Shown: piece after piece, positions 1-64,000 of the stretch | Layout of the letters: every line of letters begins with the position of its first letter | Position numbering within the stretch: the first letter of the stretch is position 1 | IMG/VR virus record: IMGVR_UViG_3300027759_004177 | Location: 248,001-312,000 of that record | Strand: one strand, 5' to 3' | DNA: 64,000 nt | Notes under the pieces: generated by a model | The model's input: the letters and a program-made list of their open reading frames with translations, nothing else | The model's database searches: none | Told to the model about the DNA's origin: nothing | Made by a program: the position numbers and the translations under genes

Positions 1-417
1 TCCAACTGTGCCGACTGTGGCGTTGGCAGTGATTTCTGTTGTGTTTGCTGCATTGGTCACTGCCACTGTGTTGACAGCAATGTTACCAGCAGCTGTTATT
101 AAACCTTTGCCGTTGACAGTGACAAAAGGAATCTGGCCATTTGCGCCACCCCAAGTGCCTGTGTTTGAGTTTACTGTGGCTAAAGTTACTGCCAAATTAC
201 TATAGTTACCGCCAGCAGCAGGATTAGTACTTGTGCCTGTGGCATCACCGCTGAGCGTGATTTTGTCATTTTGTGTCAGGTCTACGATTGCACTACCGGT
301 GGTGGTGTATAAACGCCCGTCTGTGCTGTTTATGCTTAACTCGCCCAGTGACAAGTTTGCCGTGACGGGAACCTTTCCTGCGGTGCTAGCTCTTTTTAAT
401 AATATTGTATTTGGCAT
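1..417 (-). CDS. Tail-fibre-like virion protein, N-terminal part (runs off the window edge)
   Basis: Not in the ORF track. ATG at 417-415 after ACAGGA; manual translation MPNTILLKRASTAGKVPVTANLSLGELSINSTDGRLY... stays open to position 1; this LKR..GKVP..L..GEL.IN..DG.LY start is typical of T4-like fibre proteins. Confidence 0.75.
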   Translation of the reverse strand, partial: MPNTILLKRASTAGKVPVTANLSLGELSINSTDGRLYTTTGSAIVDLTQNDKITLSGDATGTSTNPAAGGNYSNLAVTLATVNSNTGTWGGANGQIPFVTVNGKGLITAAGNIAVNTVAVTNAANTTEITANATVGTVG

Positions 418-432
418 CTTCTAATCCTGTTT

Positions 433-2655
433 TTAAAAACTACCGCCATCCATCACTTCTGACCCGTTGATTATCTTTACCCACGTGGTCCATGCACTTG
501 TACTATACTTGCTACGAGTCCAAAAAACATTGGGCCCAGTGGCGTTATCGTACGGTCTATAATTCTGTGTTATACTCACATTTCCTGTGTTTATAACTTC
601 TAGTTGTCCAGTAAAATTCAACGTGTTTAGCGGTGTATTGCTAGTTCCTGTCCAGCTATCTCTATTTATCAAATATACGCCCATAACAGTCAGCGTGTTC
701 CAGTCGTTTATGTCGTTGCCGCGATCCTGGAATATGTTTGTGGCTGAAATATTGCCACCAACGTTGAGATTGCCCGAGATGCCGGCACCGCCTACTACTA
801 CCAGGGCACCTGTGCTGGTATTTGTTGATACAGTAGCCGAGTTTGCTATTAAATTTCCGCCTACTATTTCTGTACCCAACACCAACTCTGTTTGTGTTTG
901 TACCACAGAGTTGGTAAAAGTCACAGTTCCGGCCACACTCAAATTGCCTTGTACTTCAAGATTGCCTGTGGTTTGTACGTTGGCAAAAGTTGTGAGTGCT
1001 GCTGCTGCTGCTGCATTGGCCACTGCGGCAATGTTGGCAGAAGCTACAGTACCACTTTGTGTTTGAATGGCGCTGATTGTGCCTGCTGGAGAAACAACAA
1101 TGGCCGTTGGGTTCGGAACTTGGACTGTGGGAATTGGTATGATCACAACAGCGCCAGATACTGCATCAGTTTTAATAGTTGCACCAGCTAGGTCAATGGT
1201 ATTGCCACTGAGGTACAAGCTACGGAAACGCTGGGTAGGACTACCAATATCGTAGGTTACATTGGCGCTGGGTAATATGTTTCCAGTGACTGTTATGTTG
1301 CCACCTATGTACAGGTTGCCAGCAACACCTGCCCCGCCTTTGACTACCAATGCACCGGTTATATTTGATGTTGATGCAGTTGTGCTTGTGACATTAATAG
1401 AGTCAGTGCTAATAACTTGACTGTATGAAATAGCTGCCAGTGATGTACCACCAAATGTGGAGTTTGCTTTGTCGTATACAGAGTGTAAGATAGAATAAAA
1501 ACCACCAAAACTGTTTCTTGCCACATTTGATAGATCGGGTATCAGTGTCTGACTGTTGTTTAATGTCAACACTGATCCAGCACTTTGTGTTATGGCGTTG
1601 GCCGTATTAGTGGCCGCGTAAACCAGCGTATCGGAAATCTGTAGCGTTCCTGCTGTCAAAACCACTGATCCCATGGTAGTAACTGCTTTGACCAAAACAC
1701 CAGCCGCGGCATTGTTTACAGTGACATTACCATAATTACCACCAACCATCACTGTTGTGCCAGTGCCAGTGATACTTAATGTAGATGAAGATAAATCACA
1801 TCCTCTAAAAACTGTATATGCACTTGATGTTTTTGTTGTTGCTGTGGATACTGTACAACCGATAATATCAACTGAACCAACCGATGAGTTTGCCGAGATA
1901 ACAAGATTGGTCATCTTTAGGCCTTCAATGGTACAACCTTTGGTTATGGTCAAATTGCCAGTTAAGGTTGTATTTTTGCCCACCAATTCGTGTGTGGTTA
2001 GCACAGTATACTGAGTACTGATAGTTACATCTTCAGTATAAGAACCCGGATGTAAAACGATTGTTTTTCTTTCGCCAACACCTGTTGTTTCAAATGCTGC
2101 TGCTGCTAGTACTTGAGCTCGAGCAATGGTTTTAACTGGATCACCAACTGTTCCGTTGCCGGTGTCGTCCAACGCAACCGGGCTGACATGTATTTCTGAG
2201 CTGTATCCTGTGATGTATACTCTTGTTGCATCTAGATAGTTGCTGTATGTAACTGCCCCAGTTGTTTCATTGTACTGTAACACTCTTTGAGTTGCATAAG
2301 AACTGGTAGCACCATTTTGAACATAAGCAGCTGTGATTGTTCCGCTGACATTTAAATTGCCGTTGATGTTGGCTCTACCTACCACTGTCAGTGCGCCAGT
2401 GATAATGTTCGCATAGGCAGTTACTGCAATATTTGAATCTGTTACTCCGGTGTTGCTGGTAAATGCTGTTACAAAAGTGTTGCCCGACTCGTTCCAATAC
2501 AGGGCTACGTTGCTGATCAATCCGTTGGCACGATTCATCAAGAAACCAACGTCTACGTTGGCCAATGTTGCTCCGCCGTTGAGTACCGTTATTGGATCCG
2601 TCAACGACGTAATTGCGGTGTTGAATTGTCCTATTTTTGGTCTGGTTAATGCCAT
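433..2655 (-). CDS. Fibre/receptor-binding virion protein with beta-helix-like insert and pyocin-knob-like C-terminus
   Basis: 740 aa, T/G/N/V-rich; STxxxTGALVVxGGxG repeats; DDTGNGTVGDPVKTIARA motif; C-terminal DWNTL..MGVY...GQLEV...ITQNY...WTRS...WTTW. Confidence 0.65.
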   Translation of the reverse strand: MALTRPKIGQFNTAITSLTDPITVLNGGATLANVDVGFLMNRANGLISNVALYWNESGNTFVTAFTSNTGVTDSNIAVTAYANIITGALTVVGRANINGNLNVSGTITAAYVQNGATSSYATQRVLQYNETTGAVTYSNYLDATRVYITGYSSEIHVSPVALDDTGNGTVGDPVKTIARAQVLAAAAFETTGVGERKTIVLHPGSYTEDVTISTQYTVLTTHELVGKNTTLTGNLTITKGCTIEGLKMTNLVISANSSVGSVDIIGCTVSTATTKTSSAYTVFRGCDLSSSTLSITGTGTTVMVGGNYGNVTVNNAAAGVLVKAVTTMGSVVLTAGTLQISDTLVYAATNTANAITQSAGSVLTLNNSQTLIPDLSNVARNSFGGFYSILHSVYDKANSTFGGTSLAAISYSQVISTDSINVTSTTASTSNITGALVVKGGAGVAGNLYIGGNITVTGNILPSANVTYDIGSPTQRFRSLYLSGNTIDLAGATIKTDAVSGAVVIIPIPTVQVPNPTAIVVSPAGTISAIQTQSGTVASANIAAVANAAAAAALTTFANVQTTGNLEVQGNLSVAGTVTFTNSVVQTQTELVLGTEIVGGNLIANSATVSTNTSTGALVVVGGAGISGNLNVGGNISATNIFQDRGNDINDWNTLTVMGVYLINRDSWTGTSNTPLNTLNFTGQLEVINTGNVSITQNYRPYDNATGPNVFWTRSKYSTSAWTTWVKIINGSEVMDGGSF

Positions 2656-2680
2656 TGGTTAAAATCCGTATATTATTGTA

Positions 2681-2688
2681 TATTTATC
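2681..2688 (-). promoter_or_regulatory. T4-like late promoter (GATAAATA)
   Basis: TAAATA core 25 nt upstream of the ATG at 2655, directly after a terminator. Confidence 0.65.
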
Positions 2689-2690
2689 GG

Positions 2691-2722
2691 AAAAAACAAA
2701 AGGGCCCTAAGGCCCTTTGTTT
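2691..2722 (-). terminator. Intrinsic terminator
   Basis: AAAGGGCC-TTAG-GGCCCTTT hairpin followed by TGTTTTTT on the minus strand. Confidence 0.85.
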
Positions 2723-2742
2723 GTTAACTATTTGATTAGTTG

Positions 2743-5505
2743 TTAGTTGCGACCAACTGCTATTTCTATAACTGCTTTGGTAGCACTTGGGAAATCACAC
2801 AAGGCTTTGCCAATCACTTGTCCTATCAGTGGATTTTCACTGGCTTTGGCATAACCAAATCCGGCACTGACCATCAAATCTCCCTTGCAAACTGGACCAA
2901 TTACATTACAAGGAACACGTCCTTGTAGTGCCACTGGAACTACGTTTGTACCGGTTAGGCCGCCATTCATCAAGTGTGCTGGGTTTGTACTTACTACACC
3001 GGCCACTGCTCGTGTTTCTACATCGGCTTGGGTAACTTCTGCGGCTCCACCAAACATGACCACAGTACCGGGAGCATAGGCTTTGTCTGCTTGATAGTTT
3101 TCTGCCAAGTCAGCGTATTTGGCCTGTGTTGACACACCATAGAATGTACTCCACCAACTGCTTACACTACCTAAATTGTATGTCAAGTTGGCTGTGGGCA
3201 CAATACTTCCTGTGATGGTCATTTCGCCGCCAACATACAATTTGCCACCAATACCAACGCCACCTGCTACAATCAATGCACCACTTGTGGTACTGGTTGA
3301 TACTGTACTGTTGGCCAGCATCAATGAACCAGCATACAAGTTACCTGCTGTTGATCCGGCAAAGTTGGCTGTTATATTTGGTTTGGTGGTTAATCCGTCA
3401 AAGACACGCACTGACTTTGTTATGCTGTCTCTAACAACACCAAAATACTTGGTTGTACCACTGACGTATTGTCCAACAATACCAATGTCTTGACTGTCGC
3501 CGGGGTTGGCATTGGCCAAGAAGCTGATTGGATTTTCAATGACCAGGGTGCTTGTACTTGTTGTTGATCCGGTGCCGCCAATTGTGATATTACCTTGCAA
3601 GTTAAAATTACCACCCACATACAAGTTGCCTTGCAGTCCAACACCACCGTTGACCCGTAGAGCACCTGTTGTGGTGCTGGTTGCTGTGGTAGCAATGTTG
3701 ACTTCCACACCGGCTGGACGACCTGCACGACTTTGTCCAACAATTCGCATACGCTCGTTGCCGGCCACAAAACCGTCGGTAGCAAACACAATGTCGTTGG
3801 TTTGGCCATATTCGCTGGTGGCGATGACCAATTCTCCGTCACCTGTGGTTCCTGCCGGAGCACTCATAAACAAGTAACCGTCATCGGCGCCGGTGATACC
3901 AAACGCAGCGGTATTAAATGTTTCTGACGTGATACCCATGTCTATCCAACCTGACTCATTGTCACCGTTGGAAGCGTAGGCAATGATGTCAGTTGAAGCA
4001 TCGGCACCCGAGTTGAAGTTTTTAATAGCCACTTGAACAAAGTCATCAGCGTTGCCGGTCAACACAGTTGACGCATTGGTTAGTCCTGAATTGGGTTGAT
4101 ATATTACTCTACCACTGGGTTGACTTGTAGCAGTTGTTCCTGATGTACCACGTGTGATTCCAGTGAACTGTGTTGACGTTTTGCTGGTGTAGTACATGAG
4201 TTCTGTGCCAGCATACAAGGCGCCGTGTACCAAGAATCCTGCGGTACTGTTTACAGTAAGTGTGGTTGCTGTGGTGTTGGCTGTGCTACTTATTGTGGCT
4301 GTAACGTTGGCGTCAACGATTAAGGCCTTGGCACCTGCGCCTTGATAAATGGCACCATTTTGTGATACCAAGTTACCTGTGACATTTAATCCGTCGCCGT
4401 TGATGAATCGTCCTTGTATTGCACCAGTGGCAAATCCACCTGCGGAGAACACAATGTCGCCACGAGCGCCATCAGCTGTGGCAAGGACTAAGTTACCACC
4501 AGTTGGGGTAGTGTTGGCGTAGGCAGGAGCACTTAGAAAAATATATCCGTCACCGGCCTTGGTCACAGCAAATGCAGGATCTGTAAAGGTGGTACTGCAA
4601 ACACCCATGTCAATGAAGCCGTTGTCATTGTCTGAACGATCGGCATAGGCAATAAAGTCTGTGCTGGCACTGATACCAGAATTACGATTGTGCAGGGCCA
4701 CTTGAGCAAATGAGTTGATATTGCCGGTAAACAAGGCAGCCGGATCTGTGATTGCTGCAACTGCTTCAAATTCTTTAGCCAAGGGTCCTTGGTAAATGGT
4801 TCCGCCATTGGCCACCAAGTTACCTGTGATATATAAACCGTCATCCTTTTTAAAACGACCTTGTTCTGTACTTGCACCAGCGGAGAATCCGTTGGCCGCA
4901 AACACAATATCGCCAAATACACCATCGGCTGTGGCTAAAACTAAGTTACCACCTGTAGGTGTGGAGTTGGCATAAATTGGCGCACTTAAAAAGATATATC
5001 CGTCGCCGGCCTTGGTCACTGCGTAAGTAGGATCACTAAACAGGCTACTGGCAATACCCATGTCAATGAAACCACCGGTATTGGTTCCTCTATCAGAATA
5101 GGCAATGAAATCGCTTGATGCACTGGTTCCCGAACTGCGGTTGGTCAATGCACTTTGAACAAATGCGTTGGCTGATTTGGCACCAATACCAATGGTATCT
5201 GTTAAGGCACCACTGGTTACAAATGCATCTGCTGTGTTGTCTGGACTAAAACTCAAATTACCACGCAGGCTGGTCAAAGCACCAGTCATTGTGTGTTCTA
5301 TGCCGTTGTCAATTTTGAATGTGATATTACTACCAGATCCAGTGTCTGTGATTGTGATTGACGAATCATTTTTGGCAATTTGGCTTACACCAACGTTACC
5401 AGTGATGTTTACGTCACCTGATGTGTTGATTGATCCTGTTGTTGCATCAATCGTTAGCGGTCCTACTGTAAGACCGTTGCGTACTACAAAGTTTCCGTTT
5501 GCCAT
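2743..5505 (-). CDS. Fibre/spike protein with three internal repeats and probable C-terminal intramolecular chaperone domain
   Basis: 920 aa; three copies of DFIAY...GFIDMG...DGYIFLSAP...LVLAT.DG..GDIVF; C-terminal YADLAENY...AGVVST.PA..MN...VALQGRVP...KGDL...IGKAL (Peptidase_G2/IMC-like). Confidence 0.65.
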   Translation of the reverse strand: MANGNFVVRNGLTVGPLTIDATTGSINTSGDVNITGNVGVSQIAKNDSSITITDTGSGSNITFKIDNGIEHTMTGALTSLRGNLSFSPDNTADAFVTSGALTDTIGIGAKSANAFVQSALTNRSSGTSASSDFIAYSDRGTNTGGFIDMGIASSLFSDPTYAVTKAGDGYIFLSAPIYANSTPTGGNLVLATADGVFGDIVFAANGFSAGASTEQGRFKKDDGLYITGNLVANGGTIYQGPLAKEFEAVAAITDPAALFTGNINSFAQVALHNRNSGISASTDFIAYADRSDNDNGFIDMGVCSTTFTDPAFAVTKAGDGYIFLSAPAYANTTPTGGNLVLATADGARGDIVFSAGGFATGAIQGRFINGDGLNVTGNLVSQNGAIYQGAGAKALIVDANVTATISSTANTTATTLTVNSTAGFLVHGALYAGTELMYYTSKTSTQFTGITRGTSGTTATSQPSGRVIYQPNSGLTNASTVLTGNADDFVQVAIKNFNSGADASTDIIAYASNGDNESGWIDMGITSETFNTAAFGITGADDGYLFMSAPAGTTGDGELVIATSEYGQTNDIVFATDGFVAGNERMRIVGQSRAGRPAGVEVNIATTATSTTTGALRVNGGVGLQGNLYVGGNFNLQGNITIGGTGSTTSTSTLVIENPISFLANANPGDSQDIGIVGQYVSGTTKYFGVVRDSITKSVRVFDGLTTKPNITANFAGSTAGNLYAGSLMLANSTVSTSTTSGALIVAGGVGIGGKLYVGGEMTITGSIVPTANLTYNLGSVSSWWSTFYGVSTQAKYADLAENYQADKAYAPGTVVMFGGAAEVTQADVETRAVAGVVSTNPAHLMNGGLTGTNVVPVALQGRVPCNVIGPVCKGDLMVSAGFGYAKASENPLIGQVIGKALCDFPSATKAVIEIAVGRN

Positions 5506-5535
5506 AGTTCCATATCTCCCTGTTGGCTATTTCTA

Positions 5536-7584
5536 TTAAATCGCTTGATACACTGAGTCAACTCTGACTATGGTGTTCGAATTTGTTGTGTTTCCGTACA
5601 ATATTAAATTTCCACTTACAATATTTGCTGTAAAATTAGTTAATGTATTACCAGCGGTACAAATTACACCATAGGTACTGATTGTGGGCGTAGTTCCGTT
5701 GTGTACAGCTAATATTTTTGCCACTTCTCTAATACTGGTGTTTCTAATGGTTGATGTTATTGTGTATTCAGCACTACTGTATGTGTTTGCAAAGAAGTAA
5801 TCAATAGGTGTGTCAACATTATCAATAACGATTGTTGTATTGCCTTTGACATTGACTTCAGCGCCAGATGTGTTCCACTGAGTGGTTGTGACCAATGAAG
5901 ATGTGCCTGTACCAATGTATACTCCGTCGTTGTCAACAGATACTTGCATAAAACCATTAGTACTGGCAATCTGTGTCACTGTTGAAGTTGTTGATAATCT
6001 GCGTACATCAATCAAGTCGCCAACAGCTGGAGCTTCAGTAAATGTTAGCGTTGCGCCTGACACTGAGTAAGCTGTGGTTGGTATTTGTAAAACACCGTTA
6101 ATTGCAACCACTGTGGCAGCTGTGGTACTGGTGCCAGCCATAGTAAAGGCCACTGTGGTTCCATCGCCGTTGAATGTTTCGCTGGTGATAACAGTAAACT
6201 GTGTGGTCAATGCTACCCAGGCTGAAGCACCGTAGTATTCTAATCCGTTATTGGTTGTGTTGTAGCGGAACATACCAGTGACATCTGTGCCGCCGGCACT
6301 ACTTGGACGTTGAGCACTGGTACCAACCGGTAACAGGATAGAATCTGTACTGTAAATTTGTAATTTAGCACCAGTAACCACGTTGGCTTGTACGGCGCTG
6401 TTACCAATAACCACTGCATCGTATGTGGCGTTGGGTCTGGCCCAGATCAAGGTCTCGTCGTTTTTGCCTTTGACTTTGAAGTCTTGTCCGGCAGTTTTTG
6501 TACTATTAATTGTAACACTATTGCCCAAAAATACGTTGCCTGCAACACCTAATCCACCAGCGGTTCTAACAGCGCCGGTAGTTGCACTGGTACTGTTTGT
6601 GGTGTTGGCTGAGAAGAACTCGCCTGCCTTGACGGTACCGTAAGATGTGCCTGTGAATACATTAGAAGATTCTGTACCAGCACCGTAAAATTCTAAAAAT
6701 TTAGTACTATTGGAACGACCCAAGAATGCATGTCCATCTACACCATCGTAGTAGTGGAACTTGATACCAATGTCTTTGCCGTCATCCACTGACCACGGTG
6801 CTAAGTTAGCAGTGGTATGCAAATTGATCACAGCATCTTGTACTGTCAAGTCTGCTGTACCAATTGTGGTACTTGCACCCAATACTATCAGGTTGCCAGT
6901 AATTACAGCGTTGCCAGTTAAGTTAAAGCTGCCGCCTACGTTCAAGTTGCCACTTATACCAGTTCCGCCCACCACTGTCAGTGCGCCAATTGATGTGCTG
7001 GTACTTTCTGTGCCACTGTGTGCTACTAGATTTCCGCCTACTTTGGTGATGCCGCCAATGTTGACAGCTCCGCCAATGCCTGTGCCACCTGTGACTACTA
7101 GTGCGCCATTGGTTGTGCTAGTAGATGCTTTGCTGTCACGTATAGTTGCGGTATTGGCTGTGATATTACCAATGATTAGATTGGCAAAGCCCGAATTGTT
7201 AACTGTACCGGTGGTTGTACCAGTTTCTGTGGTCATTACACCTTCAAAAGCTGTTTCGCTTTCGCGCCAGACCCAAGCAGCATTGACAGAACCATACGGA
7301 GCAAGACTGCTTAAATTACGATTGATCAGCATACCAATGTCATATGTTGGTGAGCTGGTGTAGTTGTTGTTGAACACAACGATTGGATCGTTGATGTAGG
7401 TGTTGATCGAATTTAACTGTGCAAAGCTGTTGGCCACAGTTAGATTACCAAGAATGGTAACGTTAGAATTTAGTGTTAAGTTAGCGTTAAACTTGCTACC
7501 AACCAAGGTTCCATCTTTGAGTTTTTGATACTCGATGGTATTGTCTGTGACTTGGTTATTTTTAATTCTTGTTAAAATCGTCAT
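5536..7584 (-). CDS. Virion structural/fibre protein
   Basis: 682 aa; GALVVxGG repeats, LPVGTSAQRP...GMFRYNT module, FNGDGTT.AFT...INGVLQ.P..Y...LTFTEAP beta-sandwich module. Confidence 0.6.
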   Translation of the reverse strand: MTILTRIKNNQVTDNTIEYQKLKDGTLVGSKFNANLTLNSNVTILGNLTVANSFAQLNSINTYINDPIVVFNNNYTSSPTYDIGMLINRNLSSLAPYGSVNAAWVWRESETAFEGVMTTETGTTTGTVNNSGFANLIIGNITANTATIRDSKASTSTTNGALVVTGGTGIGGAVNIGGITKVGGNLVAHSGTESTSTSIGALTVVGGTGISGNLNVGGSFNLTGNAVITGNLIVLGASTTIGTADLTVQDAVINLHTTANLAPWSVDDGKDIGIKFHYYDGVDGHAFLGRSNSTKFLEFYGAGTESSNVFTGTSYGTVKAGEFFSANTTNSTSATTGAVRTAGGLGVAGNVFLGNSVTINSTKTAGQDFKVKGKNDETLIWARPNATYDAVVIGNSAVQANVVTGAKLQIYSTDSILLPVGTSAQRPSSAGGTDVTGMFRYNTTNNGLEYYGASAWVALTTQFTVITSETFNGDGTTVAFTMAGTSTTAATVVAINGVLQIPTTAYSVSGATLTFTEAPAVGDLIDVRRLSTTSTVTQIASTNGFMQVSVDNDGVYIGTGTSSLVTTTQWNTSGAEVNVKGNTTIVIDNVDTPIDYFFANTYSSAEYTITSTIRNTSIREVAKILAVHNGTTPTISTYGVICTAGNTLTNFTANIVSGNLILYGNTTNSNTIVRVDSVYQAI

Positions 7585-7615
7585 GGCTCCGGTCCTTAAT
7601 TATGGGCATTATTGT

Positions 7616-7623
7616 TATTTATC
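7616..7623 (-). promoter_or_regulatory. T4-like late promoter (GATAAATA)
   Basis: TAAATA core upstream of the ATG at 7584; second copy AATAAATA at 7729-7722. Confidence 0.6.
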
Positions 7624-7732
7624 GCGGCCGTGAGAAAACGGTCCTTGCTGGGTTGTTTTTGCGGAGGACTTGGAAAATTAAATTGTGTCGTTAGCGATCA
7701 TCTGCTAAGAAGTTGATGTAGTATTTATTCGT

Positions 7733-9463
7733 TTAAAAAACACCGCCGGTTAATGCCACTCTTTTCCATGTGTTTGTAGCGGTACATACATAGACGTAAT
7801 TGGCATCCCAGCATACTTGTCCTGCCGTGCCTGTAGAAGTTGATGTTTTAGTTGCCTGCGGTGCTTGTAATACTCCACTTAGTGTAACATCATTGGTTAC
7901 AGTTAAATTGCCAGAAATAGTCAGGTCGTCGTATATTGTTTCGTTTACTGTAACAGCTGCACCTAAAAAACGTACATCAATCACGTCAGTGGCTTCTGGT
8001 GTTTCTGTAAAAGTAAGTTGGTCTCCGGTTACTGTGTATGCAGATGCGGGTCGCTGTAAAGTACCGTTAATACTTACAATTATACCAACTGTACTGGTTT
8101 CTTGATCTAGTGTGAATGTGGTGCTGACGCCGTCGCCGGTGATTTGCTGATCAGTAACAGTATTGGTAATTGGTATCCAAATTGATCCATTAAAGTATTC
8201 GAGCGCCGGAGTATCAGTATTATAACGAATCATACCGTTGGCGCCACTGGGCCGTTGTGCCGTTCCGCCAATTGGTACTTGTATTGCTGTATTACTATTG
8301 AACACAAATACGTTAGAGTGTGTTACGGTGCTGTTAGCAAATTGAAGATTACCAATGTTTGCTGTGGTTGCATCTAATCTAGTAAATGCACCGGTACTGG
8401 GCACAGCATTGCCAATTGGTGTGTTGTTGATAGCTGCAAATATACTTAAATTGGCTTGCAAGTTTCCTATGTACAGGTTTCCGCTAATACTGGCGCCGCC
8501 CCATACTTGCAATGCTCCTGTGTTAGGGCCAGTGGCCGGTGTGGTATTGGCTAAAATTAAAGAACCAGTTTTAATGGTTCCGTAGGCGCTGCCACTGAAT
8601 GTGTTGCCGGAGACTTCTGTTCCGCGGGCATACCATTCCAAGTAGCCAGTGTTATTGGCACGTACTAGAGCAGAATGACTATCTACGCCATCATAGTAGT
8701 GCATCTTGATACCGATGTCTTTTCCATCATTCACAGTCCATGGAGCCAAGTTTGCTTGTGTGTGTAAGTTTAAAATACTATCTGTGATGGTTAAATCACT
8801 GTATCCATAAAATGTGGTATTACCAATAATGTTTAAATTTGATGTGATAGTAACGTTGCCACTACTGCTGTTAATATTGTTACCAACTATGGTAATATTT
8901 CCCATTGTAATACCGCTAGGGAAACTGCTGATACCTTTGGCTCCCACATAACGGGCGCCTGTGATGTATATTTTTTTACCTGTGACAGCCGTTGGTACGT
9001 TGGTGTCAGGGAAGTTTAAAATACCAGATTGGTAGTCAAAGAACCAAGTGTCGCTGTTGCCAGATCCATCGCTGAACAACTGTGTGCCATAAGTCTGTGG
9101 TGCTGAGTTTCCAGCAGCGGCAGCGTAAACTTGAACTTGATATGTTGCCCCAAATTCTGATCCAATCCAGTCAACTTGATTTGTAAACCAAGTTCTGTTG
9201 GTACCACTAGCTGAAGTGTCTAATACGCACTCAATGGTGCTTGACAAGGTGTCTTGATACAATACCAATACGCTGGAATTACTGGCAGGTTTGACAGCAG
9301 GAATACTAACCGACTGTTGCCAGATTGTGTCACCTCGTGTTAAAATTGGGCTAGCGTTGGCTTCGTTAGAGGGGCTTTTGAAGGCGCTGGTATCTGTCTT
9401 GGCGACACCGGCACCAATTTTCTTATAGAGATAGTCGACTTTTTGTGCGTCTGTAATAGCCAT
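7733..9463 (-). CDS. Virion structural/fibre protein
   Basis: 576 aa; shares NLHT.ANLAPW.V.DGKDIGIK.HYYDGVD.H and P.G.TAQRP..GMIRYN modules with the neighbour; ends GQVCWDANYVYVCTATNTWKRVAL. Confidence 0.6.
   Translation of the reverse strand: MAITDAQKVDYLYKKIGAGVAKTDTSAFKSPSNEANASPILTRGDTIWQQSVSIPAVKPASNSSVLVLYQDTLSSTIECVLDTSASGTNRTWFTNQVDWIGSEFGATYQVQVYAAAAGNSAPQTYGTQLFSDGSGNSDTWFFDYQSGILNFPDTNVPTAVTGKKIYITGARYVGAKGISSFPSGITMGNITIVGNNINSSSGNVTITSNLNIIGNTTFYGYSDLTITDSILNLHTQANLAPWTVNDGKDIGIKMHYYDGVDSHSALVRANNTGYLEWYARGTEVSGNTFSGSAYGTIKTGSLILANTTPATGPNTGALQVWGGASISGNLYIGNLQANLSIFAAINNTPIGNAVPSTGAFTRLDATTANIGNLQFANSTVTHSNVFVFNSNTAIQVPIGGTAQRPSGANGMIRYNTDTPALEYFNGSIWIPITNTVTDQQITGDGVSTTFTLDQETSTVGIIVSINGTLQRPASAYTVTGDQLTFTETPEATDVIDVRFLGAAVTVNETIYDDLTISGNLTVTNDVTLSGVLQAPQATKTSTSTGTAGQVCWDANYVYVCTATNTWKRVALTGGVF
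8382..8433 (-). repeat. Copy 1 of a 52-bp dispersed inverted repeat
   Basis: Reverse complement matches 60531-60582 at 50/52 positions. Confidence 0.85.
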
Positions 9464-11445
9464 TAATTAGTTGCCGCCTCTATTGTTAATGCTGATAAAG
9501 ATTGACCCGTGGTCAATTTCACTCTAACATAAATTTCGTTTGTTGCTGTGCTACTTGAACTTACTGTACCAAAGGTTGCAGTTACACTTTTGTTGGTTTG
9601 GGCACTATTAAACAAGGCCAAGGCACCCAACGCACATCCGTTACTGCCGTTACCACCAGTGCCAGCACCAGGTTGTCCAGCACCTGCATAGGCCGTTCCC
9701 ATACTGAGCCAGCCGTTTAAGGTTGAGCTGGTATCTATTACGCTACCAGGAAGAGATACCCATAAGCCGGCCATGGTACCTGTGTATTTGATATCAAATT
9801 TACTTACCGCAGTACGTGTAAATTTAAATGTGTAGTATTGAGCTCCGTGACGTCCTGCACTGAGATTTGGTCCCACTGGCAAATATCCCGAAGCATAGTT
9901 GGTAATGTCGTGTTTTAGTGTAGCGGCCACCACTGTGGCGCAATTGGCTGTGAGGGTACCGGTGGTGCTGTTGAATGCAGCAGCACTGGCAGAATGTGTT
10001 GGAGTATCTGTGGTTCCTGGATTTACAATACGCACAGGGTTTCCAGATCCAGAGCCCACACTGACTGCAATGCTCATACTGGTTTCTTCAATTTGAGTTG
10101 CTGTGCCAGTTTTGTAAAGTACTGTGGCACCGGGTGGGAAATTTTGTGTACCAGTATTGTAACTGTTGCTTATGCTAATAGTAGGACCAAGAGCACTGGA
10201 TCCAAAGCCCGATATAACATTGGCTGTTGTTGTTACAGACAAAGTACCACTAGCCACATACAAATTGGCCGCTAGTGGGGTAGTTACGCCTGCACTGGCG
10301 TATGTGGTTGTTGCGGGTGCTGTCAGTGCTCCGCCAGCTGTTCCGGTGGCCATGCTGTCTGACGTCGGATACATATCTCCGCTTAATCTATTTACACTAT
10401 ACGATAAGGTAAATCCTGCTGAGCTATTTAAGTGCGGTATGGTACTGGAATAAGTGACTGTGTTAGAACTTAACGCAATACTAGTGGCACTAAATGTTGG
10501 AGTACCCGGATTGCTATTATCAAAGTACCACCAGCGTACATTGGTCGGTACTCCTTGATTGTGGGTTAAATAAACTTCGTTCCAGCCTGGAGCCACATTT
10601 GATCCGGTGGCATAGGCATTAAAACTTTCCCAAAAGCCACCAGAACCACCTATTATGGCAGCGTAGTCTTGGTCATTTCCTATAACCAAATGCCCATATG
10701 TGCCGTTTTGTGCCCCAAGGGCCATGGCGCGACTGCCCATCAAAGTGCTGTTTTTATAAACGCTGACTGTGCCCGATTCGCCGGGACCTACTGTGGTCAC
10801 GTTGCTGGTTGTGTATGTGGCTGCACGTCTTACGTTGGCCACTGTTGATCCGGCTGCCACTGTTCTTGAGTTGCCAGTTAAGTCAATCTGCGTAAGGTTG
10901 GCCATGCGGTACGTGCTCAAGGTACTGATTGTGATTGAGCTAGAGCCCGGGAATGTGGGTGGTGCTGGTGGAACCAGTTTGCCTAGTACAAAGTTTAATT
11001 GTGCTATTCCATCTGTGACTGATGTGCTGGTTGTCAATGTTACTGCGTTACTGGTTAGTGCTCCGGTGCTGTTGGCGCCCAGCTCAATGGTATTACCAGT
11101 AAAAGTTGTGTTGCCAGAAATTTCATCCAAGGTACCAAAGCGTAAGTTGCCAGAACCATCGGTCAAAATTACATTGTATGCTGATCCGCCTGTGACCACA
11201 ATACTTGAAATTGATCCAAGACCAATTCGACCTGTGTTGCTGGTAATTGTGTTGCCAAGTATGGTAAGGTTAGCTAATCGAACGTTGGCCGGAACATCTA
11301 GGCCGTACTGCGGGCTGTCTGTGCCAACGCCAAGTCTACGATTGGTAACATCAAGGTATGCTAAATTTCCATCAAAGGATAGATTGACACCCTGGCGTTC
11401 CAGGTTGTCTTTGAGCATTACTCCTGATATTTTACCTATTGCCAT
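9463..11445 (-). CDS. Virion structural protein
   Basis: 660 aa, T/S/G-rich; N-terminal MAIGKISGVML..NL.R.G..L....LYLDV.NRRLGVGT; stop overlaps the next ATG. Confidence 0.6.
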   Translation of the reverse strand: MAIGKISGVMLKDNLERQGVNLSFDGNLAYLDVTNRRLGVGTDSPQYGLDVPANVRLANLTILGNTITSNTGRIGLGSISSIVVTGGSAYNVILTDGSGNLRFGTLDEISGNTTFTGNTIELGANSTGALTSNAVTLTTSTSVTDGIAQLNFVLGKLVPPAPPTFPGSSSITISTLSTYRMANLTQIDLTGNSRTVAAGSTVANVRRAATYTTSNVTTVGPGESGTVSVYKNSTLMGSRAMALGAQNGTYGHLVIGNDQDYAAIIGGSGGFWESFNAYATGSNVAPGWNEVYLTHNQGVPTNVRWWYFDNSNPGTPTFSATSIALSSNTVTYSSTIPHLNSSAGFTLSYSVNRLSGDMYPTSDSMATGTAGGALTAPATTTYASAGVTTPLAANLYVASGTLSVTTTANVISGFGSSALGPTISISNSYNTGTQNFPPGATVLYKTGTATQIEETSMSIAVSVGSGSGNPVRIVNPGTTDTPTHSASAAAFNSTTGTLTANCATVVAATLKHDITNYASGYLPVGPNLSAGRHGAQYYTFKFTRTAVSKFDIKYTGTMAGLWVSLPGSVIDTSSTLNGWLSMGTAYAGAGQPGAGTGGNGSNGCALGALALFNSAQTNKSVTATFGTVSSSSTATNEIYVRVKLTTGQSLSALTIEAATN

Positions 11446-11455
11446 CTATTGGCTC

Positions 11456-11905
11456 CTAGGTAGCGTCAGTGCTGTTGAGATTGTATATTACCAATACTGT
11501 TTGTCCTGCGTCTCCAACTGCACTTGGTTCAATGTACAATTGATCTGATGCGACACCTGATGAAAAATGATAGTGTTCTACAGGTCTTTGTTGTACACCG
11601 CTGATGAATACTAGTATGCTGGCTTCTTCGCTGGTGATATAATCGCGTGGTGCATTGGTCATAGTAAACTGATTTACAGCGCCACCATCGATAGTGGTAA
11701 ATGTGTCTGTGGTAATTGGTACTTGACCAATTTTGGCTACAGAATTCCATTGGCCGTTGTAATAAAATTCAATTTTGCTAGTGGTCTGATTAAATCTCAT
11801 CTGACCGTTAACTGGGCTGTCTGGTCCTATGCTAGAGCTACCAAGCGGTATTTGAACAGCATAACTTCCGCCTTCCAGCTGAGTATTTTTAAGATAACGT
11901 CCCAT
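11456..11905 (-). CDS. Small virion structural protein
   Basis: Likely start MGRYLK at 11905, just after the upstream stop; GQMRFN....IEFY..GQW and ILVFISGVQQRP modules shared with neighbours. Confidence 0.6.
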   Translation of the reverse strand: MGRYLKNTQLEGGSYAVQIPLGSSSIGPDSPVNGQMRFNQTTSKIEFYYNGQWNSVAKIGQVPITTDTFTTIDGGAVNQFTMTNAPRDYITSEEASILVFISGVQQRPVEHYHFSSGVASDQLYIEPSAVGDAGQTVLVIYNLNSTDAT

Positions 11906-11906
11906 G

Positions 11907-12221
11907 TTAGATACCCAACGTGCTGACAGTAGCAACTATGGCATTACCTGTATTGGCGCTGGCCTGTAACATGTCGCCTGTGCTTAATATAATTTTTTCT
12001 AATTCAAGAATATATGTATCGCCGGCAGTGACAGTTTTGTTGCTGTATACTGTTGTGTTTGGTCCAGCTGTTCCCCCAGACGGTACCAAATGCAACGTAA
12101 AAGCTGTTGCTGATGCTGATCTGTTGCAAAAATATGTAACCGATACAACGTTTCCGTCTGTACCCGAAGCTACATAAATGTTACCTACTGTTGTTCCTAG
12201 TGCTGTGCTTTGTATGGCCAT
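11907..12221 (-). CDS. Small beta-rich virion protein
   Basis: 104 aa; AGGA Shine-Dalgarno; tightly packed in the operon. Confidence 0.6.
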   Translation of the reverse strand: MAIQSTALGTTVGNIYVASGTDGNVVSVTYFCNRSASATAFTLHLVPSGGTAGPNTTVYSNKTVTAGDTYILELEKIILSTGDMLQASANTGNAIVATVSTLGI

Positions 12222-12231
12222 TTTTCTTATC

Positions 12232-12792
12232 CTACAATATGATTGAATAGACCAATGCTCTATTCTTTGTGATTAATTCTTTTTTGTTGTTTGTTACACC
12301 AATCTTGTTGGTATATAAACCAGAGCCTCCCATGGCTGCGGTGTTTGCACGAACCTCTACGTTAGCCGATGTGTCAAACAAACTTTTGGTAGTAATGTTT
12401 AAATTACCGCCCAACGAAGGAGCCGAGTCTTGGTACACATTGCCAATCGCCCCAATCGAACCGCTAGTGATATTGCCCCAGACTGTTCCATCGTTAGTTA
12501 ACTGCCAGCTATCAACGTTTTCGTTGTATCTGATACCAACATCGTTTAACGATCCGCGATCAACTTCAATACCTGAATACACTGATGTTACGCCAGCACC
12601 AGTTTCTCCTTTGTTTAGAAGAATAGTGTTGTCAGTAATTTCTGTGTCGGTTTTGGTAACTACGCTGGTGTTTCCACCAACTACCATATTTCCCTGCACA
12701 AACAAGGTATGTGTGCTCACTGTTACGTTAGCACCGTATGTATCTTTGTTGGTTATTTGGTAATCACCTATGATGCGTTTGGTCAGACTCAT
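12232..12792 (-). CDS. Virion structural protein
   Basis: 186 aa; ITDNTILLNKGETGAGV...SGIEVDRG motif; preceded by late promoter CATAAATA (12821-12814). Confidence 0.6.
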   Translation of the reverse strand: MSLTKRIIGDYQITNKDTYGANVTVSTHTLFVQGNMVVGGNTSVVTKTDTEITDNTILLNKGETGAGVTSVYSGIEVDRGSLNDVGIRYNENVDSWQLTNDGTVWGNITSGSIGAIGNVYQDSAPSLGGNLNITTKSLFDTSANVEVRANTAAMGGSGLYTNKIGVTNNKKELITKNRALVYSIIL

Positions 12793-12844
12793 TCTAGTAT
12801 CCTGTTTATAGTGTATTTATGAGCGGTAAAACTTTGCCAAGTTC

Positions 12845-12871
12845 AAAAAAATAGCAGCCGAAGCTGCTATT
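12845..12871 (-). terminator. Intrinsic terminator with UUCG tetraloop
   Basis: ATAGCAGC-TTCG-GCTGCTAT then TTTTTT on the minus strand. Confidence 0.9.
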
Positions 12872-12889
12872 CTTATCAATCAAATTTGA

Positions 12890-13393
12890 TTAATGTGCAA
12901 CAATGTTAGCAAATGAGCTAGTAGCTACTTGACTGTTGTGCTTGTAACGCATTTTGTTACCGGCTTGATCATATACGTGTTTTGTAGTGATACGACTGGC
13001 ATAAAAAGCTGTGTTACTTGTGGTATAGCCAGTAATGGTCATTGTACTTGCACCAGATGCAGGGGCAGAGTTTGCTGCATCTGCGCCAGCGGCCAGTGTA
13101 CATACAGTAACACTAGCATTGCTGTGTGTTGCGCCGTTAACAGCGCCAACAGCGTTAGCAACCAAAAATTGCTCTGAACCTTTTTGTCTGATGATGTAAG
13201 CATTGGCATGCAATACGCCAGCTGCTGTACGAAATTGAACCTTGATAGTTTTAACACCTGTGCTGGTCACCCACTGTGGGACACCGCCAACACCACCAAA
13301 GTAATTTGAAGTTCCTACTGTACTACCAGTGATGCGTTGGTCTGATAGTGTACCGTCTGTTTGCTTGTGAGCAATTTTTAATCCGCGTGCCAT
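12890..13393 (-). CDS. Probable abundant virion protein (monocistronic late gene)
   Basis: 167 aa; strong SD AGGAG; own late promoter and terminator; YIIRQKGS..FLV motif. Confidence 0.6.
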   Translation of the reverse strand: MARGLKIAHKQTDGTLSDQRITGSTVGTSNYFGGVGGVPQWVTSTGVKTIKVQFRTAAGVLHANAYIIRQKGSEQFLVANAVGAVNGATHSNASVTVCTLAAGADAANSAPASGASTMTITGYTTSNTAFYASRITTKHVYDQAGNKMRYKHNSQVATSSFANIVAH

Positions 13394-13471
13394 TTTGTTT
13401 CTCCTGTTTTAGCGTTCTAGGCTACTCAAGGTAGGCTTACCTGAGAGTTTCATACGAACAAAGTATTTATC
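13394..13471 (-). promoter_or_regulatory. Late promoter GATAAATA plus structured 5' leader
   Basis: Promoter 13471-13464 overlaps the upstream stop; leader has CTCAGGTA-AGCC-TACCTTGAG hairpin enclosed by GTTC/GAAC before the SD. Confidence 0.5.
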
Positions 13472-14348
13472 CAATTTGGGTATAAACATATTCGGCCCAT
13501 AGCCGATGTCCTGCAGGATTGGGGTGGCAAGTGCTGCCTTTGAGATTGTACGGGCTGTCTCCCAAGAATCTCCAGCGTGTGCCTACACGTTCCATGATAT
13601 CTAAAAACTCGGCTTTGCGTTCGGGATTTTGTACAATGTATTTTTTTGTTAAAGGATCTATGCTCATCTGTCCTATAAAAGGTACAGGCTGTTGATAGTT
13701 GTCAAAGTTAAAGCGATCTTGTATCACATCACACCAAGTCTTTTCCAACAGCAACGGACTAGAAACGCCGGGCCAAAAATCTGTAAATGCTCGACCAACA
13801 TGTGCCGACACCGCAGGTAAATTTTTAAAATAAGTTTCTAAGTTAAGTAGTAAGTATTGTTCTACTTGACGCAAAAATGTTTCAATGGTGTCACTGGCTT
13901 GCCACATTTGCTGATATGGCTCTTCAACACGTATTCTTCTAGTGTATTCTGCTTCGCGAAGATCTTCTGTTAGTGTTACTATCACATAGATTTTTTTATA
14001 ATCAGCTTGTTGAATAAATGGCTGTAGGTCTTGTAGTTTTTCCAGCATCCAATAATTACTGCAACCCGGTCTAGCTAGATTAACCCAGTCTGCGTCAAGT
14101 AGACGACTAAGATGTCTACCTGCTATCTGCTCTTGTCTACAAGGGTCATTGCTGGACTTGTCCCAATCTATTGTGCCCAAATGGTCGCCCCAGGTCCAAC
14201 TATCTCCGACCATGACCAATAAGGTGTCTCGTCCTTGTATATCTTCTTCGTACCACTGCCGATAGCTGTGTATATTATCAGGACTCCAGTCGGTATGCCT
14301 GTGATCAATGCTTTCTTCAAAGCCAAGTGTGTGATAAAATTTAAACAT
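13467..14348 (-). CDS. SGNH/GDSL-fold hydrolase or acyltransferase
   Basis: VGDSWTWG, NLARPGCSN and CHPNPAGH motifs. Confidence 0.75.
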   Translation of the reverse strand: MFKFYHTLGFEESIDHRHTDWSPDNIHSYRQWYEEDIQGRDTLLVMVGDSWTWGDHLGTIDWDKSSNDPCRQEQIAGRHLSRLLDADWVNLARPGCSNYWMLEKLQDLQPFIQQADYKKIYVIVTLTEDLREAEYTRRIRVEEPYQQMWQASDTIETFLRQVEQYLLLNLETYFKNLPAVSAHVGRAFTDFWPGVSSPLLLEKTWCDVIQDRFNFDNYQQPVPFIGQMSIDPLTKKYIVQNPERKAEFLDIMERVGTRWRFLGDSPYNLKGSTCHPNPAGHRLWAEYVYTQIG

Positions 14349-15327
14349 TGTAAAGTGCTAGTATCCTGGTATCATACTTGATGGTGTTGATACACGCTTG
14401 ATTGTGTAAAAATATTTCTTGATTGTGTTTGTATAGAGTTGGCAAATCTTGCGACATTAATCGTTGAAATTCCGCAGTCAGTGCGGCAAATCTTTGTTGC
14501 GGATCAGTTATGCTGTCAAACCCGTAGTCTACACCTGCGGGCATTTTGAACCCCATATCTACTAGTCTTGCAATGGTACCTGGATTACTAAATGGTAAAA
14601 TAATGTGTCCTTTGATCAGTGGCTCAAATGTTTTTTCTGTGATGTGTATCAAGTCGTCGCGTAAAAAATTACTTTCACAATAGATGCTGACATAGCTGTC
14701 TAAATAAAATGTATTGGGTACGGGCTGAAATGCTCCTATTATGTCTTGCCCTTCTACTGTAATACCACGACTACGATTACTCACATATCCATAGTCAAGG
14801 TCTTTGACAAATTCATACAGGTTGGTTCTGTAGCTGAACTCCCGCCCGGTCATACTTAAAAACTTTTTTGCTTTGGGTCGATCAAAATCCAATTGGGGTA
14901 TTTGATATGCAGCCGGACCACTGTAATGGTGCAGGTATAACTTGTCGTGCGGAACTGTTTCCGTATAATAACTGCGATATCGATTCCACATAAAATCCCA
15001 AGACACAATGTCTACGTTGGCTAATTTTAGTTTGAGACTTTGATTTACTGTAAGGTAAACACGATGCGGATGATCAAAGTTACTAACAAACTCACAAAAT
15101 TTAGTGTGTTCGTAATCTCCAGTGTTGACTAAATCATAAAAAATAATTGTTCGACTTGCTCTGGCACGGTTGGTGTATATAGCTAACCACTCTGAGTCAT
15201 GTCTGTTATAGTGGTCAACCAGCGGCCAAAATAAAATCTGCGGATCGAACGTGTTAGCGTTAAGCCCAAGCAATTTAAGATGGTATGGTAAGTCGTCGCC
15301 TTCAATCCCGCGGATATTTTTGATCAT
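14341..15327 (-). CDS. Putative glycosyltransferase (GT10/GT-B-like C-terminal domain)
   Basis: KKFLS..GR...R..L and Y.DSYVSIYCES...ITEKTFEPL..GH motifs resemble GT10 fucosyltransferase-like donor-binding motifs. Confidence 0.55.
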   Translation of the reverse strand: MIKNIRGIEGDDLPYHLKLLGLNANTFDPQILFWPLVDHYNRHDSEWLAIYTNRARASRTIIFYDLVNTGDYEHTKFCEFVSNFDHPHRVYLTVNQSLKLKLANVDIVSWDFMWNRYRSYYTETVPHDKLYLHHYSGPAAYQIPQLDFDRPKAKKFLSMTGREFSYRTNLYEFVKDLDYGYVSNRSRGITVEGQDIIGAFQPVPNTFYLDSYVSIYCESNFLRDDLIHITEKTFEPLIKGHIILPFSNPGTIARLVDMGFKMPAGVDYGFDSITDPQQRFAALTAEFQRLMSQDLPTLYKHNQEIFLHNQACINTIKYDTRILALYNV

Positions 15328-16015
15328 AAAATTCTAATAGAAGTTCAGCAATACGCCGATGGCCTGCAATGTTAGGATGAAACAGCTTGCCCGTAAAGTA
15401 TTCATTTTCTCTTATGTCAGGCAAATCATATTCTTTGCCAGTTAATGCTCGAGTAATAGTAATTGGATAAATTAGATCTTTACGCAACATGTGTCCGTAG
15501 TTGTCAGTTATCAGTTGGTCAAAATAGCTAAAGAACACGCAATCTATTTCATTGTAAAAACAAAACTGTTGAAACTGAAAAACTGTTTGCACTCCTAAAA
15601 ATTCATTGTACAAACCAGACTCCACATATCGGTATGTTTGCTGTGCATAGTCTTGCATGTGCATCACACAGTCTGGCGCTCTACCTGTAAAGTGTATGTT
15701 GCTGGTACTGTATGGTGCCTCTGATGTTATGTTTATAAACTCGTTGTCTCGATTGTTATAACTCAAATACCTAGATGGTGCCGAGAGTCCAATCATGAAA
15801 ATTAATTTATATTCTTCAAAGTTGGGATATTGTTTTATGAAATTGAATAGTTGTACTGTGGTATGTCCAATGCTGCTGGCTGGTACACCCATGTTTACAT
15901 ATTCTACACCAAGTTGGTCAGCCACATGTTTGACCCAGGGATCTTCTCTAGGAATATCTAGTTCACTGCCGAAGGTCCATGAGTCTCCAAAGGCCACCAA
16001 TAACTGTTTCTTCAT
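15302..16015 (-). CDS. SGNH/GDSL-fold hydrolase or acyltransferase
   Basis: AFGDSWTFG, NMGVPASS and FHPNIAGH motifs; late promoter GTAAATA 5 nt upstream of the ATG. Confidence 0.75.
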   Translation of the reverse strand: MKKQLLVAFGDSWTFGSELDIPREDPWVKHVADQLGVEYVNMGVPASSIGHTTVQLFNFIKQYPNFEEYKLIFMIGLSAPSRYLSYNNRDNEFINITSEAPYSTSNIHFTGRAPDCVMHMQDYAQQTYRYVESGLYNEFLGVQTVFQFQQFCFYNEIDCVFFSYFDQLITDNYGHMLRKDLIYPITITRALTGKEYDLPDIRENEYFTGKLFHPNIAGHRRIAELLLEFYDQKYPRD

Positions 16016-16044
16016 TATTATATTTACATGATAAAACTACAGCC

Positions 16045-16075
16045 AACAAAAAAGGCTCCGAAGAGCCTTTTTGTT
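16045..16075 (-). terminator. Intrinsic terminator after the capsid gene
   Basis: AAAAAGGCTC-TTCG-GAGCCTTTTTT on the minus strand. Confidence 0.9.
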
Positions 16076-16106
16076 CCTTCCCATCCCTGGGGCAGATATT
16101 CCGTTT

Positions 16107-17285
16107 TTACTGGAACGATAGGTTTGATACAGAGATCTCACCAACGTAGTCACCAGCATTACCTAGCGAAGACGCTGTGTTTGTCAACTCTACATAACCA
16201 TAACGTGTCATAAATGATACGACTGGTTCGAATGTAGATGGATCTAGTACAACACCAGAACTCATCAATGGGATATATGGGCAATAGAACGCAGCTGCAT
16301 CAGCTTCGCTTGAACCCTTATAACCAACCAATACAGCCTGACTGTCGTTTGCATAACCGTCAACATATACCTTCATTGCACCGTTCAATGTACCAACAAA
16401 CTTGGTGTTTGTAGGAGCTTCGAATGTACCTTCTGTTGTACGAGCAAATGCACTTGTTGTAGCACTTTGTAGTACTGTCAAAGCAGCTGGACTTACAACT
16501 GCCCAGTTACCAGCACCACGACGTGTACGCTGAGCGATCTTGTTAGCAACACGGTTGACTAGAACTGCCAAAGCGGCATGCTCATCACCAACGAATGTGG
16601 CTGTACCAGATACAGCAGATTGGTCATATGCTTCATCAGTAGCGGCAAGAGCACGTAGGGAACCAAGAATCTCTTGATCGATCTCTACAGTGATTTCTTG
16701 TGCTAGGGCAGCCATAATTTCTGCCTCAACATCCAAACCATGCATAGACTGTGCGTCTTGTGCAGCTTCAAATGTCCAACGAGCACTTAACTTACGTGTT
16801 TTAGCTTCTACAACTTGTTTCAAAATCTGAACGTTAATACGGTTACCAGCAACACCTTCTAGTGTACTAGTTGTATTAGCCATACCAGTAGAGTTACTAC
16901 CAGAGTATGCTGTTGCAATTTTGAATGGGCTCAATGCTTCGTCACCAGCTGTTGTGCTTGTTGCGTATGCAGATGAATCTGTAACGCTGTCAGCATAACG
17001 TACACGTAGTGTATGGATCTGAGCAACTGGACCTGTCATTGGCTGTACACCAACGATTTCGTTGGCGATAACTGTTGGCATTACACGACGGATAACTGGT
17101 AGAATTACACGGTTAAGTGTAGCTACGTTACCTGCTTGTGTAGAGCCAGCTGTTGCGTTTTCAGCCAACATTTTGCGTGTATTCTCAAGGATTACACCCA
17201 TTGTAGTTCTTTTAGAACCATTTAGACCTTCTAACAGGGCTTCTTTTGTTTCGCCCCAACGGCCTTCTAATAATGCTTGTGTCAT
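16107..17285 (-). CDS. gp23: Major capsid protein (T4 gp23-like)
   Basis: IRRVMP..IA..IVGVQPMTGP, VEAKTRKL.A.WT.E.AQD...HGLD, EI..EID.EI, AFYCPYIPL, F.P...F.TRYG. Confidence 0.97.
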   Translation of the reverse strand: MTQALLEGRWGETKEALLEGLNGSKRTTMGVILENTRKMLAENATAGSTQAGNVATLNRVILPVIRRVMPTVIANEIVGVQPMTGPVAQIHTLRVRYADSVTDSSAYATSTTAGDEALSPFKIATAYSGSNSTGMANTTSTLEGVAGNRINVQILKQVVEAKTRKLSARWTFEAAQDAQSMHGLDVEAEIMAALAQEITVEIDQEILGSLRALAATDEAYDQSAVSGTATFVGDEHAALAVLVNRVANKIAQRTRRGAGNWAVVSPAALTVLQSATTSAFARTTEGTFEAPTNTKFVGTLNGAMKVYVDGYANDSQAVLVGYKGSSEADAAAFYCPYIPLMSSGVVLDPSTFEPVVSFMTRYGYVELTNTASSLGNAGDYVGEISVSNLSFQ

Positions 17286-17309
17286 AATATTCCTCTTTCC
17301 TTTTAGGGT

Positions 17310-18428
17310 TTAATTAAGCCCTGCTAAACGTTTCATTTCAAACACATTGGACATTACGTCTTTTGCTTCTGAAGTTTCAACGGCAGTTTTAGCAGTTTTA
17401 TCACCAGTTACCACTTGACGACTTTCTGTTAGAACAGCAGCTTTTGGGGCCACTTCTTTAACAGAAGAGTTGTTTAGTACAGCTGGTAGATACTTTTCAT
17501 ATGCGGACTGTAGCTTATCAGTCTGCACACTCTCGAGTAGGTCACGCATGATTGCTGACTTCTCTTTGTTCAAAGGTTTCAACATTTCTGCAAGACGTTC
17601 TTTGCGTTCTGTTGATTCTTTGATAATACGAATTTCTGTTTCTTTTGATTCAACCAAAGCTTTCTTATCTTCAATTGCTGATACTGCTTCAGACAATTTC
17701 TGAGTTACCATGTCCACTGTGGATTGTAACTCACGGATTTGTTTGTTCTCATTTAAGTGAGTAACAGCAAATTCGCTTGCGAATGCTTCATATAGACGAC
17801 GACCAAACATGTTCTCGCGAGCAACTTGGATGTCTTCTTTTAGTTGAGTCAGTTCTGACTCTAACGAACTGGTTACGGCCTCTTTAACAGCCTCAGCAGA
17901 TTGTTTTACGAACTTGGCTTGTAGTTCAGCTAACTTAGCTTTACCTTCAGCGACTAGACGAACCTTAGTTTCCACTACAGCTTTCTTGTCTGCTTCAAAT
18001 TCTTTGATTTCTTCTGCCAATGCACGGATTGTAAACTGTTCAAGTTTGCTGATAGCATTCTCGTAAGTTTTACGATCTGCACGTAGTTCTTTGATTTCTT
18101 CAGCTAGTTTACTAACTAAGAAATTGTCAAACTTACTTGCACTTTCAACCATTTGCTTTTTAAATGCAACACGGTCTTCGGCTAATTGTTGTTTTTCGTC
18201 TGCGAACTCTTGCAGTTCAGCAGTGAGAGACTCTGTTACCATTTTGTCTAGAGCTTCAACCATTACTGCTTTGTCATGTTGATAACGTTGAGCAAATTCT
18301 TCGCGTAATTCTGCACGAACTTGTTCTTTGGCTTCAGTAATGCGTGATTCCCAAGCTTCAGCAATAGCTGTCTTGGTCTCTTCATTAATGATTCCGTTAT
18401 CCAACAATGGTTTGATAGCATCTAACAT
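17310..18428 (-). CDS. gp22: Prohead core scaffold protein (gp22-like)
   Basis: 372-aa E/K-rich coiled coil between protease and capsid genes. Confidence 0.85.
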   Translation of the reverse strand: MLDAIKPLLDNGIINEETKTAIAEAWESRITEAKEQVRAELREEFAQRYQHDKAVMVEALDKMVTESLTAELQEFADEKQQLAEDRVAFKKQMVESASKFDNFLVSKLAEEIKELRADRKTYENAISKLEQFTIRALAEEIKEFEADKKAVVETKVRLVAEGKAKLAELQAKFVKQSAEAVKEAVTSSLESELTQLKEDIQVARENMFGRRLYEAFASEFAVTHLNENKQIRELQSTVDMVTQKLSEAVSAIEDKKALVESKETEIRIIKESTERKERLAEMLKPLNKEKSAIMRDLLESVQTDKLQSAYEKYLPAVLNNSSVKEVAPKAAVLTESRQVVTGDKTAKTAVETSEAKDVMSNVFEMKRLAGLN

Positions 18429-18440
18429 TGGATATTTCTC

Positions 18441-19073
18441 CTATAGTTTTAAATCTTTGATCAAGGCTGCAATGCCCTCTTTCAGGTACTTCTGTACTTT
18501 TTGATCTTGAGCGGCTTCACGTGCCGTTTCAAATACCTTAGCACCACCACGCATGTTCATCAAGCCTTCATAGATGGCTTTTGGATACGCATGAGGAGCA
18601 CTAGGTTGTGCTACGATGTCTACGGTAATGATTTCAAAATCACTAACGTGTCCACTTCCTTCATTGACATTGCCTGATCCACGTGACGAAACACCTAGCT
18701 TGACACCAGAGGTTATCATGGCTTCTACTAGTTGTCCCATTGGGGTTGGCAATACCTTTAATTTACCACGTCCTGTTGGACCATCCATCCACATCTTTTC
18801 AATCATGTGGCTTACACGGTCTAGGTTAATCTTTAAATCATCTGGGTGATCTACTTCGCCCAAGACTGAGTAACCTTCATTGATTTGTTTGTTGATGGTA
18901 TTAACAGCTTTTTCTATTTCATGGACAGGGTATACTCGTTCATTGGCGTTTTTTACTCCGCCTTCGATGAATATACCCTCCATTTTTAGAGTTTTCTTAC
19001 CATTCTCGTCGATGGACTCAACAATCAAGCCCGCCCGATCAAATGTAAGATTCTCTTTTAGGTACAAAGCCAT
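18441..19073 (-). CDS. gp21: Prohead protease (gp21-like)
   Basis: GIF...VKNAN.RVYP, GEVDHP....INLDRVSH, LPTPMG, LGVSSRGSG, DIVAQPSAP.AY. Confidence 0.95.
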   Translation of the reverse strand: MALYLKENLTFDRAGLIVESIDENGKKTLKMEGIFIEGGVKNANERVYPVHEIEKAVNTINKQINEGYSVLGEVDHPDDLKINLDRVSHMIEKMWMDGPTGRGKLKVLPTPMGQLVEAMITSGVKLGVSSRGSGNVNEGSGHVSDFEIITVDIVAQPSAPHAYPKAIYEGLMNMRGGAKVFETAREAAQDQKVQKYLKEGIAALIKDLKL

Positions 19074-19086
19074 TTGTAGTTCCTAA

Positions 19087-20025
19087 TTATTTACGAACTG
19101 GGCTCTTGTCGTTTGTAGGTACGCTACCATCGGTAGTTTGACCTTCGCCTGACTTGGCTGTTTCTTTGGTTTTAAAAGAGTTACCAGCTTTTCCACCTGG
19201 AACATTGATGTTACCAGATTTGATTTCTTGTGGTTTTTCGCTTGATGGAGCACTTGTGCCGTCTGGGTTGCTTTCGCCGCCCTTGGTCTTAACTGCTGTA
19301 CCACCAAAGTCAGCACCAGGACCAGTTACAGACTTGGTGTTAACACTTGTCTTTTTACCAGATCCAGCAACTGCGTCGCCTTCGGCTGCATCGCCAGCAC
19401 CACCGTAGATATCGCCAATGCGGTCTACATACTCACGCATTAGTTCAGAAGTAGATAGTTTACGGGAATTGTCACGTGACTCTTCTGCTTTTTCTTTCTT
19501 ATCTTCTTCTTTGTCATCTTCTTCATCGGACTCTTCGTCAGACTCGTCAGCTTCAAACATTTGTGGCTCTTGTTCAGCACCCATGTCGTCCATTGCTGGC
19601 TCTTCTGCAGGCATTTCTTCTGCTGAATCATCGCCCATGATTTCGTCAAACTTGGCTAATAGCTCGTCCAACTTGGCATCAATGTTCATGATTTTGTCTT
19701 CTTCGGCTTCTTCGTCATGTCCAACTTCAGCTGGCATGTCGCCTGTCATTTCACCATCGTCTTCACCATCTGGGTCAAGACTAAATTCTTCTTCGCCTTC
19801 TTCATCAGCTTCGCCCACTGCTTCTTCGCCAGCTAGTTGATTTGTTAGTTCTTCAACTTGCTCACCAGCAACAGGTCCGCCCATGTTTTCTTCGACTTGC
19901 TCTTCTTCCATAATGGACTCATAGATGTCACGGCTTTTTTCTACTACGATTGTGTGAAATAATTCACGTGCTTTTTGATCTTCATCATTGATGATGTATT
20001 CAATTAATTTTTCAAACTTGTTCAT
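19087..20025 (-). CDS. Highly acidic prohead core/internal protein (gp67/68 position)
   Basis: 312 aa, D/E-rich, several hydrophobic-x-E candidate gp21 cleavage sites; SD AAGGAG; late promoter GTAAATA at 20062-20056. Confidence 0.6.
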   Translation of the reverse strand: MNKFEKLIEYIINDEDQKARELFHTIVVEKSRDIYESIMEEEQVEENMGGPVAGEQVEELTNQLAGEEAVGEADEEGEEEFSLDPDGEDDGEMTGDMPAEVGHDEEAEEDKIMNIDAKLDELLAKFDEIMGDDSAEEMPAEEPAMDDMGAEQEPQMFEADESDEESDEEDDKEEDKKEKAEESRDNSRKLSTSELMREYVDRIGDIYGGAGDAAEGDAVAGSGKKTSVNTKSVTGPGADFGGTAVKTKGGESNPDGTSAPSSEKPQEIKSGNINVPGGKAGNSFKTKETAKSGEGQTTDGSVPTNDKSPVRK

Positions 20026-20120
20026 AAGAACTCCTTATATAAATGGCTTGTATATTATTTACAAATATACGCAGTTTTTGGGGTTAAATGGGTAGTTTTT
20101 GAAGAATATTGACGGAATAA

Positions 20121-20354
20121 TTACATTCCGAGAGGGGCGCCACCAGGTTCTGCAGGAGGTTGGTACTGTTTTGCCACTGCTTCCAGCTTTTTCTCGTGCT
20201 CAAGTTTACGTACATCATGAGCTTGTCTTAGCTGGTTTAGGTGTGATAGAGTCAAGCGAGTTTTACGGCTATCAGACATTTTAAGCGTACTTTGATCCGC
20301 TTTTTCATCGTGGTAGCCGTGCGGTGCTGGATCAAATAGTTCGCTAATAATCAT
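20121..20354 (-). CDS. Small head-module hypothetical protein
   Basis: 77 aa; TTAAATA 5 nt upstream of the ATG; lies between portal and core genes. Confidence 0.6.
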   Translation of the reverse strand: MIISELFDPAPHGYHDEKADQSTLKMSDSRKTRLTLSHLNQLRQAHDVRKLEHEKKLEAVAKQYQPPAEPGGAPLGM

Positions 20355-20377
20355 AATACTATTTAACCTTTTATGTG

Positions 20378-22075
20378 TTAAAGTGCCGGCTGTGCGCCAC
20401 CAGCAGCAGGTTGTCCTATGCCGGGTGCGGCCCCAAGATCAGGTCCACCTGGTGCGGCACCGGGTGCTGTCTCAGGACCCAGTCCTTCTAGGTCGTTTTG
20501 CAAACCGCCCGGACTAATGCCCACGCTACGTAAGCCCGGAGCTTCTGGCTGTGCTAATTCGGCGTCGCCACGTTCTTCTGCCCATGCTGTTTCGTTTTCG
20601 CTGATCTCTTGTTCAGTCATGCCCAAGTAACGCTTCATCAACCAACGCTTGCTGAGATAAGGATACTGTTCCAGCTGTGTAAATGTGCCAATACGTGCAG
20701 CATCAATGTCGGCCTGGCGATATTGAGCAAAGTTTTGCGGTTCATTGAAGCTTAGATCAAAAAGACTTCCATCAATGTTAAAGCCTCTCCAACGCATAAA
20801 CAGCTTGAACTCTGAGTCCAGCTTGTCAGCAATCATGCTTTGTAAACGCTGGCAATATTGATTGAACCGCCATTCCTGGATCAGTGCTGTGCCCACACGT
20901 CCGTCTGTGTAGGCTGCTGTACCGTCTTCGGCTGTGGTGGGCAAATAACTGCTGGGAATACGCAGGCCACGGAACAGCTTGTTGGTAAAGAATCGTAAGT
21001 CTGTGATTTCGCCTAGATTTTGACCGCCCGGTAACACGTCTACACTGGATCCGCGACCGTCTGCTGTGGTTGGGAAGAAGTAGTCTTCGTTAGTCGATAA
21101 TGGATTATATGTGGCATCCATCATGTTGGCGCCACCGCCCGATTGTGTGGGAATACGACGTTGATGAATTTCGTTTTTGATACGTTCCACAAAGGCCATG
21201 GCCATGTGTGTAGGCATGTTGCCCACGTCAATTTTGAAGATTCTGCGTTCCGGAGCACGTTGCACACGATAGATAATGATCGAATCTTCTAGCAGTTCTT
21301 TTTGCTTGAACACTTTGAAAATGTTTTCTAATACGCTATTACCAAATGGCCAATACACATCCAAGCCTTCAGTTAGGCTGATATGTACCACATGTTCAGC
21401 ATTGAGAGCAGCTTCGTTTTGAGCATGACTGAAACGTGAGCCGCCGCCAAATGGACTTTGCGGTTGTGTGTAACCGCCGGATGGACCACCCACTTGCGGA
21501 TGATTCATGTAGGTGTCTGTGGTGGCCACTGCTGTCACAGTCAAGTTTTGAAAGTTGGGGTTTAGGTCTTTGATCAAGTACTGTTCGGGCTTTTTGCCTT
21601 CGCCTTCGTTCACAATGACCTTGGTAACTTTCGACATTTCTGTCCAGTACAGCTTGAAATTTTCTGGATCACGGATAAACACTTGATCGCCGTACTTGAA
21701 TGTGTTGCGAACAATTTTAAAAACACGCTTGTTCAGTTCGTTTAGGCTGACCCACTGTTGCAGTTGCTCTTTGATGATTTTTACTTCGTTGTCTGACGGA
21801 GTTTCTTTGTACTTGATAGTAAATGCTGTGTGGTTTTCTTGATTCTTTTGTGTGCAAAACTCGGCTAGAATGTCTAGTGCGGCATTGACTTCTGAGTCCA
21901 TGTCCATTTGCTCGTACTGATTGTAGCGTTCAACACGATTGGGTTGTCCGGTATAAACTTCTGGTAACTGACTTTGATAGTTGCGGAAACCAGGATCTGG
22001 AGCACGTCCGCCGCCTAACGGGCTTACATTGCTGGGTAAGTTACTAGTCTTAAAATATTTTTTCCAACCGGCCAT
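20378..22075 (-). CDS. gp20: Portal protein (gp20-like)
   Basis: LLEDSIIIYRVQRAPERRIFKIDVGNMP, EDYFFP...GRGS.V..LPGGQNLGEI.DL..F..KL..GL.IP.S. Confidence 0.97.
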   Translation of the reverse strand: MAGWKKYFKTSNLPSNVSPLGGGRAPDPGFRNYQSQLPEVYTGQPNRVERYNQYEQMDMDSEVNAALDILAEFCTQKNQENHTAFTIKYKETPSDNEVKIIKEQLQQWVSLNELNKRVFKIVRNTFKYGDQVFIRDPENFKLYWTEMSKVTKVIVNEGEGKKPEQYLIKDLNPNFQNLTVTAVATTDTYMNHPQVGGPSGGYTQPQSPFGGGSRFSHAQNEAALNAEHVVHISLTEGLDVYWPFGNSVLENIFKVFKQKELLEDSIIIYRVQRAPERRIFKIDVGNMPTHMAMAFVERIKNEIHQRRIPTQSGGGANMMDATYNPLSTNEDYFFPTTADGRGSSVDVLPGGQNLGEITDLRFFTNKLFRGLRIPSSYLPTTAEDGTAAYTDGRVGTALIQEWRFNQYCQRLQSMIADKLDSEFKLFMRWRGFNIDGSLFDLSFNEPQNFAQYRQADIDAARIGTFTQLEQYPYLSKRWLMKRYLGMTEQEISENETAWAEERGDAELAQPEAPGLRSVGISPGGLQNDLEGLGPETAPGAAPGGPDLGAAPGIGQPAAGGAQPAL

Positions 22076-22095
22076 ATATGTTCTCTCGTATGCTA

Positions 22096-22103
22096 TATTT
22101 ATA
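22096..22103 (-). promoter_or_regulatory. Consensus T4 late promoter TATAAATA
   Basis: Exact consensus 20 nt upstream of the portal ATG. Confidence 0.75.
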
Positions 22104-22108
22104 GCTGG

Positions 22109-24511
22109 TTACGCTGTAGCGTTGAAGATTTTTTCCGAAGTGTCTCTGTGGTCTTTCATAACCGAAATCATTTGATCCAATCGTTCAATCATTTCGTCCA
22201 TGCCGGGCAAACGACCGTTTTTGAGTGGTGCAATCACTTCGCCGGCGCCGCCTTCAGCTACTTTTACATTGACTCCGCCTGTGGTAGCTGGTACAACTGC
22301 ACCTTGTGCGGCTGCCACTTCAGCATGTATGTGTGGTCCCCAGACTTTTGCTTTCTCAGGATTGGCCGGTTCTATGCTTTCATCTAATACTTGGCTAAAT
22401 CCGCCCATACTTTTTAATTTGGCCACTACCTCAGGATATTGTTTTAGATCGTGTAGCACCAGATCAAACGCACGACCGGAACCATGAGCAACACTATCGT
22501 CTATTCCTCGATCTTTGAAACCGCTAAAATGTTTGTAATTTCCACCCAGCATAGCATGAACCTGTTGGGCCATTTGCATAATTGTTGCGTTGCCTTGTTG
22601 CTCTTCTCTGTCAAATCCTGATTTAATTTTGAGACCAGTGGCTGTTACTACCGGTTCGCTGCTGCTTTTTCCTTTGTTAAATCTCTCTCTGCGTTGATCA
22701 AATACCGATTTAGCCGGGCTTTGAAACGGTGCTGCTGGTGTACCAGCTGTAGGGCCACTGGGAGGAGGTGTTCCTGGTGTTAAACTTTTGATTGCTGCGT
22801 CTAGATCTAATTTTTTTAATGCTTTTTCTATTGTGTCTACTCCGGCTGCAGTAACTTGAGCAAATCTAGTAAGAGGCGTCAGCAAGTTCTCGCCTAGTGC
22901 AGCTTTTAGTCGATTAGTATCTTCTTCTAGTCCTTGCACAGCCTTGTCCAATGGCAACATATTGTCGGCCATTTTGTCAGCGTTTTTTCTAGCTTTTTCT
23001 GCGGCGCCTTCTTGTCGCTTGAGTTGTTCTATTCTTTCCTGATTTGCAAATGTAGCAATGTCACTGTATTGGCCAGTCAATCTAGCAGCTCGAACAATAG
23101 CTTCAAATATGCCTGGATTGTCTCTTGCATATTTCAATGATTGCTCACTGAGTTTGGCAGTTTCAAGGTTAGATTCCTGGAGAGTTTTACTACTGTCCCC
23201 TATCATGCTTATCTGTTGATTTATTTGTTCCTTTAACCTTGGATTGTTAGCCAACGCCAAATTGAATGCAGTATCAGTAGATGCTCCAGCTGAGTACATT
23301 TCCATGAAGCCTTTTTTGTACACTTCGGGCATAGTAGCCAATTGGTCTCGCAATTTTTTGTAACCCTCGGCGCCACCTTCTCTTTCTGCCTTGGCTAGCA
23401 CGTCCACTTCTAGTGCCTGGGTTTGTGCTTTTTCCATGGCCTTTTTGGCATCTTGACCTGTGATGTCTGAAATTATACGCAGTTCTTTACCATACTGCAT
23501 AGTAATTTCTGCAATCTGACGATCACTCAAGGCTCTGCGATCTCCGGCAGCGTTTTGGCGTGCCATGACCTGTGCGGCCAATTCGGCCTGTTCTTCGGCA
23601 CTATAACCTAGATTACGCAGTTGTATGCCCAGCTGGCTGTTACGCAACTCTCGGCTGATCCCGCCAATTCTACGAGTAGCTTCGCCGAGCCCCAGACCCA
23701 TATTGACAAAATCTTCTCTGGCATTTTTTACCACTGTGGCCAGCTGGGCAATGTCCAGGCCAGCTCTGGCAGCTTCTTGTCGCATTTCGGTCATGCCACC
23801 AGCAAAAATTGCACCTGCACCAGTTATGTCTTTGAACCCGGCTTGCGTTTTCTTGAGTTCGTCACCCAAAAACTCTACACCGTCCTTGATTTTTTCCGCA
23901 CTCTTGCCAACCAGAAATTCGCCCAACTTGCCAAGGCCAGTTATTATCAATCCAATTGCTCGACCCCACGGTCCCATCAGTGCAACAATAAGCCCAGCTG
24001 ATTCAGCTACCCCGCCCAATGCTTTGCTGGCAGCCACACCAGCATCAATTGTTTTTAAACTGGCTTTGGTTGCTGCTTCAACCCCCGACGCACCCGATTG
24101 CAGACTTTTTGCAAAATCTCGTGTGCCTTCGTAGATGGTCTGTGCCAGTGATCCAATTCCCACACCCAAATTAGACAAGCCGGCACTGACGTTTTTTGTT
24201 ATTGCTGTTTTCTTTAAATCTGCCTTGCTTGATTCAAGTTCGTCTACACGTTCAGCGTTACGAGATTTTTTTGCTTCCTTGATGGCACGATTTAACTCGT
24301 CCATCTCTCTGACCACGTTTTGAATAGGTTGCTTGGTGCCATCTAAGAAATCGCCAAATCCTTTGAGTACCGGTTGCTGTCGTTTGAGATTGTCAGTAAA
24401 TGCTTTGATGTGTTTCTGAAAGTCTTCAACGTTTTTTGGATCAAAGGTGGCCTTGTTGCCAGTCAACTGCTCGACTTTTTCTAGAAACTCTTCTGCGGTC
24501 ATGTTAGCCAT
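22109..24511 (-). CDS. Tape-measure/hub-like protein with C-terminal LAS (M15-like) metallopeptidase domain
   Basis: 800 aa, helical A/E/K/Q-rich with hydrophobic GxxG stretch; HGSGRAFD (HxxxxxxD) and HIH zinc motifs; VAEGG.GEVIAPL tail. Confidence 0.65.
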   Translation of the reverse strand: MANMTAEEFLEKVEQLTGNKATFDPKNVEDFQKHIKAFTDNLKRQQPVLKGFGDFLDGTKQPIQNVVREMDELNRAIKEAKKSRNAERVDELESSKADLKKTAITKNVSAGLSNLGVGIGSLAQTIYEGTRDFAKSLQSGASGVEAATKASLKTIDAGVAASKALGGVAESAGLIVALMGPWGRAIGLIITGLGKLGEFLVGKSAEKIKDGVEFLGDELKKTQAGFKDITGAGAIFAGGMTEMRQEAARAGLDIAQLATVVKNAREDFVNMGLGLGEATRRIGGISRELRNSQLGIQLRNLGYSAEEQAELAAQVMARQNAAGDRRALSDRQIAEITMQYGKELRIISDITGQDAKKAMEKAQTQALEVDVLAKAEREGGAEGYKKLRDQLATMPEVYKKGFMEMYSAGASTDTAFNLALANNPRLKEQINQQISMIGDSSKTLQESNLETAKLSEQSLKYARDNPGIFEAIVRAARLTGQYSDIATFANQERIEQLKRQEGAAEKARKNADKMADNMLPLDKAVQGLEEDTNRLKAALGENLLTPLTRFAQVTAAGVDTIEKALKKLDLDAAIKSLTPGTPPPSGPTAGTPAAPFQSPAKSVFDQRRERFNKGKSSSEPVVTATGLKIKSGFDREEQQGNATIMQMAQQVHAMLGGNYKHFSGFKDRGIDDSVAHGSGRAFDLVLHDLKQYPEVVAKLKSMGGFSQVLDESIEPANPEKAKVWGPHIHAEVAAAQGAVVPATTGGVNVKVAEGGAGEVIAPLKNGRLPGMDEMIERLDQMISVMKDHRDTSEKIFNATA

Positions 24512-24541
24512 ATGTGTTTTTGTCCAGGTGGATTTTTAACC

Positions 24542-24573
24542 TATAAATATATAGGTATATCAACTTATTTATT
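24542..24573. promoter_or_regulatory. Face-to-face late promoters
   Basis: TATAAATA on + at 24542-24549; AATAAATA on - at 24573-24566. Confidence 0.65.
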
Positions 24574-24586
24574 GGAAAAATAAACC

Positions 24587-25438
24587 ATGGAAAATGCTAT
24601 TCAAAACCCCCTAGTCAAGTACTTTAGACAGCCGTCAATCTACTTAAAATTGCCATCAAACGGTCAATATTGGAAAGAAGGGGCAGTAAATTTACCAGTA
24701 ACTGGGGAAATTCCTGTGTACCCAATGACTGCCAGGGACGAAGTTACTTTGCGTACTCCTGATGCACTCATGAACGGAGCTGGCGTTGTTGACGTAATAC
24801 ACAGTTGTTGCCCCAATATCACAGATGCTTGGAGTATGCCCAGCGTGGATGTGGATGCTGTGTTGATCGCTATCAGGATTGCCAGTTACGGTGCAGAAAT
24901 GCCAGTTGATACCAGTTGCCCCAATTGCGGTGCAGAAAACACCCACAATGTCGATTTGAGTGTGAGACTATCGGGAATCACTTGTCCAGACTACAACAAA
25001 AAAATCAGTTTACCCGATGAGTTGCATGTAAAATGCACGCCGCAGGCATATTTCAGTGTTAATAGAAAAAATACCATATCGTTTGAAGAACAACGGCTAG
25101 TACAGGCCCTAGAACAAACTGATGAAAACTCAGAACAACGCATGTCACAAATTGCCGACAGCATGACCCGATTGATACAGATCAGCATAGACACAGTAAC
25201 AGACAGCACCGAGTACATTGAAATGCCCGACGGAACCCGTGTTACAGATAAAGAATTTATCAAAGAGTTTTATAGCAATGCTAATGGCAGCGTTGTACGT
25301 AACGTACAAGAACAACTGGCTGAAATCAACAACCAAGGCGCCGTCAAGGATCAATCAGCTGAGTGCAACGAGTGTAAAACTGAATATAAAATTCCTATCA
25401 TGTTTGACTACGCAAATTTTTTCGCAATCGGCTCCTGA
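24587..25438 (+). CDS. Baseplate hub/tail assembly chaperone (T4 gp26-like)
   Basis: YLKLPSNG..., PMTARDE..L, D.DAVLIAIRIASYG, two CxxC pairs (CPNC, CNEC), C-terminal NFF. Confidence 0.7.
   Translation: MENAIQNPLVKYFRQPSIYLKLPSNGQYWKEGAVNLPVTGEIPVYPMTARDEVTLRTPDALMNGAGVVDVIHSCCPNITDAWSMPSVDVDAVLIAIRIASYGAEMPVDTSCPNCGAENTHNVDLSVRLSGITCPDYNKKISLPDELHVKCTPQAYFSVNRKNTISFEEQRLVQALEQTDENSEQRMSQIADSMTRLIQISIDTVTDSTEYIEMPDGTRVTDKEFIKEFYSNANGSVVRNVQEQLAEINNQGAVKDQSAECNECKTEYKIPIMFDYANFFAIGS
25414..25423 (+). promoter_or_regulatory. Putative -1 ribosomal frameshift slippery site (A AAT TTT TTC)
   Basis: Overlapping X XXY YYZ heptamers in frame near the stop; the -1 frame opens after TGA at 25405-25407 and runs to 25653. 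Confidence 0.65.
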
Positions 25439-25653
25439 CATTAGACAATGACGCCGTCGTAAAACTGTTGGAATCTTACGATAAAGAGTCGAGAGCCGTT
25501 AAAAAAGAAGCGTTGCAAATGGCCTGGTACATGCGAGGTGGGTTGACCTATAACGATGCTATGGCACTGAGCTCATCAGAACGAGAGATAATTGGTGAAA
25601 TAATTAAAAAGAACATGGAAACTACAGAGAAATCGGGATTACCATTCTTCTAA
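25417..25653 (+). CDS. gp51-like chaperone extension, probably translated by -1 frameshift from the upstream gene
   Basis: Track ORF 25468-25653 has only a TTG start and no SD; frame is open back to 25408; WYMRGG.TY..AM.LS..ER motif. Confidence 0.6.
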   Translation, partial: FFRNRLLTLDNDAVVKLLESYDKESRAVKKEALQMAWYMRGGLTYNDAMALSSSEREIIGEIIKKNMETTEKSGLPFF

Positions 25654-25661
25654 CTGATTTA

Positions 25662-25712
25662 AGATTAGCTACGCTAATCTATTGATTTCGCTTTGCTCAT
25701 CAATGTTTTTCT
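25662..25712 (+). terminator. Twin hairpins plus T-tract (terminator for + transcript; possibly ssDNA hairpins)
   Basis: AGATTAGC-TAC-GCTAATCT and ATTGAT...ATCAAT followed by GTTTTTCTT. Confidence 0.5.
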
Positions 25713-25719
25713 TCTTTGT

Positions 25720-26123
25720 TGCTTTTCCGTATTATCCAGATTAATTGGTCACAATTCACCGTATGCACGGTGAACATGATTGAGCATTATCCGAGTAGCA
25801 CAGTCATTTATTATAAAGAGATTGTATTTACATACGCAGAGGCGGTTGACCGGTACCCCTTACTCTAGCTTCACATATCAACGGAACCCTAGTGACCCGA
25901 TAATAAATCCAAGTCCTATAAGCTGGGGTTGTATCTTTTTCACATAGCCCCGACCATTTTTTGCCTTAAGTTAGCATTTGCCTTGCACACCCGAGCAACA
26001 TCTAGACTGGGTATCTCACCAGTCCGCAACGGGAGTCGAGCTGCCTCGACCAAACAGAGTGCGAATTCCATAATAAGAGTATAACTTTGTGTTTATTGCA
26101 GAATGACTTTGAGTCGAGTGTGC
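25720..26123 (-). ncRNA. Candidate large structured ncRNA downstream of the GIY-YIG gene
   Basis: ORF-free 470-nt gap with many stems; most wobble pairs and a GUAA tetraloop favour the minus strand; two candidate pseudoknots. Confidence 0.6.
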
Positions 26124-26551
26124 TAAATCTTGTTGATAATGTGTGAGCCATGTACACGGACTTGTATGTGTCCGTTATAATAATCGTTACTTTCTAAAAC
26201 TCTGCGAGCAAATTGTTCTCTTGCTTCTATATAGCTGCATTCAGATTTACTTTTGCAGTAGTATAGTATTTCTCTACTGAAATTGTCAACACCCAATGCA
26301 ATCACATCTTTTGTTAATTCTGGACTGGAACCATAGTATGTTTGCCAGTCTGAATCAATTTTACCACGAATCTTCTTGCGTTTCTTCTTACCATTTTTTA
26401 GTTTGACCATTCGGTAAGTGGTCTTGCTAAATTTTGCAAGTTTTTTGCCAATATACTTTCGGCCGGTTAGGTTATTTGTTATCAAATAAACAAAACCAAC
26501 ACAATCTTCGGGTAGCGTTTCTACTTGAGTATTTTCGTGAATCCATGACAT
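26123..26551 (-). CDS. Short stand-alone GIY-YIG (Seg-like) endonuclease
   Basis: GFVYLITNNLTGRKYIGKK, W..YYGSS, F.REIL, E.REQF, YYN; K/R-rich insert KLKNGKKKRKKIRGK. Confidence 0.88.
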   Translation of the reverse strand: MSWIHENTQVETLPEDCVGFVYLITNNLTGRKYIGKKLAKFSKTTYRMVKLKNGKKKRKKIRGKIDSDWQTYYGSSPELTKDVIALGVDNFSREILYYCKSKSECSYIEAREQFARRVLESNDYYNGHIQVRVHGSHIINKI

Positions 26552-26597
26552 GCATAGTAGTTATGATCTTTGCCCTGCAATATATACTAATCTTGAA

Positions 26598-28367
26598 TTA
26601 AACAATGTCTACGTCAGTGTTATAACTGGTGTACCCGTTTTCTTTTACCACGTGAAGTGTGTTATTAACACGGCCTGCCAGTTCATCCTTGTGCGACACT
26701 AACCAAATACTCTTGTTAGCTTCGCGACTCATCTTTTTCAGGATAGCCAAAGAGTTTTCAACTCCCGAACTATCCATACCGCTGTCTACCAACTCGTCAA
26801 TAAACAACAAGTTGATGGGTTGATATAAACTTTCCCAAACATCGCGGAAGCTCCAGCTCAAGGATAAAATCAAGCGATTGCGTTCTCCGCGACTTAGATT
26901 GTCAAAGTCTAAATCTCTACCCAACTCTGTAATGGCTACAGTCAAGTCGTTGTTGAACTTGACTGTGTGTGGTAAGCCAATACGGTCCAGGTATTGTCCC
27001 AAGCGGGCATTTAAATAACTTAAATTCTGATCAATAATACGTTTACGAATAAATGAATCTTTGTTGGTCAGCAGTTTGAGTAAGAACTCTTGATGTTCTC
27101 TAATGTTATTGAGTTCGTTAATCACATCAAAACTGACTTCTTCTACGCCTTGTGTTTGCATTTCTGCTATTTGTTCAGCATACGGATCTTGTTCAACTGC
27201 CTTGATTTCCAACTGTTGAATCAAGTTATCAACGCTTGCTTGATGATGAATAGCATCCGACTCTTTGTCATAAAACGTTTCAGGCCGTGGTCCTAGCTTG
27301 CCCAGCCCATCGTGAGCTGACTGTAATTCACCCAGAGTGGCAGCAAAGGCATCCGCTGCTTCCTTTGCTCCAGCCAAGTCTCTCTGCTTTTGTCCCAGTA
27401 CTGATTGGTGCTTCTCGTCATGGAAATCCTGTCCACAGGTATGGCACGTATGATTTTCCAACGAAACAAGTTCTGCTGATATCTTGCCAATCGTTTTTTC
27501 CTCACGGGAAAGGTCCAGTTTTGTGCGACCAATCGCCGACGATAGTTCATTGATATCCTTGCGAGTTTGATCCCATGTCTTGAACGCTTGGTGTGCCCGA
27601 ATCTCGGCCTGGATGTCAATTCTCTGAAGCTCTTCAATTCCTGTCTGTAATTTCTGTATATCTTCTGCATGTTTATTCACCCATAGCGTTTGCCTACGCT
27701 TCAACGCTTCGATCTGTTCTTCAATTCGCTTGTTGGCATCGCCCACAGCCTTGATACGAAACTCTTCTTGTGTGATGGCATCTTTGGTTACTTTGCCAGC
27801 TTCCTTTAGTTTGTCTGCTTTTTCACTTAGCAATGTAATACCAAGTAATTGCTCAATTATAGTACGCTGGTCATTGGCTTTGAGTGCTAAGAATGGTTCT
27901 GTGTAGGTGTTGAGAGCCACAATGTGCTTGAACATGTCGTGACTCATGCCCAGCATACGTTCTATTTCTTGCTGTGTTTCTCGGCTGTCGCCTTGTGCAT
28001 CATCGGTGATTTCTTGTTCGCTATCGCCAACAAAAAACTTCATGGTGTTGGGTTTACGTCCGCGTTCTATTCGGTAGCTGACACCTTCTTTTTCAAAATC
28101 AATTGTGACCATCATGTTTTTAGCATTGGTCTTGTTGATCAAGTTGTCTTTTTTAATGTTGGTAAGTGCGTTGCCGTACAGGGCATAGCTCAATGCATTG
28201 ATAATAGTGGTTTTACCTGTACCGTTACGTGCACCGGAGTCGTCTCCGCCTAGGTCTAAATTTTCACCCAACACAAGAGTCAAGTCTTGTCGATCAAAAT
28301 TAACTGCCTGTGTGGTATTGCCCACACTCATAAAGTTTTTAACAGTAAGGTCTTTTATTTTAAACAT
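26598..28367 (-). CDS. gp46: Recombination endonuclease ATPase subunit (gp46, Rad50/SbcC-like)
   Basis: KNFMSVGN, Walker A NGTGKTT, Zn-hook CHTC, signature LSRGE, Walker B FIDE..D, H-loop VSH. Confidence 0.95.
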   Translation of the reverse strand: MFKIKDLTVKNFMSVGNTTQAVNFDRQDLTLVLGENLDLGGDDSGARNGTGKTTIINALSYALYGNALTNIKKDNLINKTNAKNMMVTIDFEKEGVSYRIERGRKPNTMKFFVGDSEQEITDDAQGDSRETQQEIERMLGMSHDMFKHIVALNTYTEPFLALKANDQRTIIEQLLGITLLSEKADKLKEAGKVTKDAITQEEFRIKAVGDANKRIEEQIEALKRRQTLWVNKHAEDIQKLQTGIEELQRIDIQAEIRAHQAFKTWDQTRKDINELSSAIGRTKLDLSREEKTIGKISAELVSLENHTCHTCGQDFHDEKHQSVLGQKQRDLAGAKEAADAFAATLGELQSAHDGLGKLGPRPETFYDKESDAIHHQASVDNLIQQLEIKAVEQDPYAEQIAEMQTQGVEEVSFDVINELNNIREHQEFLLKLLTNKDSFIRKRIIDQNLSYLNARLGQYLDRIGLPHTVKFNNDLTVAITELGRDLDFDNLSRGERNRLILSLSWSFRDVWESLYQPINLLFIDELVDSGMDSSGVENSLAILKKMSREANKSIWLVSHKDELAGRVNNTLHVVKENGYTSYNTDVDIV

Positions 28368-28375
28368 AGGTTCTT

Positions 28376-28404
28376 ATTATATACTAAAATCTTGATCTAG
28401 CCAA
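28376..28404 (-). promoter_or_regulatory. Sigma70-type promoter for gp46
   Basis: TTGGCT-17 nt-TATAAT, 8 nt before the ATG. Confidence 0.5.
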
Positions 28405-29666
28405 GCAAAATGAGCTCGCCAGTTGGTATTGCGTCTTTGATCCAGAGTTGTCAGATATGTTTTTAATTTATTAATTTGACTGACATTATTTTTAGATGCT
28501 AAACTTGTGGTAGCAATACCTTGCATGGCCTTACGCTGTGCTTGCTGTGTGGGAGTAGTATCGGGCATCAACTTCAATATCTGGTCAAAGTCGTTGGCAA
28601 ACACAGCACCATCGAACAAATATGGATTATCAAATTCTCCGGACGTATTAAAACTGTGAATGATGGGTTCTGCTGCCCATTCCCGTTGGAACCATGTGGC
28701 TGTGGCTGTTTGTTTGGTATTCCAGTGATTGATACGTTCCAATAACTTGGGCAACGATTTAATAGTCAAGGCTGATACAGCACTATTAATGCTTAAGGAT
28801 ATCCATGGCTGATTCAACAGCAATTCAAAGTTACGTTGCCATTGTGCTAGGTCGAGTCCATAGCGAACATATTCCTGCTCACTGTCCCAACAATCTAAAC
28901 TGGCAGTGATTTGCAGTTTCCATATTTTGTTTGACAGCACCAATTTTCTAAATTGCTGTAAGTATTGTTCAAATCGTGGCGTGGGTATGTTTAGATTGGT
29001 TACTATACTAAAAATTAAATCAGGATTAGCATGAGTTCGCCAAAACTCAATGCTGTCGTCTAGTTCACTCATTAAAAACGGCTCACCACCTAAAATATGA
29101 TACCGCTTGATTGTTTTGTAACAATCGTTTTCGTCCAAGTATTGCCACAGGCCTGCAACCATTTGATCATAATGGTCATTGTGTTGTGCTTGTTTGATGT
29201 CAAACGTTCGGGTGTGAAACGAATCTCCAAACTTTCTATTTTCTTCTTCCCATAGGCTACTATGGTGTGGCCCACAGTATACGCATTTCATATTACAGGT
29301 ATTTTTAAAATAAACTTCCAGTATGGTAGGAGTAACAGTTGTAGATGATTCATCTGTGTCAAGCTCGGGCGGCACCAACCATCCGTTATCTTGTTGTAGT
29401 GTGCTTTGTCTATCACTTAGGCCACCTGCATCTTCTACGTTTCGACAGTATTCGCAACCAGCCCCCGGCCACGCACCTGCAAGCATGGTCTGTCTAGCTG
29501 AAATTTTTTCAGGTAAATTATGAAATGATGCAAAGTTGTCGGCTGGTATGGCATATTTTTCCGTGCGGTGACAGCTGGCACTAGTACCACTGTTAAAGTA
29601 GACGGTGCTCCATGCCCATTTTAATAAACAAGCAGATTCTGTGCGTATGGGAAACACTTTATTCAT
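28377..29666 (-). CDS. Radical SAM enzyme with N-terminal auxiliary Fe-S (SPASM/twitch-like) domain
   Basis: CNMKCVYC (CxxxCxxC), LGGEPF, TN, ASLD; N-terminal C..KW....SCH...CEYC. Confidence 0.9.
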   Translation of the reverse strand: MNKVFPIRTESACLLKWAWSTVYFNSGTSASCHRTEKYAIPADNFASFHNLPEKISARQTMLAGAWPGAGCEYCRNVEDAGGLSDRQSTLQQDNGWLVPPELDTDESSTTVTPTILEVYFKNTCNMKCVYCGPHHSSLWEEENRKFGDSFHTRTFDIKQAQHNDHYDQMVAGLWQYLDENDCYKTIKRYHILGGEPFLMSELDDSIEFWRTHANPDLIFSIVTNLNIPTPRFEQYLQQFRKLVLSNKIWKLQITASLDCWDSEQEYVRYGLDLAQWQRNFELLLNQPWISLSINSAVSALTIKSLPKLLERINHWNTKQTATATWFQREWAAEPIIHSFNTSGEFDNPYLFDGAVFANDFDQILKLMPDTTPTQQAQRKAMQGIATTSLASKNNVSQINKLKTYLTTLDQRRNTNWRAHFAWLDQDFSI

Positions 29667-30027
29667 ATAATATATGATTCATGGGCAACTTTTCTTGTGG
29701 ATTGTATCGTTTGCGTACATATTCTAATTCTTCTGGCAACGACTTGATATCAGTTACCACAACGATAAAAAAATGTGGAATGTCGTGATGTTGCACATAT
29801 TCCTGTAACGAGATCAAGATATCGTGCGGTTGATCGGCATAGGATTTTTTCAATGGCTGGTTAGCAACAAAGACCACACGCTCATTGTCAGCAAACACTT
29901 CCTTGTGCAATCGTCGCAGGGCAGTATATAGTTTACCCTTTGGCAAGTTATCAAACTCAGTTAAGTCAATGAAATTGTCAATTTGATACTGAGTTTGCAG
30001 TCGATGTTTAATCCGCGCCAGGATCAT
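29659..30027 (-). CDS. Hypothetical protein coupled to the radical SAM gene
   Basis: 122 aa; overlaps the gp47 stop (ATGA) and the radical SAM start. Confidence 0.65.
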   Translation of the reverse strand: MILARIKHRLQTQYQIDNFIDLTEFDNLPKGKLYTALRRLHKEVFADNERVVFVANQPLKKSYADQPHDILISLQEYVQHHDIPHFFIVVVTDIKSLPEELEYVRKRYNPQEKLPMNHILYE

Positions 30028-31043
30028 AAGTTTCTATAAATGTCCAACAGGAGATTTTTATTAAACTGTTCGCTGTCGATGTTGCTCAACTGTCCGTACA
30101 CAATCTGATCCACCGACTCAAATGCAATGTTGCCTTGTATTTCGTATTCAGTCAAGTCAGTTACCTTGGCAGGGATCAGTGTGATCTCACGCAGTTTATA
30201 CGTGTCAATAAAAGTTTCTTTGATAAAGGTGGCTTCTTCATAGCTGATATCAATATCCAAGTTAACCCTAACATGCATGTTGGGTTTGAGCATGACTTCG
30301 GTGTGTTTGAGCACATCGCTCAGTTGAAACACACGATATATGGGCTGATCGGGCCAAGCATGATACACTGGCTCTTTGTCCCACTCTAGAATCATCATGC
30401 CACGATCATCGTCGCCGGCGTCAGCATAGTTGTGCGGAAAGCAGTTGCCCAAATAGGTAATATTGCCTTTGGTCTGTCGTTTGTGGAAGTGCCCAGAGAA
30501 CACATGTTCAAAACCTTTTAAATCATTTTTAGGATCAACTTCACCATGATCCGGCATGGCTACCATGGCATTCATCAAGTATCCGGGCAATTCAAAATGC
30601 CCAAACATGTACTTGCCTTGTAGTTTCTTTAGACGTTTGAAGTCATCGCCCACTAGCCACGGAGCAATAGTAACGTCGCCATGAGTAGTCCAGTCGTTAC
30701 AGATATGTATTCTATTAAGGTGCTTTGCCCATTCCACACTCTGTACATCTCGCTTGTCGCGATAATACAGATCATGATTTCCAGGAATAAAGAAAGTTTG
30801 TTCGAAGTTTTCATTCAAGTGCTCCAGGGCACGTAGACTATAGCCCAAGGTTAGGATATTGATTGACGCACGATTGTTGTGCCAGTCTCCAAGAAACATG
30901 CAAGTTTCGCATCCTTCTTCCCGTGCCTTGGCAGTGGCCCATTTAACAAAGTTCAAACAGTCTTCATTGTGCAAGGTACTGTTTGATTTTAACCCAAAGT
31001 GTATGTCTGTAAAGACAGCGGCTCGTTTGAATAGATTAGTCAT
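30024..31043 (-). CDS. gp47: Recombination endonuclease nuclease subunit (gp47, Mre11/SbcD-like)
   Basis: Metallophosphoesterase motifs TDIHFG, LGDW, PGNHD, FGHFE, SGHFH. Confidence 0.95.
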   Translation of the reverse strand: MTNLFKRAAVFTDIHFGLKSNSTLHNEDCLNFVKWATAKAREEGCETCMFLGDWHNNRASINILTLGYSLRALEHLNENFEQTFFIPGNHDLYYRDKRDVQSVEWAKHLNRIHICNDWTTHGDVTIAPWLVGDDFKRLKKLQGKYMFGHFELPGYLMNAMVAMPDHGEVDPKNDLKGFEHVFSGHFHKRQTKGNITYLGNCFPHNYADAGDDDRGMMILEWDKEPVYHAWPDQPIYRVFQLSDVLKHTEVMLKPNMHVRVNLDIDISYEEATFIKETFIDTYKLREITLIPAKVTDLTEYEIQGNIAFESVDQIVYGQLSNIDSEQFNKNLLLDIYRNL

Positions 31044-31050
31044 AACATAC

Positions 31051-31079
31051 AGTATAGACTAATAAACGGAAAAGATCAA
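31051..31079 (-). promoter_or_regulatory. Sigma70-type promoter for gp47 (probably leaderless mRNA)
   Basis: TTGATC-17 nt-TATACT, 7 nt before the ATG, no SD. Confidence 0.55.
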
Positions 31080-31091
31080 ACGTTAATTTGT

Positions 31092-31982
31092 TCAATCATC
31101 GTAACCGCCGTCGCTACCACCACTTGTTGCCGATATCTTCATGCCTTGGCGTGTGTAACTAGGAGTCAAGTTGTTCATTTCTAAAATGTCATCACGTAAG
31201 TTTTGATTACGTTTTTCAATATTTAGAACTCGTGTAAATGAGTTTGTGATGGCCGCTGTGTAATAGGCAAATGGGTTTTGACTCTTGGCTTCGTCGAACT
31301 GTAAGCCAATCTGACTCAATTGTAGCAAGGCTTGACTACGCATTTCGTCGTTGTAGGTGTAACCACGCCAGTTGCTGCGTGTGGCATAGCGTTCACACAG
31401 TTTGATAAACATGTGAGCCAGCTTGGGAGTCATTTTGCCGTGTTCACGATTGAATGTGCCTTTGACCAGATCGCCCTTCCAGTGGCTTTTGCCCACGCAC
31501 ACAGGCTCACCAGCTTCGTTAACTTTGTAGTGTTGGAACGGGGGAAAATTGCATTTGACATATTTGGTATTACCAATCAAGTCTAAATCATCGTCGTCGT
31601 ACTCACTACGTGGCACAGCACCTTCTTCTTCCTCTAAGGCTTTGACAGCGGCCTTGCGACTTTTTACATCATCCACAGGAATATGATCCCAGGTCATGAT
31701 ACGAAAAACCACATCTGTATCTTTGACATCTTTGAGTTTGACTTCAAATTCGTCTAATTTGCGTTTGGTGCCATCTGCCATAGCTGCTTCTAACGCCAGT
31801 TTAGCTAGCCTTACACATCGCTCCTTGCGAGCCAACATTATGTTCTTTTTGTTTATTTTGCTCACATCGGGCAGTATTAAATCGTAGGCGTGATATTCTG
31901 GATCTGTGAAAGTGCAGTAGGTTGTTTTGCTTTTGTGAATCTCTTTTAGAATGTCTTTGTTGTTAAGATAATTATGGCGCAC
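31092..31982 (-). CDS. gp55: Late transcription sigma factor (gp55-like)
   Basis: NYLNNKD, NWRGYTY.DEM...A, FD..KS.NPFAYYT....NSF...L..EK; likely GTG start at 31982 after AAGGA. Confidence 0.9.
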   Translation of the reverse strand: MRHNYLNNKDILKEIHKSKTTYCTFTDPEYHAYDLILPDVSKINKKNIMLARKERCVRLAKLALEAAMADGTKRKLDEFEVKLKDVKDTDVVFRIMTWDHIPVDDVKSRKAAVKALEEEEGAVPRSEYDDDDLDLIGNTKYVKCNFPPFQHYKVNEAGEPVCVGKSHWKGDLVKGTFNREHGKMTPKLAHMFIKLCERYATRSNWRGYTYNDEMRSQALLQLSQIGLQFDEAKSQNPFAYYTAAITNSFTRVLNIEKRNQNLRDDILEMNNLTPSYTRQGMKISATSGGSDGGYDD

Positions 31983-32006
31983 CTGTATTTCCTTTAAAGT
32001 TAGCAC

Positions 32007-32035
32007 ATACTAACATATTTAATTGTTGTGGTCAA
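32007..32035 (-). promoter_or_regulatory. Sigma70-type promoter for gp55
   Basis: TTGACC-17 nt-TAGTAT with extended -10 TG. Confidence 0.6.
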
Positions 32036-32084
32036 CCTAATTTTGAAAAATACCGAAAACATTATCTACGCCGTTATTGATATC

Positions 32085-32092
32085 TATAAATA
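32085..32092 (+). promoter_or_regulatory. Consensus T4 late promoter TATAAATA
   Basis: Exact consensus upstream of the baseplate operon. Confidence 0.75.
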
Positions 32093-32113
32093 CTGTATAA
32101 CCAGGAAGTCACG

Positions 32114-33124
32114 ATGCCAGTTTTATCCAACGCACAATTACAAGGAAGCCCTGCCAACGGCTCACAGTCACTTGGCGCCCAATTGGGACAAAGCATCAAC
32201 AATGGATTGATGGGTGCTGTGGGGCTAGCACCCAACGGCATGAGCGGACGTCAAAACACAGCCGACATGTTTAGATACAGCAGCAGAACCACCGGACCGG
32301 CTCCTAGATTTGTGTACCCAGCATTTCCCAGCGCCAGTGCAGACTGGCGTGTGCGTGTGAGTCTAGCACCAAACAGCAAGTATTTTTACAATGATCCACA
32401 GGGCAATGCCCTATTGAGTCCGTTGATAGAATCCGGTGGCGGATCAGACAACAGCATCGGCGCAGCATTCGGGCAATTGACCGGGCTTGGCGGAACAAAA
32501 CGAGTGGGTGTAGTATTCCCTTACACTCCCACCATGACTGTAGCACACACCGCTAGTTACACTCCACAAAAATTGACACACAGCAATTATGCTCAGTATT
32601 TTTATGACAACAGCGAAGTTAGTGCAATAACACTCAACGCAGATTTCACTGTGCAAAACATCAACGAAGGACAGTACCTGTTGGCTGCTATCTATTTCTT
32701 TAGAAGCTGTACCAAAATGTTTTTTGGAGCTGGTCCCAATGCCGGTAATCCGCCCCCGATCGTTTATCTAAACGGTTATGGTCAGTATTACATGCCCAAT
32801 GTGCCTTGTGTGGTCACCAGCTTTAGTCACACCATGCCAGCTGATGTGGACTATGTGGACATTCCTGAACCCAGCGTTACTCGTGGCAGCATGGGACTGA
32901 ATCCTAGACTAAACAGCACTCGCTTGCCTACTACCAGTCAGATGAGTTTGAGTCTACAACCGGTGTACAGTCGTTATGCACAAAGCCAAGGCTTTAGTCT
33001 AGAAGACTTTAGTCGTGGCGCTTTAATTAATCCAGTTAGAGGTAACAATCCTGCCACTGCATTTGGCGCTACACAGCCAACAAAGCATGTCAACAACACC
33101 GTTAAAAATGGTGGCTTCCTATAA
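32114..33124 (+). CDS. Baseplate tail-tube initiator-like protein (gp48/gp54 role)
   Basis: GVVFPYTP, THSNY, F.RS.TKMFFG, G.PPPIV.L.GYG...NVP.VV.SF...P..VDY; first gene of the baseplate operon. Confidence 0.55.
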   Translation: MPVLSNAQLQGSPANGSQSLGAQLGQSINNGLMGAVGLAPNGMSGRQNTADMFRYSSRTTGPAPRFVYPAFPSASADWRVRVSLAPNSKYFYNDPQGNALLSPLIESGGGSDNSIGAAFGQLTGLGGTKRVGVVFPYTPTMTVAHTASYTPQKLTHSNYAQYFYDNSEVSAITLNADFTVQNINEGQYLLAAIYFFRSCTKMFFGAGPNAGNPPPIVYLNGYGQYYMPNVPCVVTSFSHTMPADVDYVDIPEPSVTRGSMGLNPRLNSTRLPTTSQMSLSLQPVYSRYAQSQGFSLEDFSRGALINPVRGNNPATAFGATQPTKHVNNTVKNGGFL

Positions 33125-33426
33125 TGGCAACATATTCACGCACTAGTCCATATGCCGGAACACAGACCTGGGGCAAGTTCCTGGATGTGTGGCCGGGTAA
33201 AACTATCTCAGCCAACATGACAGATGCAGTATATCAAATCGACCAAATATATAACCTACGTCCGGACCTGTTGGCCAATGACATGTACCAGGACAGTAGC
33301 TTATGGTGGGTGTTTGCTGTACGCAATCCTGATGTGTTAAAAGATCCCTTGCTGAGTTTTACAACAGGCACAATCATTTATGTTCCTACCAAGGCAGTTA
33401 TTCAACAGCAACTACTAGGCATTTAA
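33124..33426 (+). CDS. gp53: Baseplate wedge subunit (gp53/LysM-like)
   Basis: RPDLLA..MY....LWWVFA..N......DP...F..G..IYVP. Confidence 0.75.
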   Translation: MATYSRTSPYAGTQTWGKFLDVWPGKTISANMTDAVYQIDQIYNLRPDLLANDMYQDSSLWWVFAVRNPDVLKDPLLSFTTGTIIYVPTKAVIQQQLLGI

Positions 33427-33428
33427 CA

Positions 33429-35627
33429 ATGGCTATCAAACGTCAAGCAGAAACTGCTGCAATCGTCAATCCCTTGCATCGATACGCATCCTACACCTAC
33501 TCGTGGAGCCTATGGTTGTTGGCTCCATCTGACTACAACTCACTTATGAATTCTCTAGGGCCAGAAGAAGCCATGTCATGGAAACCTGCCAGTAGTCGAA
33601 GTTTTGTGCTGGCCCAAGACGGAGGCCTCTATCCCGGGGAGAAGTTTAGACAGCCCGGCACTAACGGGTTAAACTATCATATACAAAATGTGCAATTTGA
33701 TACTGTGGTAGCGCCAAATAAAACCAGCAGAAGCAGCAACACGATCAAAGGATCAATGACCATATTGGAACCATATGGTGTAACCTTGATCGACTCGCTG
33801 GTTGCAGCATCGTTTGATGGAACAAAATTTAATAACTACACCCAAAATCCCTACATGTTGCAACTGGAATTTTTTGGTTATGACGACAACGGAGAGCAAA
33901 TTCCCAAAGGTCGCTCAGACCTTGTTACTTACAACAAGCGTTTTCCTATCAGTTTGTTGACCATGAAGATCGAAGTCACTACCCGCGGCTCAGAATACAA
34001 GATAGATTTTGTGCCCGGCGGCGCCATGGTACACCAATCAACTTCGTACAGCACCACACCCGAACAATTTAACATCACAGCCGACACCGTTGACGCATTC
34101 TTTAACGGCCCCGAGGGTCTGGCAGAGCAGTGGCAAGCATATTCTAATCAACAAGTAAAGCAAAAACAGGCAGAATTGGCAGACGGTATCTTTTTTAAAA
34201 TTGATCCACTGATAGGTGAATCTAAAATAGTAAATGAAAGCAAAGTTTCTTTGGCCAAGGCCAATCCCAAAGCCAAAAACATAGATTTAAAAAGTTCAAC
34301 ATTTACCATTCCTCGCGGAACCCCGATACTAGACATCATTACCAAAGTAATGGCACACAGCGATTTTTTAATACAAAAACAATTGGGCTTAGAAGAGACC
34401 ATTTATGAAAATCCCGACCTGTTTGACGCAACAAAAGTATTCAATGCATTTAAAACCACAACAAAATTAGAATACGGTGGCATAGATCTTACCGGGCAAC
34501 GTCAAGGCCCAGCTATTGACATAATTACAGGACGGTACCCTAAGATTGTAACTTATAACATACATCAGTATGCAATATGGAATGCCAAGCACCCAAAGGC
34601 AAACCAACTGGCCAACAGCTATCCGTACACAAACAAATACTACAATTACATTTACACTGGCCTAAACACAGATATCATTGATCTTAAAATAAATTTTGAC
34701 AGCACCTATTACACCGCAATTATGGCCTTTACCAATACCAAGGCTGCAGAAGACTCAACCAAAGATACTGACGTGGCTGTGGCAAATAATACAGCCGAAG
34801 GCAGAAACACCACAATCGCTTTGAATCCAACAATTTTTGCAAAACTGTTCCCGCAACTGGCGTCAATAGCAACTGTTACACCTCTACAGTATAGATTTAT
34901 TGTGGATGATGTTCGTGAAACATCATTAATGAATGTCAAAGATCGGCCTGCGGCACAGGTAGCAGCCGACGTGTTAAAAAGTATATATACTGCACAAAAT
35001 CAAGAAATGTTGGCATTGCAATTGACCATTGTTGGCGATCCTACCTTGATCAAACAGGACGATTGGTTATATGTACCCGACCCTAGAGACAACACTGACT
35101 TTTCACGATGGGACATATCAAGTGCAGATTATACTCAAAAGTACGGACATATTCCCATGGACCGCGGACAAGTGGCTGTGCGTGTGATTATAAATTCTCC
35201 TGTTGACATGGATCTTGATTACGAAGATGGCAATCAAGGTCTGGCCTATCCCCAACCCAAATACAGTCAAAGTTTGTTTAGTGGTCAATATATAATAGTA
35301 TCGATTACTAATCGATTTGCCAACGGAAAATTTGAACAGGTATTAAATCTGGCTAGAATTCATAACGACGAAATCCCAACAGCATTTGAACTGGCAAGAA
35401 ATGGAGACGGTAGAAACCCAGTTGAATTGGGCTCACGGATTGACAAAGAACTATCACAGACCAATCCCAATCTGCCAGCTGGCGACTACGATCCCGACAA
35501 TGTCGGTGCTAACGAACTCTCTCCGGGAACCACACTGATATTAAATCCCAGTGGCACTGGATCTAAAGTCTGGGAGATACAAGTCAACGGACTAGGCCCT
35601 AGAGACGACAAACAAAACACGGAATAA
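33429..35627 (+). CDS. Baseplate hub protein (gp27-like)
   Basis: 732 aa between the gp53-like and gp5-like genes; L.IVGDP and FSGQY.I..I.N.F..GKFEQ.L.L.R motifs. Confidence 0.6.
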   Translation: MAIKRQAETAAIVNPLHRYASYTYSWSLWLLAPSDYNSLMNSLGPEEAMSWKPASSRSFVLAQDGGLYPGEKFRQPGTNGLNYHIQNVQFDTVVAPNKTSRSSNTIKGSMTILEPYGVTLIDSLVAASFDGTKFNNYTQNPYMLQLEFFGYDDNGEQIPKGRSDLVTYNKRFPISLLTMKIEVTTRGSEYKIDFVPGGAMVHQSTSYSTTPEQFNITADTVDAFFNGPEGLAEQWQAYSNQQVKQKQAELADGIFFKIDPLIGESKIVNESKVSLAKANPKAKNIDLKSSTFTIPRGTPILDIITKVMAHSDFLIQKQLGLEETIYENPDLFDATKVFNAFKTTTKLEYGGIDLTGQRQGPAIDIITGRYPKIVTYNIHQYAIWNAKHPKANQLANSYPYTNKYYNYIYTGLNTDIIDLKINFDSTYYTAIMAFTNTKAAEDSTKDTDVAVANNTAEGRNTTIALNPTIFAKLFPQLASIATVTPLQYRFIVDDVRETSLMNVKDRPAAQVAADVLKSIYTAQNQEMLALQLTIVGDPTLIKQDDWLYVPDPRDNTDFSRWDISSADYTQKYGHIPMDRGQVAVRVIINSPVDMDLDYEDGNQGLAYPQPKYSQSLFSGQYIIVSITNRFANGKFEQVLNLARIHNDEIPTAFELARNGDGRNPVELGSRIDKELSQTNPNLPAGDYDPDNVGANELSPGTTLILNPSGTGSKVWEIQVNGLGPRDDKQNTE

Positions 35628-35635
35628 CACAGCAC

Positions 35636-37039
35636 ATGGCCACAGATCAAATTAGAAAATCCGGCGACGACCCTACTGCGGTAGGTGATGCTAAATCCAC
35701 ACCTAAAAATCCAGGTCCATACGAAGCGGTAGTGGTGGCCCACGCCACCGGCGCCAGACTGGGACAGTTGCGTGTCAGAGTCATCTCCACAACAGGTAGA
35801 AAGCCCGCGGGATTTGAAGATAATGCTGTAACGGCCAATTACTGTAGCCCATTCTTTGGAACAACCTACGGAACTGATCAACAATCTGCTGTGCCCGACG
35901 GGGCATTTACTTCAGGACAAAGCTACGGTATGTGGATGGTACCACCGGACATTGGCAACAAAGTATTGGTAATGTGTACACCCAATGGCGACTGGTATTG
36001 GATTGGTTGTATCTACGATAGTAGCAGTCATCACATGGTTCCGGCAATTGGCCGTAACATCGGCGGCAAAGACCGTACCAGAGCACCAGGATCCCTGCCG
36101 GCATCAGGATCCAGTAACTTGCCAGTGGTAGAGTACAACACCAAATATGAAACCACAGCATTTGATGCCGACGGTTTAGAAAACACACCACGCTACACAC
36201 ACGAATTTCAAGTTGCCAAACTAGTAATGCAAGGCCTAGACAGAGACCCTATACGTGGCGCTATCAGTTCCAGTAGTATGCGTGAAAGCCCCAGCAACGT
36301 GTACGGTATCAGTACACCTGGACGCAAAGTAAGCAAAACGGATCAAGTGCCGGGCTCACCCGACTTGGTATATGCCAGACAAGGTGGTCACACGTTTGTG
36401 ATGGATGACGGTGACAAAGACGGAAAAGATCAGCTGATGAGATTGCGTACCACGGGCGGTCATCAGATCTTGATGAATGATTCAGAAAACGTTTTGTACA
36501 TCGCCAGTGCCAGCGGACAACACTGGCTGGAATTCAGCAAAAATGGCCAGATAAACGTTTACGGTGCAGCCGGCTTTAATCTACGCACACAAGGAGTATT
36601 GAACCTACACAGCGATGTCATGCTGAACATGAGTGCTCCAAACATCAAAATGACTGCCATGGGCAACGACAAAGTACCTCTGGGATCGATTAACATGGCC
36701 ACATCGGGCAACTTCAGTGCCAGTGCTGTGGGCATGGCCAGTTTAAAATGCAATGGTATGCTGACTTTAAGCGCCGTTGGCAAAGCCAGTTTGACTGCTG
36801 GCGGCTGGTTAAGTTTGAGCAGCGTAGTAAAAACCAGTGTGTTTGGCGGCATGCTGATGTTGAACTCGGGCAAGCCTGGTATACCAATGCCAGTTACTCC
36901 GCCCACAGTCACACCAAAACCAGATACAAAATTACAAGGCGGCGTATGGAACACTGGCGGGGTAATCATGACAGCCTGCACAGTAGCACCGGCACATGAG
37001 CCATGGACAGACGCCAACGGACAAAGGCCTAAGAAATAA
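35636..37039 (+). CDS. gp5: Baseplate central spike (gp5/VgrG-like OB fold plus beta-helix)
   Basis: RLGQLRV, SYGMWMVPPDIG..VLV, GHTFVMDDG, LRT.GGHQILM.D, beta-strand repeats, C-terminal PAHEPW. Confidence 0.75.
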   Translation: MATDQIRKSGDDPTAVGDAKSTPKNPGPYEAVVVAHATGARLGQLRVRVISTTGRKPAGFEDNAVTANYCSPFFGTTYGTDQQSAVPDGAFTSGQSYGMWMVPPDIGNKVLVMCTPNGDWYWIGCIYDSSSHHMVPAIGRNIGGKDRTRAPGSLPASGSSNLPVVEYNTKYETTAFDADGLENTPRYTHEFQVAKLVMQGLDRDPIRGAISSSSMRESPSNVYGISTPGRKVSKTDQVPGSPDLVYARQGGHTFVMDDGDKDGKDQLMRLRTTGGHQILMNDSENVLYIASASGQHWLEFSKNGQINVYGAAGFNLRTQGVLNLHSDVMLNMSAPNIKMTAMGNDKVPLGSINMATSGNFSASAVGMASLKCNGMLTLSAVGKASLTAGGWLSLSSVVKTSVFGGMLMLNSGKPGIPMPVTPPTVTPKPDTKLQGGVWNTGGVIMTACTVAPAHEPWTDANGQRPKK

Positions 37040-37686
37040 TGGACGCAGGAATAGTTCAAGCCACCCGCACACTACCACCCAACCCTTTGCCAGTCAGTTG
37101 GCTGGGCCGCTCCGACATGGTTGCAGCTTGTCCAGACTGGGCAGTTATAGCACAGTTATCTAATATTCAACAACAAAATCTTCTGGCACAAATAGCCTAC
37201 GTGTCCAGTGCCTGGGATTATACAAAAATTGGCACCAACAACGAGCTGGGTAGATATCAATTTGATACCGACACGTTAGAAACTTACAGTTTATTAACCA
37301 CAGGATCAAATGCCAGCTACGGCACAGATTGCGTAAATTATCAACATTGTTGGCGAGCACCGTTTAGTACCTATGCTGATTATTTGACAGAAGTTGCCAA
37401 CATAAACGATTTTTTAACCAACACATCAGCACAAGAACTTTTGGCCTATCAACGTCTAGTAGATCTATACAGTGATTGTATCAAAATTGCCGCGATAAAA
37501 ATCAACGACACCGCAGATGTGGTGGCAGGTATGCTGTATGTGGCCTGGGAGTTAGGAGCAGGCACAGCCGCCACCCTAAACAATACTACAGGCACAGGTG
37601 CCTATGCCTGGCGCTATTTTAGCGTTGGTTCCGGCGGCAGTTACTATACAGCTGGCCGATACGCCATAACAATACTGAGCAAATAA
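37039..37686 (+). CDS. Lysozyme-fold-like baseplate protein (possibly inactive)
   Basis: LLAQIAYVSS...Y......LGRYQF, FL.N..AQE, VAGML..A..LG motifs; TAATG coupling to gp5. Confidence 0.45.
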   Translation: MDAGIVQATRTLPPNPLPVSWLGRSDMVAACPDWAVIAQLSNIQQQNLLAQIAYVSSAWDYTKIGTNNELGRYQFDTDTLETYSLLTTGSNASYGTDCVNYQHCWRAPFSTYADYLTEVANINDFLTNTSAQELLAYQRLVDLYSDCIKIAAIKINDTADVVAGMLYVAWELGAGTAATLNNTTGTGAYAWRYFSVGSGGSYYTAGRYAITILSK

Positions 37687-37694
37687 ATACTATT

Positions 37695-38069
37695 ATGACA
37701 ATATATCGCGGATTCAGCACCAGACTCAATGCCAAAAAGTACAGACTAACTGATTTCCAATTGGCCAAACAAGACATGATCAACCACTTTGAAATACGCA
37801 AAGGTGAAAAACTCATGAACCCTGATTTTGGCAGCATAATCTGGGACATGTTGTTTGAACCCTTGACTGAAGACACCAAACAAATTATCACCAATGATAT
37901 CACACGTATTGTGAGCTACGACCCCAGACTTGCTGTGCAACAAGTAGCAGTAACCGAGCAGGACAATGGGTTTTTAATAGCAATTGATGTGGCTTATATT
38001 CCCACTGATCAAACAGAAACTATTGCTTTAAATTTTGATCGTGCCAACAATAGATTAATTACTAATTAA
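37695..38069 (+). CDS. gp25: Baseplate wedge subunit gp25-like
   Basis: RKGEKLMNPDFGSIIWDMLFEP....I..DI..I...DPR. Confidence 0.9.
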   Translation: MTIYRGFSTRLNAKKYRLTDFQLAKQDMINHFEIRKGEKLMNPDFGSIIWDMLFEPLTEDTKQIITNDITRIVSYDPRLAVQQVAVTEQDNGFLIAIDVAYIPTDQTETIALNFDRANNRLITN

Positions 38070-38117
38070 CAGACCATATTATTCTTTCCGATAAATACTT
38101 GATACGGATAAAATAAC

Positions 38118-41100
38118 ATGGCACAAACCACACGTCAAACCAACCTCTTAGTACAGCAAGACTGGACCAAGATCTATCAAACGTTTACCAACGCTGATTT
38201 CACCAGCTATGATTTTGAGACCTTGCGTAACAGCATGATCACCTATCTCAAAACCTACTACCCTGAAACATTCAATGATTTCTTAGAAAGCTCAGAGTAT
38301 CTGGCCTTGATCGACATGATTGCGTTTCTTGGGCAGAGTCTAGCGTTCCGTGCAGACTTGAATGCTCGTGAAAATTTTATTGACACAGCACAGCGTCGTG
38401 ACAGTATTTTAAAACTGGCTCGTATGCTCAGTTACAATCCACAACGCAATACTGGCGCCAGTGGCCTGCTCAAGTTTGAAAGTGTGCGTACCACAGAATT
38501 TCTCACAGACAGTTCGGGCATTAATCTAAGCAACGCCACCATACACTGGAATGATCTTACCAACGAAAACTGGCTGGAACAGTTTACTACTATTCTCAAC
38601 GCGGCCCTGGTCAGTAGCCAAGCAGTGGGCAAGCCTGGCAACAGTCAATACCTTAATAATATCAAAACAGACGAATATACAATTAACCTAAACACCAACA
38701 CCTTGCCTGTTGCTCCATTTACCACAACCATACAAGGCAGTAGTGTGGCATTTGAAGCAGTAAGTGCCACCAGTCTGGGACAGAGTTATCTATACGAACG
38801 TGACCCAACCAGTAGTGGTGCGTTTAACGTTTTGTATCGTAACGACAACAATGGTAACGGTAGCAACAACACCGGTTTCTTTTTGTATTTCAAACAGGGC
38901 AAATTAAATTCTACAGAATTTAACATCACCAATGCCATTCCCAATAACTTTGTCACGGTGGCCACCAACAACATCAACAACACAGATGCTTGGTTATACA
39001 GTTTGGATGTCAACAGAAATGTCAGCGAAAAATGGACCAAAGTTCCAGCCTTGAACGGCATCAATGTTATCTACAATCAATTAACAGAAAAAAATCTTTA
39101 CCAAATCAACACTCGCACCAATGACCAAGTGGATGTGGTGTTTGGTGATGGCAGTTTCAGTAACATACCACAAGGCAGTTTCCGTTTTTATTATCGCACC
39201 GGTAATGGTATCACCTACAGCATTACTCCTGACGACATGGCCAGTGTCAGTGTGGCCTTTAGCTATATCAGCAAACAAAACAGAGTTGAAACGCTGACTA
39301 TCACAGCCAGCTTGAATTATACTGTGACCAATGCCAATGCAGCACCAAGCCTGAGCAGCATCAAGGCCAGTGCTCCGCAACAGTACTACACACAAAATCG
39401 TATGATCACAGCAGAAGACTACAACATCTTCCCACAGACCAACTACGGTAGTATTCAAAAGATCAAAGCAGTTAATCGTACCAGCTCAGGTGTGAGTTTA
39501 TACCTTGACGCACTGGACCCAACTGGCAGTTTCTCCAGCACAAATATCTTTGGCGACGATGGCACAATATCAGCCAACAACAAAATAGGTTCAACACAGT
39601 TTGATTTCTTAACCGATAACGACATTTATTCGGCTGTGTACAATGTGATCATACCAACAATCAACAGCACAGAAGTTAGAAACTACTACTATGGTAATAC
39701 TAGTGTATTTCCAAGATTCAGTGGCAACACCAACACAGTCTCGGGCGGCAATATCAAGTTTAATCAAAACACAGTAAGCACAGGAACCAGTACAGGGTTC
39801 TTGGCCAATTTGGTCAGTAACGTAACTCTACAGGTAGGCGCCAATGTTAGTCATTATCTACGTTATGTTGATACAGGTGCTGTGTTGCAATTCAGTGCAC
39901 CAACCGGATATAGATTCAACAGCGAACATCAGCTACAGTTAGGTAATACCTTGACCAACGCCGGCGACACATTGAATTTTTATGCTGTGGTCACAGACAT
40001 TGTGGCCGATTCGGACCCAACTGTGCCAAACAGAATTACACTTGGCACAGTGGTACCGTCAGGTGCAATTTTAAGTAATGTGAGCTTGGCTGGTGCCGAA
40101 GCTATAGTGCCAGCTTACAAAAACGATTTGAGTACCAGCTTAATTACTACCATAATCACACAAATCAAAGCCTTGTTAAACTTTGGTTTAAAATACAATA
40201 CAACAGTTAGAGTACAATACGAGGATGGCTCATACGGACCTTATGGTGTATGGGAAAATATTACACCAGCCAACATCGGTTCAAGCACAGACTGGATATT
40301 GAAATTTACCTATAATCAAGGCCTATACACAATTAACTATAGAAATCTCGAATACACTTTTGCCAGTGCGGGCAATACCAAGTTTTATTTTGATCCATCA
40401 GTGCGTGTGTACAACTCTGTTATTGGCACCAACGTCAAAGACACTATTAAAATTTTAAAAATTAATACCAAACCTAATGCTACAGCAACATTAGACAATG
40501 ACATAGTATGGCAAATTTATAACACTATCACAGCCACCGATGGATATGTGGATAAAACCAAAGTGTTGGTACAGGTACCGACTACACAGGCTGAAGCTAT
40601 TCCTGACAATCCAGATCTGTACCTTCAAGTTGCTGCCGGCTCTGCAGATAGGGATAGTCTATATTTCCAATATCGTCATAATGTTCCTGGACGTAGCCGT
40701 ATCAATCCAACCCCAGTAAACATCGTTGACGTTTATGTGTTGACATCAACTTATGCTATAGATTATGCAAATTATCTCAAAGATCTCACTGGCACCATCG
40801 CAGAACCAGAATTGCCAACCAGTACCAGCTTAGAAACAGCATATAGTGATTTGGATAATTATAAAGCAGTGAGTGATACGCTAATTTATAATCCAGCAAA
40901 GTTTAAACCCTTGTTCGGGGCCAAGGCCGATGTCAGTCTACGTGCCCGATTCCAGGTAGTAAAAAATCCAGCGGCCAACGTGACAGACAACGAAATTAAG
41001 AGTCAAGTTATTACTGCGGTAAACAAATATTTTGACGTGAGCAACTGGGATTTTGGGGAAACATTTTATTTCAGTGAATTGGCTGCATACTTGCATTCAA

Positions 41101-41294
41101 CATTGACACCTAACATATCAAGTGTGTTGATTGTGCCAGCAAGTAATAATTTGGTGTTTGGTAACTACTTCCAAATCAACGCCGAACCATGGGAAATTAT
41201 TACCAGTGCCGCCACAGTCAATGATGTTGAAATAATTTCAGCTATCACAGCCGCTCAATTGAATTTGGGCAATACATTAGTCGGAACATATTAA
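38118..41294 (+). CDS. gp6: Baseplate wedge subunit gp6-like (baseplate J family)
   Basis: DFETLR..M..YL, DF.ESSE..ALID..A, ENFIDTAQRR.S...LA..L.Y.P, V.FGDG.F..IP.G, IK..AP..YYTQNRM.T.EDY; late promoter GATAAATA 38090-38097. Confidence 0.85.
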   Translation: MAQTTRQTNLLVQQDWTKIYQTFTNADFTSYDFETLRNSMITYLKTYYPETFNDFLESSEYLALIDMIAFLGQSLAFRADLNARENFIDTAQRRDSILKLARMLSYNPQRNTGASGLLKFESVRTTEFLTDSSGINLSNATIHWNDLTNENWLEQFTTILNAALVSSQAVGKPGNSQYLNNIKTDEYTINLNTNTLPVAPFTTTIQGSSVAFEAVSATSLGQSYLYERDPTSSGAFNVLYRNDNNGNGSNNTGFFLYFKQGKLNSTEFNITNAIPNNFVTVATNNINNTDAWLYSLDVNRNVSEKWTKVPALNGINVIYNQLTEKNLYQINTRTNDQVDVVFGDGSFSNIPQGSFRFYYRTGNGITYSITPDDMASVSVAFSYISKQNRVETLTITASLNYTVTNANAAPSLSSIKASAPQQYYTQNRMITAEDYNIFPQTNYGSIQKIKAVNRTSSGVSLYLDALDPTGSFSSTNIFGDDGTISANNKIGSTQFDFLTDNDIYSAVYNVIIPTINSTEVRNYYYGNTSVFPRFSGNTNTVSGGNIKFNQNTVSTGTSTGFLANLVSNVTLQVGANVSHYLRYVDTGAVLQFSAPTGYRFNSEHQLQLGNTLTNAGDTLNFYAVVTDIVADSDPTVPNRITLGTVVPSGAILSNVSLAGAEAIVPAYKNDLSTSLITTIITQIKALLNFGLKYNTTVRVQYEDGSYGPYGVWENITPANIGSSTDWILKFTYNQGLYTINYRNLEYTFASAGNTKFYFDPSVRVYNSVIGTNVKDTIKILKINTKPNATATLDNDIVWQIYNTITATDGYVDKTKVLVQVPTTQAEAIPDNPDLYLQVAAGSADRDSLYFQYRHNVPGRSRINPTPVNIVDVYVLTSTYAIDYANYLKDLTGTIAEPELPTSTSLETAYSDLDNYKAVSDTLIYNPAKFKPLFGAKADVSLRARFQVVKNPAANVTDNEIKSQVITAVNKYFDVSNWDFGETFYFSELAAYLHSTLTPNISSVLIVPASNNLVFGNYFQINAEPWEIITSAATVNDVEIISAITAAQLNLGNTLVGTY

Positions 41295-44200
41295 TGGCCA
41301 TAGTCAACACAATTAATTTTTTACCAAGGATATTCCGTACACCAACCAATCAACGATTCCTTGGTGCCACCATGGACCACTTAACGTCCGACGCAATCAA
41401 CACACCTGTCAACGGATACATAGGTCGAACATTTGCTCCTACCTACAAACCAGGAGACAATTATGTACCTGAATCAACCGATCTACGAAAAAACTATCAA
41501 TTGGAACCCAGTGCTGTAGTAACTGACAGCAACGGTGAAATAACATTTAACACTGGTTACATTGATCTATTACAAAACATAAAAAATTATGGCGGCCTAA
41601 CAGACAATCAGCAACGCTTGTTTGGTAGCGAAATGTACAGCTGGGACGGACATTTTGATTACGATAAATTTGTAAACTATTACAATTATTATTGGTTACC
41701 CGATGGGCCAGACTTTGTGCCAATTTATGGAAATCAAGCGCCTTATACTGCTGATTACACAGTAGTGCGAAACGGTGCCGTTGGTGGATACACATTTACC
41801 GGCAAGGGATATCAGCCCAATACTCAACTGACTTTGGTTCGTGGCGGAGTCTACACATTTACTATCAATCAACCCGGTCATGACTTTTGGATACAACGTA
41901 GCCCCGGTGTCAACGGCATTGATCCCAATATTCCCACGGTAAGTACCCGAGATGTATACGGTGTTACCAACAATGGCGCCAGCACTGGCACAGTAACTTT
42001 CCGTGTACCTCTGTACAACGCACAAGATTTTTATATCTTGATGCCAATCAAGTCCAGCGTTGATGCGGCAACCACACTCAAATACATCGACATACAAAAT
42101 CGTTTATTAAGTAATTTCCTAAACCAGTACCCAGATGGTATTGATGGTATTAATAATCAGCTACAAAACAAAACTTTAATATTCATTGGCAACGACGAGG
42201 ACGATACCAATTGGACCACCCCTGCAGTCAGCCCAGCATACACCAGCTTAGATGTGGCCAGCATCCGTCCCGGAGACATTATCAATGATGCCACTCGAGT
42301 TAAAACTTGGAAAATTAATTTGGTTGCTGTTGATAGTGCTGCTACAGATTTTATTATACAACTATCCCCGGAAACCACAATTCTAGCAAGAGAAAAAGTT
42401 TTTATAAGCTCAGGTAAAACCTATGCTTCACAAAAGTTTTGGCTCAACGATAATCTAGCATACAATGTAGAACCAGCAATTACCGCAAACACAGATCGCC
42501 TATACTATCAAGACAGTAGCAATCCGGGGTTTGTTGGCGAAATACGCATAATAAACAACACGTCAGACACAATCGAAGTTGACACAGAAATTGTTGGTCG
42601 GGTTGGATATACCAGTCCCAATGGTGTGGTGTTTACCAATGGATTAAAGATTCAATTTGACAGTTTAGTCACTCCAGCGTCATACTATAAATTTGAGTAT
42701 GTCAATTACTCAACTTGGCTAACAGCACTCAATGACATGGGTGCTACAGTAACTGGTACCAGTGGCGGTGCAGTGGCGTATAAAGATGAGCAATTGGTTG
42801 GTGAGTGGAACGGAACCACCGGATATAGAATTAGAGAATGGTATGTAGAAGGCGTGGGCACAGCAATTAATTTAGTGCCTGTTGGACAAACAACAGTACC
42901 TGAGGCCTACGGATATCTACTGGATACTACTCCGGACTATATCACAATCAATCGTGGCAGCCGAGATAGAAATCCCTGGGCACGTAGCAATCGTTGGTTC
43001 CACAAAGATGTGATTGCCGCCACCGCTGACTACAATAACACCACTGAAAATTACGGACTCAACTTGCCTGGTCGCAGACCTATCATTGAGTTTGACTCAG
43101 ACCTACAACTTTTTAATTTTGGCCGTCAAGCAAAAAATAGTGTAGATCTAGTGACTTTTGAGGAAACAGATGCATTTGGTATAACTATACCGGCTACTCG
43201 AGTTGAAGGACAAATCACTGCTGTAGTGGATGGTATTACTTTGGCGCCCGGCCACAGAGTTGTATTTGCCAATGACTATGATCTCAATGTTAAAAATAAA
43301 ATATGGGAGGTAACTGTAATTGAAGGACTGGGTGGACAAAATTACATCAACTTGATCGCCACCGATGACAATCCAGTGCTGGCTGGAGAAAATGTTTTGG
43401 TCACCGAAGGCGACAACGCAGGAAAAACTTATTATTTTGATGGTGAAGATTGGTTTGTATCACAATCTAAATCCAGCATAAATCAGATGCCTTTGTTTGA
43501 TCTAGTAGATGCCGACGGATATAGTTTCAGTGACACAACTGTTTATCCAGGATCTACTTTTGCGGGCAACAAGATTTTTAACTACAATGTTGGTACTGGA
43601 AACAACGATACAATCTTGGGATTTCCTTTAAGCTATCAAAATTTCAACAACATCGGTGACATTGTATTTAAAAGTCACTATAATACAGATTCGTTTACTT
43701 ACACATCAGATACCAATACCGGAGCAACTCAAGCCATTGCTTGTAGCACAGGTTATTTAATTAAAAACACCAATTTAACCACACAAGAAAAATTAAATTC
43801 CTGGGTACCGGGTGCTGAAGACAGTAGCCAATATCAGTTGTTTACCAAATTCTTTGATGGGCGAGTGCTTGACATCAATGGAGTCAACAGAGCATTCGTA
43901 CAAGTTGACGTTTTGCCCGCAACAACAGATACTATACCGCACCTCAAAGTCTATAAAAATAATATGCTGTTAACAGCAACAGTTGACTATGAGTTAACCA
44001 CATATGGTATGTACAATATCGTAATCTTTTTATCTGATCCAGCCGTGGGAGACAAACTTGATGTTGCAATTTTTAGCGACACAGCAAGTAAACTGGCACC
44101 ATATGAAGTTCCAAAAAATCTGATTCAAAATCCTCTCAACGAGAATTTTTCAACCATTGCTTTGGGGCAAATTAGAACACACTACAATAAACTGTTAGAA

Positions 44201-47200
44201 AACACATCAGTCAGCAACAGACCTATCCAGGACACGTACTTAAAACAGCAAAACGGAACACTGAATCAACACTCTGCGCCGTTGGTCTATGCAATGACAT
44301 TCTTAAACGATCCAATGCTTAATTTTGTCAATGGTATTGATTTGGCCAAAAAAGAATATAGCAGATTTAAAAATAAATTTATAAGTTTGTGCTCAACCCT
44401 ATCTGGTCTAAACTACAATGACCCTGTTACAGGTGTAGATACAATACTACAAAATATCAACTCGGTTAAAAATTCTAGCTTTCCTTGGTACTATTCAGAC
44501 ATGGTGCCACAAGGCGGAAATTACACAACAATAACTTACACCGTATTAAATGAGCGTCAGACCAACTATGAAATTGGCAATATTTTTAATCCCGTTGAAT
44601 TAAGCAATCGTGCTGTGTTAATCTGGCACAATGGCGTACAGCTGACCTTGGGCAAGGATTATGAATTTAGTCCCACAGTACCAGCAGTAATTTTTTCAAT
44701 CTCATTTGCGATCAACGACACCATTGTCATCAGAGATTACTTTGACACAGACGGAAGTTTTGTTCCCGAAACTCCAAGTAAACTAGGTCTGTATCCCAAA
44801 TCAGAGCCTTTGATTTATCAAGATACAACATATCAGACTCCTGTAAATGTGATTAGAGGACACGACGGATCGGTAATGCCAGCATTTGGCGACTTCCGCG
44901 ACAACTACATACTGGAACTTGAAAAGCGTATCTACAACAACATCAAGGCAGACTATACCAAAAATATTATCAATTTATATGATATTGTTCCTGGACGCTT
45001 TAGAACAACCGAGTACACACGAGATGAGTTCGTACAAATTCTATCTCGCAACTTTTTACAATGGTCCGGTACAAACAATGTGGACTATACCACCAACAGT
45101 TGGTATGATGCCAACAATTCCTGGACCTGGAACTATGAAAAGTTTACAGACACAGTAGATGACAAACCCTTGCAAGGCAGTTGGAGAGCAATTTATAACT
45201 ATTGGTATGATACCGATCAACCCAATAGAGCACCATGGGAAATGTTGGGATTTGGATTTGAACCTGCATGGTGGGAGACTCGGTATGGTCCAGCACCGTA
45301 TACTCGAGGTAACTTTACTCTTTGGGAAGATTTAGAAGCTGGTTATGTTTGGAACAACGGAGACCCCTACACTGACACTCGTTTTGCCCGTCCGGGGCTG
45401 ACTGACTTTATTCCTGTAGACAGCGCCGGAAATTTATTACCACCAACTGACATCAACATAGTCAAACAATATAACCTAACTGCCGGCGGCAACAATTATG
45501 TCATTGGACAAGAAGGTCCTGTAGAAACAGCGTGGATACGCAGCAGTGACTATCCGTTTGCCGTACAAATGGCCATAGCCATGGCCAAACCTGCCAGTTA
45601 TTTTGGAACACAGTATGATACATCGAGATTCTATGTCAGCGAAATCACGGGTCAATTTAGTAGTGCCACCAATGAAAAAATTAACCCTGCCGATTTAAAA
45701 ATCAACGGAGACACACGCACTGGGGCTGTCCAACGCACCAGTGGATACATTAACTGGATTGCTGATGTTATTAAAAACGTTGGCATAGATCCAGTTGAAA
45801 AAATTTCCAGTTATTTAGAAAATTTAAGTGTTAAGCTAAATTACAAAGTTGGCGGATTCACTGACAAAAATATTCTAACAGTCACAGCAGAACAAACTAC
45901 CCCAGGTGCCAAACGTGCTGGAGTTATCATACCTGACAGCAATTATAATGTATATCTGAATAAATCAATACCTGTGTCTGTAGTTACCTATAGTGCAGTA
46001 ATAGTGCAACGTACCAATGTTGGATATAGCGTGGTCGGATACAATACCAATGATCCATTCTTTACAATTTTGCCCAGTGTCGCTAATAACAAAGCAGAGA
46101 CAATCACGGTGGGCGATGTCAGCGCCAAACTGTATCAAGACACCACAAATCGCACAATATCAGTGCCATATGGTACAACCTACAGTAACATACAACAATT
46201 AAGTGACTTCTTGATCAGTTATGAACGATATCTCGAAAGTGTTGGATTTGTATTTGATCAATTTGACAAAGATTTGCAAGAAGTAAAAAACTTCAGGACC
46301 AGTGTCAAAGAATTTTTATACTGGAGTCAACAGGGCTGGGAAGTAGGTACCATACTGGTGCTAAATCCAACAACAGATCGACTGCTATTAAAAACATCCG
46401 GCACAGTGGTAGACGAAATAACCAATACACTAAACTCAGGACGCATATTGGATCAAAATTTCTTGCCTATCAAGAGTGGAAATTTTAACATTGTAAGAAC
46501 TGAAAATTTTGCATTTGGCAACCAATTTGGTATAACCACACTCAACGGAACAGGTATATGTTTTGCCAGTCTAAATCTGGTTCAATTTGAACATGTGTTG
46601 GTATTTGACAACGAAAGTGACTTTGGTGACATTATCTATGTGCCATCGCAAGGAGTAAGACAGTATCGATTAAGTTTGTCAGGAGCCAAGACCGGAGCCT
46701 GGACCGGCGCATTAAGTGCCAGTGGATACATGTACAATACTACAAATGTCAGTGGATGGACTGCTGGCACAGACTATCAAGTAGGCGACATTGTTACTTT
46801 TAATAATAACTATTATACTGCACTTGATTCTATACCAGCAACTACAAAATTCAATGTGGCAGACTGGGCACAAATTCAAGAATCTGATTTAAAAACTGGA
46901 CTATTACCAAGCCTTGGTCTGTTAGCACAACAGTCAGAAAACATTTATAACGTTGATCGACCACCAGACAACGAAACATTGCAGTTATTCAGTGCAGGCT
47001 TAATTGGATTCCGTCCAAGAGACTATTTAACTGATTTGGGCATTGGTACCGCAACACAAACAAAATTCTACCAGGGTCTTATCAAAGAAAAAGGCACATT
47101 AAATTCTATCACTGCCTTGACCAAGGGTAACTTTGACAACGTATCAGGTAACATCGCAATTTTTGAAGAGTGGGGATTCAAAGTTGGCGACTACGGCGAC

Positions 47201-50200
47201 TTAGATGGCAATCAGTTTAAAGAATTCGTGCTAGACCAATCAGTTTTCAACACCAACCCTGTGGCATTTACTCTGGGTAACACATACTCTGCTGGCAACA
47301 TAATTGTTAATTTGCAGGCCAATGCCAATTTGACCATATCAAACGTGTACAATTCTAGCAATTTGTCCAACACCAGTACCGCAATATACAGCAACAGAGA
47401 TAAAAGTTTTTACATCAACGATTTGCCTACCGCAGGATATGTGCATGTTGATGATACAGATTTAACAATTTTTAACATCAATGAATACAATCAAAATCCT
47501 GATGTGGGTATTGGTAGTAAAATTTGGACAGCCAAAGACACCGGCAATAATTGGAACGTATATCGTGTAACAGAAACCGACATTTCTGCCACAACACTGA
47601 CCTATGTTTTAGATGATTATGCACAGTTATTGTTCACAGACAAACACTCATTCCAGGTTGGAGATCTATTAGTATTAAAAGGATTCCAGGTCGCCTATTT
47701 TGATAACTCTATTTTAGAAAATTTCAGTACCAACTATGATAACATTTATAAAATAGTTGATGTTGTTAATCAATTAACAGTTACAGTACAACTAAAAGAC
47801 ATCGCCGCATTGTCCAACTTGATTGCGACCAGCCCAGTCGTCAGCGAAGCGGCAGTTTATAAATTAGTATCGTCTAAAGTGCCAACTGTGACAGCGATTG
47901 ACGGTCTTTTACCATTGCACGGATGGATTGATAACGACAGGATCTGGGTTGACACAGCTACCACTGATGCAGGATGGGGAGTCTATACGTTCAATCAGGC
48001 CTGGCCCAACACAGCCTCGGGTAATTTGACAGCCAATACAGTGACAGCCAATGATAGATTTGGTAGCCAAGTGACTATCAGCACCACCGGCAAATATTTT
48101 TATTCTAGTAATCCTGCACAAAAACAAGTGCAAGTGTTTGCTAATGTTGCTGGCAACTATAGTGCTAACATTACAATCTCCAACTCCGAAGCAAAATTTG
48201 GAAGCGTGTTAGAATCTCAAGGTAACTTGCTAGCCGTGGCTGCTGCAGGTAATGTTTATGTGTATAGACAAAACGACAGCACCACCGCCAACACCATGGC
48301 CATTCCGTGGGTACCCAACGCTTTCCCAACACTGGGAACAGCCTGGACAGCCAATACTGTAATTGCTATCAACACCCAAATTAGCAACGGATCAAACACC
48401 TATATAACAACAGGCAATGTGTATGGTGCCACGTTTGCCAATATTATATCAAATACACGGGCAGTAAGTTTTATTCCTGTTAATTCCATTATTTCTTATC
48501 AGAGTAATATCTATGTTACCACTGCCAACGTTTGTCCGGCCAACGTATTTTTACCAACCACAGCAGAAAAATTTGCTGCAATTACTTCTAATATTCAATT
48601 GATCAACGTCTTGGCTGGTAATGTTCAATTGTTGCAGACCATTACCACAGGCAACATGTCCGGTAATATTTCTAGTGTGTCAATGAGTGCAGACATGAAA
48701 CAGATATACATTGGCGGAAACGATCGTGTTGAAGCCTATACTACTACCAATGGCGCCTGGGCCAACATCAAATATACCTGGGCCAATGCTGTTACAGGCG
48801 TTGGTGCGTTTGGCAATGTGGTCAAAACCAATACCAATGGTACTCGTTTATTAATTGGTGCGCCAAATGCCACAAACACATATGATCAAAATGGTAATGT
48901 GTATTATTACACAGTTAACCTAACAACCAATGCTATCGCATTGACACAGACACTGAGTAGCGAATATAAGAATCAAGGCGCACAGTTTGGATACCAAATT
49001 GGAACAGACAGCACGGCCGCTAATGTGTTTATTGGTGCTCCTGGGTCACTGGGCACTGATAAGTTCTATGGCGTAGTAGAACATTGGACACATGACGGAA
49101 ATGTTTATGTTCGTGCTGGAAATGTGTCTCGACCAAGAGACCAATCGGGTGCATTTGGCACCACTGTCAGCGTCAGTTCAGATGCAAAATTTGTGGCGGT
49201 AGGTAGCCGTGGTAGCGCCAGCGAAGAAACAACTGTGTTTGACAATTCCGACACAGTGATCGACAACAATTCTACAAAATTTATTGATTCTATTGTGGCC
49301 AGTGGTAGTGTTTACGTATTTGAGTCATTGATGAATCAGTCCAATATCGCTGATGTTGTGTATTCGTTTACACAAGAATTAGAAACCGGCAGATATGCAC
49401 AATTGGAAAGTGGCGACAACTTTGGAGCTGCTGTTGCGGTTGCTCCGGGATTGTTATTGGCCAGTGCACCTGAATCAGATTTGGCATCGGGCGTAGTGTA
49501 TACATTTAACAATTTAACAAATACACCGTCTTGGCAGTTGACAAGAAGTCAATTGCCTCAAGTTGACATTGACAGCATTAACAGATCATTTATATACAAC
49601 AAATCAAATAATAATTTAATTGCACCATTGGACATTGTTGATCCGGCCAAAGGTAAAATTTTAGGCGGTGTGGCCAGCGACATTGATTATCGATTGGATC
49701 ATGATCCTGCCACGTACAATGCTGGCACACAAAACACATATCAAGATTACCATTGGGGGCCTGCACAAGTTGGTCGCATATGGTGGAATCTTGACAACCT
49801 ACGATATACAAATTACGAACAAGATTCTTTGATTTATAGATTAAATCACTGGGGCGATCGTTTTCCTGAAAGTAAAGTAGAAATTTACGAATGGATAGAA
49901 AGTTCTGTATTACCTAGCGAATTTGTTGCCGGCGGAGAATCTGGCGTACCCTTATACGCAGACGACTCAGCTTACAGCACATATGGATACGTAGATCAGT
50001 CTGGTGCAGTACGTGTCAAGTATTACTTTTGGGTAGCTCTTAGAGATCAAGCCAACACTCGTGCTGGCAAACAAAACAGCGTTGTTGCTATTACCGCAGC
50101 AATTGAAAATCCACAAAATCAAAATATACCGTACGCTACAGTTTTGCGTAACGACACAATAGCTTTATATAATGTTAAAAATCTATTGGTAGGAAAAAAC

Positions 50201-53200
50201 AGCGTCCTGCATCTAGGAAGTCAAAGCAATCAGGCTGGATTAATACACAGCGAATATGCACTGGTGCAAGAAAATAGTCCCAGTAGCCAACTACCACAGT
50301 CTATTATTAATAAAGCATTTGATAGTCTATGCGAAGAAGATATCGAAGGAAATCCTGTTCCTGATCCTAGCTTACCGGCTAGCCAGCGTTATGGTATCAG
50401 CATACGTCCTAGACAGACCATGTTTGTTGATCTGTATGCTGCACTAGCAAACGTTACAACTTTGGTCAATACAAAATTATATTATTATCCGGTTACCCAG
50501 CGTAAAGTATTAACTTTACTCAACAGTGAAGAAGCCCCACCAAGCTCACGCACCGGACAATATGATTTAACTGTTGATACCAAACTTGAATTGTCTTACA
50601 TTACTACCAATGGCCTGGCCGTTGGATATAAAGTTTTGGTGCTCAATGATCCAACCTATCTCACCAAGTGGGCAATATACAATTGGTCGGGCACAGCCTG
50701 GGCAGTACCTGCTGCCGGTACACGTCCACTGGGAAATGGATTGTATGGCAACTGGGTGCAATCATACAAGACCAGTCTTTATTGGAATTACATTGATTGG
50801 TATTCGGCCGATTTTGATCCCACCACAACAATCAATATCACTGTGGCAGACAACTTAGAATTTGGAAAACTAACTCTACAAGCAGATACCTATATCAAGG
50901 TTCTCAATGCCGGCAATGACAAATTTGCTATCTACTACATTGATCAAAACTTAAATCGTGTTACTGTGGGATTAGAGTCTGGCACTATTCAATTACCTGC
51001 AGCTGAAGCATTTATTCCCGGAAAAGAGTTCCGTAAAATTTTACAAAGCCTACAAACTGAAATATTCATTGACGACTTGGCCGCAGATTTTAATGAATTA
51101 TTTTTTACTTTGATCAAGTATGCGTTAGTAGAACAAAAAAATCTTGATTGGGTATTTAAAACCAGTTTTATCAGTGCCACGCAATACATTCGTAAACTTG
51201 AACAATTTGCCAGCTACATCACCGATAACCAAGACTTTTATCAAAGTTACATCAACGAAGTTAAACCATACCGCACAATCCTGCGTGAGTTCAACATCAA
51301 CTATCAACGAGACGACGAATTTGGCGGCGACATAACTGACTTTGATTTAGCACCATATTGGGACAGCAACATCAATGTGTATCGTAGTCCCAGCGGCGAA
51401 CAGAGTTATGACGCAGGATTATTAAACAACCGTGTTTATTACGACTGGAAAAACAATTATGCCTATGGCGTAGTTGACATCGTGGTTGGCGCAGGCGGCA
51501 CTGGGTATGTGACAGCTCCACAGATCATTATATCAGGCGGTGGAGGCACTGGTGCCAATGCTGTGGCACAAATAAACGGGCTTGGCGAACTGGCCAACGT
51601 CACCGTTGTCAATGCCGGCACCGGTTACACCAGCAGTCCCTCAGTTATTATCAACGGCACCGGTACAGGTGCAGTGGCCACCGCTGTATTACGCAATGTG
51701 TTTGACGGCGACGATCAAGGACACAATGTGGTTCGCAGTATTAAAACCAGTATTAAATTTGATAGATTGACCTATGATATCAAGCGACCCGCACAATGGG
51801 CAAACACCATTGCAGAATCAACTGGATTAACCAACACCAACGCAGCAGTTATGTGGGATGAAGTTACAGCAGGTCAGGTGATAGCTGCAAATACCGTTAT
51901 AAATCTTGGCGGTGACTTATACCAACTATCAACTGTGCCGCACACAGTCAGTGCCAACGTTGATTTCCCGCTGGCCAACGTATCGTCAATCAATGCTGGA
52001 ATATTGCCAACAGCCAACGATCGTATTGTGGCCTACAACGGAAACATTGACCTAAGAGCCAGTGCTGAAGGAATGGATTACCCGGGTGTCATAGTTGATG
52101 GCAGCACATACTTTGCATATGATACCGTCACCGAATGGACAGCAAACACTGACGTTGCCACAGACACACAAATTTCATACAACGGAAATGTTTACATTGT
52201 GACAGGAAATGTGTATGCCGGATATTTCGCCAACATTGTAGCCAATGTCACACAGGTCAGTGGAGAAAAAATTGACGCCATAATCCAAAGTAGATTTGCT
52301 GACAATCTAGGTTTAGACTCTGGTAACATTTATGTGGATGGCGGCGAGTATGTTGATAGATTCAGCAGCCATGCTCCAGAAGAGCTAGTTCCTGGACACA
52401 TGTTTGACAGCCTAAATCTAAAAGTATTTTCAAATACAGCACCTGCAACCAATGAATATGCATTTAGATTGTTTGACAACATGAGTGAAGATCACGCTTT
52501 TTATAGAATCAGTGATGCATACACAACCACGCTGTCTAGAGATTTGCTAATTGCCGATGACAAGATATTTGTAACTGATGGTACACGTTTACCAAACCCC
52601 AATAGAGATGCAGGCATTCCCGGTGTGGTTTTTGTCAATGGTGAAAAAATTAGCTACTATAGAAACTATGCTCAAGAAACAATAACCGCCTGGACAGCAA
52701 ATGCCACGATCCCAACAGATACCTTAACATCATTCAACGGAAATGTTTATCTAACACTGGGTAATGTGTACGCACCAAATACTCCTTGGACGGCAAACAC
52801 AACCTTTGCTGCCAATAGTTATGTGTACTTCAGCGGTAACAGTTATCGGATTACCGGAAATGTTAACGCACCATACTTTGCCAACATTAGTGCCAATACT
52901 GCATTGATATATAACAATGAAAATTCAGGATTTGCCACGATAAGTTCTAATGTTGCATTGATTGCCAATACCGCCAATGTACTAGGGCAGATACGTCGAG
53001 CCACCGACGGAACTGCACCCAACGGTCTAAACACTACACCGTGGACCACTAACATAGTACTACCTACCGGTACATATATCACATACAATAGCAACACTTA
53101 TGTGACCACTGGAAATGTTTACGGATTTAATATACCGTGGAGATCCAATATTGTGTTGGCTGCAAACACCTATTTCTTTTATGGATCCAATGTGTATCAG

Positions 53201-53866
53201 GTGTCCAGTAATGTTGGCGCCAATGTATACGGTGTTAGTTTTGCCAACATCAGTGCAAATGCAAATGTAAAATACACCGGACGCATAGACTCGGGGTATG
53301 CGAGTATAGAATCTAATGTTCGATTGTTGTACACAGGCACAAATAACATACGACATCTTGCTAACACTAGAGTAGTAGACGCCAGTGAACAACAGGTTAT
53401 ACCGGATATTGTGGTCAGTAATACCAATATAGTTGCAACTACAGCAGTTAATACAACATCCAATGTCTCATTGAGATTGCGACTAAACGGTAATATCACT
53501 GCCAACATTGGCGATTATATTTTAACAAATATTGCCAATTTACGCTTGTTAGAAACAGTGACAACTGCATCAAACATAGCAGTATTGCCACACACAGGAA
53601 ATATTTTTGCAGGTAATGCTAATGCAATTTCCGTCGTTAGCAGAATTACAGGAAATGCATCAGCTACCACAGCCCGAGTGATGTATGCCAATGTGTTAGG
53701 ACAAGTAAGCAGCGTTGGTAATGTGACTGTGTCAGCCAACACTTATGTAACACGTAGTAATATTTGGTACGGAAATGTTACAAATGCGTTCTATGGCAAC
53801 ACCCTTGCCAACAGCACTACTGCCCAAGGCACATTCTTGATGGCATCACCAGGATACATACCATGA
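41294..53866 (+). CDS. Very large baseplate/virion structural protein (gp7 position)
   Basis: 4190-aa ORF after gp6; FG-GAP-like propeller repeats, GxGY..P.V.I.G repeats, W..N.....Y.GN.Y repeats, YINEVKPYRT motif. Confidence 0.75.
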   Translation: MAIVNTINFLPRIFRTPTNQRFLGATMDHLTSDAINTPVNGYIGRTFAPTYKPGDNYVPESTDLRKNYQLEPSAVVTDSNGEITFNTGYIDLLQNIKNYGGLTDNQQRLFGSEMYSWDGHFDYDKFVNYYNYYWLPDGPDFVPIYGNQAPYTADYTVVRNGAVGGYTFTGKGYQPNTQLTLVRGGVYTFTINQPGHDFWIQRSPGVNGIDPNIPTVSTRDVYGVTNNGASTGTVTFRVPLYNAQDFYILMPIKSSVDAATTLKYIDIQNRLLSNFLNQYPDGIDGINNQLQNKTLIFIGNDEDDTNWTTPAVSPAYTSLDVASIRPGDIINDATRVKTWKINLVAVDSAATDFIIQLSPETTILAREKVFISSGKTYASQKFWLNDNLAYNVEPAITANTDRLYYQDSSNPGFVGEIRIINNTSDTIEVDTEIVGRVGYTSPNGVVFTNGLKIQFDSLVTPASYYKFEYVNYSTWLTALNDMGATVTGTSGGAVAYKDEQLVGEWNGTTGYRIREWYVEGVGTAINLVPVGQTTVPEAYGYLLDTTPDYITINRGSRDRNPWARSNRWFHKDVIAATADYNNTTENYGLNLPGRRPIIEFDSDLQLFNFGRQAKNSVDLVTFEETDAFGITIPATRVEGQITAVVDGITLAPGHRVVFANDYDLNVKNKIWEVTVIEGLGGQNYINLIATDDNPVLAGENVLVTEGDNAGKTYYFDGEDWFVSQSKSSINQMPLFDLVDADGYSFSDTTVYPGSTFAGNKIFNYNVGTGNNDTILGFPLSYQNFNNIGDIVFKSHYNTDSFTYTSDTNTGATQAIACSTGYLIKNTNLTTQEKLNSWVPGAEDSSQYQLFTKFFDGRVLDINGVNRAFVQVDVLPATTDTIPHLKVYKNNMLLTATVDYELTTYGMYNIVIFLSDPAVGDKLDVAIFSDTASKLAPYEVPKNLIQNPLNENFSTIALGQIRTHYNKLLENTSVSNRPIQDTYLKQQNGTLNQHSAPLVYAMTFLNDPMLNFVNGIDLAKKEYSRFKNKFISLCSTLSGLNYNDPVTGVDTILQNINSVKNSSFPWYYSDMVPQGGNYTTITYTVLNERQTNYEIGNIFNPVELSNRAVLIWHNGVQLTLGKDYEFSPTVPAVIFSISFAINDTIVIRDYFDTDGSFVPETPSKLGLYPKSEPLIYQDTTYQTPVNVIRGHDGSVMPAFGDFRDNYILELEKRIYNNIKADYTKNIINLYDIVPGRFRTTEYTRDEFVQILSRNFLQWSGTNNVDYTTNSWYDANNSWTWNYEKFTDTVDDKPLQGSWRAIYNYWYDTDQPNRAPWEMLGFGFEPAWWETRYGPAPYTRGNFTLWEDLEAGYVWNNGDPYTDTRFARPGLTDFIPVDSAGNLLPPTDINIVKQYNLTAGGNNYVIGQEGPVETAWIRSSDYPFAVQMAIAMAKPASYFGTQYDTSRFYVSEITGQFSSATNEKINPADLKINGDTRTGAVQRTSGYINWIADVIKNVGIDPVEKISSYLENLSVKLNYKVGGFTDKNILTVTAEQTTPGAKRAGVIIPDSNYNVYLNKSIPVSVVTYSAVIVQRTNVGYSVVGYNTNDPFFTILPSVANNKAETITVGDVSAKLYQDTTNRTISVPYGTTYSNIQQLSDFLISYERYLESVGFVFDQFDKDLQEVKNFRTSVKEFLYWSQQGWEVGTILVLNPTTDRLLLKTSGTVVDEITNTLNSGRILDQNFLPIKSGNFNIVRTENFAFGNQFGITTLNGTGICFASLNLVQFEHVLVFDNESDFGDIIYVPSQGVRQYRLSLSGAKTGAWTGALSASGYMYNTTNVSGWTAGTDYQVGDIVTFNNNYYTALDSIPATTKFNVADWAQIQESDLKTGLLPSLGLLAQQSENIYNVDRPPDNETLQLFSAGLIGFRPRDYLTDLGIGTATQTKFYQGLIKEKGTLNSITALTKGNFDNVSGNIAIFEEWGFKVGDYGDLDGNQFKEFVLDQSVFNTNPVAFTLGNTYSAGNIIVNLQANANLTISNVYNSSNLSNTSTAIYSNRDKSFYINDLPTAGYVHVDDTDLTIFNINEYNQNPDVGIGSKIWTAKDTGNNWNVYRVTETDISATTLTYVLDDYAQLLFTDKHSFQVGDLLVLKGFQVAYFDNSILENFSTNYDNIYKIVDVVNQLTVTVQLKDIAALSNLIATSPVVSEAAVYKLVSSKVPTVTAIDGLLPLHGWIDNDRIWVDTATTDAGWGVYTFNQAWPNTASGNLTANTVTANDRFGSQVTISTTGKYFYSSNPAQKQVQVFANVAGNYSANITISNSEAKFGSVLESQGNLLAVAAAGNVYVYRQNDSTTANTMAIPWVPNAFPTLGTAWTANTVIAINTQISNGSNTYITTGNVYGATFANIISNTRAVSFIPVNSIISYQSNIYVTTANVCPANVFLPTTAEKFAAITSNIQLINVLAGNVQLLQTITTGNMSGNISSVSMSADMKQIYIGGNDRVEAYTTTNGAWANIKYTWANAVTGVGAFGNVVKTNTNGTRLLIGAPNATNTYDQNGNVYYYTVNLTTNAIALTQTLSSEYKNQGAQFGYQIGTDSTAANVFIGAPGSLGTDKFYGVVEHWTHDGNVYVRAGNVSRPRDQSGAFGTTVSVSSDAKFVAVGSRGSASEETTVFDNSDTVIDNNSTKFIDSIVASGSVYVFESLMNQSNIADVVYSFTQELETGRYAQLESGDNFGAAVAVAPGLLLASAPESDLASGVVYTFNNLTNTPSWQLTRSQLPQVDIDSINRSFIYNKSNNNLIAPLDIVDPAKGKILGGVASDIDYRLDHDPATYNAGTQNTYQDYHWGPAQVGRIWWNLDNLRYTNYEQDSLIYRLNHWGDRFPESKVEIYEWIESSVLPSEFVAGGESGVPLYADDSAYSTYGYVDQSGAVRVKYYFWVALRDQANTRAGKQNSVVAITAAIENPQNQNIPYATVLRNDTIALYNVKNLLVGKNSVLHLGSQSNQAGLIHSEYALVQENSPSSQLPQSIINKAFDSLCEEDIEGNPVPDPSLPASQRYGISIRPRQTMFVDLYAALANVTTLVNTKLYYYPVTQRKVLTLLNSEEAPPSSRTGQYDLTVDTKLELSYITTNGLAVGYKVLVLNDPTYLTKWAIYNWSGTAWAVPAAGTRPLGNGLYGNWVQSYKTSLYWNYIDWYSADFDPTTTINITVADNLEFGKLTLQADTYIKVLNAGNDKFAIYYIDQNLNRVTVGLESGTIQLPAAEAFIPGKEFRKILQSLQTEIFIDDLAADFNELFFTLIKYALVEQKNLDWVFKTSFISATQYIRKLEQFASYITDNQDFYQSYINEVKPYRTILREFNINYQRDDEFGGDITDFDLAPYWDSNINVYRSPSGEQSYDAGLLNNRVYYDWKNNYAYGVVDIVVGAGGTGYVTAPQIIISGGGGTGANAVAQINGLGELANVTVVNAGTGYTSSPSVIINGTGTGAVATAVLRNVFDGDDQGHNVVRSIKTSIKFDRLTYDIKRPAQWANTIAESTGLTNTNAAVMWDEVTAGQVIAANTVINLGGDLYQLSTVPHTVSANVDFPLANVSSINAGILPTANDRIVAYNGNIDLRASAEGMDYPGVIVDGSTYFAYDTVTEWTANTDVATDTQISYNGNVYIVTGNVYAGYFANIVANVTQVSGEKIDAIIQSRFADNLGLDSGNIYVDGGEYVDRFSSHAPEELVPGHMFDSLNLKVFSNTAPATNEYAFRLFDNMSEDHAFYRISDAYTTTLSRDLLIADDKIFVTDGTRLPNPNRDAGIPGVVFVNGEKISYYRNYAQETITAWTANATIPTDTLTSFNGNVYLTLGNVYAPNTPWTANTTFAANSYVYFSGNSYRITGNVNAPYFANISANTALIYNNENSGFATISSNVALIANTANVLGQIRRATDGTAPNGLNTTPWTTNIVLPTGTYITYNSNTYVTTGNVYGFNIPWRSNIVLAANTYFFYGSNVYQVSSNVGANVYGVSFANISANANVKYTGRIDSGYASIESNVRLLYTGTNNIRHLANTRVVDASEQQVIPDIVVSNTNIVATTAVNTTSNVSLRLRLNGNITANIGDYILTNIANLRLLETVTTASNIAVLPHTGNIFAGNANAISVVSRITGNASATTARVMYANVLGQVSSVGNVTVSANTYVTRSNIWYGNVTNAFYGNTLANSTTAQGTFLMASPGYIP

Positions 53867-54549
53867 TAAATACTGATAACAAACAAAATTTAGAGGAAAC
53901 AGCAGTGGAAAATACACCAAAACAGCCCGACGATACGTCCGGAATTTATGTTCGTGGACATATCAAGATATTTGATCCGGAATCTGGCGAAGTCTACATT
54001 GACAAGTCCAACGCTATTCACTACGAAAACTTCAGTCGTGCATTGGCCAGTAGTGTTGCCAACAAAGGACAGAATTTTATCTATGAAATGGTGCTAGGTA
54101 ATGGCGGAACAAGTGTTGACACCACCGGTATCATCACATATCTTCCTACAAATACTTTGGGACAAAGCTCAAACTTGTACAATCCCACATTTAGTAAAAT
54201 AGTAGACAACACCGCGGTTGCAAATTTGGACCCAGTCAATAACAAAATGACTGTAGCACACATTCCTGGTACAATTTATACAGACATTCTAGTTACTTGT
54301 TTGCTAGACTACGGCGAGCCAAGTGGTCAAGCCCTGTTTGACAACAGTCAAAACTTAAACAGCGAATATGTGTTTGATGAATTAGGCCTGCGTGGTCGCA
54401 GTATAGATGGAACCACTGGGTTAACTTCAACTGGGTTGTTACTGACACACGTGGTATTTCATCCTGTACAAAAATCGTTAAACAGATTAATTCAAATAGA
54501 CTATACTGTGCGTATTCAAACCCTAACTAACCTTAGCTCGATAGGATAA
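53863..54549 (+). CDS. Baseplate/tail structural protein
   Basis: Start probably ATG 53863 (ATGA overlap) or GTG 53905 (SD GAGGA); GHIKIFD, NAIHYEN, LDYGEP, FDELGL, THV.FHPVQKS.NR. Confidence 0.65.
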   Translation: MINTDNKQNLEETAVENTPKQPDDTSGIYVRGHIKIFDPESGEVYIDKSNAIHYENFSRALASSVANKGQNFIYEMVLGNGGTSVDTTGIITYLPTNTLGQSSNLYNPTFSKIVDNTAVANLDPVNNKMTVAHIPGTIYTDILVTCLLDYGEPSGQALFDNSQNLNSEYVFDELGLRGRSIDGTTGLTSTGLLLTHVVFHPVQKSLNRLIQIDYTVRIQTLTNLSSIG

Positions 54550-54553
54550 TGCC

Positions 54554-56131
54554 ATGAGTTATATTGTTAACAAAACAGATGGATCAGTACTAACAACCTT
54601 ACTGGATGGTACTACCAACACCGAAACTGGATTAACTCTAATTGGTCGCAACTACACCAGCTACGGCGAAATTCAAAATGAAAATTTCATCAGATTGTTG
54701 GAAAATTTTGCCAGTACTTTGCCACCTGGACAAAGCGTAGGCTTTGCCCCAATTGCTGGACAGCTTTGGTGGGACACCACAAATCAACGACTCCGTGTTT
54801 ATAACGGATCAGAGTTTATTAACGTCAGCGAGCGAACAGTTGGAGCAACAGCACCTAGTGTAGTTAAAACAGGCGACCAATGGTGGGATACCGCAGACCA
54901 ACAACTAAAACTTTATAACGGCACCGCATGGATTGTGATAAATCCTCCATACTCTGCCACACAAGGTAAGAGTGGATCCTTGGTTGAAACAGTATCAGAT
55001 ACCAGTCTAATTTCTCATACTGTGGTCAACACCTACACCAACAATCGTTTAATTGCTGTATCCAGCTACGATCCGTCATTCCAGACTGGTGCATACAGTC
55101 AATTTAGTTTTATCAATCCTGGCATTACCCTGGCATCCAATGTGATGATACATGGTAATGTGACAAACAGTTTACAACTGGGTGGAACCTATGCCAATGC
55201 ATTTCCACGCACCACTGCAAGAACAAATTTTTTATCAGATCTTGGAGTTGCAGGCAACTTGGTAATTGGCAATGCCAACGTTTCGTACAGTAGCAATGCA
55301 TTTGTAGTGACCAATTCTGTACTTGGTGGCAACGTTGACATTTACGTCAACACCACACTAGGTAATACTCGTGCAGTTAGAATTAATGGCACCACTGGCA
55401 TGATCACTGTGTCTGCCAATCCAACCAACAATTTGGGTGTAGTGACCAAAACATACGCCGATGATATTCAATTGGCACTGAACACTAGCCTTGTGGCCAA
55501 CATAGCCAATGTCAATGCCAGTGTTGCTCAGTTACGTAGCGACTCATTTACGGCATTGACCACCAACGTCAGCATACTAACATCTGCTACCAATCAATTG
55601 CGTACAGATACCAATGCCAATGTTGCGGCCTTGGACACAGCATTCAAAGCCAATGTGTCCTCTATAGATTCTAACTTGGCCAACAAGACCACACGTATCG
55701 CAAGTCTTGAAAGTGACATAGTTCTCAAGTCTACCATTGCCAGTCCTGCATTTACAGGTACACCAACTGCTACAACACCAACAGCCAGTGATAACAGTAC
55801 ACGTATTGCAACCACAGCCTATGTGGATGCAGCCGATCTAATTGGTACCAACTATACCAATACCGTAGTCAATGCTCTAGCAATCACAACAGCAGCAAAT
55901 TTAGCTGTTGGCTTATCCAGTAAATCTAATATTGTCAGTCCATCATTTTCTGGAAACGCAACATCAGAGACCCCGGTATCAACAGATAATAGTACAAAGA
56001 TTGCAACCACAGCATTTGTTCGTGGTGCCATTACTGGCAATTTAACTCGTTGGCAAGGCAGTCGCTATACTGTAAGTACCAGCGGTCCCACTGGCGGAGA
56101 TGATGGAGATTTTTGGTTCCAGATCGGCTAG
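54554..56131 (+). CDS. Tail fibre protein (paralogue 1)
   Basis: N-terminal L.LIG.NY..YGE..NEN...LLENFA; two SP.F.G..T..TP...DNST.IATTA.V fibre repeats; coiled-coil segment. Confidence 0.75.
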   Translation: MSYIVNKTDGSVLTTLLDGTTNTETGLTLIGRNYTSYGEIQNENFIRLLENFASTLPPGQSVGFAPIAGQLWWDTTNQRLRVYNGSEFINVSERTVGATAPSVVKTGDQWWDTADQQLKLYNGTAWIVINPPYSATQGKSGSLVETVSDTSLISHTVVNTYTNNRLIAVSSYDPSFQTGAYSQFSFINPGITLASNVMIHGNVTNSLQLGGTYANAFPRTTARTNFLSDLGVAGNLVIGNANVSYSSNAFVVTNSVLGGNVDIYVNTTLGNTRAVRINGTTGMITVSANPTNNLGVVTKTYADDIQLALNTSLVANIANVNASVAQLRSDSFTALTTNVSILTSATNQLRTDTNANVAALDTAFKANVSSIDSNLANKTTRIASLESDIVLKSTIASPAFTGTPTATTPTASDNSTRIATTAYVDAADLIGTNYTNTVVNALAITTAANLAVGLSSKSNIVSPSFSGNATSETPVSTDNSTKIATTAFVRGAITGNLTRWQGSRYTVSTSGPTGGDDGDFWFQIG

Positions 56132-56134
56132 ACT

Positions 56135-57481
56135 ATGGCACGAGGAATCTTTCAAAAAATCAATGGTATATGGAAGCGGGTAATTGCTCCGTCGTATAAA
56201 GATAATGGCACGTGGAAATCCGTGCAAAAAGGATTTGTTAAACGAGACGGAGTTTGGCAACAGTTCTACCCCAGCGATGTCATTGCTGATATATTGGTAG
56301 TAGGTGGAGGCGGCGGTGGTGGAGTTGGTTATGGATATGAAGGCGGTGGTGGTGGCGGAGCCGGCGGAGTTGTATTCCAGGAAGATCAAACTTTATCGGT
56401 ACTAAACGGCAACAACTACACAATTAAAGTTGGCACAGGTGGCGGCGCCAATGAATCAGGCACATACAGCCTATTTGGCACAGGTGGTATCACATTAACA
56501 AACACAGTAACTCCGGCTGTGTACGCAGGCACATACCCAGCGTACAATGGATTTTTAAACACATACGGAGTCTGGACTCATCCAGGCATGGCTGGTGCTG
56601 CCGTTGGCACAGTATCAGCTACATACACCACACAGATACAAACAGGTCAAGATTACACTTTACGAGTCAGTGCCGACAATGCTATAGATGTTAGCATCGA
56701 CGGCAACGCAGTTGGGTCAAATGGCGATTGGGGAACATATAACGATTATCGTGTAACATTAGCATTTGGCGTTCATACTATAGTTTGTACAGCAACAAAC
56801 TGGGGCGGCCCTGCCATGTTTGCTGCAGCACTATATGATCCACAGGAACGAGTGGTTTGGGATACCAGAGCACCTATAAATTACCCTGTTGTTGTTGTAG
56901 AAAGCGGAATCACTGCATTGGGTGGCGGTAATGGCGGTTGGGGGACTTCCAATCAGACAGCAGGCTCGGGAGCCAGCGGTGGCGGCGGGTGCGGATTTGT
57001 GTATACACATGAAGGTGGCGCAGGATATCCAGGACAAGGATATGAAGGCGGTACAGGAATATGGCAAGGATTTGGCCAAGCTGGGGGTGGCGGTGGTGGT
57101 GGATTTGCTGGCGCCGGACAAGGTAGTAACGGATTTGCTGGCGGAGCAGGCGGACCCGGAATTACTATATTGGGATTTAGTGTAGGCGGTGGCGGTGGTG
57201 GTGGCTATGGAAATCGAAGCCCATATGGTAGTGGTCCAGGCGGTCCGGGAGGCTCCGGCGGCGGAGGCGATGGAAACGGTGTAGATGCACAAGCCAATAC
57301 TGGTGGCGGCGGTGGTGGTGGTCTGCACGGGGGTCAAACATCGGGTGGGCGTGGTGGCGATGGTATTGTAGTGGTACAATATGCCGGTGCACCAGCATTT
57401 ACAGGTGGTACAATTACCTATGATAACGGAATAACCACACATGTTTTCACTTCTAGCGGTTCGCTAACAGCATTAGGATAA
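56135..57481 (+). CDS. Glycine-rich tail-fibre tip/adhesin with inserted lectin-like domain
   Basis: LVVGGGGGGG...GGGGGAGG, ANTGGGGGG...G..G.VVVQY...HVFTSSG; insert with ADN..DV.IDG...NWGGPA. Confidence 0.65.
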   Translation: MARGIFQKINGIWKRVIAPSYKDNGTWKSVQKGFVKRDGVWQQFYPSDVIADILVVGGGGGGGVGYGYEGGGGGGAGGVVFQEDQTLSVLNGNNYTIKVGTGGGANESGTYSLFGTGGITLTNTVTPAVYAGTYPAYNGFLNTYGVWTHPGMAGAAVGTVSATYTTQIQTGQDYTLRVSADNAIDVSIDGNAVGSNGDWGTYNDYRVTLAFGVHTIVCTATNWGGPAMFAAALYDPQERVVWDTRAPINYPVVVVESGITALGGGNGGWGTSNQTAGSGASGGGGCGFVYTHEGGAGYPGQGYEGGTGIWQGFGQAGGGGGGGFAGAGQGSNGFAGGAGGPGITILGFSVGGGGGGGYGNRSPYGSGPGGPGGSGGGGDGNGVDAQANTGGGGGGGLHGGQTSGGRGGDGIVVVQYAGAPAFTGGTITYDNGITTHVFTSSGSLTALG

Positions 57482-57522
57482 TATTGGCGATAAATAAGTT
57501 AATATAATTAAGAAATTACAAT

Positions 57523-59493
57523 ATGCCATATCAAATTAACAAAACAGACGGAACGGTATTAACAACAATTGCCGATGGAACTAGAGATACTACTACTAGT
57601 TTGAGTCTAGCTGGCCCAAATTTTGTTGGATATGGAGAATACTTGAATGAAAATCTAGTAGGTTTACTAGAAAATTTTGCCAGTAACACAGCCCCAAGTT
57701 CGGTCAATTTGCAGGGACAGTTATGGTACGATAAGAATGCACAGATTCTAAAAGTTTTCACACCACAAGGTTATGTGGCAGTTTCGGGAGTTACAAACTC
57801 AGGTAGCCAACCAGCCCTGGGCAAAAACGGTGATATCTGGTTTAACACATCCACTGAGCAAATGTACGTGTACGACAACAGTGGAACAACACCAGGATTT
57901 AAAATTGTAGGTCCTGCATATACCAAACAGCAAGGTGTCAGCGGAGCAGTCCCCGTTACTGTAGAAGATGGTTCAATCAGTGGCACATATCATAATATTT
58001 TAAAACTACAGTATGGCAACGTAACCTATGCCACTGTCAGTGCAGATTCTGCATTCTTACCAACACCGGCTATTCCAGGTTTTAGTTTTGTCAATCCTGG
58101 AATCACATTCAGTAGCAATGTAAATAATCCCACTGTCAATGCCAATGTTATAACCGGTGGCGCCAGTGGTTTGGTCATGGTAGATATCGTCAATCGTCAA
58201 TTGCAAGGAACCTTACACGGCAACGTGGTAGCCACAACATTGAGTGGTACATTAACTGGCAATGTCATTGGTAATTTAACTGGTAATGTAGTGGCCACAA
58301 CGCTACGCGGTAACCTAACTGGTAATGTTTCTGCAACAGTTACATATTCCGCAAACTTCAGTAGCGGCAATGCTGTAATCACTGGCGGATATGCACAAAA
58401 TTTAACTAATGTGTCAGCCGCAATTGGTACCATAACAACATTATCTAGTACTACCGGTCAAGCAACCAACTTTAGCTCAAGCAATGTTTTAGTCACCGGT
58501 GGTGCAGTTACAGGACTACTTAACTTTTCAACCTTGGTTGGACAAAGTACAAACTTTAGCAGTGGTAACATACGTGTGACTGGTGGTAGTGCTACAGGAT
58601 TGCTTAATTTTTCAACTTCCTATGGTCAAAGCACAAACTTTAGCTCAAGCAACATTTTGGTCACCGGCGGTAGTGCTACAGGATTGACTAATTTCTCAGC
58701 CACAACAGGACAAGCAACTAATTTTAGTTCGGATAATATTTCGGTTACCGGTGGAAGCGCCACAGGACTAACCGCATACAGTGGCACAACTGGTCAAGCA
58801 ACCAACTTTAGCTCAAGTAATATTTTGGTTAGTGGTGGCAATGTGTCGGGTGTCGCTGGCGTCAATAACACATTTACGTTGGCTAACTTGGTTACTTCAG
58901 TGGCTACAACAAAAACTGCCAATGATAACACTACAGCAGTAGCCACAACAGCATTTGTACACGCAGTTTTACCCACTGGTATAATTGTGATGTGGAACAG
59001 CACAGCAGCCAGCATACCTGCAGGATGGCAGTTATGTAACGGTAGTAATGGAACTCCAGACCTGCGTGGACAATTTGTTGTGGGCGCCGGTGGCTCGTAC
59101 ACACCAGGCGACACAGGCGGCGCATCTTCAGTAACTTTAAGTGCCAATGCCATGCCAATACATACACACGAATTAACAGGATCGCTAACAACTGGATCAG
59201 CTGGTGGCCATACACATACAGTGAATGATCCTGGACATGCACACACTATAGACGGTCTTAATATTACAAGTGGTGCAGGTGCTCAGTCGGGTTCAGGTTT
59301 TAACACAAGTGCAGCTACATTTAATACATCATCGGCCAGCACAAGCATTCAGATTAATGCTGCATTAGATCACACACATTCATTAACTTTGAGTGGAAAT
59401 ACTCAAAGCACAGGCGGTACCGGCGGAACTACGCAACCGCACGAAAATCGTCCTCCGTACTACGCCCTATGTTACATCCAGAAAATGTACTAA
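57523..59493 (+). CDS. Tail fibre protein with tail-collar domain (paralogue 2)
   Basis: Shared N-terminus; PTGIIVMW.....IPAGWQLCNG.NGTPDLRGQFVVGAG collar; HTH/HAH motifs; ENRPPYYALCYI. Confidence 0.85.
   Translation: MPYQINKTDGTVLTTIADGTRDTTTSLSLAGPNFVGYGEYLNENLVGLLENFASNTAPSSVNLQGQLWYDKNAQILKVFTPQGYVAVSGVTNSGSQPALGKNGDIWFNTSTEQMYVYDNSGTTPGFKIVGPAYTKQQGVSGAVPVTVEDGSISGTYHNILKLQYGNVTYATVSADSAFLPTPAIPGFSFVNPGITFSSNVNNPTVNANVITGGASGLVMVDIVNRQLQGTLHGNVVATTLSGTLTGNVIGNLTGNVVATTLRGNLTGNVSATVTYSANFSSGNAVITGGYAQNLTNVSAAIGTITTLSSTTGQATNFSSSNVLVTGGAVTGLLNFSTLVGQSTNFSSGNIRVTGGSATGLLNFSTSYGQSTNFSSSNILVTGGSATGLTNFSATTGQATNFSSDNISVTGGSATGLTAYSGTTGQATNFSSSNILVSGGNVSGVAGVNNTFTLANLVTSVATTKTANDNTTAVATTAFVHAVLPTGIIVMWNSTAASIPAGWQLCNGSNGTPDLRGQFVVGAGGSYTPGDTGGASSVTLSANAMPIHTHELTGSLTTGSAGGHTHTVNDPGHAHTIDGLNITSGAGAQSGSGFNTSAATFNTSSASTSIQINAALDHTHSLTLSGNTQSTGGTGGTTQPHENRPPYYALCYIQKMY
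58456..58840 (+). repeat. 84-bp (28-aa) tandem coding repeat, about 4.6 copies
   Basis: GQ(A/S)TNFSSxNIxVTGGSATGL units start at 58456, 58540, 58624, 58708, 58792. Confidence 0.85.
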
Positions 59494-59521
59494 ATACTAA
59501 GATAATCAAAGCGAAAAAAAC

Positions 59522-61516
59522 ATGGCATACACAATTAATTTAACCAATGGTACAGAAATAGTCGCAGGCGGTCTTTCCGACGGCTCTGTAGATACCAGTG
59601 CCACCAGTTTAACTCTAATTGGTAAAAACTATGCTGGCTACGGCGAAATTCTAAACGAAAATCTAGTGCACCTACTGGAAAATTTTGCCAGTCCAAATTC
59701 GGGTGCCACTTCAGGCCCACCCAATCCTTTAGCCGGACAGCTTTGGTGGGACACAACCAATAACATTTTACGTGTGTATTCGGGCACAAGCTGGAAAATT
59801 TCAACTGGTGCTACCAGTGCTCCATTTTCAAGCCCTCCGGGAGATTTAAGTGCTCTAGGCGGGGACTTATGGTTTGATAGTACCAATCAACAGTTAAAAA
59901 TATACTCTGGAGCCAATTGGGTAACAGTAGGTCCTGCTGCAACACCGGTCACAGGTGACACAGGTGCTTTCCCGAGTGTAATGACAGATACACTGGGCGG
60001 TAGCCATATTGTTACACAGATTAGAATTGCTGGTGTTCCTTATATGATCGTCAGCAAAGACACTTTTCCCAGTGCCCTAGCAGGATTCAGCACAGTTAGA
60101 GCTGGTATTAATTTTAGTACTATTGCCAGTCCAGTTATGGGCATCAACACACAAGATATCAATGCCACGGCCAGCACCTTGGTCCAACGCGACTCATCTG
60201 CAGGCATCACTGGTGCTGGAATTACAGGTACAATATTGACTGGTACCAACTACATTACTTCGCCAACTGTTATTGCGACAACCTCATTCAATGGAAATAT
60301 TGCCGGCAATGTTACCGCAGACCTAGTAGAAGCAAGCACTATTCGTGCGTCTGGTATCAGTGCTACGGGAGGATACACAGGCACACTATTGACTGCCAGC
60401 CAACCAAACGTGACCGGACTTGGCACTCTTACTGCACTCAATGTTAATGGCAACGTGGCCATAACTGCTGCAAGTGCCATACTCAACGGCAGTCCAATTG
60501 CTAGAATTGGCGATCCTGCCAACTTTAGTTCTATCAACAGCACACCAATTGGCAATGCTGTGCCCAGTACCGGAGCATTTACCACACTAACAGCATCGGC
60601 CCTGACCACAACAGCGGCATTGACATCCAATGGTACTATTATTGCCAGTACTGTACAGGCTGGAACCATTGGTAATTCAGGCGCAGTACTGTTTGGCACA
60701 TTGAACTCATCAAGTGCAAGCCAGCCTAACCTTACCACAGCATCAGCTTTGGTCAGCGTGGGCAACGTTACTACTGGTACATGGAGTGCTACCACAGTAC
60801 AACCACAATATGGTGGTACAGGCGTCAACAATGGCACAAGAACAATTACCCTGGGCGGTAGCCTAACAACCACAGCCGCTTGGACACTTAATCAAAACGT
60901 TGAAATTAATTCTAGCCCAACCTTGCGTGGCACAAACTTTAACAGCATTCCAAATGGTGCTTTGATCAACAGCGGTATTGTTATCAACGGAATCAGTGTA
61001 GCTCTAGGCGGTACCTATAGTCAAACTTTAGTATCGAGTGTTACAGGAACAGCCAATCAAGTTATTACCAGTGCGGCATCAGGAAACATTACTCTAAGCA
61101 CACCACAAGATATTGGAACAGCGAGTAGCGTACGATTTGGTAGTTTGGGCATTGGTACAGCAGCTTCAGGAACCACCGGTGAAATACGTGCCACCAATAA
61201 CGTAGTTGCTTATTACTCAGACGATAGACTAAAAACTCGTTTGGGTCGAATTGAAAACGCCCTGGACAAGATATGTAGTTTGGAAGGTTTCTACTATGAA
61301 GCCAATCAAACTGCACAAGATTTGGGTTACGCTGTTCAACGTGAAATGGGTATCAGTGCCCAAAGCACACAATTGGTAGCACCCGAAATTGTTAAACCGG
61401 CTCCGATCGACGACCGGTATTTGACCGTACAATACGAGCGTCTTGCTCCGTTGATCATTGAAGCCATCAAAGAGTTACGTGTTGAAATTGATGCTTTGAA
61501 AGCAAAAATTAAATAA
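59522..61516 (+). CDS. Tail fibre protein with C-terminal Peptidase S74 chaperone (paralogue 3)
   Basis: Shared N-terminus; AYYSDDRLK...IENALDKI..L.G...G.SAQ....PE.V......YL.V.YE.L..L.IEAIKEL. Confidence 0.85.
   Translation: MAYTINLTNGTEIVAGGLSDGSVDTSATSLTLIGKNYAGYGEILNENLVHLLENFASPNSGATSGPPNPLAGQLWWDTTNNILRVYSGTSWKISTGATSAPFSSPPGDLSALGGDLWFDSTNQQLKIYSGANWVTVGPAATPVTGDTGAFPSVMTDTLGGSHIVTQIRIAGVPYMIVSKDTFPSALAGFSTVRAGINFSTIASPVMGINTQDINATASTLVQRDSSAGITGAGITGTILTGTNYITSPTVIATTSFNGNIAGNVTADLVEASTIRASGISATGGYTGTLLTASQPNVTGLGTLTALNVNGNVAITAASAILNGSPIARIGDPANFSSINSTPIGNAVPSTGAFTTLTASALTTTAALTSNGTIIASTVQAGTIGNSGAVLFGTLNSSSASQPNLTTASALVSVGNVTTGTWSATTVQPQYGGTGVNNGTRTITLGGSLTTTAAWTLNQNVEINSSPTLRGTNFNSIPNGALINSGIVINGISVALGGTYSQTLVSSVTGTANQVITSAASGNITLSTPQDIGTASSVRFGSLGIGTAASGTTGEIRATNNVVAYYSDDRLKTRLGRIENALDKICSLEGFYYEANQTAQDLGYAVQREMGISAQSTQLVAPEIVKPAPIDDRYLTVQYERLAPLIIEAIKELRVEIDALKAKIK
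60531..60582 (+). repeat. Copy 2 of the 52-bp dispersed inverted repeat
   Basis: ctatcaacagcacaccaattggcaatgctgtgcccagtaccggagcatttac. Confidence 0.85.
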
Positions 61517-61557
61517 AACACTACAAAAAGATAAGTAATATAAACAGGAAATAAACT

Positions 61558-62553
61558 ATGAGTTATGCACAAGGTGATATAATTGATGCCTCAGACTATA
61601 ATAATCTGATAGGAACGGACCCTAGCAGTACCACCAATCGTATCAACACCATATGGGCCACGGGTTCAGGAAGTGCCGGATATGGACAAACCGCTATAAG
61701 CCAGGTCAGCACTGGCGGTGTGGTCACAGCCACACAATGGGCCAGTTTAATTAACACCTTAAACAGTATCAGAACACACCAAACGGGCTCTGGGTCAGGT
61801 ATTACCGCAGTTGTATCTGGTAACAAAATTGATTTTTTAAGTAACCTAACCACAGTGATTGCTGCTGGATACACTTCAAGATTGGCATTTGCCTCAAACT
61901 CTGCTGTAACTGCAGCCGTGGGCGGTACCCTAAGCACAGCATGGACAGTAACAGTTACCCCTCCCGGCTCAAATCCCCCCGCTGGCGGATCCAGCATAAC
62001 CAGTGTGACTAGAGGATTTGGCACTAGATGTACTTTTGCCAGCGCCGATCAAGCACGTTACTTCTTCAATGCTGGTGGCCGTTTAAAATTAAATCTCAGT
62101 GCTACACAAAACTCTAGTACTACTGCTCGTACCAATGAAATTATTAGTTTGGTGGGTTTTGCTGGTGGCGTAGCCACATTTGGTGCCAACACCAATGGCG
62201 GTCGTACTGGCGCAGGTGCCACATTGGTCACCAATGATACCACCGACGGCTACTGGACCAGCACATTCAATTCCAATAACACCATTATTGATATTACCAG
62301 CACCACAACCAACTACACATCAGACAAAATTTATGTTTATGTAAATCCCAATGGTAACCAAGGCAGCTACAACGGCAACGGCGCCAATGTAGATTTTTGG
62401 ACTGTTATCCAAACCTTCTCTGGTGGCGACAACGGTACCTACAGTTTTGATGACTCATTTGGTGTCAACGTGATTCGAACCGTTGATATTAGCTGGCCAG
62501 AAACCACAAACCTAAGTAATACCTGGGGTGCGGTAACAGTTACTTCAATTTAA
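61558..62553 (+). CDS. Virion structural protein
   Basis: 331 aa; MSY..G..I.A.DYN, GYGQ, F.S.DQARYFFNAGG motifs; T/S/G/N-rich. Confidence 0.65.
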   Translation: MSYAQGDIIDASDYNNLIGTDPSSTTNRINTIWATGSGSAGYGQTAISQVSTGGVVTATQWASLINTLNSIRTHQTGSGSGITAVVSGNKIDFLSNLTTVIAAGYTSRLAFASNSAVTAAVGGTLSTAWTVTVTPPGSNPPAGGSSITSVTRGFGTRCTFASADQARYFFNAGGRLKLNLSATQNSSTTARTNEIISLVGFAGGVATFGANTNGGRTGAGATLVTNDTTDGYWTSTFNSNNTIIDITSTTTNYTSDKIYVYVNPNGNQGSYNGNGANVDFWTVIQTFSGGDNGTYSFDDSFGVNVIRTVDISWPETTNLSNTWGAVTVTSI

Positions 62554-62561
62554 TTTTCCTA

Positions 62562-62618
62562 GTCAACCCAGTTGACAAACCGGCATAGTTAGTGTAAACT
62601 ATACTATGCCTTTATTCT
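62562..62618 (+). promoter_or_regulatory. Sigma70 promoter overlapping a terminator-like hairpin
   Basis: TTGACA (62572-62577)-17 nt-TAAACT (62595-62600); stem GGCATAGT/ACTATGCC then TTTATT. Confidence 0.6.
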
Positions 62619-62631
62619 ATCCATTTTAACT

Positions 62632-62946
62632 ATGTCAGATATCAATCAACTTGTCGAGCAAGTGCGTCTTGCCACAGATTATCAAATCAACAAACAAATC
62701 TTACGTGAAAAGATCCTAACAGATCTGCATGTTGCCCATAACGGCGGGCTATTTTTTGTTACCACAGAGTTGATCGGCTTTTTAACCACATGGCCAGATG
62801 ATACAGTATACCTTGAAGATACTTATCACAATCCCATTGAAGTTGACCGAATTGAATTGTTGACTTTGTGTAGAGAACACTATCAAAAAGTAATGAACCG
62901 CTGGCATCAAGAACATGCAAAACTCAAACAGATCAGAAAAATCTAG
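62632..62946 (+). CDS. Hypothetical protein
   Basis: 104 aa; HNGG.F....ELI.F ...L.D....PI motif; coupled to the downstream GT gene. Confidence 0.65.
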   Translation: MSDINQLVEQVRLATDYQINKQILREKILTDLHVAHNGGLFFVTTELIGFLTTWPDDTVYLEDTYHNPIEVDRIELLTLCREHYQKVMNRWHQEHAKLKQIRKI

Positions 62947-63700
62947 AGGTATTGTTGCGTTTGCTATCAACACAGCAACCACAGACTATGCCAGCATAGC
63001 CCAGCAAACTGTTGCCTTGGCTGCTCGGGTATTAGATTTACCTTATACCATTGTCACCGAAGATCATATGGCCCGTATGAATTGGCACAACTATAGACAT
63101 GATGTAGATCTTGGCCACGAAGTTGAATGGAAAAATTTTGGTCGCAATCTCTGCTATGAGTTGAGTCCATATGATGAAACCCTGGTCATTGATGTAGACT
63201 ATGTGGTACAAGATGCTGGACTATTAAAAATATTTGATTTGCCGTGGGACTACTTGTTACAACGATCAGCTAGAAGTTTAAATGATGAGTATGTGCCTGA
63301 GGTTATGGGTGCTCACAGTTTGCCTTATGTGTGGGCCACGGTGTTTGCATTTAGAAAAACTAGCCGTGCCAAAACATTTTTTGATTTGGTGCAGAGAATT
63401 GAAGCCAACTATCACTATTATAGAGAATTGTTTAATGCGGAAAGTAGGAGTTATAGAAACGATTATGCATTTGCCATGGCCGATGTAATACTAAATGGAT
63501 TTGCTGTTTCCGATGTCAGTATACCAGGACCCATGCTCAACATACTACAACCCGTTGAATCAATGACCGTGCAAGGCAATCGAATAGTTATTAAAGACCG
63601 ACAAACTGCTTATGTGGTGCCAAGGATGAACATGCATGTGATGGGCAAAGCATATCTACAAAGCGAAAACTTCAAAGAATTTATAAATGCCGCAACATAA
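62915..63700 (+). CDS. Putative GT-A fold glycosyltransferase
   Basis: RGIVAFA.N....DY, LSPYDETLVIDVDY (DxD), WATVFAF.K, RND.AF. Confidence 0.7.
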   Translation: MQNSNRSEKSRGIVAFAINTATTDYASIAQQTVALAARVLDLPYTIVTEDHMARMNWHNYRHDVDLGHEVEWKNFGRNLCYELSPYDETLVIDVDYVVQDAGLLKIFDLPWDYLLQRSARSLNDEYVPEVMGAHSLPYVWATVFAFRKTSRAKTFFDLVQRIEANYHYYRELFNAESRSYRNDYAFAMADVILNGFAVSDVSIPGPMLNILQPVESMTVQGNRIVIKDRQTAYVVPRMNMHVMGKAYLQSENFKEFINAAT

Positions 63701-64000
63701 AGAACAACAAGGATTTGTAACCTTTGCACAAAATACACAGGATACAGACTATCTTGACTTGGCCTATGTACAAGCATTAAATATTAAAGCAACACAAAAG
63801 AATAATCGGTACGCAGTCATTGTTGATGCTGCTACCCGGGAGAAAGTAAATGAACGCCATCATCGTGTTTTTGATTATATCATTGATTTGCCCGTGGATC
63901 ATAATGAGCCTACCAGTGCTAGGAAGTTTGCTAACGAATGGCAAGTGTTTCGTCTCACGCCATTTAAAGAAACTATCAAGTTAGAATCGGACTTGTTGTT
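63687..64000 (+). CDS. Second GT-A-like glycosyltransferase paralogue (truncated by window end)
   Basis: Manual translation MPQHKEQQGFVTFAQNTQDTDYLDLAYVQALNIK...NEWQVFRLTPFKETIKLESDLL, paralogous to the upstream gene. Confidence 0.7.
   Translation, partial: MPQHKEQQGFVTFAQNTQDTDYLDLAYVQALNIKATQKNNRYAVIVDAATREKVNERHHRVFDYIIDLPVDHNEPTSARKFANEWQVFRLTPFKETIKLESDLL

What the first reader, a model, noticed from the sequence alone, without database searches (positions are those of the whole stretch)
25400..25653. Programmed -1 frameshift fusing gp26-like and gp51-like ORFs (lambda G/GT-like)
The gp26-like gene ends GCA AAT TTT TTC GCA ATC GGC TCC TGA, with overlapping slippery heptamers A AAT TTT and T TTT TTC. 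The -1 frame is closed by TGA at 25405 just upstream, then stays open about 80 codons (…FFRNRLLTLDNDAVVKLLESYDKE…GLPFF) and has no good start or SD. The pair is adjacent to the tape-measure-like gene. This mirrors lambda G/GT and P2 E/E+E' tail chaperones and suggests the same mechanism in a T4-like jumbo phage.
Basis: partly seen in the sequence, partly recalled or inferred. Interest (0 to 1): 0.65.

Follow-up and report, generated by a model that had tools for sequence, protein, structure and literature searches.

The report
Frameshift site in jumbo-phage gp26 gene
A baseplate-hub assembly gene of a 357-kb jumbo phage almost certainly makes a short and a long protein from one gene by a programmed -1 ribosomal frameshift, and the same unreported signal sits in every relative examined (188 distinct sequences, including well-known cultured coliphages).

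Summary
The gp26-like gene (24587-25438, PF12322) ends with T_TTT_TTC (25417-23) in phase. The -1 frame is closed at 25405-07 and then stays open to 25653, with no usable start.

Comparative evidence strongly supports a programmed -1 ribosomal frameshift.
- All 188 unique orthologous junctions carry exactly TTTTTTC in the same phase, with the downstream ORF always at -1. These include 121Q, phAPEC6, RaK2, CBB, BF, PA5oct and Atu_ph07.
- The codon before the heptamer varies (7 amino acids) but always ends in T.
- An invariant Arg codon follows the heptamer, upstream of any candidate start.
- No start codon is conserved.
- At least three lineages have natural in-frame fusions. They lack the heptamer, their junction aligns gaplessly with the predicted product, and they carry a second unfused paralog.
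- A stem whose 5' arm starts 3-6 nt downstream covaries and switches 3' partners between clades.

The products would be 283 aa and 355 aa; the 76-residue extension is a confidently folded helical domain.

- The extension is not gp51-like.
- A_AAT_TTT is not conserved.
- The gene is not a homologue of lambda G/GT chaperones, although the logic is the same.
- The tape-measure identity of the neighbour is unverified.

No prior report was found, and there is no direct experimental evidence.

The parts
24587..25438 (+). Zero-frame gp26-like gene (283 aa), the short product
   Evidence: ORF list. Pfam PF12322 T4_baseplate, E 1.1e-18, 68 bits against a 24.5-bit cut-off. PHROG 150 'baseplate hub'. Single copy in the 357-kb genome.
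25405..25407 (+). TGA that closes the -1 frame 3 codons upstream of the heptamer
   Evidence: In 85 of 124 relatives the -1 frame is closed 0-3 codons upstream of the heptamer, so -1 reading cannot come from further upstream.
25417..25423 (+). Slippery heptamer T_TTT_TTC (zero-frame codons AAT|TTT|TTC = N277 F278 F279), the proposed site of tandem -1 slippage of two tRNA-Phe
   Evidence: Exactly TTTTTTC, in phase, in 124/124 and then 188/188 unique junctions. The preceding codon varies (AAT, AGT, ACT, GCT, CGT, CAT, GAT) but always ends in T, and only 2/154 FF dipeptides elsewhere have this form. It is absent from all in-frame fusions.
25414..25420 (+). Second overlapping heptamer A_AAT_TTT (not conserved, probably incidental)
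   Evidence: Present in only 47/124 junctions. A slip here would give the same protein.
25424..25428 (+). 5-nt spacer between heptamer and stem
   Evidence: The family-wide spacer is 3-6 nt.
25429..25439 (+). 5' arm of the candidate stimulatory stem (CGGCUCCUGAC); contains the zero-frame stop
   Evidence: Folds. Covariation. Duplex statistics. Independent switches.
25488..25498 (+). 3' arm of the candidate stimulatory stem (GUCGAGAGCCG)
   Evidence: Same as the 5' arm. Pairs 30-92 (C-G 41 / U-A 39) and 33-89 (G-C 61 / A-U 42) of alignment A3. For the window alone: local fold -19.1 kcal/mol, z -1.55.
25436..25438 (+). Zero-frame stop (TGA), 4 codons after the heptamer
   Evidence: In relatives the stop lies 1, 4 or 6 codons after the heptamer, the stop type varies and the tail sequence is variable.
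25423..25653 (+). -1-frame extension: 76 codons (RNRLL...GLPFF) plus TAA. The trans-frame product is residues 1-279 plus these 76 = 355 aa.
   Evidence: Translation. Conserved from the first codon: F1 F2 R3 W37 R40 G41 are invariant, and R5 L6 L7 are at least 90% conserved in 103 sequences. AlphaFold pLDDT 92.9, all-helical. The domain occurs as the C-terminal domain of natural PF12322 fusions.
25662..25680 (+). Terminator-like hairpin just after the extension ORF (end of the two-frame unit)
   Evidence: Consensus scan only.
22109..24511 (-). Divergent 800-aa neighbour (context): candidate tape-measure-like virion protein, identity unverified
   Evidence: No Pfam or PHROG family. No BLASTP similarity to T4 gp29 or to the 121Q neighbour. 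The proteins at this position in CBB, phAPEC6 and PA5oct are virion proteins by MS, and the one in RaK2 was annotated as similar to a tape measure.

Best explanation
This is a programmed -1 ribosomal frameshift.

Proposed mechanism:
- Ribosomes translating the gp26-like gene reach T_TTT_TTC (25417-25423) with tRNA-Phe on TTT (P site) and on TTC (A site).
- A fraction slip back one base, so that both tRNAs re-pair with TTT.
- Translation then continues in the -1 frame with CGC (Arg) through 76 more codons to TAA at 25651.

Two proteins result. One is the 283-aa zero-frame protein, which ends 4 codons after the site. The other is a 355-aa protein that carries an extra, independently folding helical C-terminal domain.

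A stem starting 5 nt downstream (25429-39 paired with 25488-98) probably pauses the ribosome over the heptamer.

Function is inferred. The gp26 family acts in baseplate-hub assembly; T4 gp26 is listed as a hub assembly chaperone, and the relatives are not found in virions. Both isoforms appear to be needed, in a ratio set by frameshift efficiency, as for lambda G/GT.

Shown: the sequence anatomy and its conservation. Inferred: the slip itself, its efficiency, the role of the stem and the function of the long form.
For: 1. Phase and heptamer. 162/162 complete loci have the small ORF in the -1 phase. TTTTTTC is in phase in 124/124 and then 188/188 unique junctions, although gp26 identity falls to 22%. 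Cultured phages 121Q, phAPEC6, CBB, XbC2, BF, RaK2, PA5oct, Vibrio 2.275.O, Atu_ph07 and Phosso all have it, and Xoo-sp13 has T_TTT_TTT.
2. Nucleotide-level selection. The codon before the site encodes 7 different amino acids but always ends in T. Elsewhere in the same genes FF is written T|TTT|TTC in only 2/154 cases.
3. The -1 frame is read from the heptamer onward. Arg (CGN) immediately after the site is invariant, and RxRLL is at least 90% conserved. The overlapping zero-frame tails vary in sequence, length and stop codon.
4. There is no conserved start. 58/124 junctions have no ATG, GTG or TTG before codon +8, and 85/124 have no start with an SD in the first 45 codons. Annotators' and gene callers' starts scatter over profile positions 1-39, and the ORF is unannotated in RaK2 and PA5oct.
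5. Natural in-frame fusions exist. About 20 cluster representatives and loci L176-L184 are PF12322 plus this domain in one ORF. Their junction (DLDYCNNF-RNQIL) aligns without a gap to the predicted product (MFDYANFF-RNRLL), and none has the heptamer.
6. All 5 fusion loci with enough flank also carry an unfused paralog in tandem, whereas the window's genome has one copy.
7. Downstream stem. Covariation is 0.234 against 0.151 for shuffled and slid controls (0/500). Parsimony gives about 14 and about 17 switches between Watson-Crick states. Per-sequence duplexes average -16.9 against -11.3 kcal/mol for codon-shuffled controls (mean z -2.65), the spacer is 3-6 nt, and different clades use different 3' arms.
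8. The extension folds well alone (pLDDT 92.9) and within a natural fusion (pLDDT 90.3, pTM 0.84).
Against: - No direct evidence exists: no junction peptide, reporter assay or ribosome profiling.
- For the window alone the stem is only modestly better than chance (z -1.55, 17/200 shuffles; duplex 8/100).
- RNAalifold finds no single consensus across all 121 sequences.
- Atu_ph07, Phosso and 121Q have an ATG overlapping or near the stop that could support coupled initiation.
- 53/124 junctions have TTG at codon +6.
- One clade has AGGAGG-N8-ATG at codon 34, so an additional internally initiated short peptide cannot be excluded there.
- The sequences are phylogenetically related, so the counts are not independent events.
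Confidence: 0.85

Rival explanations
1. Independent translation. The small ORF is a separate gene that is initiated on its own, either by termination-reinitiation coupling at the gp26 stop or from a non-canonical or TTG start. Its ~60-75-aa product then associates non-covalently with gp26.
For: ATGA or TAATG overlaps occur in Atu_ph07, Phosso, 121Q and XbC2. TTG sits at codon +6 in 53/124 junctions. The -1 phase is what an ATGA overlap gives. Annotators call it a separate CDS.
Against: 58/124 junctions, including the window, have no canonical start before codon +8. In the window the codon at the ATG position is AAT and codon +6 is CTG. There is no SD. The invariant Arg and the conserved RxRLL lie upstream of every candidate start. 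Coupling does not explain the invariant T at the wobble of a variable preceding codon or the invariant TTT. Natural fusions join the two parts at exactly this point.
Confidence: 0.07
2. Transcriptional slippage. RNA polymerase inserts one extra U in the U6 run, giving an mRNA subpopulation in which the two ORFs are in frame. The resulting protein would be identical (…NFFRNRLL…).
For: A homopolymeric T6 run is present and the product would be indistinguishable at the protein level. This was not testable here because no reads could be obtained.
Against: The run is exactly six T in 188/188 junctions: never preceded by T and always followed by C. Known bacterial slippage sites use runs of about 8-9 or more (my own knowledge, not tested). 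Under slippage, longer runs would be favoured and should appear in some lineage. The X_XXY_YYZ pattern with a conserved stem 3-6 nt downstream is the signature of ribosomal frameshifting, not of polymerase slippage.
Confidence: 0.05
3. No functional fusion. The heptamer simply reflects a conserved C-terminal xFF motif of gp26, and the downstream ORF is a decaying or unrelated remnant.
For: FF is conserved at the C-terminus of PF12322 proteins, and T4 gp26 also ends ...EFFELL. One unfused paralog (L177) ends TCT TTT TTC with a -1 frame that closes after one more codon.
Against: The downstream ORF has a constant length (78-79 codons in 123/124 junctions), is under clear protein-level conservation and folds with pLDDT 92.9. 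Synonymous positions of the heptamer are invariant, against a background in which FF has this form in 2/154 cases. In-frame fusions show the FF-equivalent codons are free to vary once no shift is needed (NF, SF, QF, YF, TF).
Confidence: 0.02

Closest known systems
Lambda G/GT (and HK97-like) tail assembly chaperone -1 frameshift
   Same: A -1 slip on an X_XXY_YYZ heptamer a few codons before the stop of the upstream ORF. It gives a short form and a C-terminally extended long form that share the N-terminus. The protein belongs to the tail-assembly class and is not detected in virions of relatives (CBB and phAPEC6 MS). It lies next to a large tape-measure-like gene. Conservation is of architecture rather than of sequence.
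   Different: The protein family is different (PF12322, T4 gp26-like, with no TAC Pfam hit and no fold match). The heptamer is T_TTT_TTC rather than G_GGA_AAG (the latter from my own knowledge). The gene is divergent from the tape-measure-like gene rather than sitting between the tube and tape-measure genes, and it is unlinked from the annotated tape measure in Atu_ph07. The extension is only 76 aa. Binding to a tape measure or tube protein has not been shown (one search gave no verdict).
P2 E/E+E' (contractile-tail phages), -1 frameshift on a T-rich heptamer
   Same: A myovirus tail-assembly gene with a T-run slippery site (P2 uses TTTTTTG, from my own knowledge) near the end of the upstream ORF, giving two isoforms.
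   Different: No sequence or fold relationship could be detected. The gene context differs, and here the host phages are jumbo T4-like phages with a T4-type hub module.
T4 gp26 / gp26' (baseplate hub assembly protein)
   Same: Same Pfam family (PF12322). T4 gp26 is listed as a hub assembly chaperone (PMC3004832). T4 also makes two products from gene 26, the second annotated as the internal in-frame CDS 26'.
   Different: T4 gp26 (208 aa) aligns only to residues 54-122 of this protein (hhalign probability 47%). It has no slippery heptamer and no downstream -1 ORF, because gene 25 follows it. T4's second product is N-terminally truncated, not C-terminally extended.
   Same: Only that both are associated with hub assembly and sit beside gene 26 in their genomes.
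   Different: No detectable similarity (hhalign probability 0.8% and 2.5%). gp51 is 249 aa and is transcribed divergently from gene 26 in T4.

Membership tests
Canonical -1 programmed ribosomal frameshift site | X_XXY_YYZ heptamer in the zero-frame phase | tested here: met
   T_TTT_TTC at 25417-25423 in phase. Found in 188/188 unique orthologous junctions.
Canonical -1 programmed ribosomal frameshift site | -1 frame open from the heptamer into a conserved coding extension that lacks its own conserved initiation signal | tested here: met
   76-codon extension, with conservation starting at the first -1 codon. No conserved start or SD.
Canonical -1 programmed ribosomal frameshift site | Stimulatory RNA structure about 5-9 nt downstream | tested here: inconclusive
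   At family level the feature is supported: covariation 0.234 against 0.151, mean z -2.65, spacer 3-6 nt, about 14-17 independent compensatory switches. For the window alone it is modest (z -1.55). There is no global RNAalifold consensus and no Rfam match. A pseudoknot was not examined.
Canonical -1 programmed ribosomal frameshift site | Trans-frame protein actually produced | not testable with these tools
The indirect support is that natural in-frame fusions have an identical junction.
Lambda G/GT-type tail assembly chaperones | Sequence or fold membership in the known TAC families | tested here: not met
   Pfam gives only PF12322. Foldseek and VIA searches with the fusion model found no TAC or other specific relative.
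Lambda G/GT-type tail assembly chaperones | Position between the tail tube gene and the tape-measure gene, in the same orientation | tested here: not met
   The gene is divergent from the 800-aa neighbour. It is about 15 genes from the annotated tape measure in Atu_ph07.
Lambda G/GT-type tail assembly chaperones | Short and long isoforms sharing an N-terminus through a -1 shift near the end of the upstream ORF | tested here: met
   By sequence anatomy and comparative evidence. Lineages without the shift encode the two forms as two genes.
Lambda G/GT-type tail assembly chaperones | Absent from the mature virion | tested here: inconclusive
   The gp26-like and small-ORF products are not among the MS-detected virion proteins of CBB and phAPEC6, although the large neighbour is. 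Absence from an MS list is weak evidence.
Lambda G/GT-type tail assembly chaperones | Binds the tape measure protein | tested here: inconclusive
   Complex prediction gave no verdict, which is neither for nor against.
T4 gp26 family (PF12322 T4_baseplate) | Pfam match above the gathering threshold | tested here: met
   68.2 bits against a 24.5-bit cut-off, profile positions 14-219 of 219. Also above threshold for the own-genome search.
T4 gp51 family | Detectable similarity of the downstream ORF to T4 gp51 | tested here: not met
   hhalign probability 0.8% (6-sequence profile) and 2.5% (103-sequence profile).
Programmed transcriptional slippage | Long homopolymer run (about 8-9 or more) whose length is what is conserved | tested here: not met
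   The run is exactly T6 and flanked by non-T in 188/188 junctions. The transcripts themselves could not be examined.

The most novel reading that the evidence does not exclude
The gp26-like short and long pair is the functional counterpart, in T4-type jumbo myophages, of the G/GT tail-assembly chaperone system. That system has been thought to be missing from T4-like phages. Under this reading the short form acts on the hub and tape-measure complex, the helical C-terminal domain of the long form recruits a second partner, and the frameshift efficiency sets the stoichiometry. The requirement for both forms is strong enough that lineages which fused the frames re-created the short form by gene duplication. 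This would mean that an unrelated protein family reached the same solution to the same problem by convergent evolution.
Probability: 0.3. Interest if true: 0.75.

Novelty: new member of a known kind. Interest (0 to 1): 0.62.

Why it matters
If true, a conserved recoding event has been overlooked in a whole supergroup of jumbo phages: more than 590 places in IMG/VR and about 94 cultured genomes, including RaK2, 121Q, PBECO4, phAPEC6, CBB, PA5oct and Atu_ph07.

- Annotation. It corrects current records, in which the extension is missing, truncated to 40 aa, or called a separate hypothetical protein from an arbitrary start.
- Principle. It extends the 'short plus frameshift-extended long assembly factor' principle from lambda and P2-type chaperones to a non-homologous family, T4 gp26, whose role in hub assembly is still unclear.
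- Natural experiment. Frameshift lineages have one gene, while fused lineages have two paralogs. This argues that both isoforms are required.
- Testability. The signal can be tested directly in E. coli and Pseudomonas phages that are already in culture.

Tried and rejected
- 'gp51-like' label: T4 gp51 against the small-domain profiles gave probability 0.8% and 2.5%. Rejected.
- Pfam and PHROGs on the small ORF: no hit.
- Foldseek (PDB and BFVD) on the small domain: nothing significant. The top viral hit is only the truncated 40-aa Atu_ph07 annotation of the same ORF.
- Foldseek PDB and VIA-wide on the natural fusion model: only generic helical-hairpin matches (Z about 8 over about 55 residues). 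No TAC or other relative.
The whole-region fold of the window gave z -0.29.
- Rfam: no match.
- An SD-like stimulator upstream of the heptamer, as in dnaX: absent in most junctions.
- 800-aa neighbour against T4 gp29 and against the 121Q neighbour: no BLASTP similarity. Its tape-measure identity is left unverified.
- Complex prediction of the neighbour (residues 1-700) with the gp26-like protein: no verdict, so it is not evidence either way.
No read-level test of expression or of U-insertion was possible, and read laying was not used.
- Literature searches found no prior description. Terms used: gp26/gp51/frameshift; jumbo phage/baseplate hub/frameshift; TTTTTTC/frameshift/phage/tail; programmed ribosomal frameshift/Rak2; PA5oct/frameshift. 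The library is incomplete, so priority is not proven.
- tblastn did not reach cyanophage or T4 gp26 genes, so whether smaller T4-like phages share the signal was not tested beyond T4 itself, which lacks it.
- The trans-frame protein of the window itself was not folded, because a -1 fusion has no reference. A natural in-frame fusion was used as a proxy.
Full report
WHAT IS THERE

The 283-aa ORF at 24587-25438 (+) is a member of Pfam PF12322 'T4_baseplate', the T4 gp26 family (E 1.1e-18), and of PHROG 150 'baseplate hub'. Its zero frame ends TAC GCA AAT TTT TTC GCA ATC GGC TCC TGA.
- T_TTT_TTC occupies 25417-25423 in X_XXY_YYZ phase, and A_AAT_TTT overlaps it at 25414-25420.
- The -1 frame has TGA at 25405-07 and then runs open for 81 codons to TAA at 25651-53.
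- The only canonical start early in that frame is TTG at 25468, with no SD. No start with an SD occurs before codon 42.
- A terminator-like hairpin follows at 25662-80.

The window is part of a 356,865-bp virus record rated complete, and it has a single PF12322 gene. Upstream and divergent lie an 800-aa ORF and then the T4-type portal; the prohead protease and the gp23 capsid gene are further on.

COMPARATIVE TEST OF THE FRAMESHIFT

- tblastn found the gp26-like gene in about 95 cultured phage genomes, all jumbo (284-595 kb).
- Profile-guided scans of IMG/VR found more than 590 places, of which I held about 240.
- In all 162 loci of the first set where both parts were complete, the small ORF lies in the -1 phase.
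- Anchoring on the junction, 124/124 unique junction sequences carry exactly TTTTTTC in phase. After pooling the later loci the count is 188/188. gp26 identity to the window ranges from 22 to 100%, with a median of 50%.
- The same holds in the cultured phages 121Q, phAPEC6, CBB, XbC2, BF, RaK2, PA5oct, Vibrio 2.275.O, Atu_ph07 and Phosso. Xoo-sp13 has the variant T_TTT_TTT.

The conservation is at the nucleotide level.
- The codon before TTT TTC is AAT, AGT, ACT, GCT, CGT, CAT or GAT, coding seven different amino acids, but it always ends in T.
- Elsewhere in the same genes only 2 of 154 FF dipeptides are written T|TTT|TTC. Phe is TTT 66% of the time.

The -1 frame is read from the heptamer onward.
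- The base after the heptamer is always G, completing CGN (Arg) in the -1 frame.
- F1 F2 R3 are invariant, and R5 L6 L7 are at least 90% conserved, in 103 sequences.
- By contrast the overlapping zero-frame tails vary (AIGS*, ASGS*, A*, V*, E*, AKGF* and others). The stop lies 1, 4 or 6 codons downstream and uses all three stop codons.
- The -1 frame is closed 0-3 codons upstream of the heptamer in 85/124 junctions.

There is no conserved initiation signal.
- 58/124 junctions have no ATG, GTG or TTG before codon +8. 53 have TTG at +6, and three have ATG at +3.
- 85/124 have no start with an SD in the first 45 codons.
- Database gene calls for this ORF begin at profile positions 1, 5, 7, 10, 17, 21, 35 or 39.
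- GenBank annotators chose four different starts in 121Q, XbC2, CBB and BF. The ORF was left unannotated in RaK2 and PA5oct and truncated to 40 aa in Atu_ph07.

NATURAL FUSIONS

A profile search of 1.84 billion representative proteins with the small domain returned 485 hits. About 20 of the top 150 are proteins of 319-351 aa that carry the domain at their C-terminus.
- All nine full-length representatives tested have PF12322 in the N-terminal part.
- Their junctions (…DLDYCNNF-RNQIL…, …DLDWSSSF-RNKIL…) align without a gap to the product predicted for a -1 slip in the window (…MFDYANFF-RNRLL…).
- At the DNA level these fusions read AAT TTT AGA, AGT TTC CGT, TAT TTT CGG, ACT TTC CGA or CAA TTT AGA. 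None has a slippery heptamer.
- Every fusion locus with enough flanking DNA (L177, L178, L179/180, L182, L184) also carries a second, unfused PF12322 paralog in tandem.
- On a tree of the N-terminal domains the frameshift architecture spans all major clades, and the fused architecture forms at least three nested groups. Deep supports are weak, so the direction of change is only suggested.

These data show three things. The domain functions as a C-terminal domain of gp26. The heptamer is needed only when the frames differ. Phages seem to need both a short and a long form.

STIMULATORY RNA

For the window alone the evidence is modest. The 80 nt after the heptamer fold into a closing stem (25429-39 with 25488-98, 5-nt spacer) enclosing two small hairpins, at -19.1 kcal/mol and z -1.55. 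RNAalifold finds no single consensus.

Across the family the 5' arm is fixed in position and the 3' arm differs between clades: GGCUCU/AGAGCC or GGCUUU/AAAGCC about 66-72 nt downstream, CGCCUCCU/AGGAGGCG at about 84 nt, and AGCUCUUAAC/GUUAAGAGCU at about 48 nt.
- For the commonest stem, the covariation score is 0.234 against 0.151 for shuffles (0/500) and at most 0.151 for slid controls.
- Two pairs show balanced double changes (C-G 41 / U-A 39, and G-C 61 / A-U 42). In both, the 5' partner is a synonymous Leu third position and the 3' partner changes an amino acid.
- Parsimony on the gp26 tree gives about 14 and about 17 switches between Watson-Crick states.
- Per sequence, the best duplex between the 17 nt starting 4 nt after the heptamer and the next 120 nt averages -16.9 kcal/mol, against -11.3 for codon-shuffled controls (mean z -2.65). 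It beats all positional controls in the same gene in 72% of sequences.

I regard a downstream stem as likely but not proven for this window.

THE PROTEINS

The extension alone folds as a helical unit (pLDDT 92.9). A natural fusion folds as one body (pLDDT 90.3, pTM 0.84), with a helix running through the junction. No solved or predicted structure gives a specific match.
- The extension is not related to T4 gp51.
- T4 gp26 aligns only with residues 54-122. In T4 gene 26 is followed by gene 25, and there is no heptamer.
- The T4 tail review lists gp26 as a hub assembly chaperone (PMC3004832).
- In the virion proteomes of CBB and phAPEC6 the large divergent neighbour is detected, but neither the gp26-like protein nor the small ORF is listed (PMC5259590 and PMC7247149).
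- RaK2's annotators noted tape-measure similarity for that neighbour.
- I could not show homology between the window's 800-aa ORF and either T4 gp29 or the 121Q neighbour. A complex prediction gave no verdict.

MECHANISM AND RIVALS

The best explanation (0.85) is tandem -1 slippage of two tRNA-Phe on T_TTT_TTC, probably aided by the downstream stem. It yields a 283-aa protein and a 355-aa protein.
- Independent or coupled initiation (0.07) is contradicted by the missing starts, the invariant Arg upstream of any start, and the nucleotide-level conservation of the heptamer.
- Transcriptional insertion of a U (0.05) would give the same protein. It is disfavoured because the run is exactly six T in 188/188 junctions and the site has the ribosomal signature.
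- A non-functional remnant (0.02) is excluded by the conservation of the ORF.

COMPARISON AND NOVELTY

The site works like lambda G/GT and P2 E/E+E'. It fails the membership tests for those families on sequence, fold and gene position. It belongs instead to the T4 gp26 family, for which I found no report of recoding in five literature searches. I file it as a new member of the known kind 'programmed -1 frameshift in a phage tail-assembly gene', in a new protein family and a new phage group.

Noticed in passing
window 38118-41294 and 41294-53866 (+): The 1058-aa ORF has an in-phase X_XXY_YYZ heptamer (TTTGGGC) 9 codons before its stop. Its -1 frame runs on into the giant 4190-aa ORF. The giant ORF has its own ATG overlapping the stop, so ordinary coupling is the default reading.
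   Followed up: no
window 26123-26551 (-): A SegE-type GIY-YIG homing endonuclease gene (PF19835, E 2e-32) lies just downstream of the gp26/extension unit, in a non-coding-looking gap of about 470 nt.
   Followed up: no
window 22109-24511 (-): The 800-aa neighbour has Gly/Ala-rich hydrophobic segments. By eye only, it also has a C-terminal motif resembling LAS/M15 metallopeptidases (S-x-H-x-x-G-x-A-x-D ... H-x-H). No Pfam or PHROG family was found.
   Followed up: partly
L036, L038, L030, L050 and relatives (one IMG/VR clade), about 84-100 nt after the heptamer: In this clade the 3' arm of the stem is AGGAGGCG, which is also an SD-like sequence 8-9 nt upstream of an in-frame ATG at codon 34 of the extension (23 sequences). 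An extra internally initiated 44-aa peptide, or SD sequestration by the stem, is possible.
   Followed up: no
L177:820-1704: The unfused paralog next to a fused gene ends TCT TTT TTC AAT GAC TAA. This is the same heptamer in phase, but the -1 frame closes after one more codon. It may be a relic of a former frameshift site or a chance match.
   Followed up: partly
L260 (PA5oct), L261 (RaK2), L001 (Atu_ph07), L259 (phAPEC6): Public annotations of the extension ORF are inconsistent. It is absent in PA5oct and RaK2, is a 40-aa fragment in Atu_ph07, and is named 'RIP and coiled-coil domain-containing 2' in phAPEC6.
   Followed up: yes
L263 (Xoo-sp13) and L260 (PA5oct): Variants of the signal occur. 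Xoo-sp13 uses T_TTT_TTT, 12 codons before the stop, with a divergent start of the extension (FFYSAIK...). PA5oct has Gln instead of the otherwise invariant Arg after FF.
   Followed up: partly

What the first reader, a model, noticed from the sequence alone, without database searches (positions are those of the whole stretch)
25720..26564. Candidate large double-pseudoknot ncRNA coupled to a minimal GIY-YIG nuclease
The 470-nt ORF-free gap, the longest in the window, begins at the nuclease stop codon and is densely paired on the minus strand. Stems: GCACACUCGA (26123-26114) with UCGGGUGUGC (25994-25985), enclosing GUCGAG/CUCGAC and GACUGG/CCAGUC hairpins; GGGG..UGU-GAAAAAGAU-ACA.CCCC; UAGGACUUG/CGGGUCACUA; AGGGG..CGG-UCAA-CCG-CCUCU; GUAU-GUAA-AUAC (GNRA loop); GAGUA/UACUC; UUCACCGU-GCAU-ACGGUGAA flanked by two GGAUAAU direct repeats. 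Loop AUUUAUUAU (25908-25900) is perfectly complementary to AUAAUAAAU (25814-25806), and loop AAAAAGAU pairs, with one mismatch, with the adjacent AUCUCUUU (25822-25815), giving two side-by-side pseudoknots. I do not recognise tRNA, tmRNA, RNase P or group I/II intron cores. The 142-aa nuclease lacks the usual DNA-binding tail but has a K/R-rich arm. Inference: a nuclease-RNA complex (possibly RNA-targeted nicking), a new ribozyme-like RNA, or an RNA-primed origin.
Basis: partly seen in the sequence, partly recalled or inferred. Interest (0 to 1): 0.88.

Follow-up and report, generated by a model that had tools for sequence, protein, structure and literature searches.

The report
New pseudoknotted phage RNA beside nuclease
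The ORF-free gap encodes a real, roughly 400-nt, intricately folded non-coding RNA shared by more than 100 uncultured freshwater jumbo-phage contigs and absent from Rfam, but nothing found here indicates that it works together with the small GIY-YIG nuclease gene next to it.

Summary
Window 26062→25662 (minus strand) is a structured non-coding RNA. On 99 distinct homologues, 96.8% of cells pair and 52 of 84 pairs show compensatory changes (0 of 500 shuffles reach this).

Not supported: the outer stem (26123-26114), GAGUA/UACUC and pseudoknot 2. AUCUCUUU instead forms a covarying helix with AGAG (25866-25863).

New features:
- a 5-6 bp loop-loop kiss (25882-25877 × 25850-25845), kept through about six different complementary sequences;
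- two conserved 3' hairpins;
- two 7-nt boxes (GGAUAAU) that change in concert, identical in 97 of 99 RNAs across 10 variants. This is unexplained.

Rfam has no match in the window. In relatives the orphan motif Polynucleobacter-1 (RF01718) replaces the 5' domain upstream of the same core. That motif was already reported downstream of this gene family in 2010.

Nuclease coupling is weak:
- an unrelated PDDEXK nuclease takes the GIY-YIG gene's place in five loci;
- other ORFs are inserted between gene and RNA in 21 loci;
- nuclease homologues in the four cultured phages examined lack the RNA;
- there is no special coevolution between protein and RNA.

Best reading: a stand-alone, operon-terminal phage RNA of unknown function that acts in trans.

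The parts
26123..26551 (-). 142-aa GIY-YIG nuclease gene (the family often mis-named 'NAD synthetase'; T4-GC213 / PSSM2_218 family)
   Evidence: Pfam PF19835 SegE_GIY-YIG, E=2e-32, covering the whole profile. PHROG 447. The AF2 model's best PDB match is the I-TevI catalytic domain 1LN0, probability 0.97. 39% identical to PSSM2_218, E=8e-18.
26063..26122 (-). Variable leader between the stop codon and the RNA body.
   Evidence: Seen only in the window and three relatives; in most type-A loci the model match starts within about 10 nt of the stop codon.
25985..26062 (-). 5' domain: H1 (26062-26059 / 25988-25985), hairpin Pa (26051-26045 / 26040-26034), H2 (26033-26030 / 25993-25990), hairpin Pb (26025-26019 / 26010-26004)
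   Evidence: Compensatory changes in 4/4, 6/7, 4/4 and 6/6 pairs (helices 1-5).
25961..25977 (-). Hairpin Pc with a nearly invariant 9-nt loop UAACUUAAG
   Evidence: 4/4 pairs show compensatory changes (helix 6).
25925..25951 (-). Hairpin Pd (GGGG..UG / CA.CCCC) with the conserved loop GAAAAAGAUA
Evidence: helices 7-8.
25890..25918 (-). Hairpin Pe. Its loop, 25908-25901, is the 5' strand of pseudoknot PK1.
   Evidence: helix 9 (7 of 10 pairs with compensatory changes) and helices 10-11.
25806..25813 (-). 3' strand of pseudoknot PK1 (UAAUAAAU)
   Evidence: Top-ranked helix in the structure-free scan, 6/6 pairs with compensatory changes; 7 of 8 pairs. Relatives keep it with different sequences: UUAGCG/CGCUAA, CUAGUAU/AUACUAG, UCACG/CGUGA, CUGAU/AUCAG.
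25867..25889 (-). Hairpin Pf. Its loop GUUGAU (25882-25877) kisses the Ph loop.
   Evidence: The stem is invariant (helices 12-13). For the kiss.
25838..25860 (-). Hairpin Ph (AGGGG UAC CG-GUCAAC-CG CCUCU). GUCAAC (25850-25845) is the kissing partner.
   Evidence: Five core pairs are kept in 124 of 126 distinct core segments, through GUUGA/UCAAC, GUUGU/ACAAC, GUCGU/ACGAC, GUCAU/AUGAC, GUCAG/CUGAC and GUUGUG/CACAAC.
25817..25866 (-). Helix Pg' (AGAG 25866-25863 with CUCU 25820-25817). It closes a three-way junction with Ph and Pi.
   Evidence: Pair 252-386 is U-A in 50 and A-U in 48 of 99 sequences. Relatives have CAAC/GUUG and GAGC/GCUC.
25824..25835 (-). Hairpin Pi with a GNRA tetraloop (GUAU-GUAA-AUAC)
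   Evidence: 4/4 pairs show compensatory changes (helix 18). Absent or replaced in the relatives that carry Polynucleobacter-1.
25786..25806 (-). Repeat unit 1: UGAC (25806-25803) ... ACUC + box R1 GGAUAAU (25792-25786)
   Evidence: R1 equals R2 in 97 of 99 RNAs, across 10 different 7-mers.
25754..25775 (-). Hairpin Pj (GUUCACCG UGCAUA CGGUGAAU)
   Evidence: helix 19. Relatives have UUUGCCC/GGGCAAA and CGGAACCG/CGGUUCCG.
25731..25751 (-). Repeat unit 2: UGAC (25751-25748) ... AUCU + box R2 GGAUAAU (25737-25731)
   Evidence: The spacing from R1 to R2 is 49-60 nt.
25681..25704 (-). Hairpin S1 (AUUGAU-GA-GC AAA GC-GAA-AUCAAU) with a conserved purine-rich internal loop
   Evidence: 8 of 8 pairs show compensatory changes across all three RNA types.
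25662..25680 (-). Terminal hairpin T (AGAUUAGC GUA GCUAAUCU), probably the 3' end and a terminator shared with the convergent genes
   Evidence: 5 of 7 pairs show compensatory changes. The scan calls it terminator-like on the + strand.

Best explanation
Window 26062 to about 25662 (minus strand) is a stand-alone gene for a structured RNA of about 400 nt. It belongs to uncultured freshwater jumbo myoviruses that are distant T4 relatives.

Shown:
- The RNA is always the last element of the leftward operon, just before the convergent genes. It usually starts within about 10 nt of the stop codon of whatever gene lies upstream.
- It folds into a 5' junction domain (H1/Pa/H2/Pb) and two hairpins (Pc, Pd).
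- A compact core follows: hairpins Pf, Ph and Pi around the junction helix Pg'. The core is locked by an H-type pseudoknot (Pe loop x 25813-25806) and by a 5-6 bp kiss between the Pf and Ph loops.
- The 3' platform consists of two identical, apparently unpaired 7-nt boxes, each preceded by YGAC, on either side of hairpin Pj. Then come hairpin S1 and a terminal hairpin.

Inferred:
- The RNA is made by read-through of the operon, because no conserved promoter lies upstream, and may then be cut out.
- It acts in trans as an RNA-protein scaffold or decoy. The rigid body would present the two identical boxes to two copies of one partner, either a protein dimer or a complementary nucleic acid.
- The GIY-YIG gene is a neighbour in the same operon, not a subunit. 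It may be one of several small free-standing endonuclease genes that settle beside a very conserved RNA gene, as T4 segB sits among tRNA genes (recalled from the literature, not checked here).
For: Structure. 96.8% of cells pair and 52 of 84 pairs have compensatory changes. Sliding the partners gives only 15-18 such pairs, and 0 of 500 shuffles reach the observed values. PK1 and the kiss were not part of the covariance model, so their support does not come from fitting the alignment to the model.

Non-coding.

Single copy in the window.

Distribution: 72 of 80 GIY-YIG loci gave a model match. Seven of the other eight carry a third RNA type with the same 3' module, and one is truncated.

Position at the operon's end, facing convergent genes.

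No conserved internal promoter: the sigma-70-like site at 26289-26260 has TTGACA in only 3 of 57 distinct genes.

Independence from the nuclease: a PDDEXK_15 nuclease replaces it; 1-2 kb of inserted sequence separates gene and RNA in 21 loci; the 5' domain is swapped between close relatives; there is no special protein-RNA coevolution; nuclease homologues occur without the RNA.

Concerted boxes.
Against: - No expression data, so transcript ends and stability are inferred.
- No partner for the boxes was found. There is no complementary site inside the RNA, within 2.5 kb, or enriched in the flanks held.
- Within this clade every GIY-YIG locus that has downstream sequence carries an RNA with the same 3' module. 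A functional link therefore cannot be excluded.
- The gene is near-universal here (93% of RNA loci) and well conserved, which is not typical of a selfish homing gene.
- The terminal hairpin has only a weak U-tract on the RNA strand.
Confidence: 0.5

Rival explanations
1. Nuclease-RNA complex. The RNA is a cofactor or guide of the 142-aa GIY-YIG protein. The concerted 7-nt boxes or a variable segment would set the target specificity.
For: - The gene and an RNA with the same 3' module are adjacent or nearly so in 100 of 108 RNA loci and in all 79 usable GIY-YIG loci.
- The protein has no C-terminal DNA-binding domain but has a long Lys/Arg-rich beta-hairpin.
- The same gene-RNA adjacency was noted for Polynucleobacter-1 in 2010.
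- Boxes that change in concert look like a specificity element.
Against: - An unrelated PDDEXK nuclease takes the gene's place in five loci.
- 1-2 kb of inserted sequence separates gene and RNA in 21 loci.
- RNA 5' domains are swapped between phages whose proteins are 94% identical.
- Box columns rank only 9th to 22nd of 92 RNA columns for association with protein residues.
- Homologues in Melnitz, Bellamy, phiN3 and P-SSM2 have no such RNA.
Confidence: 0.1
2. Homing-target reading of the adjacency, compatible with the best explanation. The small GIY-YIG and PDDEXK genes are free-standing homing-type endonucleases. They lodge beside the RNA gene because its invariant stretches make good recognition sites, and breaks nearby drive the observed swapping of the neighbouring RNA domain.
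For: - Two unrelated nuclease families occupy the same slot.
- The mosaic lies exactly at the junction between gene and RNA: three different 5' RNA modules sit on one 3' module and do not follow the nuclease's relatedness.
- The genes upstream of the nuclease vary.
- The RNA has a run of about 55 nearly invariant bases, 25895-25838.
- In cyanophage Bellamy the homologue precedes a tRNA cluster.
- The best fold match is the I-TevI catalytic domain.
Against: - The gene is near-universal rather than sporadic in this clade and widespread in cyanophages.
- It has no recognisable DNA-binding domain.
- No nuclease-free 'empty site' was found among the loci held.
Confidence: 0.3
3. A cis-acting element at the 3' end of the mRNA. 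The fold would protect or process the operon's transcript, or insulate it from the converging late transcription, with no role in trans.
For: - Always the last element of the operon, facing convergent genes.
- Starts at the upstream stop codon, with no conserved promoter of its own.
- Ends in conserved hairpins S1 and T.
Against: A 3' end needs only a hairpin. About 400 nt with a pseudoknot, a kissing complex, a GNRA hairpin and invariant loops is far more than that, and the upstream genes it would serve differ from locus to locus.
Confidence: 0.15
4. A ribozyme or self-processing RNA. The two identical boxes would mark repeated cleavage or ligation sites that release or circularise the 49-60-nt segment carrying hairpin Pj.
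For: - The tertiary architecture is in the range seen for ribozymes.
- Identical boxes bracket a small hairpin unit.
Against: - No match to any ribozyme family in Rfam, even at E up to 10.
- No locus was seen with a single box.
- No catalytic core is recognisable.
Confidence: 0.07
5. A DNA-level element such as a replication origin or packaging site. The two YGAC-N-box units would be iteron-like binding sites for a phage protein, flanking an inverted repeat.
For: - Iterons are known to evolve in concert with their binding protein, which would explain R1 = R2.
- The site lies between the recombination and structural gene modules.
Against: - The inverted repeat between the boxes covaries as an RNA helix instead of keeping its sequence.
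- G-U pairs are specific to one strand.
- Only two repeat units are present.
- The boxes differ between very close relatives, with no partner protein in view.
Confidence: 0.07

Closest known systems
Polynucleobacter-1 RNA motif (Rfam RF01718; Weinberg et al. 2010, PMC2864571)
   Same: - Same genomic niche. The 2010 supplement states that most examples lie downstream of gene family GOS11034, with possible homology to PSSM2_218. PSSM2_218 is 39% identical to the window's GIY-YIG protein.
- In L001, L012 and L044 the motif (94-120 bits) sits between the GIY-YIG gene and the same pseudoknot/kissing core and 3' module as in the window.
   Different: - The window does not match RF01718 at the gathering score or at E up to 10. 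Its 5' domain (H1/Pa/H2/Pb, Pc, Pd) has a different layout.
- In L044 the Rfam match covers only the first ~135 nt of the RNA region that continues into the shared core; the core, the boxes, S1 and T lie outside it.
Large 'ornate' orphan RNAs of phages and prophages (GOLLD, ROOL)
   Same: Big, highly structured non-coding RNAs carried by phages, with many covarying helices, pseudoknots and no known function. That they are phage-borne and form multimers is recalled from the literature; only the abstract of bioRxiv 2024.12.08.627333, listed, was seen here.
   Different: Smaller (about 400 nt, against roughly 600-800 nt as recalled from the literature), no sequence or model match, and a different context. 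Multimerisation was not tested.
phi29 packaging RNA (pRNA)
   Same: A phage RNA whose two loops carry covarying complementary sequences. In pRNA these pair between molecules to build a ring (from memory).
   Different: Covariation cannot tell whether the Pf x Ph kiss forms within one molecule or between two. The phage is a T4-type myovirus with gp20-like portal and T4-type baseplate genes, and such phages are not known to need a packaging RNA. No sequence similarity.
Guide RNAs of transposon-borne nucleases (OMEGA RNAs of IscB/TnpB)
   Same: A structured RNA encoded directly beside a small nuclease gene.
   Different: The nuclease here is GIY-YIG, not RuvC/HNH. No hypervariable guide sits next to a fixed scaffold. 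Another nuclease family can take the gene's place, or ORFs can separate it from the RNA. No coevolution.
T4 SegB and the T4 tRNA / stable-RNA cluster
   Same: A free-standing GIY-YIG endonuclease gene set among conserved stable-RNA genes (from memory). Cyanophage Bellamy's homologue of the window protein precedes a tRNA cluster.
   Different: The window protein has no C-terminal DNA-binding domain and is nearly universal in its clade. Homing was not tested.

Membership tests
Rfam RF01718 Polynucleobacter-1 | Covariance-model score at or above the gathering score (37 bits) | tested here: not met
   No hit in the window at gathering or at E up to 10 over 25400-26700. Met in relatives L001, L012 and L044 at 94-120 bits.
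Rfam RF01718 Polynucleobacter-1 | Location downstream of the GOS11034 / PSSM2_218-like gene | tested here: met
   Supplement text. PSSM2_218 against the window protein: 39% identity, E=8e-18.
The new RNA family defined here (model R1, type A) | Full-length match to the covariance model, plus PK1 and the Pf x Ph kiss | tested here: met
   Window 25721-26069(-), 371 bits. The window contributed to building the model. PK1 and the kiss are present.
Group I / group II introns | Match to the intron core models and flanking exons of an interrupted gene | tested here: not met
   No Rfam match at E up to 10. gp46 and the GIY-YIG gene are intact, and no minus-strand ORF follows the RNA.
tRNA / tmRNA / RNase P RNA | Detection by ARAGORN or the Rfam models | tested here: not met
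RNA-guided nuclease systems (OMEGA-like) | Obligate pairing of one nuclease family with the RNA | tested here: not met
   PDDEXK_15 replaces GIY-YIG in five loci. 1-2 kb of inserted sequence in 21 loci. Homologues occur without the RNA.
RNA-guided nuclease systems (OMEGA-like) | A variable guide segment whose targets can be identified | tested here: inconclusive
   The 7-nt boxes vary, but no complementary target was found in the RNA, the flanks or the window. Whole genomes of relatives were not available.
GIY-YIG nuclease superfamily | The GIY-YIG domain with its conserved Tyr/Gly motifs, Arg, Glu and Asn | tested here: met
   PF19835, E=2e-32, profile positions 1-123 of 123. Y22, Y33, G35, R31, E109/E112 and N126 are invariant in 26 homologues; assigning them to the catalytic positions is my reading. 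Fold match to the I-TevI catalytic domain.
Seg-type free-standing homing endonucleases | A C-terminal DNA-binding domain | tested here: not met
   142 aa in all. Residues 120-142 are modelled with pLDDT below 50, and no second Pfam domain is found.
Seg-type free-standing homing endonucleases | Sporadic distribution among close relatives, and cleavage of the site in genomes that lack the gene | tested here: inconclusive
   Present in 93% of RNA loci. The slot is shared with a PDDEXK nuclease, and the neighbouring DNA is mosaic. Cleavage cannot be tested here.
T4 endonuclease II (DenA) | Sequence or fold similarity to the solved T4 EndoII structure | tested here: not met
   phmmer against PDB sequences found no nuclease at E up to 1. 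The 50 Foldseek matches listed show I-TevI first and no EndoII.

The most novel reading that the evidence does not exclude
The two 7-nt boxes that are kept identical within each RNA yet differ between close relatives are a programmable specificity element. On this reading the folded RNA is an adaptor that pairs twice with a nucleic-acid target. It could guide the neighbouring nuclease or another effector, or it could act as a template whose repeats let a copied strand re-align. Either would be a new kind of phage RNA-directed system.
Probability: 0.1. Interest if true: 0.9.

Novelty: new variant of a known kind. Interest (0 to 1): 0.62.

Why it matters
- It adds a well-supported RNA of about 400 nt, with a double tertiary lock, to the short list of large orphan phage RNAs.
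- It shows that the Rfam motif Polynucleobacter-1 is only the exchangeable 5' part of a longer modular RNA.
- It places that RNA in uncultured freshwater jumbo phages.
- It raises a sharp, testable puzzle: two boxes held identical through ten sequence variants.
- It removes an attractive but unsupported claim of an RNA-guided GIY-YIG nuclease.

Tried and rejected
- Single-sequence folding: not significant on either strand.
- Rfam at gathering and at E up to 10, and ARAGORN: nothing in the window.
- blastn of the locus against GenBank phages: no match.
- Protein-coding reading: rejected.
- A hammerhead-like reading of UGAUGA..GAAA in hairpin S1: rejected, because only UGAGC..GCGAA is conserved and the rest covaries as a stem.
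- A mini-ORF or stop-codon reading of the boxes, and an endless ORF from rolling-circle copying: rejected. Linker lengths vary and the R1-R2 spacing is 49-60 nt, not a multiple of 3 (mini-ORF frames checked by eye).
- A partner complementary to the boxes: none inside the RNA (best mean 5.5 of 7 pairs), none at a fixed offset within 2.5 kb, none enriched in the flanks held, nothing telling in the window.
- Coevolution between the boxes and the GIY-YIG protein: at background level.
- A promoter inside the GIY-YIG gene: not conserved.
- T4 EndoII identity: no similarity by sequence or fold search.
- Bacterial genomes: the 17-mer scan gave mostly chance hits. Among the 100 of 120 loci searched with the model, three were real, at least two of them contigs of metagenome-assembled genomes (Haliscomenobacter, Flavobacteriales), most likely binned phage DNA.
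- The 2023 catalogue of candidate viral RNAs: its supplementary files are not held, so overlap could not be checked.
Full report
**Context.** The window comes from a large T4-type myovirus.
- The finding lies between a leftward block and a rightward block. The leftward block holds a Metallophos-domain protein (gp47-like in my reading), a radical-SAM protein, a gp46/SbcC-like ATPase at 26598-28367 and a 142-aa GIY-YIG gene at 26123-26551. The rightward block holds a 61-aa ORF and a T4 baseplate protein.
- The portal protein is about 50% identical to those of the jumbo phages Atu_ph07 and PA5oct.
- blastn of the locus against GenBank phages finds nothing.
- The GIY-YIG protein has thousands of close, full-length relatives in freshwater metagenomes, on contigs of up to 370 kb.

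- On the single sequence, no. Its folding energy is ordinary on both strands (z = -1.08 and -0.98).
- With homologues, yes. A search for relatives of the GIY-YIG protein returned 80 viral loci, and about 36 of them share 75-88% identical DNA over window ~26033-25677.
- A MAFFT alignment shows compensatory changes in almost every hairpin.
- I built a covariance model (R1) and collected further loci through an invariant 16-mer. Aligning them gave 99 distinct full-length RNAs (A3).
- On A3 the full structure has 96.8% of cells paired, 52 of 84 pairs with changes on both sides, and 810 such cells. No shuffle out of 500 reaches these values, and sliding the partners by 1-3 columns gives 15-18 pairs and 36-57 cells.
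- The region is non-coding: there is no 3-base periodicity and the indels are not in threes.
- Abundant conserved G-U pairs fix the strand as the window's minus strand.

- Confirmed: hairpins Pa, Pb, Pd, Pe, Ph, Pi (GNRA loop) and Pj, the two GGAUAAU repeats, and pseudoknot 1. That pseudoknot was not in the model, yet it was the best-supported helix in a scan of all column pairs. Divergent relatives keep it with quite different sequences.
- Rejected, outer stem: its 5' arm (26123-26114) is already different in L013 and L018 while its supposed partner is unchanged. That partner forms H1 and H2 with 26062-26059 and 26033-26030.
- Rejected, pseudoknot 2 and GAGUA/UACUC: neither has a single compensatory change. 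The AUCUCUUU segment supplies CUCU to helix Pg', paired with AGAG at 25866-25863. The closing pair of Pg' switches between A-U and U-A in about half of the sequences, and the whole helix becomes CAAC/GUUG or GAGC/GCUC in relatives.

**New features.**
- A loop-loop kiss between Pf (GUUGAU, 25882-25877) and Ph (GUCAAC, 25850-25845). It is invariant in type-A RNAs, but across 126 distinct core segments five pairs are kept in 124, through six or so different complementary sequences.
- Two further hairpins downstream, S1 (25704-25681, with a conserved GA/GAA internal loop) and T (25680-25662). Of their 15 pairs, 13 show compensatory changes. The RNA therefore probably runs from 26062 to about 25662.
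- The two boxes. R1 and R2 are identical in 97 of 99 RNAs although ten different 7-mers occur. The YGAC four-mer before each box also changes in both units together.
- I found no partner for the boxes inside the RNA, within 2.5 kb, or in the flanks held. The spacing between them (49-60 nt) rules out a repeated ORF. This remains unexplained.

**A modular family and the link to a known motif.** Model R1 matched downstream of the nuclease gene in 72 of the 80 GIY-YIG loci.
- About 25 matches are short and divergent. In the three tested (L001, L012, L044), Rfam's Polynucleobacter-1 (RF01718, 94-120 bits) lies directly after the nuclease gene. It is followed by the same core (Pe with PK1, the Pf x Ph kiss, Pg', Ph) and the same 3' module.
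- Seven more loci carry a third, unrelated sequence of about 400 nt with the same 3' module.
- So one conserved 3' part carries at least three exchangeable 5' parts. L001 and L007, whose nuclease is 94% identical to the window's, carry the Polynucleobacter-1 form.
- The 2010 description of that motif already says that most examples lie downstream of gene family GOS11034, possibly homologous to PSSM2_218 of cyanophage P-SSM2. PSSM2_218 is 39% identical to the window protein.
- The gene-RNA adjacency is therefore on record. The window's RNA, the shared core and the 3' module are not in Rfam.

**Is the RNA coupled to the nuclease?**
- Among 108 loci found by the RNA motif alone and having enough upstream sequence, 79 have the GIY-YIG gene directly upstream and 21 have it 1-2 kb away; unrelated ORFs lie between in the loci examined. 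Eight have none.
- Of those eight, one is a false motif hit (L195) and one is cut by the contig end (L163). In five of the other six the upstream gene is a 167-170-aa PDDEXK_15 phage nuclease, and in the sixth, L150, a 164-aa ORF of unknown function.
- The RNA always ends the operon and usually begins at the stop codon of whatever gene precedes it. The sigma-70-like site inside the GIY-YIG gene is not conserved. Co-transcription is therefore likely.
- The box columns associate with protein residues no more than other RNA columns do.
- Homologues in four cultured phages lack the RNA. In Bellamy the gene precedes a tRNA cluster.
- The protein is a GIY-YIG catalytic domain with a long Lys/Arg-rich beta-hairpin and a poorly modelled tail. 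Its best structural match is the I-TevI catalytic domain, and it shows no similarity to T4 EndoII.

**Interpretation.**
- The best-supported reading is a stand-alone structured phage RNA, probably released from the operon's 3' end and acting in trans. Its rigid, doubly locked body presents two identical boxes.
- The nuclease is a neighbour. Either it simply shares the operon, or it is one of several free-standing endonucleases that settle beside a very conserved RNA gene. The second option would also explain the mosaic at the junction.
- The mechanism of the RNA itself is inferred, not shown.
- A nuclease-RNA complex, a cis 3'-end element, a ribozyme and a DNA-level origin or packaging site remain possible, at lower probability.

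**Limits.** There are no expression data, no R-scape run and no complete genomes of relatives. A3 was fitted to the model's nested helices, although the pseudoknot and the kiss were not part of the model. The 2023 catalogue of candidate viral RNAs could not be checked.

Noticed in passing
L004:3427-3900, also L023, L038, L041, L047, L048, L071, L021, L031: A third RNA-like sequence of about 400 nt ('type B') follows the GIY-YIG gene. It has no Rfam match (tested in L004 only) and a different body, but the same 3' module: boxes ACAUGAA twice, hairpin CGGAACCG/CGGUUCCG, then S1 and T.
   Followed up: partly
L001:3476-3610, L012:3479-3620, L044:3438-3573: In L044 the Rfam Polynucleobacter-1 match covers only about the first 135 nt of the RNA region that continues into the pseudoknot/kissing core; the family could be extended.
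   Followed up: partly
L001:~3720-3790, also L010, L011: In place of the GNRA hairpin Pi, these RNAs carry an insert of tandem AUUAUAG-like repeats.
   Followed up: no
L116:5043-5549 (-), also L132, L175, L108, L147: A 167-170-aa PDDEXK_15 (PF24608) phage nuclease fills the slot between gp46 and the RNA in place of the GIY-YIG gene.
   Followed up: partly
window 25965-25973 (-): The nearly invariant 9-nt loop of Pc, UAACUUAAG, contains the palindrome CUUAAG. That could let two RNAs pair loop to loop.
   Followed up: no
window 41294-53866 (+): A single ORF of 4190 aa.
   Followed up: no
window 28377-29666 (-): A 429-aa ORF with a weak radical-SAM match (24.9 bits, below the Pfam cut-off of 29.5) lies between the gp47-like and gp46-like genes. 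Similar genes sit upstream of the nuclease in several relatives.
   Followed up: no
window 20026-20377: The second-longest stretch without a plausible gene (352 nt), between the portal gene and the next gene. No Rfam match at gathering.
   Followed up: no
L267 (Haliscomenobacter sp. MAG contig, 148 kb), L234 (Flavobacteriales MAG), L286: The real matches among the bacterial-genome loci searched include two contigs of metagenome-assembled Bacteroidota genomes (L286's origin was not looked up). They may be binned phage DNA and a weak hint at the host.
   Followed up: no

What the first reader, a model, noticed from the sequence alone, without database searches (positions are those of the whole stretch)
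39690..53866. Patchy [A/G/S]-N motif saturation of virion proteins: possible phage-encoded N-glycosylation code
By manual count the last ~150 aa of the 4190-aa protein hold 17 AN/GN/SN dipeptides, mostly followed by V/I/T/L/A, versus 1 in the 372-aa scaffold. The motif is concentrated in patches: an insert within the propeller (~48280-48660), the W..N repeats (52135-53280), a central gp6 segment (~39690-40100) and the fibre genes. Chlorovirus PBCV-1 glycosylates capsid Asn in non-canonical (A/G)NTxT and ANIPG contexts with its own enzymes. This window encodes three GT-like, two SGNH and one radical SAM protein. Inference: a virion glycan coat with its own sequon.
Basis: partly seen in the sequence, partly recalled or inferred. 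Interest (0 to 1): 0.7.

Follow-up and report, generated by a model that had tools for sequence, protein, structure and literature searches.

The report
Asn-rich sugar-binding-type modules on phage fibres
The small-residue–Asn–Val/Ile/Thr motif really does saturate the outer parts of this jumbo phage's giant baseplate protein and some fibres, but it is best read as the signature of repeated chitin-binding-type mini-domains, not a shown glycosylation code, although the phage carries an unusually large sugar-transferase toolkit.

Summary
The counts are right. The last 150 aa of the 4190-aa protein hold 17 [AGS]N and the scaffold holds 1. Over the whole giant protein, [AGS]N is 134 against 88 expected (z 5.9) and [AGS]N[VIT] is 79 against 21.5 (z 13). 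The bias is directional: N[AGS] is not enriched and NN is depleted. It is absent from T4 fibres, from the syntenic giant proteins of cultured relatives and from the other 356 ORFs of this genome. The gp6 patch is not significant (p 0.24).

Most of the excess lies in lineage-specific repeated modules. These are seven CBM5/12-like mini-domains (supported by Pfam, a PDB profile hit to ChiA1 ChBD, Foldseek and VIA) with helix–strand add-ons, plus fibre repeats. In the AF2 model the motif Asn sit at turn-to-strand junctions, and within the modules they are almost invariant. NxS/T, D/ExNxS/T and [AG]NTxT are not enriched. STT3 and GT41 are absent. The MCP shows no lineage-specific gain of the motif.

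A GT-B/GT10-like gene sits between two SGNH genes beside the MCP, and two GT-A-like genes follow the fibres. Elsewhere in the genome there are further GTs, five SDR sugar-nucleotide enzymes and methyltransferases. Virion glycosylation is therefore plausible. An [AGS]N sequon is unsupported but not excluded.

The parts
41294..53866 (+). Giant virion protein (4190 aa, P0001) at the gene position that gp7 holds in T4. The N-terminal ~1820 aa are shared with PA5oct gp355; the distal half is specific to this lineage.
   Evidence: phrog_10938 'virion structural protein'. tblastn gives 25-31% identity to PA5oct, Phosso, Atu_ph07 and Muenster. PA5oct gp355 was detected in virions by ESI-MS/MS.
46757..46825 (+). 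Most canonical CBM5/12 copy (aa 1822-1844).
   Evidence: PF02839 scores 29.5 bits against a cut-off of 26.2 when scanned as a 51-aa piece. It scores 20.3 bits in the whole protein.
47144..47593 (+). Motif patch 1 (aa 1951-2100).
   Evidence: Density profile, up to 10 per 100 aa.
47894..48973 (+). Motif patch 2 (aa 2201-2560). It holds FG-GAP-like blades and the 'insert', with CBM5/12-like modules at aa 2349-2381 and 2389-2419 (nt 48338-48550).
   Evidence: Homologues carry PF14312 and PF02839.
51794..52273 (+). Motif patch 3 (aa 3501-3660), with a CBM5/12-like module at aa 3613-3645 (nt 52130-52228) and a FANI helix-strand unit.
52544..53863 (+). Motif patch 4 (aa 3751-4190). A beta-barrel domain similar to parts of phage baseplate and tail-tip proteins is interrupted by four CBM5/12-like modules (aa 3798-3862 and 3915-3979; nt 52685-52879 and 53036-53230) and helix-strand units. 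A C-terminal beta-rich domain follows.
   Evidence: AF2 model m237ffae57507, pLDDT 77. Foldseek hits to the Vibrio COD tandem CBM12, prob 1.0. VIA Z 5.8-6.2 to chitinase ChBDs and Z 9-10 to phage tail-tip and baseplate domains.
53414..53863 (+). Last 150 aa: 17 [AGS]N in long beta-strands and hairpins. The sites vary among homologues.
38118..41294 (+). gp6-like baseplate wedge protein. The cited central segment (39690-40100) is not significantly enriched.
   Evidence: phrog_10646. Counts of 24 vs 23.7. Scan p 0.24.
433..11445 (-). Five fibre-like genes (433-2655, 2743-5505, 5536-7584, 7733-9463, 9463-11445). Their GN dipeptides lie largely in 'G-(I/V)-x-G-N-L-x-V-x-G'-type repeats.
54554..61516 (+). 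Tail-fibre genes downstream of the giant gene (54554-56131, 56135-57481 Gly_rich_2, 57523-59493 collar-type, 59522-61516 with an S74 chaperone).
14341..15327 (-). GT-B fold glycosyltransferase-like gene, closest to GT10 alpha-1,3-fucosyltransferases. It has an invariant ..ESN..(8)..TEK.. segment.
   Evidence: No Pfam hit. AF2 pLDDT 91. The top Foldseek hits are all GT-B enzymes (FUT9, H. pylori FucT, mango FucT13), prob ~1. E231 and K232 are invariant, compared with HpFucT E249/K250 (PMC7826918).
13467..14348 (-). SGNH/GDSL hydrolase-like gene flanking the GT-B gene.
   Evidence: PF00657, 35 bits against a cut-off of 23.6.
15302..16015 (-). Second SGNH/GDSL-like gene (sub-threshold), between the GT-B gene and the MCP gene.
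   Evidence: PF00657, 21.3 bits against a cut-off of 23.6.
62915..64000 (+). Two GT-A (GT8/GT77-like) candidate genes directly after the fibre cluster: 62915-63700, and 63687 to 64538 in window-equivalent coordinates.
   Evidence: Atlas neighbours at 0.96-0.98, all in the nucleotide-diphospho-sugar transferase clan. Conserved downstream of the fibre cluster in lineage relatives and absent from PA5oct, Phosso, Atu_ph07, Muenster and T4.
16107..17285 (-). Major capsid protein (Gp23 family). Its 10 [AGS]N sites are mostly shared with relatives that lack the GT genes.
   Evidence: PF07068. MCP alignment.

Best explanation
The [A/G/S]-N-[V/I/T] saturation is the sequence signature of lineage-specific beta-modules on the host-facing parts of the baseplate giant protein and several fibres. 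These modules are rich in Asn, Thr and Tyr and poor in charged residues.

The main carrier is a ~33-aa CBM5/12-type (chitin-binding-type) mini-domain with the pattern W-x-[AS]-N ... [GS]-N-x-Y ... [GS]-N-V. It occurs at least seven times in the giant protein, usually followed by a F-A-N-I-x-[AS]-N helix-strand unit. FG-GAP blades, G-N-L-x-V-x-G fibre repeats and a C-terminal beta domain add further copies of the motif.

In each case the Asn sits where a tight turn enters a strand (shown on the model). The small residue before it permits the turn, the beta-branched residue after it packs into the core, and Tyr, which is 3.8-fold enriched at +2, shares the outward face with the Asn (these three points are inferred).

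The likely function is multivalent binding of a host surface polysaccharide by arrays of small Trp/Tyr/Asn surfaces, that is, glycan-binding rather than glycan-bearing sites (inferred). The phage's glycosyltransferases are real, but nothing here shows that they act on these Asn.
For: - Statistics and directionality.
- The signal is confined to 28 fibre-like ORFs. Their tri-motif count is 364 vs 135.5, against 200 vs 197.5 in the other 356 ORFs.
- Seven module copies were found with a repeat HMM.
- CBM5/12 identity rests on four results: Pfam PF02839; a repeat-profile best PDB hit to ChiA1 ChBD 1ED7, with the W-x-x-N Asn aligned; Foldseek prob 1.0 to the tandem CBM12 of Vibrio chitin deacetylase; and VIA Z 5.8-6.2, rmsd 1.7-3.0 A, to several chitinase ChBDs and to phage RBPs.
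- Motif Asn map to loop-to-strand or helix-to-strand junctions in the AF2 model.
- Within the modules the motif Asn are conserved in 14-15 of 15 homologues that have the column.
- Distant homologues keep the enrichment by carrying more or fewer modules.
- Syntenic giant proteins of PA5oct, Phosso, Atu_ph07 and Muenster lack these modules and show no enrichment (ratio 0.84-1.03, tri 0.6-1.0).
- There are no DNA tandem repeats, so the modules are old.
Against: - After the recognised modules are masked, the patches are still enriched (55 vs 25.8). The module account therefore covers only about 60% of the excess, and the rest relies on a general 'turn-to-strand' argument.
- In the last 150 aa the sites are poorly conserved (30-45%), which is not what a strict structural role predicts.
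- T4 fibres, which are also beta-rich, show no such bias.
- Burial or exposure of the Asn could not be computed because no coordinates were available.
- Carbohydrate binding is untested.
- The only lineage with the motif is also the only one with the GT-B and GT-A genes next to the structural genes.
Confidence: 0.6

Rival explanations
1. The motif is an atypical N-glycosylation sequon. Phage-encoded cytoplasmic glycosyltransferases would attach sugars to Asn in small-N-V/I/T contexts on fibres and the baseplate protein, giving a chlorovirus-like virion glycan coat.
For: - The motif is directional, lineage-specific and limited to outer virion proteins.
- Asn probably faces outward (the N-[VIT]-Y pattern).
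- Chlorovirus glycosites are NTGT, NTET, NTAT, NIPG, NVAT, NLTA and NVGY, so T/I/V/L at +1 is shared (PMC9614988).
- The toolkit resembles the PBCV-1 enzyme types. There is an HpFucT-like GT-B and GT8-like GT-A genes (PMC7826918), plus GDP-mannose-dehydratase-type SDRs and methyltransferases.
- The GT genes flank the structural genes and are absent from relatives that lack the motif.
Against: - There is no direct evidence of any modification.
- [AG]NTxT (1 vs 0.6), NIPG (0) and NxS/T are not enriched.
- STT3 and GT41 are absent.
- Motif Asn occupy invariant positions of a fold whose bacterial members share one of them.
- The MCP, which is the glycosylated protein in chloroviruses and mycobacteriophages, gained no sites.
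- There is no within-lineage co-variation with the MCP-adjacent GT cassette. The 98%-complete relative G008 lacks the cassette and is still enriched.
- To my knowledge, N-glycosylation has never been shown for a phage.
Confidence: 0.08
2. The phage does glycosylate something with its large toolkit, but not these Asn. The target could be Ser/Thr of virion proteins (as in mycobacteriophages), the host envelope polysaccharide, or phage DNA. On this reading the Asn motif is an unrelated structural feature.
For: - The toolkit comprises six GT-B paralogues, GT4, GT17, GT-A genes, five SDRs, C- and FkbM-type methyltransferases and rSAM/SPASM genes.
- Virion O-glycosylation by GT genes is known in mycobacteriophages (Freeman 2023, as quoted in PMC12619734).
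- The patches contain 12% Thr and 7% Ser.
- SGNH enzymes typically act on polysaccharide acyl groups (general knowledge).
- A ThyA-family gene lies next to an SDR.
Against: None of the possible targets was tested. The placement of the GT genes beside capsid and fibre genes favours a virion target but proves nothing.
Confidence: 0.25
3. The +1 preference (N-V, N-I, N-T; no excess of N-G, N-S or N-A; NN depleted) reflects selection against spontaneous Asn deamidation in long-lived extracellular, Asn-rich modules. This would be a contributing cause alongside the fold.
For: In the patches, NV is 31 vs 13.1 and NI is 24 vs 11.1, while NG is 10 vs 11.2, NS is 8 vs 11.1 and NN is 3 vs 19.6. Deamidation is slowest before bulky beta-branched residues and fastest before Gly or Ser (established peptide chemistry, from memory).
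Against: - It does not explain the -1 preference.
- The rest of the same protein shows no such bias.
- The turn position 'N-G' is kept inside the modules (Y-N-G-N).
Confidence: 0.1
4. The pattern is due to chance or amino-acid composition.
For: The gp6 patch and three of the fibres are within chance.
Against: 0 of 1000 shuffles reach the observed counts in the giant protein. The asymmetry between [AGS]N and N[AGS] cannot come from composition.
Confidence: 0.01

Closest known systems
CBM5/12 chitin-binding domains (Pfam PF02839; e.g. B. circulans ChiA1 ChBD 1ED7, and the tandem CBM12 of Vibrio chitin oligosaccharide deacetylase 4NY2)
   Same: - The size is ~35-45 aa, with a W ... Y/F-x-Y-N-G-x-x-Y hairpin core.
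- The W-x-x-N Asn aligns with ChiA1 'WQVN' and COD 'WTLN'.
- The fold matches in Foldseek and VIA.
- The copies are arranged in tandem.
   Different: - Only one copy passes the Pfam threshold.
- Two additional invariant Asn ([GS]-N-x-Y, where ChiA1 and COD have K or V, and [GS]-N-V) are specific to this phage lineage.
- The C-terminal half is replaced by a F-A-N-I-x-[AS]-N helix-strand unit.
- The modules are inserted in a phage tail-tip-type beta-barrel.
- The ligand is unknown.
Giant 'virion structural protein' downstream of gp6 in PA5oct (gp355), Phosso, Atu_ph07 and Rak2-like phages
   Same: - The gene order gp25-gp6-giant gene is shared.
- The N-terminal ~1800 aa are 25-31% identical.
- The PA5oct protein was found in virions by MS. 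One PA5oct-like copy is annotated as chitin-binding type-3.
   Different: The distal half is not alignable, and these proteins show no [AGS]N enrichment.
Chlorovirus (PBCV-1) autonomous N-glycosylation of the capsid protein Vp54
   Same: - It is a virus of inland waters with its own GTs of HpFucT-like and GT8-like types, GDP-sugar enzymes and sugar methyltransferases.
- Its glycosites have T/I/V after Asn and are not NxS/T.
   Different: - The chlorovirus target is the capsid protein at four sites, whereas here the capsid shows no gain of sites.
- NTxT is not enriched here.
- No glycan has been shown.
- The host is a bacterium.
Mycobacteriophage virion O-glycosylation (Che8, Corndog; Freeman et al. 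2023)
   Same: Phage GT genes lie within the structural gene block, which points to a virion protein as the likely target.
   Different: In mycobacteriophages the glycans are O-linked at the C-termini of the capsid and tail-tube proteins. No Asn motif is involved, and the GT families differ.

Membership tests
CBM5/12 (PF02839) | Sequence match to the family profile above the curated threshold. | tested here: inconclusive
   aa 1822-1844 scores 29.5 bits against 26.2 when scanned as a piece. The W..N repeats score 17.0 and 13.1 bits or give no hit. The repeat profile's best PDB hit is ChiA1 ChBD at E 0.008.
CBM5/12 (PF02839) | Small two-hairpin beta fold of chitin-binding domains. | tested here: met
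   Foldseek prob 1.0 to the tandem CBM12 of 4NY2/4NZ4. VIA Z 5.8-6.2, rmsd 1.7-3.0 A over 45-48 residues, to 4NY2, 8YUG, 4TX8, 2D49 and 5ZL9.
CBM5/12 (PF02839) | Binding of chitin or another polysaccharide through exposed aromatic residues. | not testable with these tools
   The Trp and Tyr positions are conserved. Binding would need an assay.
Chlorovirus-type atypical N-glycosylation | Asn in an NTXT or NIPG context. | tested here: not met
   [AG]NTxT is 1 vs 0.6 expected and NIPG is 0. Only the looser N-[TIV] preference is shared.
Chlorovirus-type atypical N-glycosylation | Virus-encoded glycan-building enzymes (HpFucT-like, GT8-like, GDP-sugar enzymes, methyltransferases). | tested here: met
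   These are family-level resemblances only.
Chlorovirus-type atypical N-glycosylation | Glycan demonstrated on virion Asn. | not testable with these tools
   This needs glycoproteomics.
Bacterial N-glycosylation (PglB/STT3 or HMW1C-type NGT, GT41) | Presence of the transferase and enrichment of D/E-x-N-x-S/T or N-x-S/T. | tested here: not met
   There are no STT3 or GT41 hits in the genome, and the controls rang. NxS/T is 71 vs 64.9 and D/ExNxS/T is 5 vs 6.2.
GT10 fucosyltransferases (for ORF 14341-15327) | Profile match to PF00852. | tested here: inconclusive
   There is no hit, but the control genomes did not ring either. There is also no Pfam hit at E<=5.
GT10 fucosyltransferases (for ORF 14341-15327) | GT-B fold with the donor-binding E-K pair of the alpha-1,3-FucT motif. 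| tested here: met
   The top Foldseek hits are FUT9, HpFucT and FucT13. E231-K232 are invariant within '..ESN....HITEK', compared with HpFucT N240, Y246, E249 and K250. The N-to-E spacing is 2 residues longer here.
Parallel beta-helix with buried Asn ladder | Solenoid fold with stacked Asn at a fixed turn. | tested here: not met
   The model of aa 3740-4190 shows hairpins and small domains, and no beta-helix proteins appear among the top fold matches. There is no dominant solenoid period in the motif spacing. The fibres at 433-11445 were not modelled.

The most novel reading that the evidence does not exclude
An uncultured freshwater jumbo-phage lineage runs its own cytoplasmic protein-glycosylation system. 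Its GT-B/GT10-like and GT8/GT77-like enzymes, fed by phage-encoded sugar-nucleotide enzymes, would decorate exposed Asn in [A/G/S]-N-[V/I/T] contexts on the baseplate giant protein and fibres. That would be the first N-glycosylated bacteriophage and a bacterial-virus parallel to the chlorovirus sequon.
Probability: 0.08. Interest if true: 0.9.

Novelty: new variant of a known kind. Interest (0 to 1): 0.45.

Why it matters
If the structural reading holds, the motif is a cheap sequence marker for arrays of small glycan-binding modules on the receptor-binding machinery of a large, uncultured aquatic jumbo-phage lineage. It also gives a defined fragment (aa ~3600-4190) to test for host polysaccharide binding.

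Separately, the genome has one of the richer phage glycan toolkits, with at least 10 GT-like genes, five SDRs, sugar methyltransferases and rSAM enzymes, and some of the GT genes are wedged between capsid and fibre genes. That makes virion glycosylation in a Gram-negative-type jumbo phage directly testable. The Asn motif offers a concrete, falsifiable set of candidate sites.

Tried and rejected
- Near-identical DNA search of the structural block, and tblastn of the C-terminal 711 aa, against cultured phages gave no match.
- Pfam at relaxed E-values on all candidate GT ORFs in the window gave nothing. PF00535 gave only a 14-bit hit just outside the window, and PF01501 and PF00852 gave none.
- The within-lineage co-variation test was inconclusive. 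Records with the MCP-adjacent GT-B orthologue have tri-motif ratios of 1.7-3.7 and records without it 1.8-2.8. Most records are fragments, and all keep some GT-B paralogue.
- The beta-helix/Asn-ladder idea for the giant C-terminus was rejected from the model and the fold searches.
- Recent DNA duplication as a source of the repeats was rejected.
- The 'moraphage' paper (PMC12619734) was read as a possible description of this lineage. No link could be established.
- Solvent accessibility of the motif Asn could not be computed because model coordinates are not exposed by the tools.
Only NTGT, NTET, NTAT and NIPG are given.
Full report
**Setting.** The window is bases 248001-312000 of a 356,865-bp virus record estimated to be complete. 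It holds the late structural block of a T4-related jumbo myovirus. Identified genes are the Gp23-family MCP (16107-17285), prohead protease, Gp20 portal, gp25, a gp6-like wedge protein (38118-41294), a gp5-like hub and a gp55-like late sigma factor. The MCP is 65-69% identical to those of Vibrio phage 2.275.O, Phosso, PA5oct and fHe-Yen9-03/04. No near-identical DNA exists among cultured phages. The 4190-aa ORF (41294-53866, P0001) follows gp25 and gp6, where T4 has gp7.

- The last 150 aa hold 17 [AGS]N, 12 of them followed by V/I/T. The scaffold ORF holds 1.
- Composition-preserving shuffles of the whole protein give 88.4 +/- 7.7 [AGS]N against 134 observed. They give 21.5 +/- 4.4 [AGS]N[VIT] against 79 observed.
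- The reverse dipeptides N[AGS] are slightly depleted (72 vs 88.3).
- In the dense regions, AN is 40 vs 15.8, GN 31 vs 11.3, SN 21 vs 10.8, NV 31 vs 13.1, NI 24 vs 11.1 and NN 3 vs 19.6.
- The densest 150-aa window holds 18, and no shuffle exceeded 12.
- The dense regions are aa 1951-2100, 2201-2560, 3501-3660 and 3751-4190. They are low in charge (D+E+K+R about 10%) and rich in N, T, A, V and Y.

The gp6 segment is not significant (8 in 137 aa, scan p 0.24; gp6 overall 24 vs 23.7). Three of eight fibre genes are also within chance.

Genome-wide, 28 fibre-like ORFs carry the signal (tri-motif 364 vs 135.5). The other 356 ORFs do not (200 vs 197.5).

**Is it generic to fibres?** No.
- T4 gp5-gp12, wac and gp34-gp37 have ratios of 0.6-1.7 and at most 7 motifs per 100 aa.
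- The syntenic giant proteins of PA5oct (gp355, detected in virions by MS), Phosso, Atu_ph07 and Muenster share the N-terminal ~1800 aa.
- Those proteins nevertheless have ratios of 0.84-1.03, tri-motif ratios of 0.6-1.0 and at most 6 per 100 aa.
- All 120 metagenomic homologues of the giant protein are enriched, with tri-motif ratios of 1.3-5.2.

**What carries the motif?**
- A repeat HMM finds seven copies of a ~33-aa unit in the giant protein and one in another ORF. Its pattern is W-x-[AS]-N ... [GS]-N-x-Y ... [GS]-N-V.
- A more canonical copy at aa 1822-1844 passes the Pfam CBM_5_12 threshold, and two repeats give weak hits.
- The repeat profile's best PDB hit is the chitin-binding domain of B. 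circulans chitinase A1. Its 'AWQVNTAY..YNGKTY' aligns to 'pWTANt....fNsNvY'.
- An AF2 model of aa 3740-4190 (35-sequence alignment, pLDDT 77) matches the tandem CBM12 of Vibrio chitin deacetylase (Foldseek prob 1.0). It also matches the chitin-binding domains of several chitinases, cyanophage Pam1 tailspike and Pa193 fibre (VIA Z 4.6-6.2, rmsd ~2 A).
- The modules are inserted in a beta-barrel like those of phage tail-tip and baseplate proteins (Z 9-10).
- Each module is usually followed by a F-A-N-I-x-[AS]-N unit that the model folds as a short helix running into a strand.
- On the model, almost all motif Asn lie at a loop-to-strand or helix-to-strand junction.
- In the homologue alignment, motif Asn inside the modules are kept in 14-15 of 15 sequences that have the column. 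In the last 150 aa they are kept in only 30-45% and alternate with T, S, G, P and Q.
- Distant homologues keep the enrichment (ratio ~2-2.5) mainly by carrying different numbers of the same module.
- Masking the recognised modules leaves 55 vs 25.8 in the patches, so they explain roughly 60% of the excess.
- In the fibres, GN lies largely in G-x-G-N-L-x-V-x-G-type repeats.
- No DNA tandem repeats exist.
- Around the motif, Y is 3.8-fold enriched at +2 and T/S at -2. In a strand, N and the +2 Tyr share a face while the +1 V/I/T points the other way. The Asn are therefore probably surface-facing next to aromatic residues, as on sugar-binding surfaces (inference).

**Tests of the glycosylation reading.**
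- NxS/T (71 vs 64.9), D/ExNxS/T (5 vs 6.2; 0 in the patches), [AG]NTxT (1 vs 0.6) and NIPG (0) are not enriched.
- Chlorovirus sites are NTGT, NTET, NTAT, NIPG, NVAT, NLTA and NVGY (PMC9614988). Only the T/I/V at +1 is shared.
- The genome has no STT3 or GT41.
- The MCP has 10 [AGS]N, but PA5oct, Phosso and Atu_ph07 have 12, 11 and 11 at mostly the same columns. There is therefore no lineage-specific gain on the capsid.

- ORF 14341-15327 has no Pfam hit but is a conserved lineage gene (45-89% identity).
- Its AF2 model (pLDDT 91) is a GT-B fold whose top matches are FUT9, H. pylori alpha-1,3-FucT and mango FucT13.
- It keeps an invariant ESN...TEK segment like the HpFucT donor-binding residues (PMC7826918).
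- It lies between two SGNH-like genes, directly downstream of the MCP.
- ORFs 62915-63700 and 63687-64538 have GT8/GT77-type neighbours at 0.96-0.98. A weak GT2-like ORF follows.
- The genome holds five further paralogues of the GT-B gene, a GT4 and a GT17.
- It also holds five GDP-mannose-dehydratase-type SDRs, a sugar C-methyltransferase, two FkbM methyltransferases and two rSAM/SPASM proteins.
- PA5oct, Phosso, Atu_ph07, Muenster and T4 have neither the GT-B family nor the GT-A gene.
- Aquatic-lineage records have both.

This between-lineage association is one evolutionary contrast, and it is confounded by the lineage-specific domains.

Within the lineage there is no co-variation.
- The MCP-adjacent cassette is accessory. 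It is absent from the 98%-complete relative G008.
- Records with it have tri-motif ratios of 1.7-3.7, and records without it 1.8-2.8.

**Conclusion.** The best-supported reading is that the motif marks repeated CBM5/12-type and related beta-modules that form a low-charge Trp/Tyr/Asn surface on the host-facing end of the tail, probably for polysaccharide binding. A phage glycan system clearly exists, and virion glycosylation is plausible. Nothing ties it to these Asn, and several specific predictions of a sequon failed. The idea is not excluded, because the Asn appear accessible and no known enzyme family is required for chlorovirus-type N-glycosylation.

Noticed in passing
Own genome outside the window: G000:C1 172-191 kb, with further genes at 4.0, 100.2, 106.7, 120.4, 214.0, 330.9 and 335.0 kb: A large glycan toolkit. 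It comprises three GDP-mannose-dehydratase-type SDRs, GT17, a sugar C-methyltransferase, two FkbM methyltransferases, two rSAM/SPASM genes and a GT-B paralogue in one 19-kb stretch. Elsewhere there are two more SDRs, a GT4 and four more GT-B paralogues.
   Followed up: partly
window 13467-16015 (-): The SGNH / GT-B / SGNH cassette between the MCP and the fibre genes is an accessory island. Eight relatives have it in the same place. The 354-kb relative G008 has only small ORFs there.
   Followed up: partly
window 26598-31043 (-): The radical SAM gene (28377-29666) and a PadR-like ORF (29659-30027) sit between a Rad50/SMC-like gene (26598-28367) and an Mre11-like phosphoesterase gene (30024-31043). 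This is a DNA-repair context rather than a virion-modification context.
   Followed up: no
window 26123-26551 (-): A SegE-type GIY-YIG homing endonuclease gene lies next to the Rad50-like gene.
   Followed up: no
window 57523-59493 (+), aa ~290-440: A fibre protein with near-regular ~34-aa repeats (…TGQATNFSSSNILVTGGSATGL.NFS…) ahead of a collar-type C-terminal domain.
   Followed up: no
window 51455-51680 (+), giant protein aa 3388-3462: A Gly-rich 'GGTGY..P.V...GGG' repeat segment matches phrog_460, annotated 'head closure Hc2' (8.9e-10). It is probably a small Ig-like repeat shared with neck proteins.
   Followed up: no
window 53764-54549 (+): The listed ORF overlaps the 3' end of the giant gene by about 100 nt from a TTG start. 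The phrog_11259 match begins at aa 57, so the true start is probably downstream of the giant gene's stop.
   Followed up: no
G000:C1:335042-336678 (-): A thymidylate-synthase-family gene (352 bits) lies directly adjacent to an SDR epimerase/dehydratase gene. Whether the phage modifies its DNA bases, a possible alternative GT target, is open.
   Followed up: no
G000:C1:136917-138923 (-), aa 92-124: A second protein of the genome carries one copy of the same CBM5/12-like module (E 7e-11).
   Followed up: no
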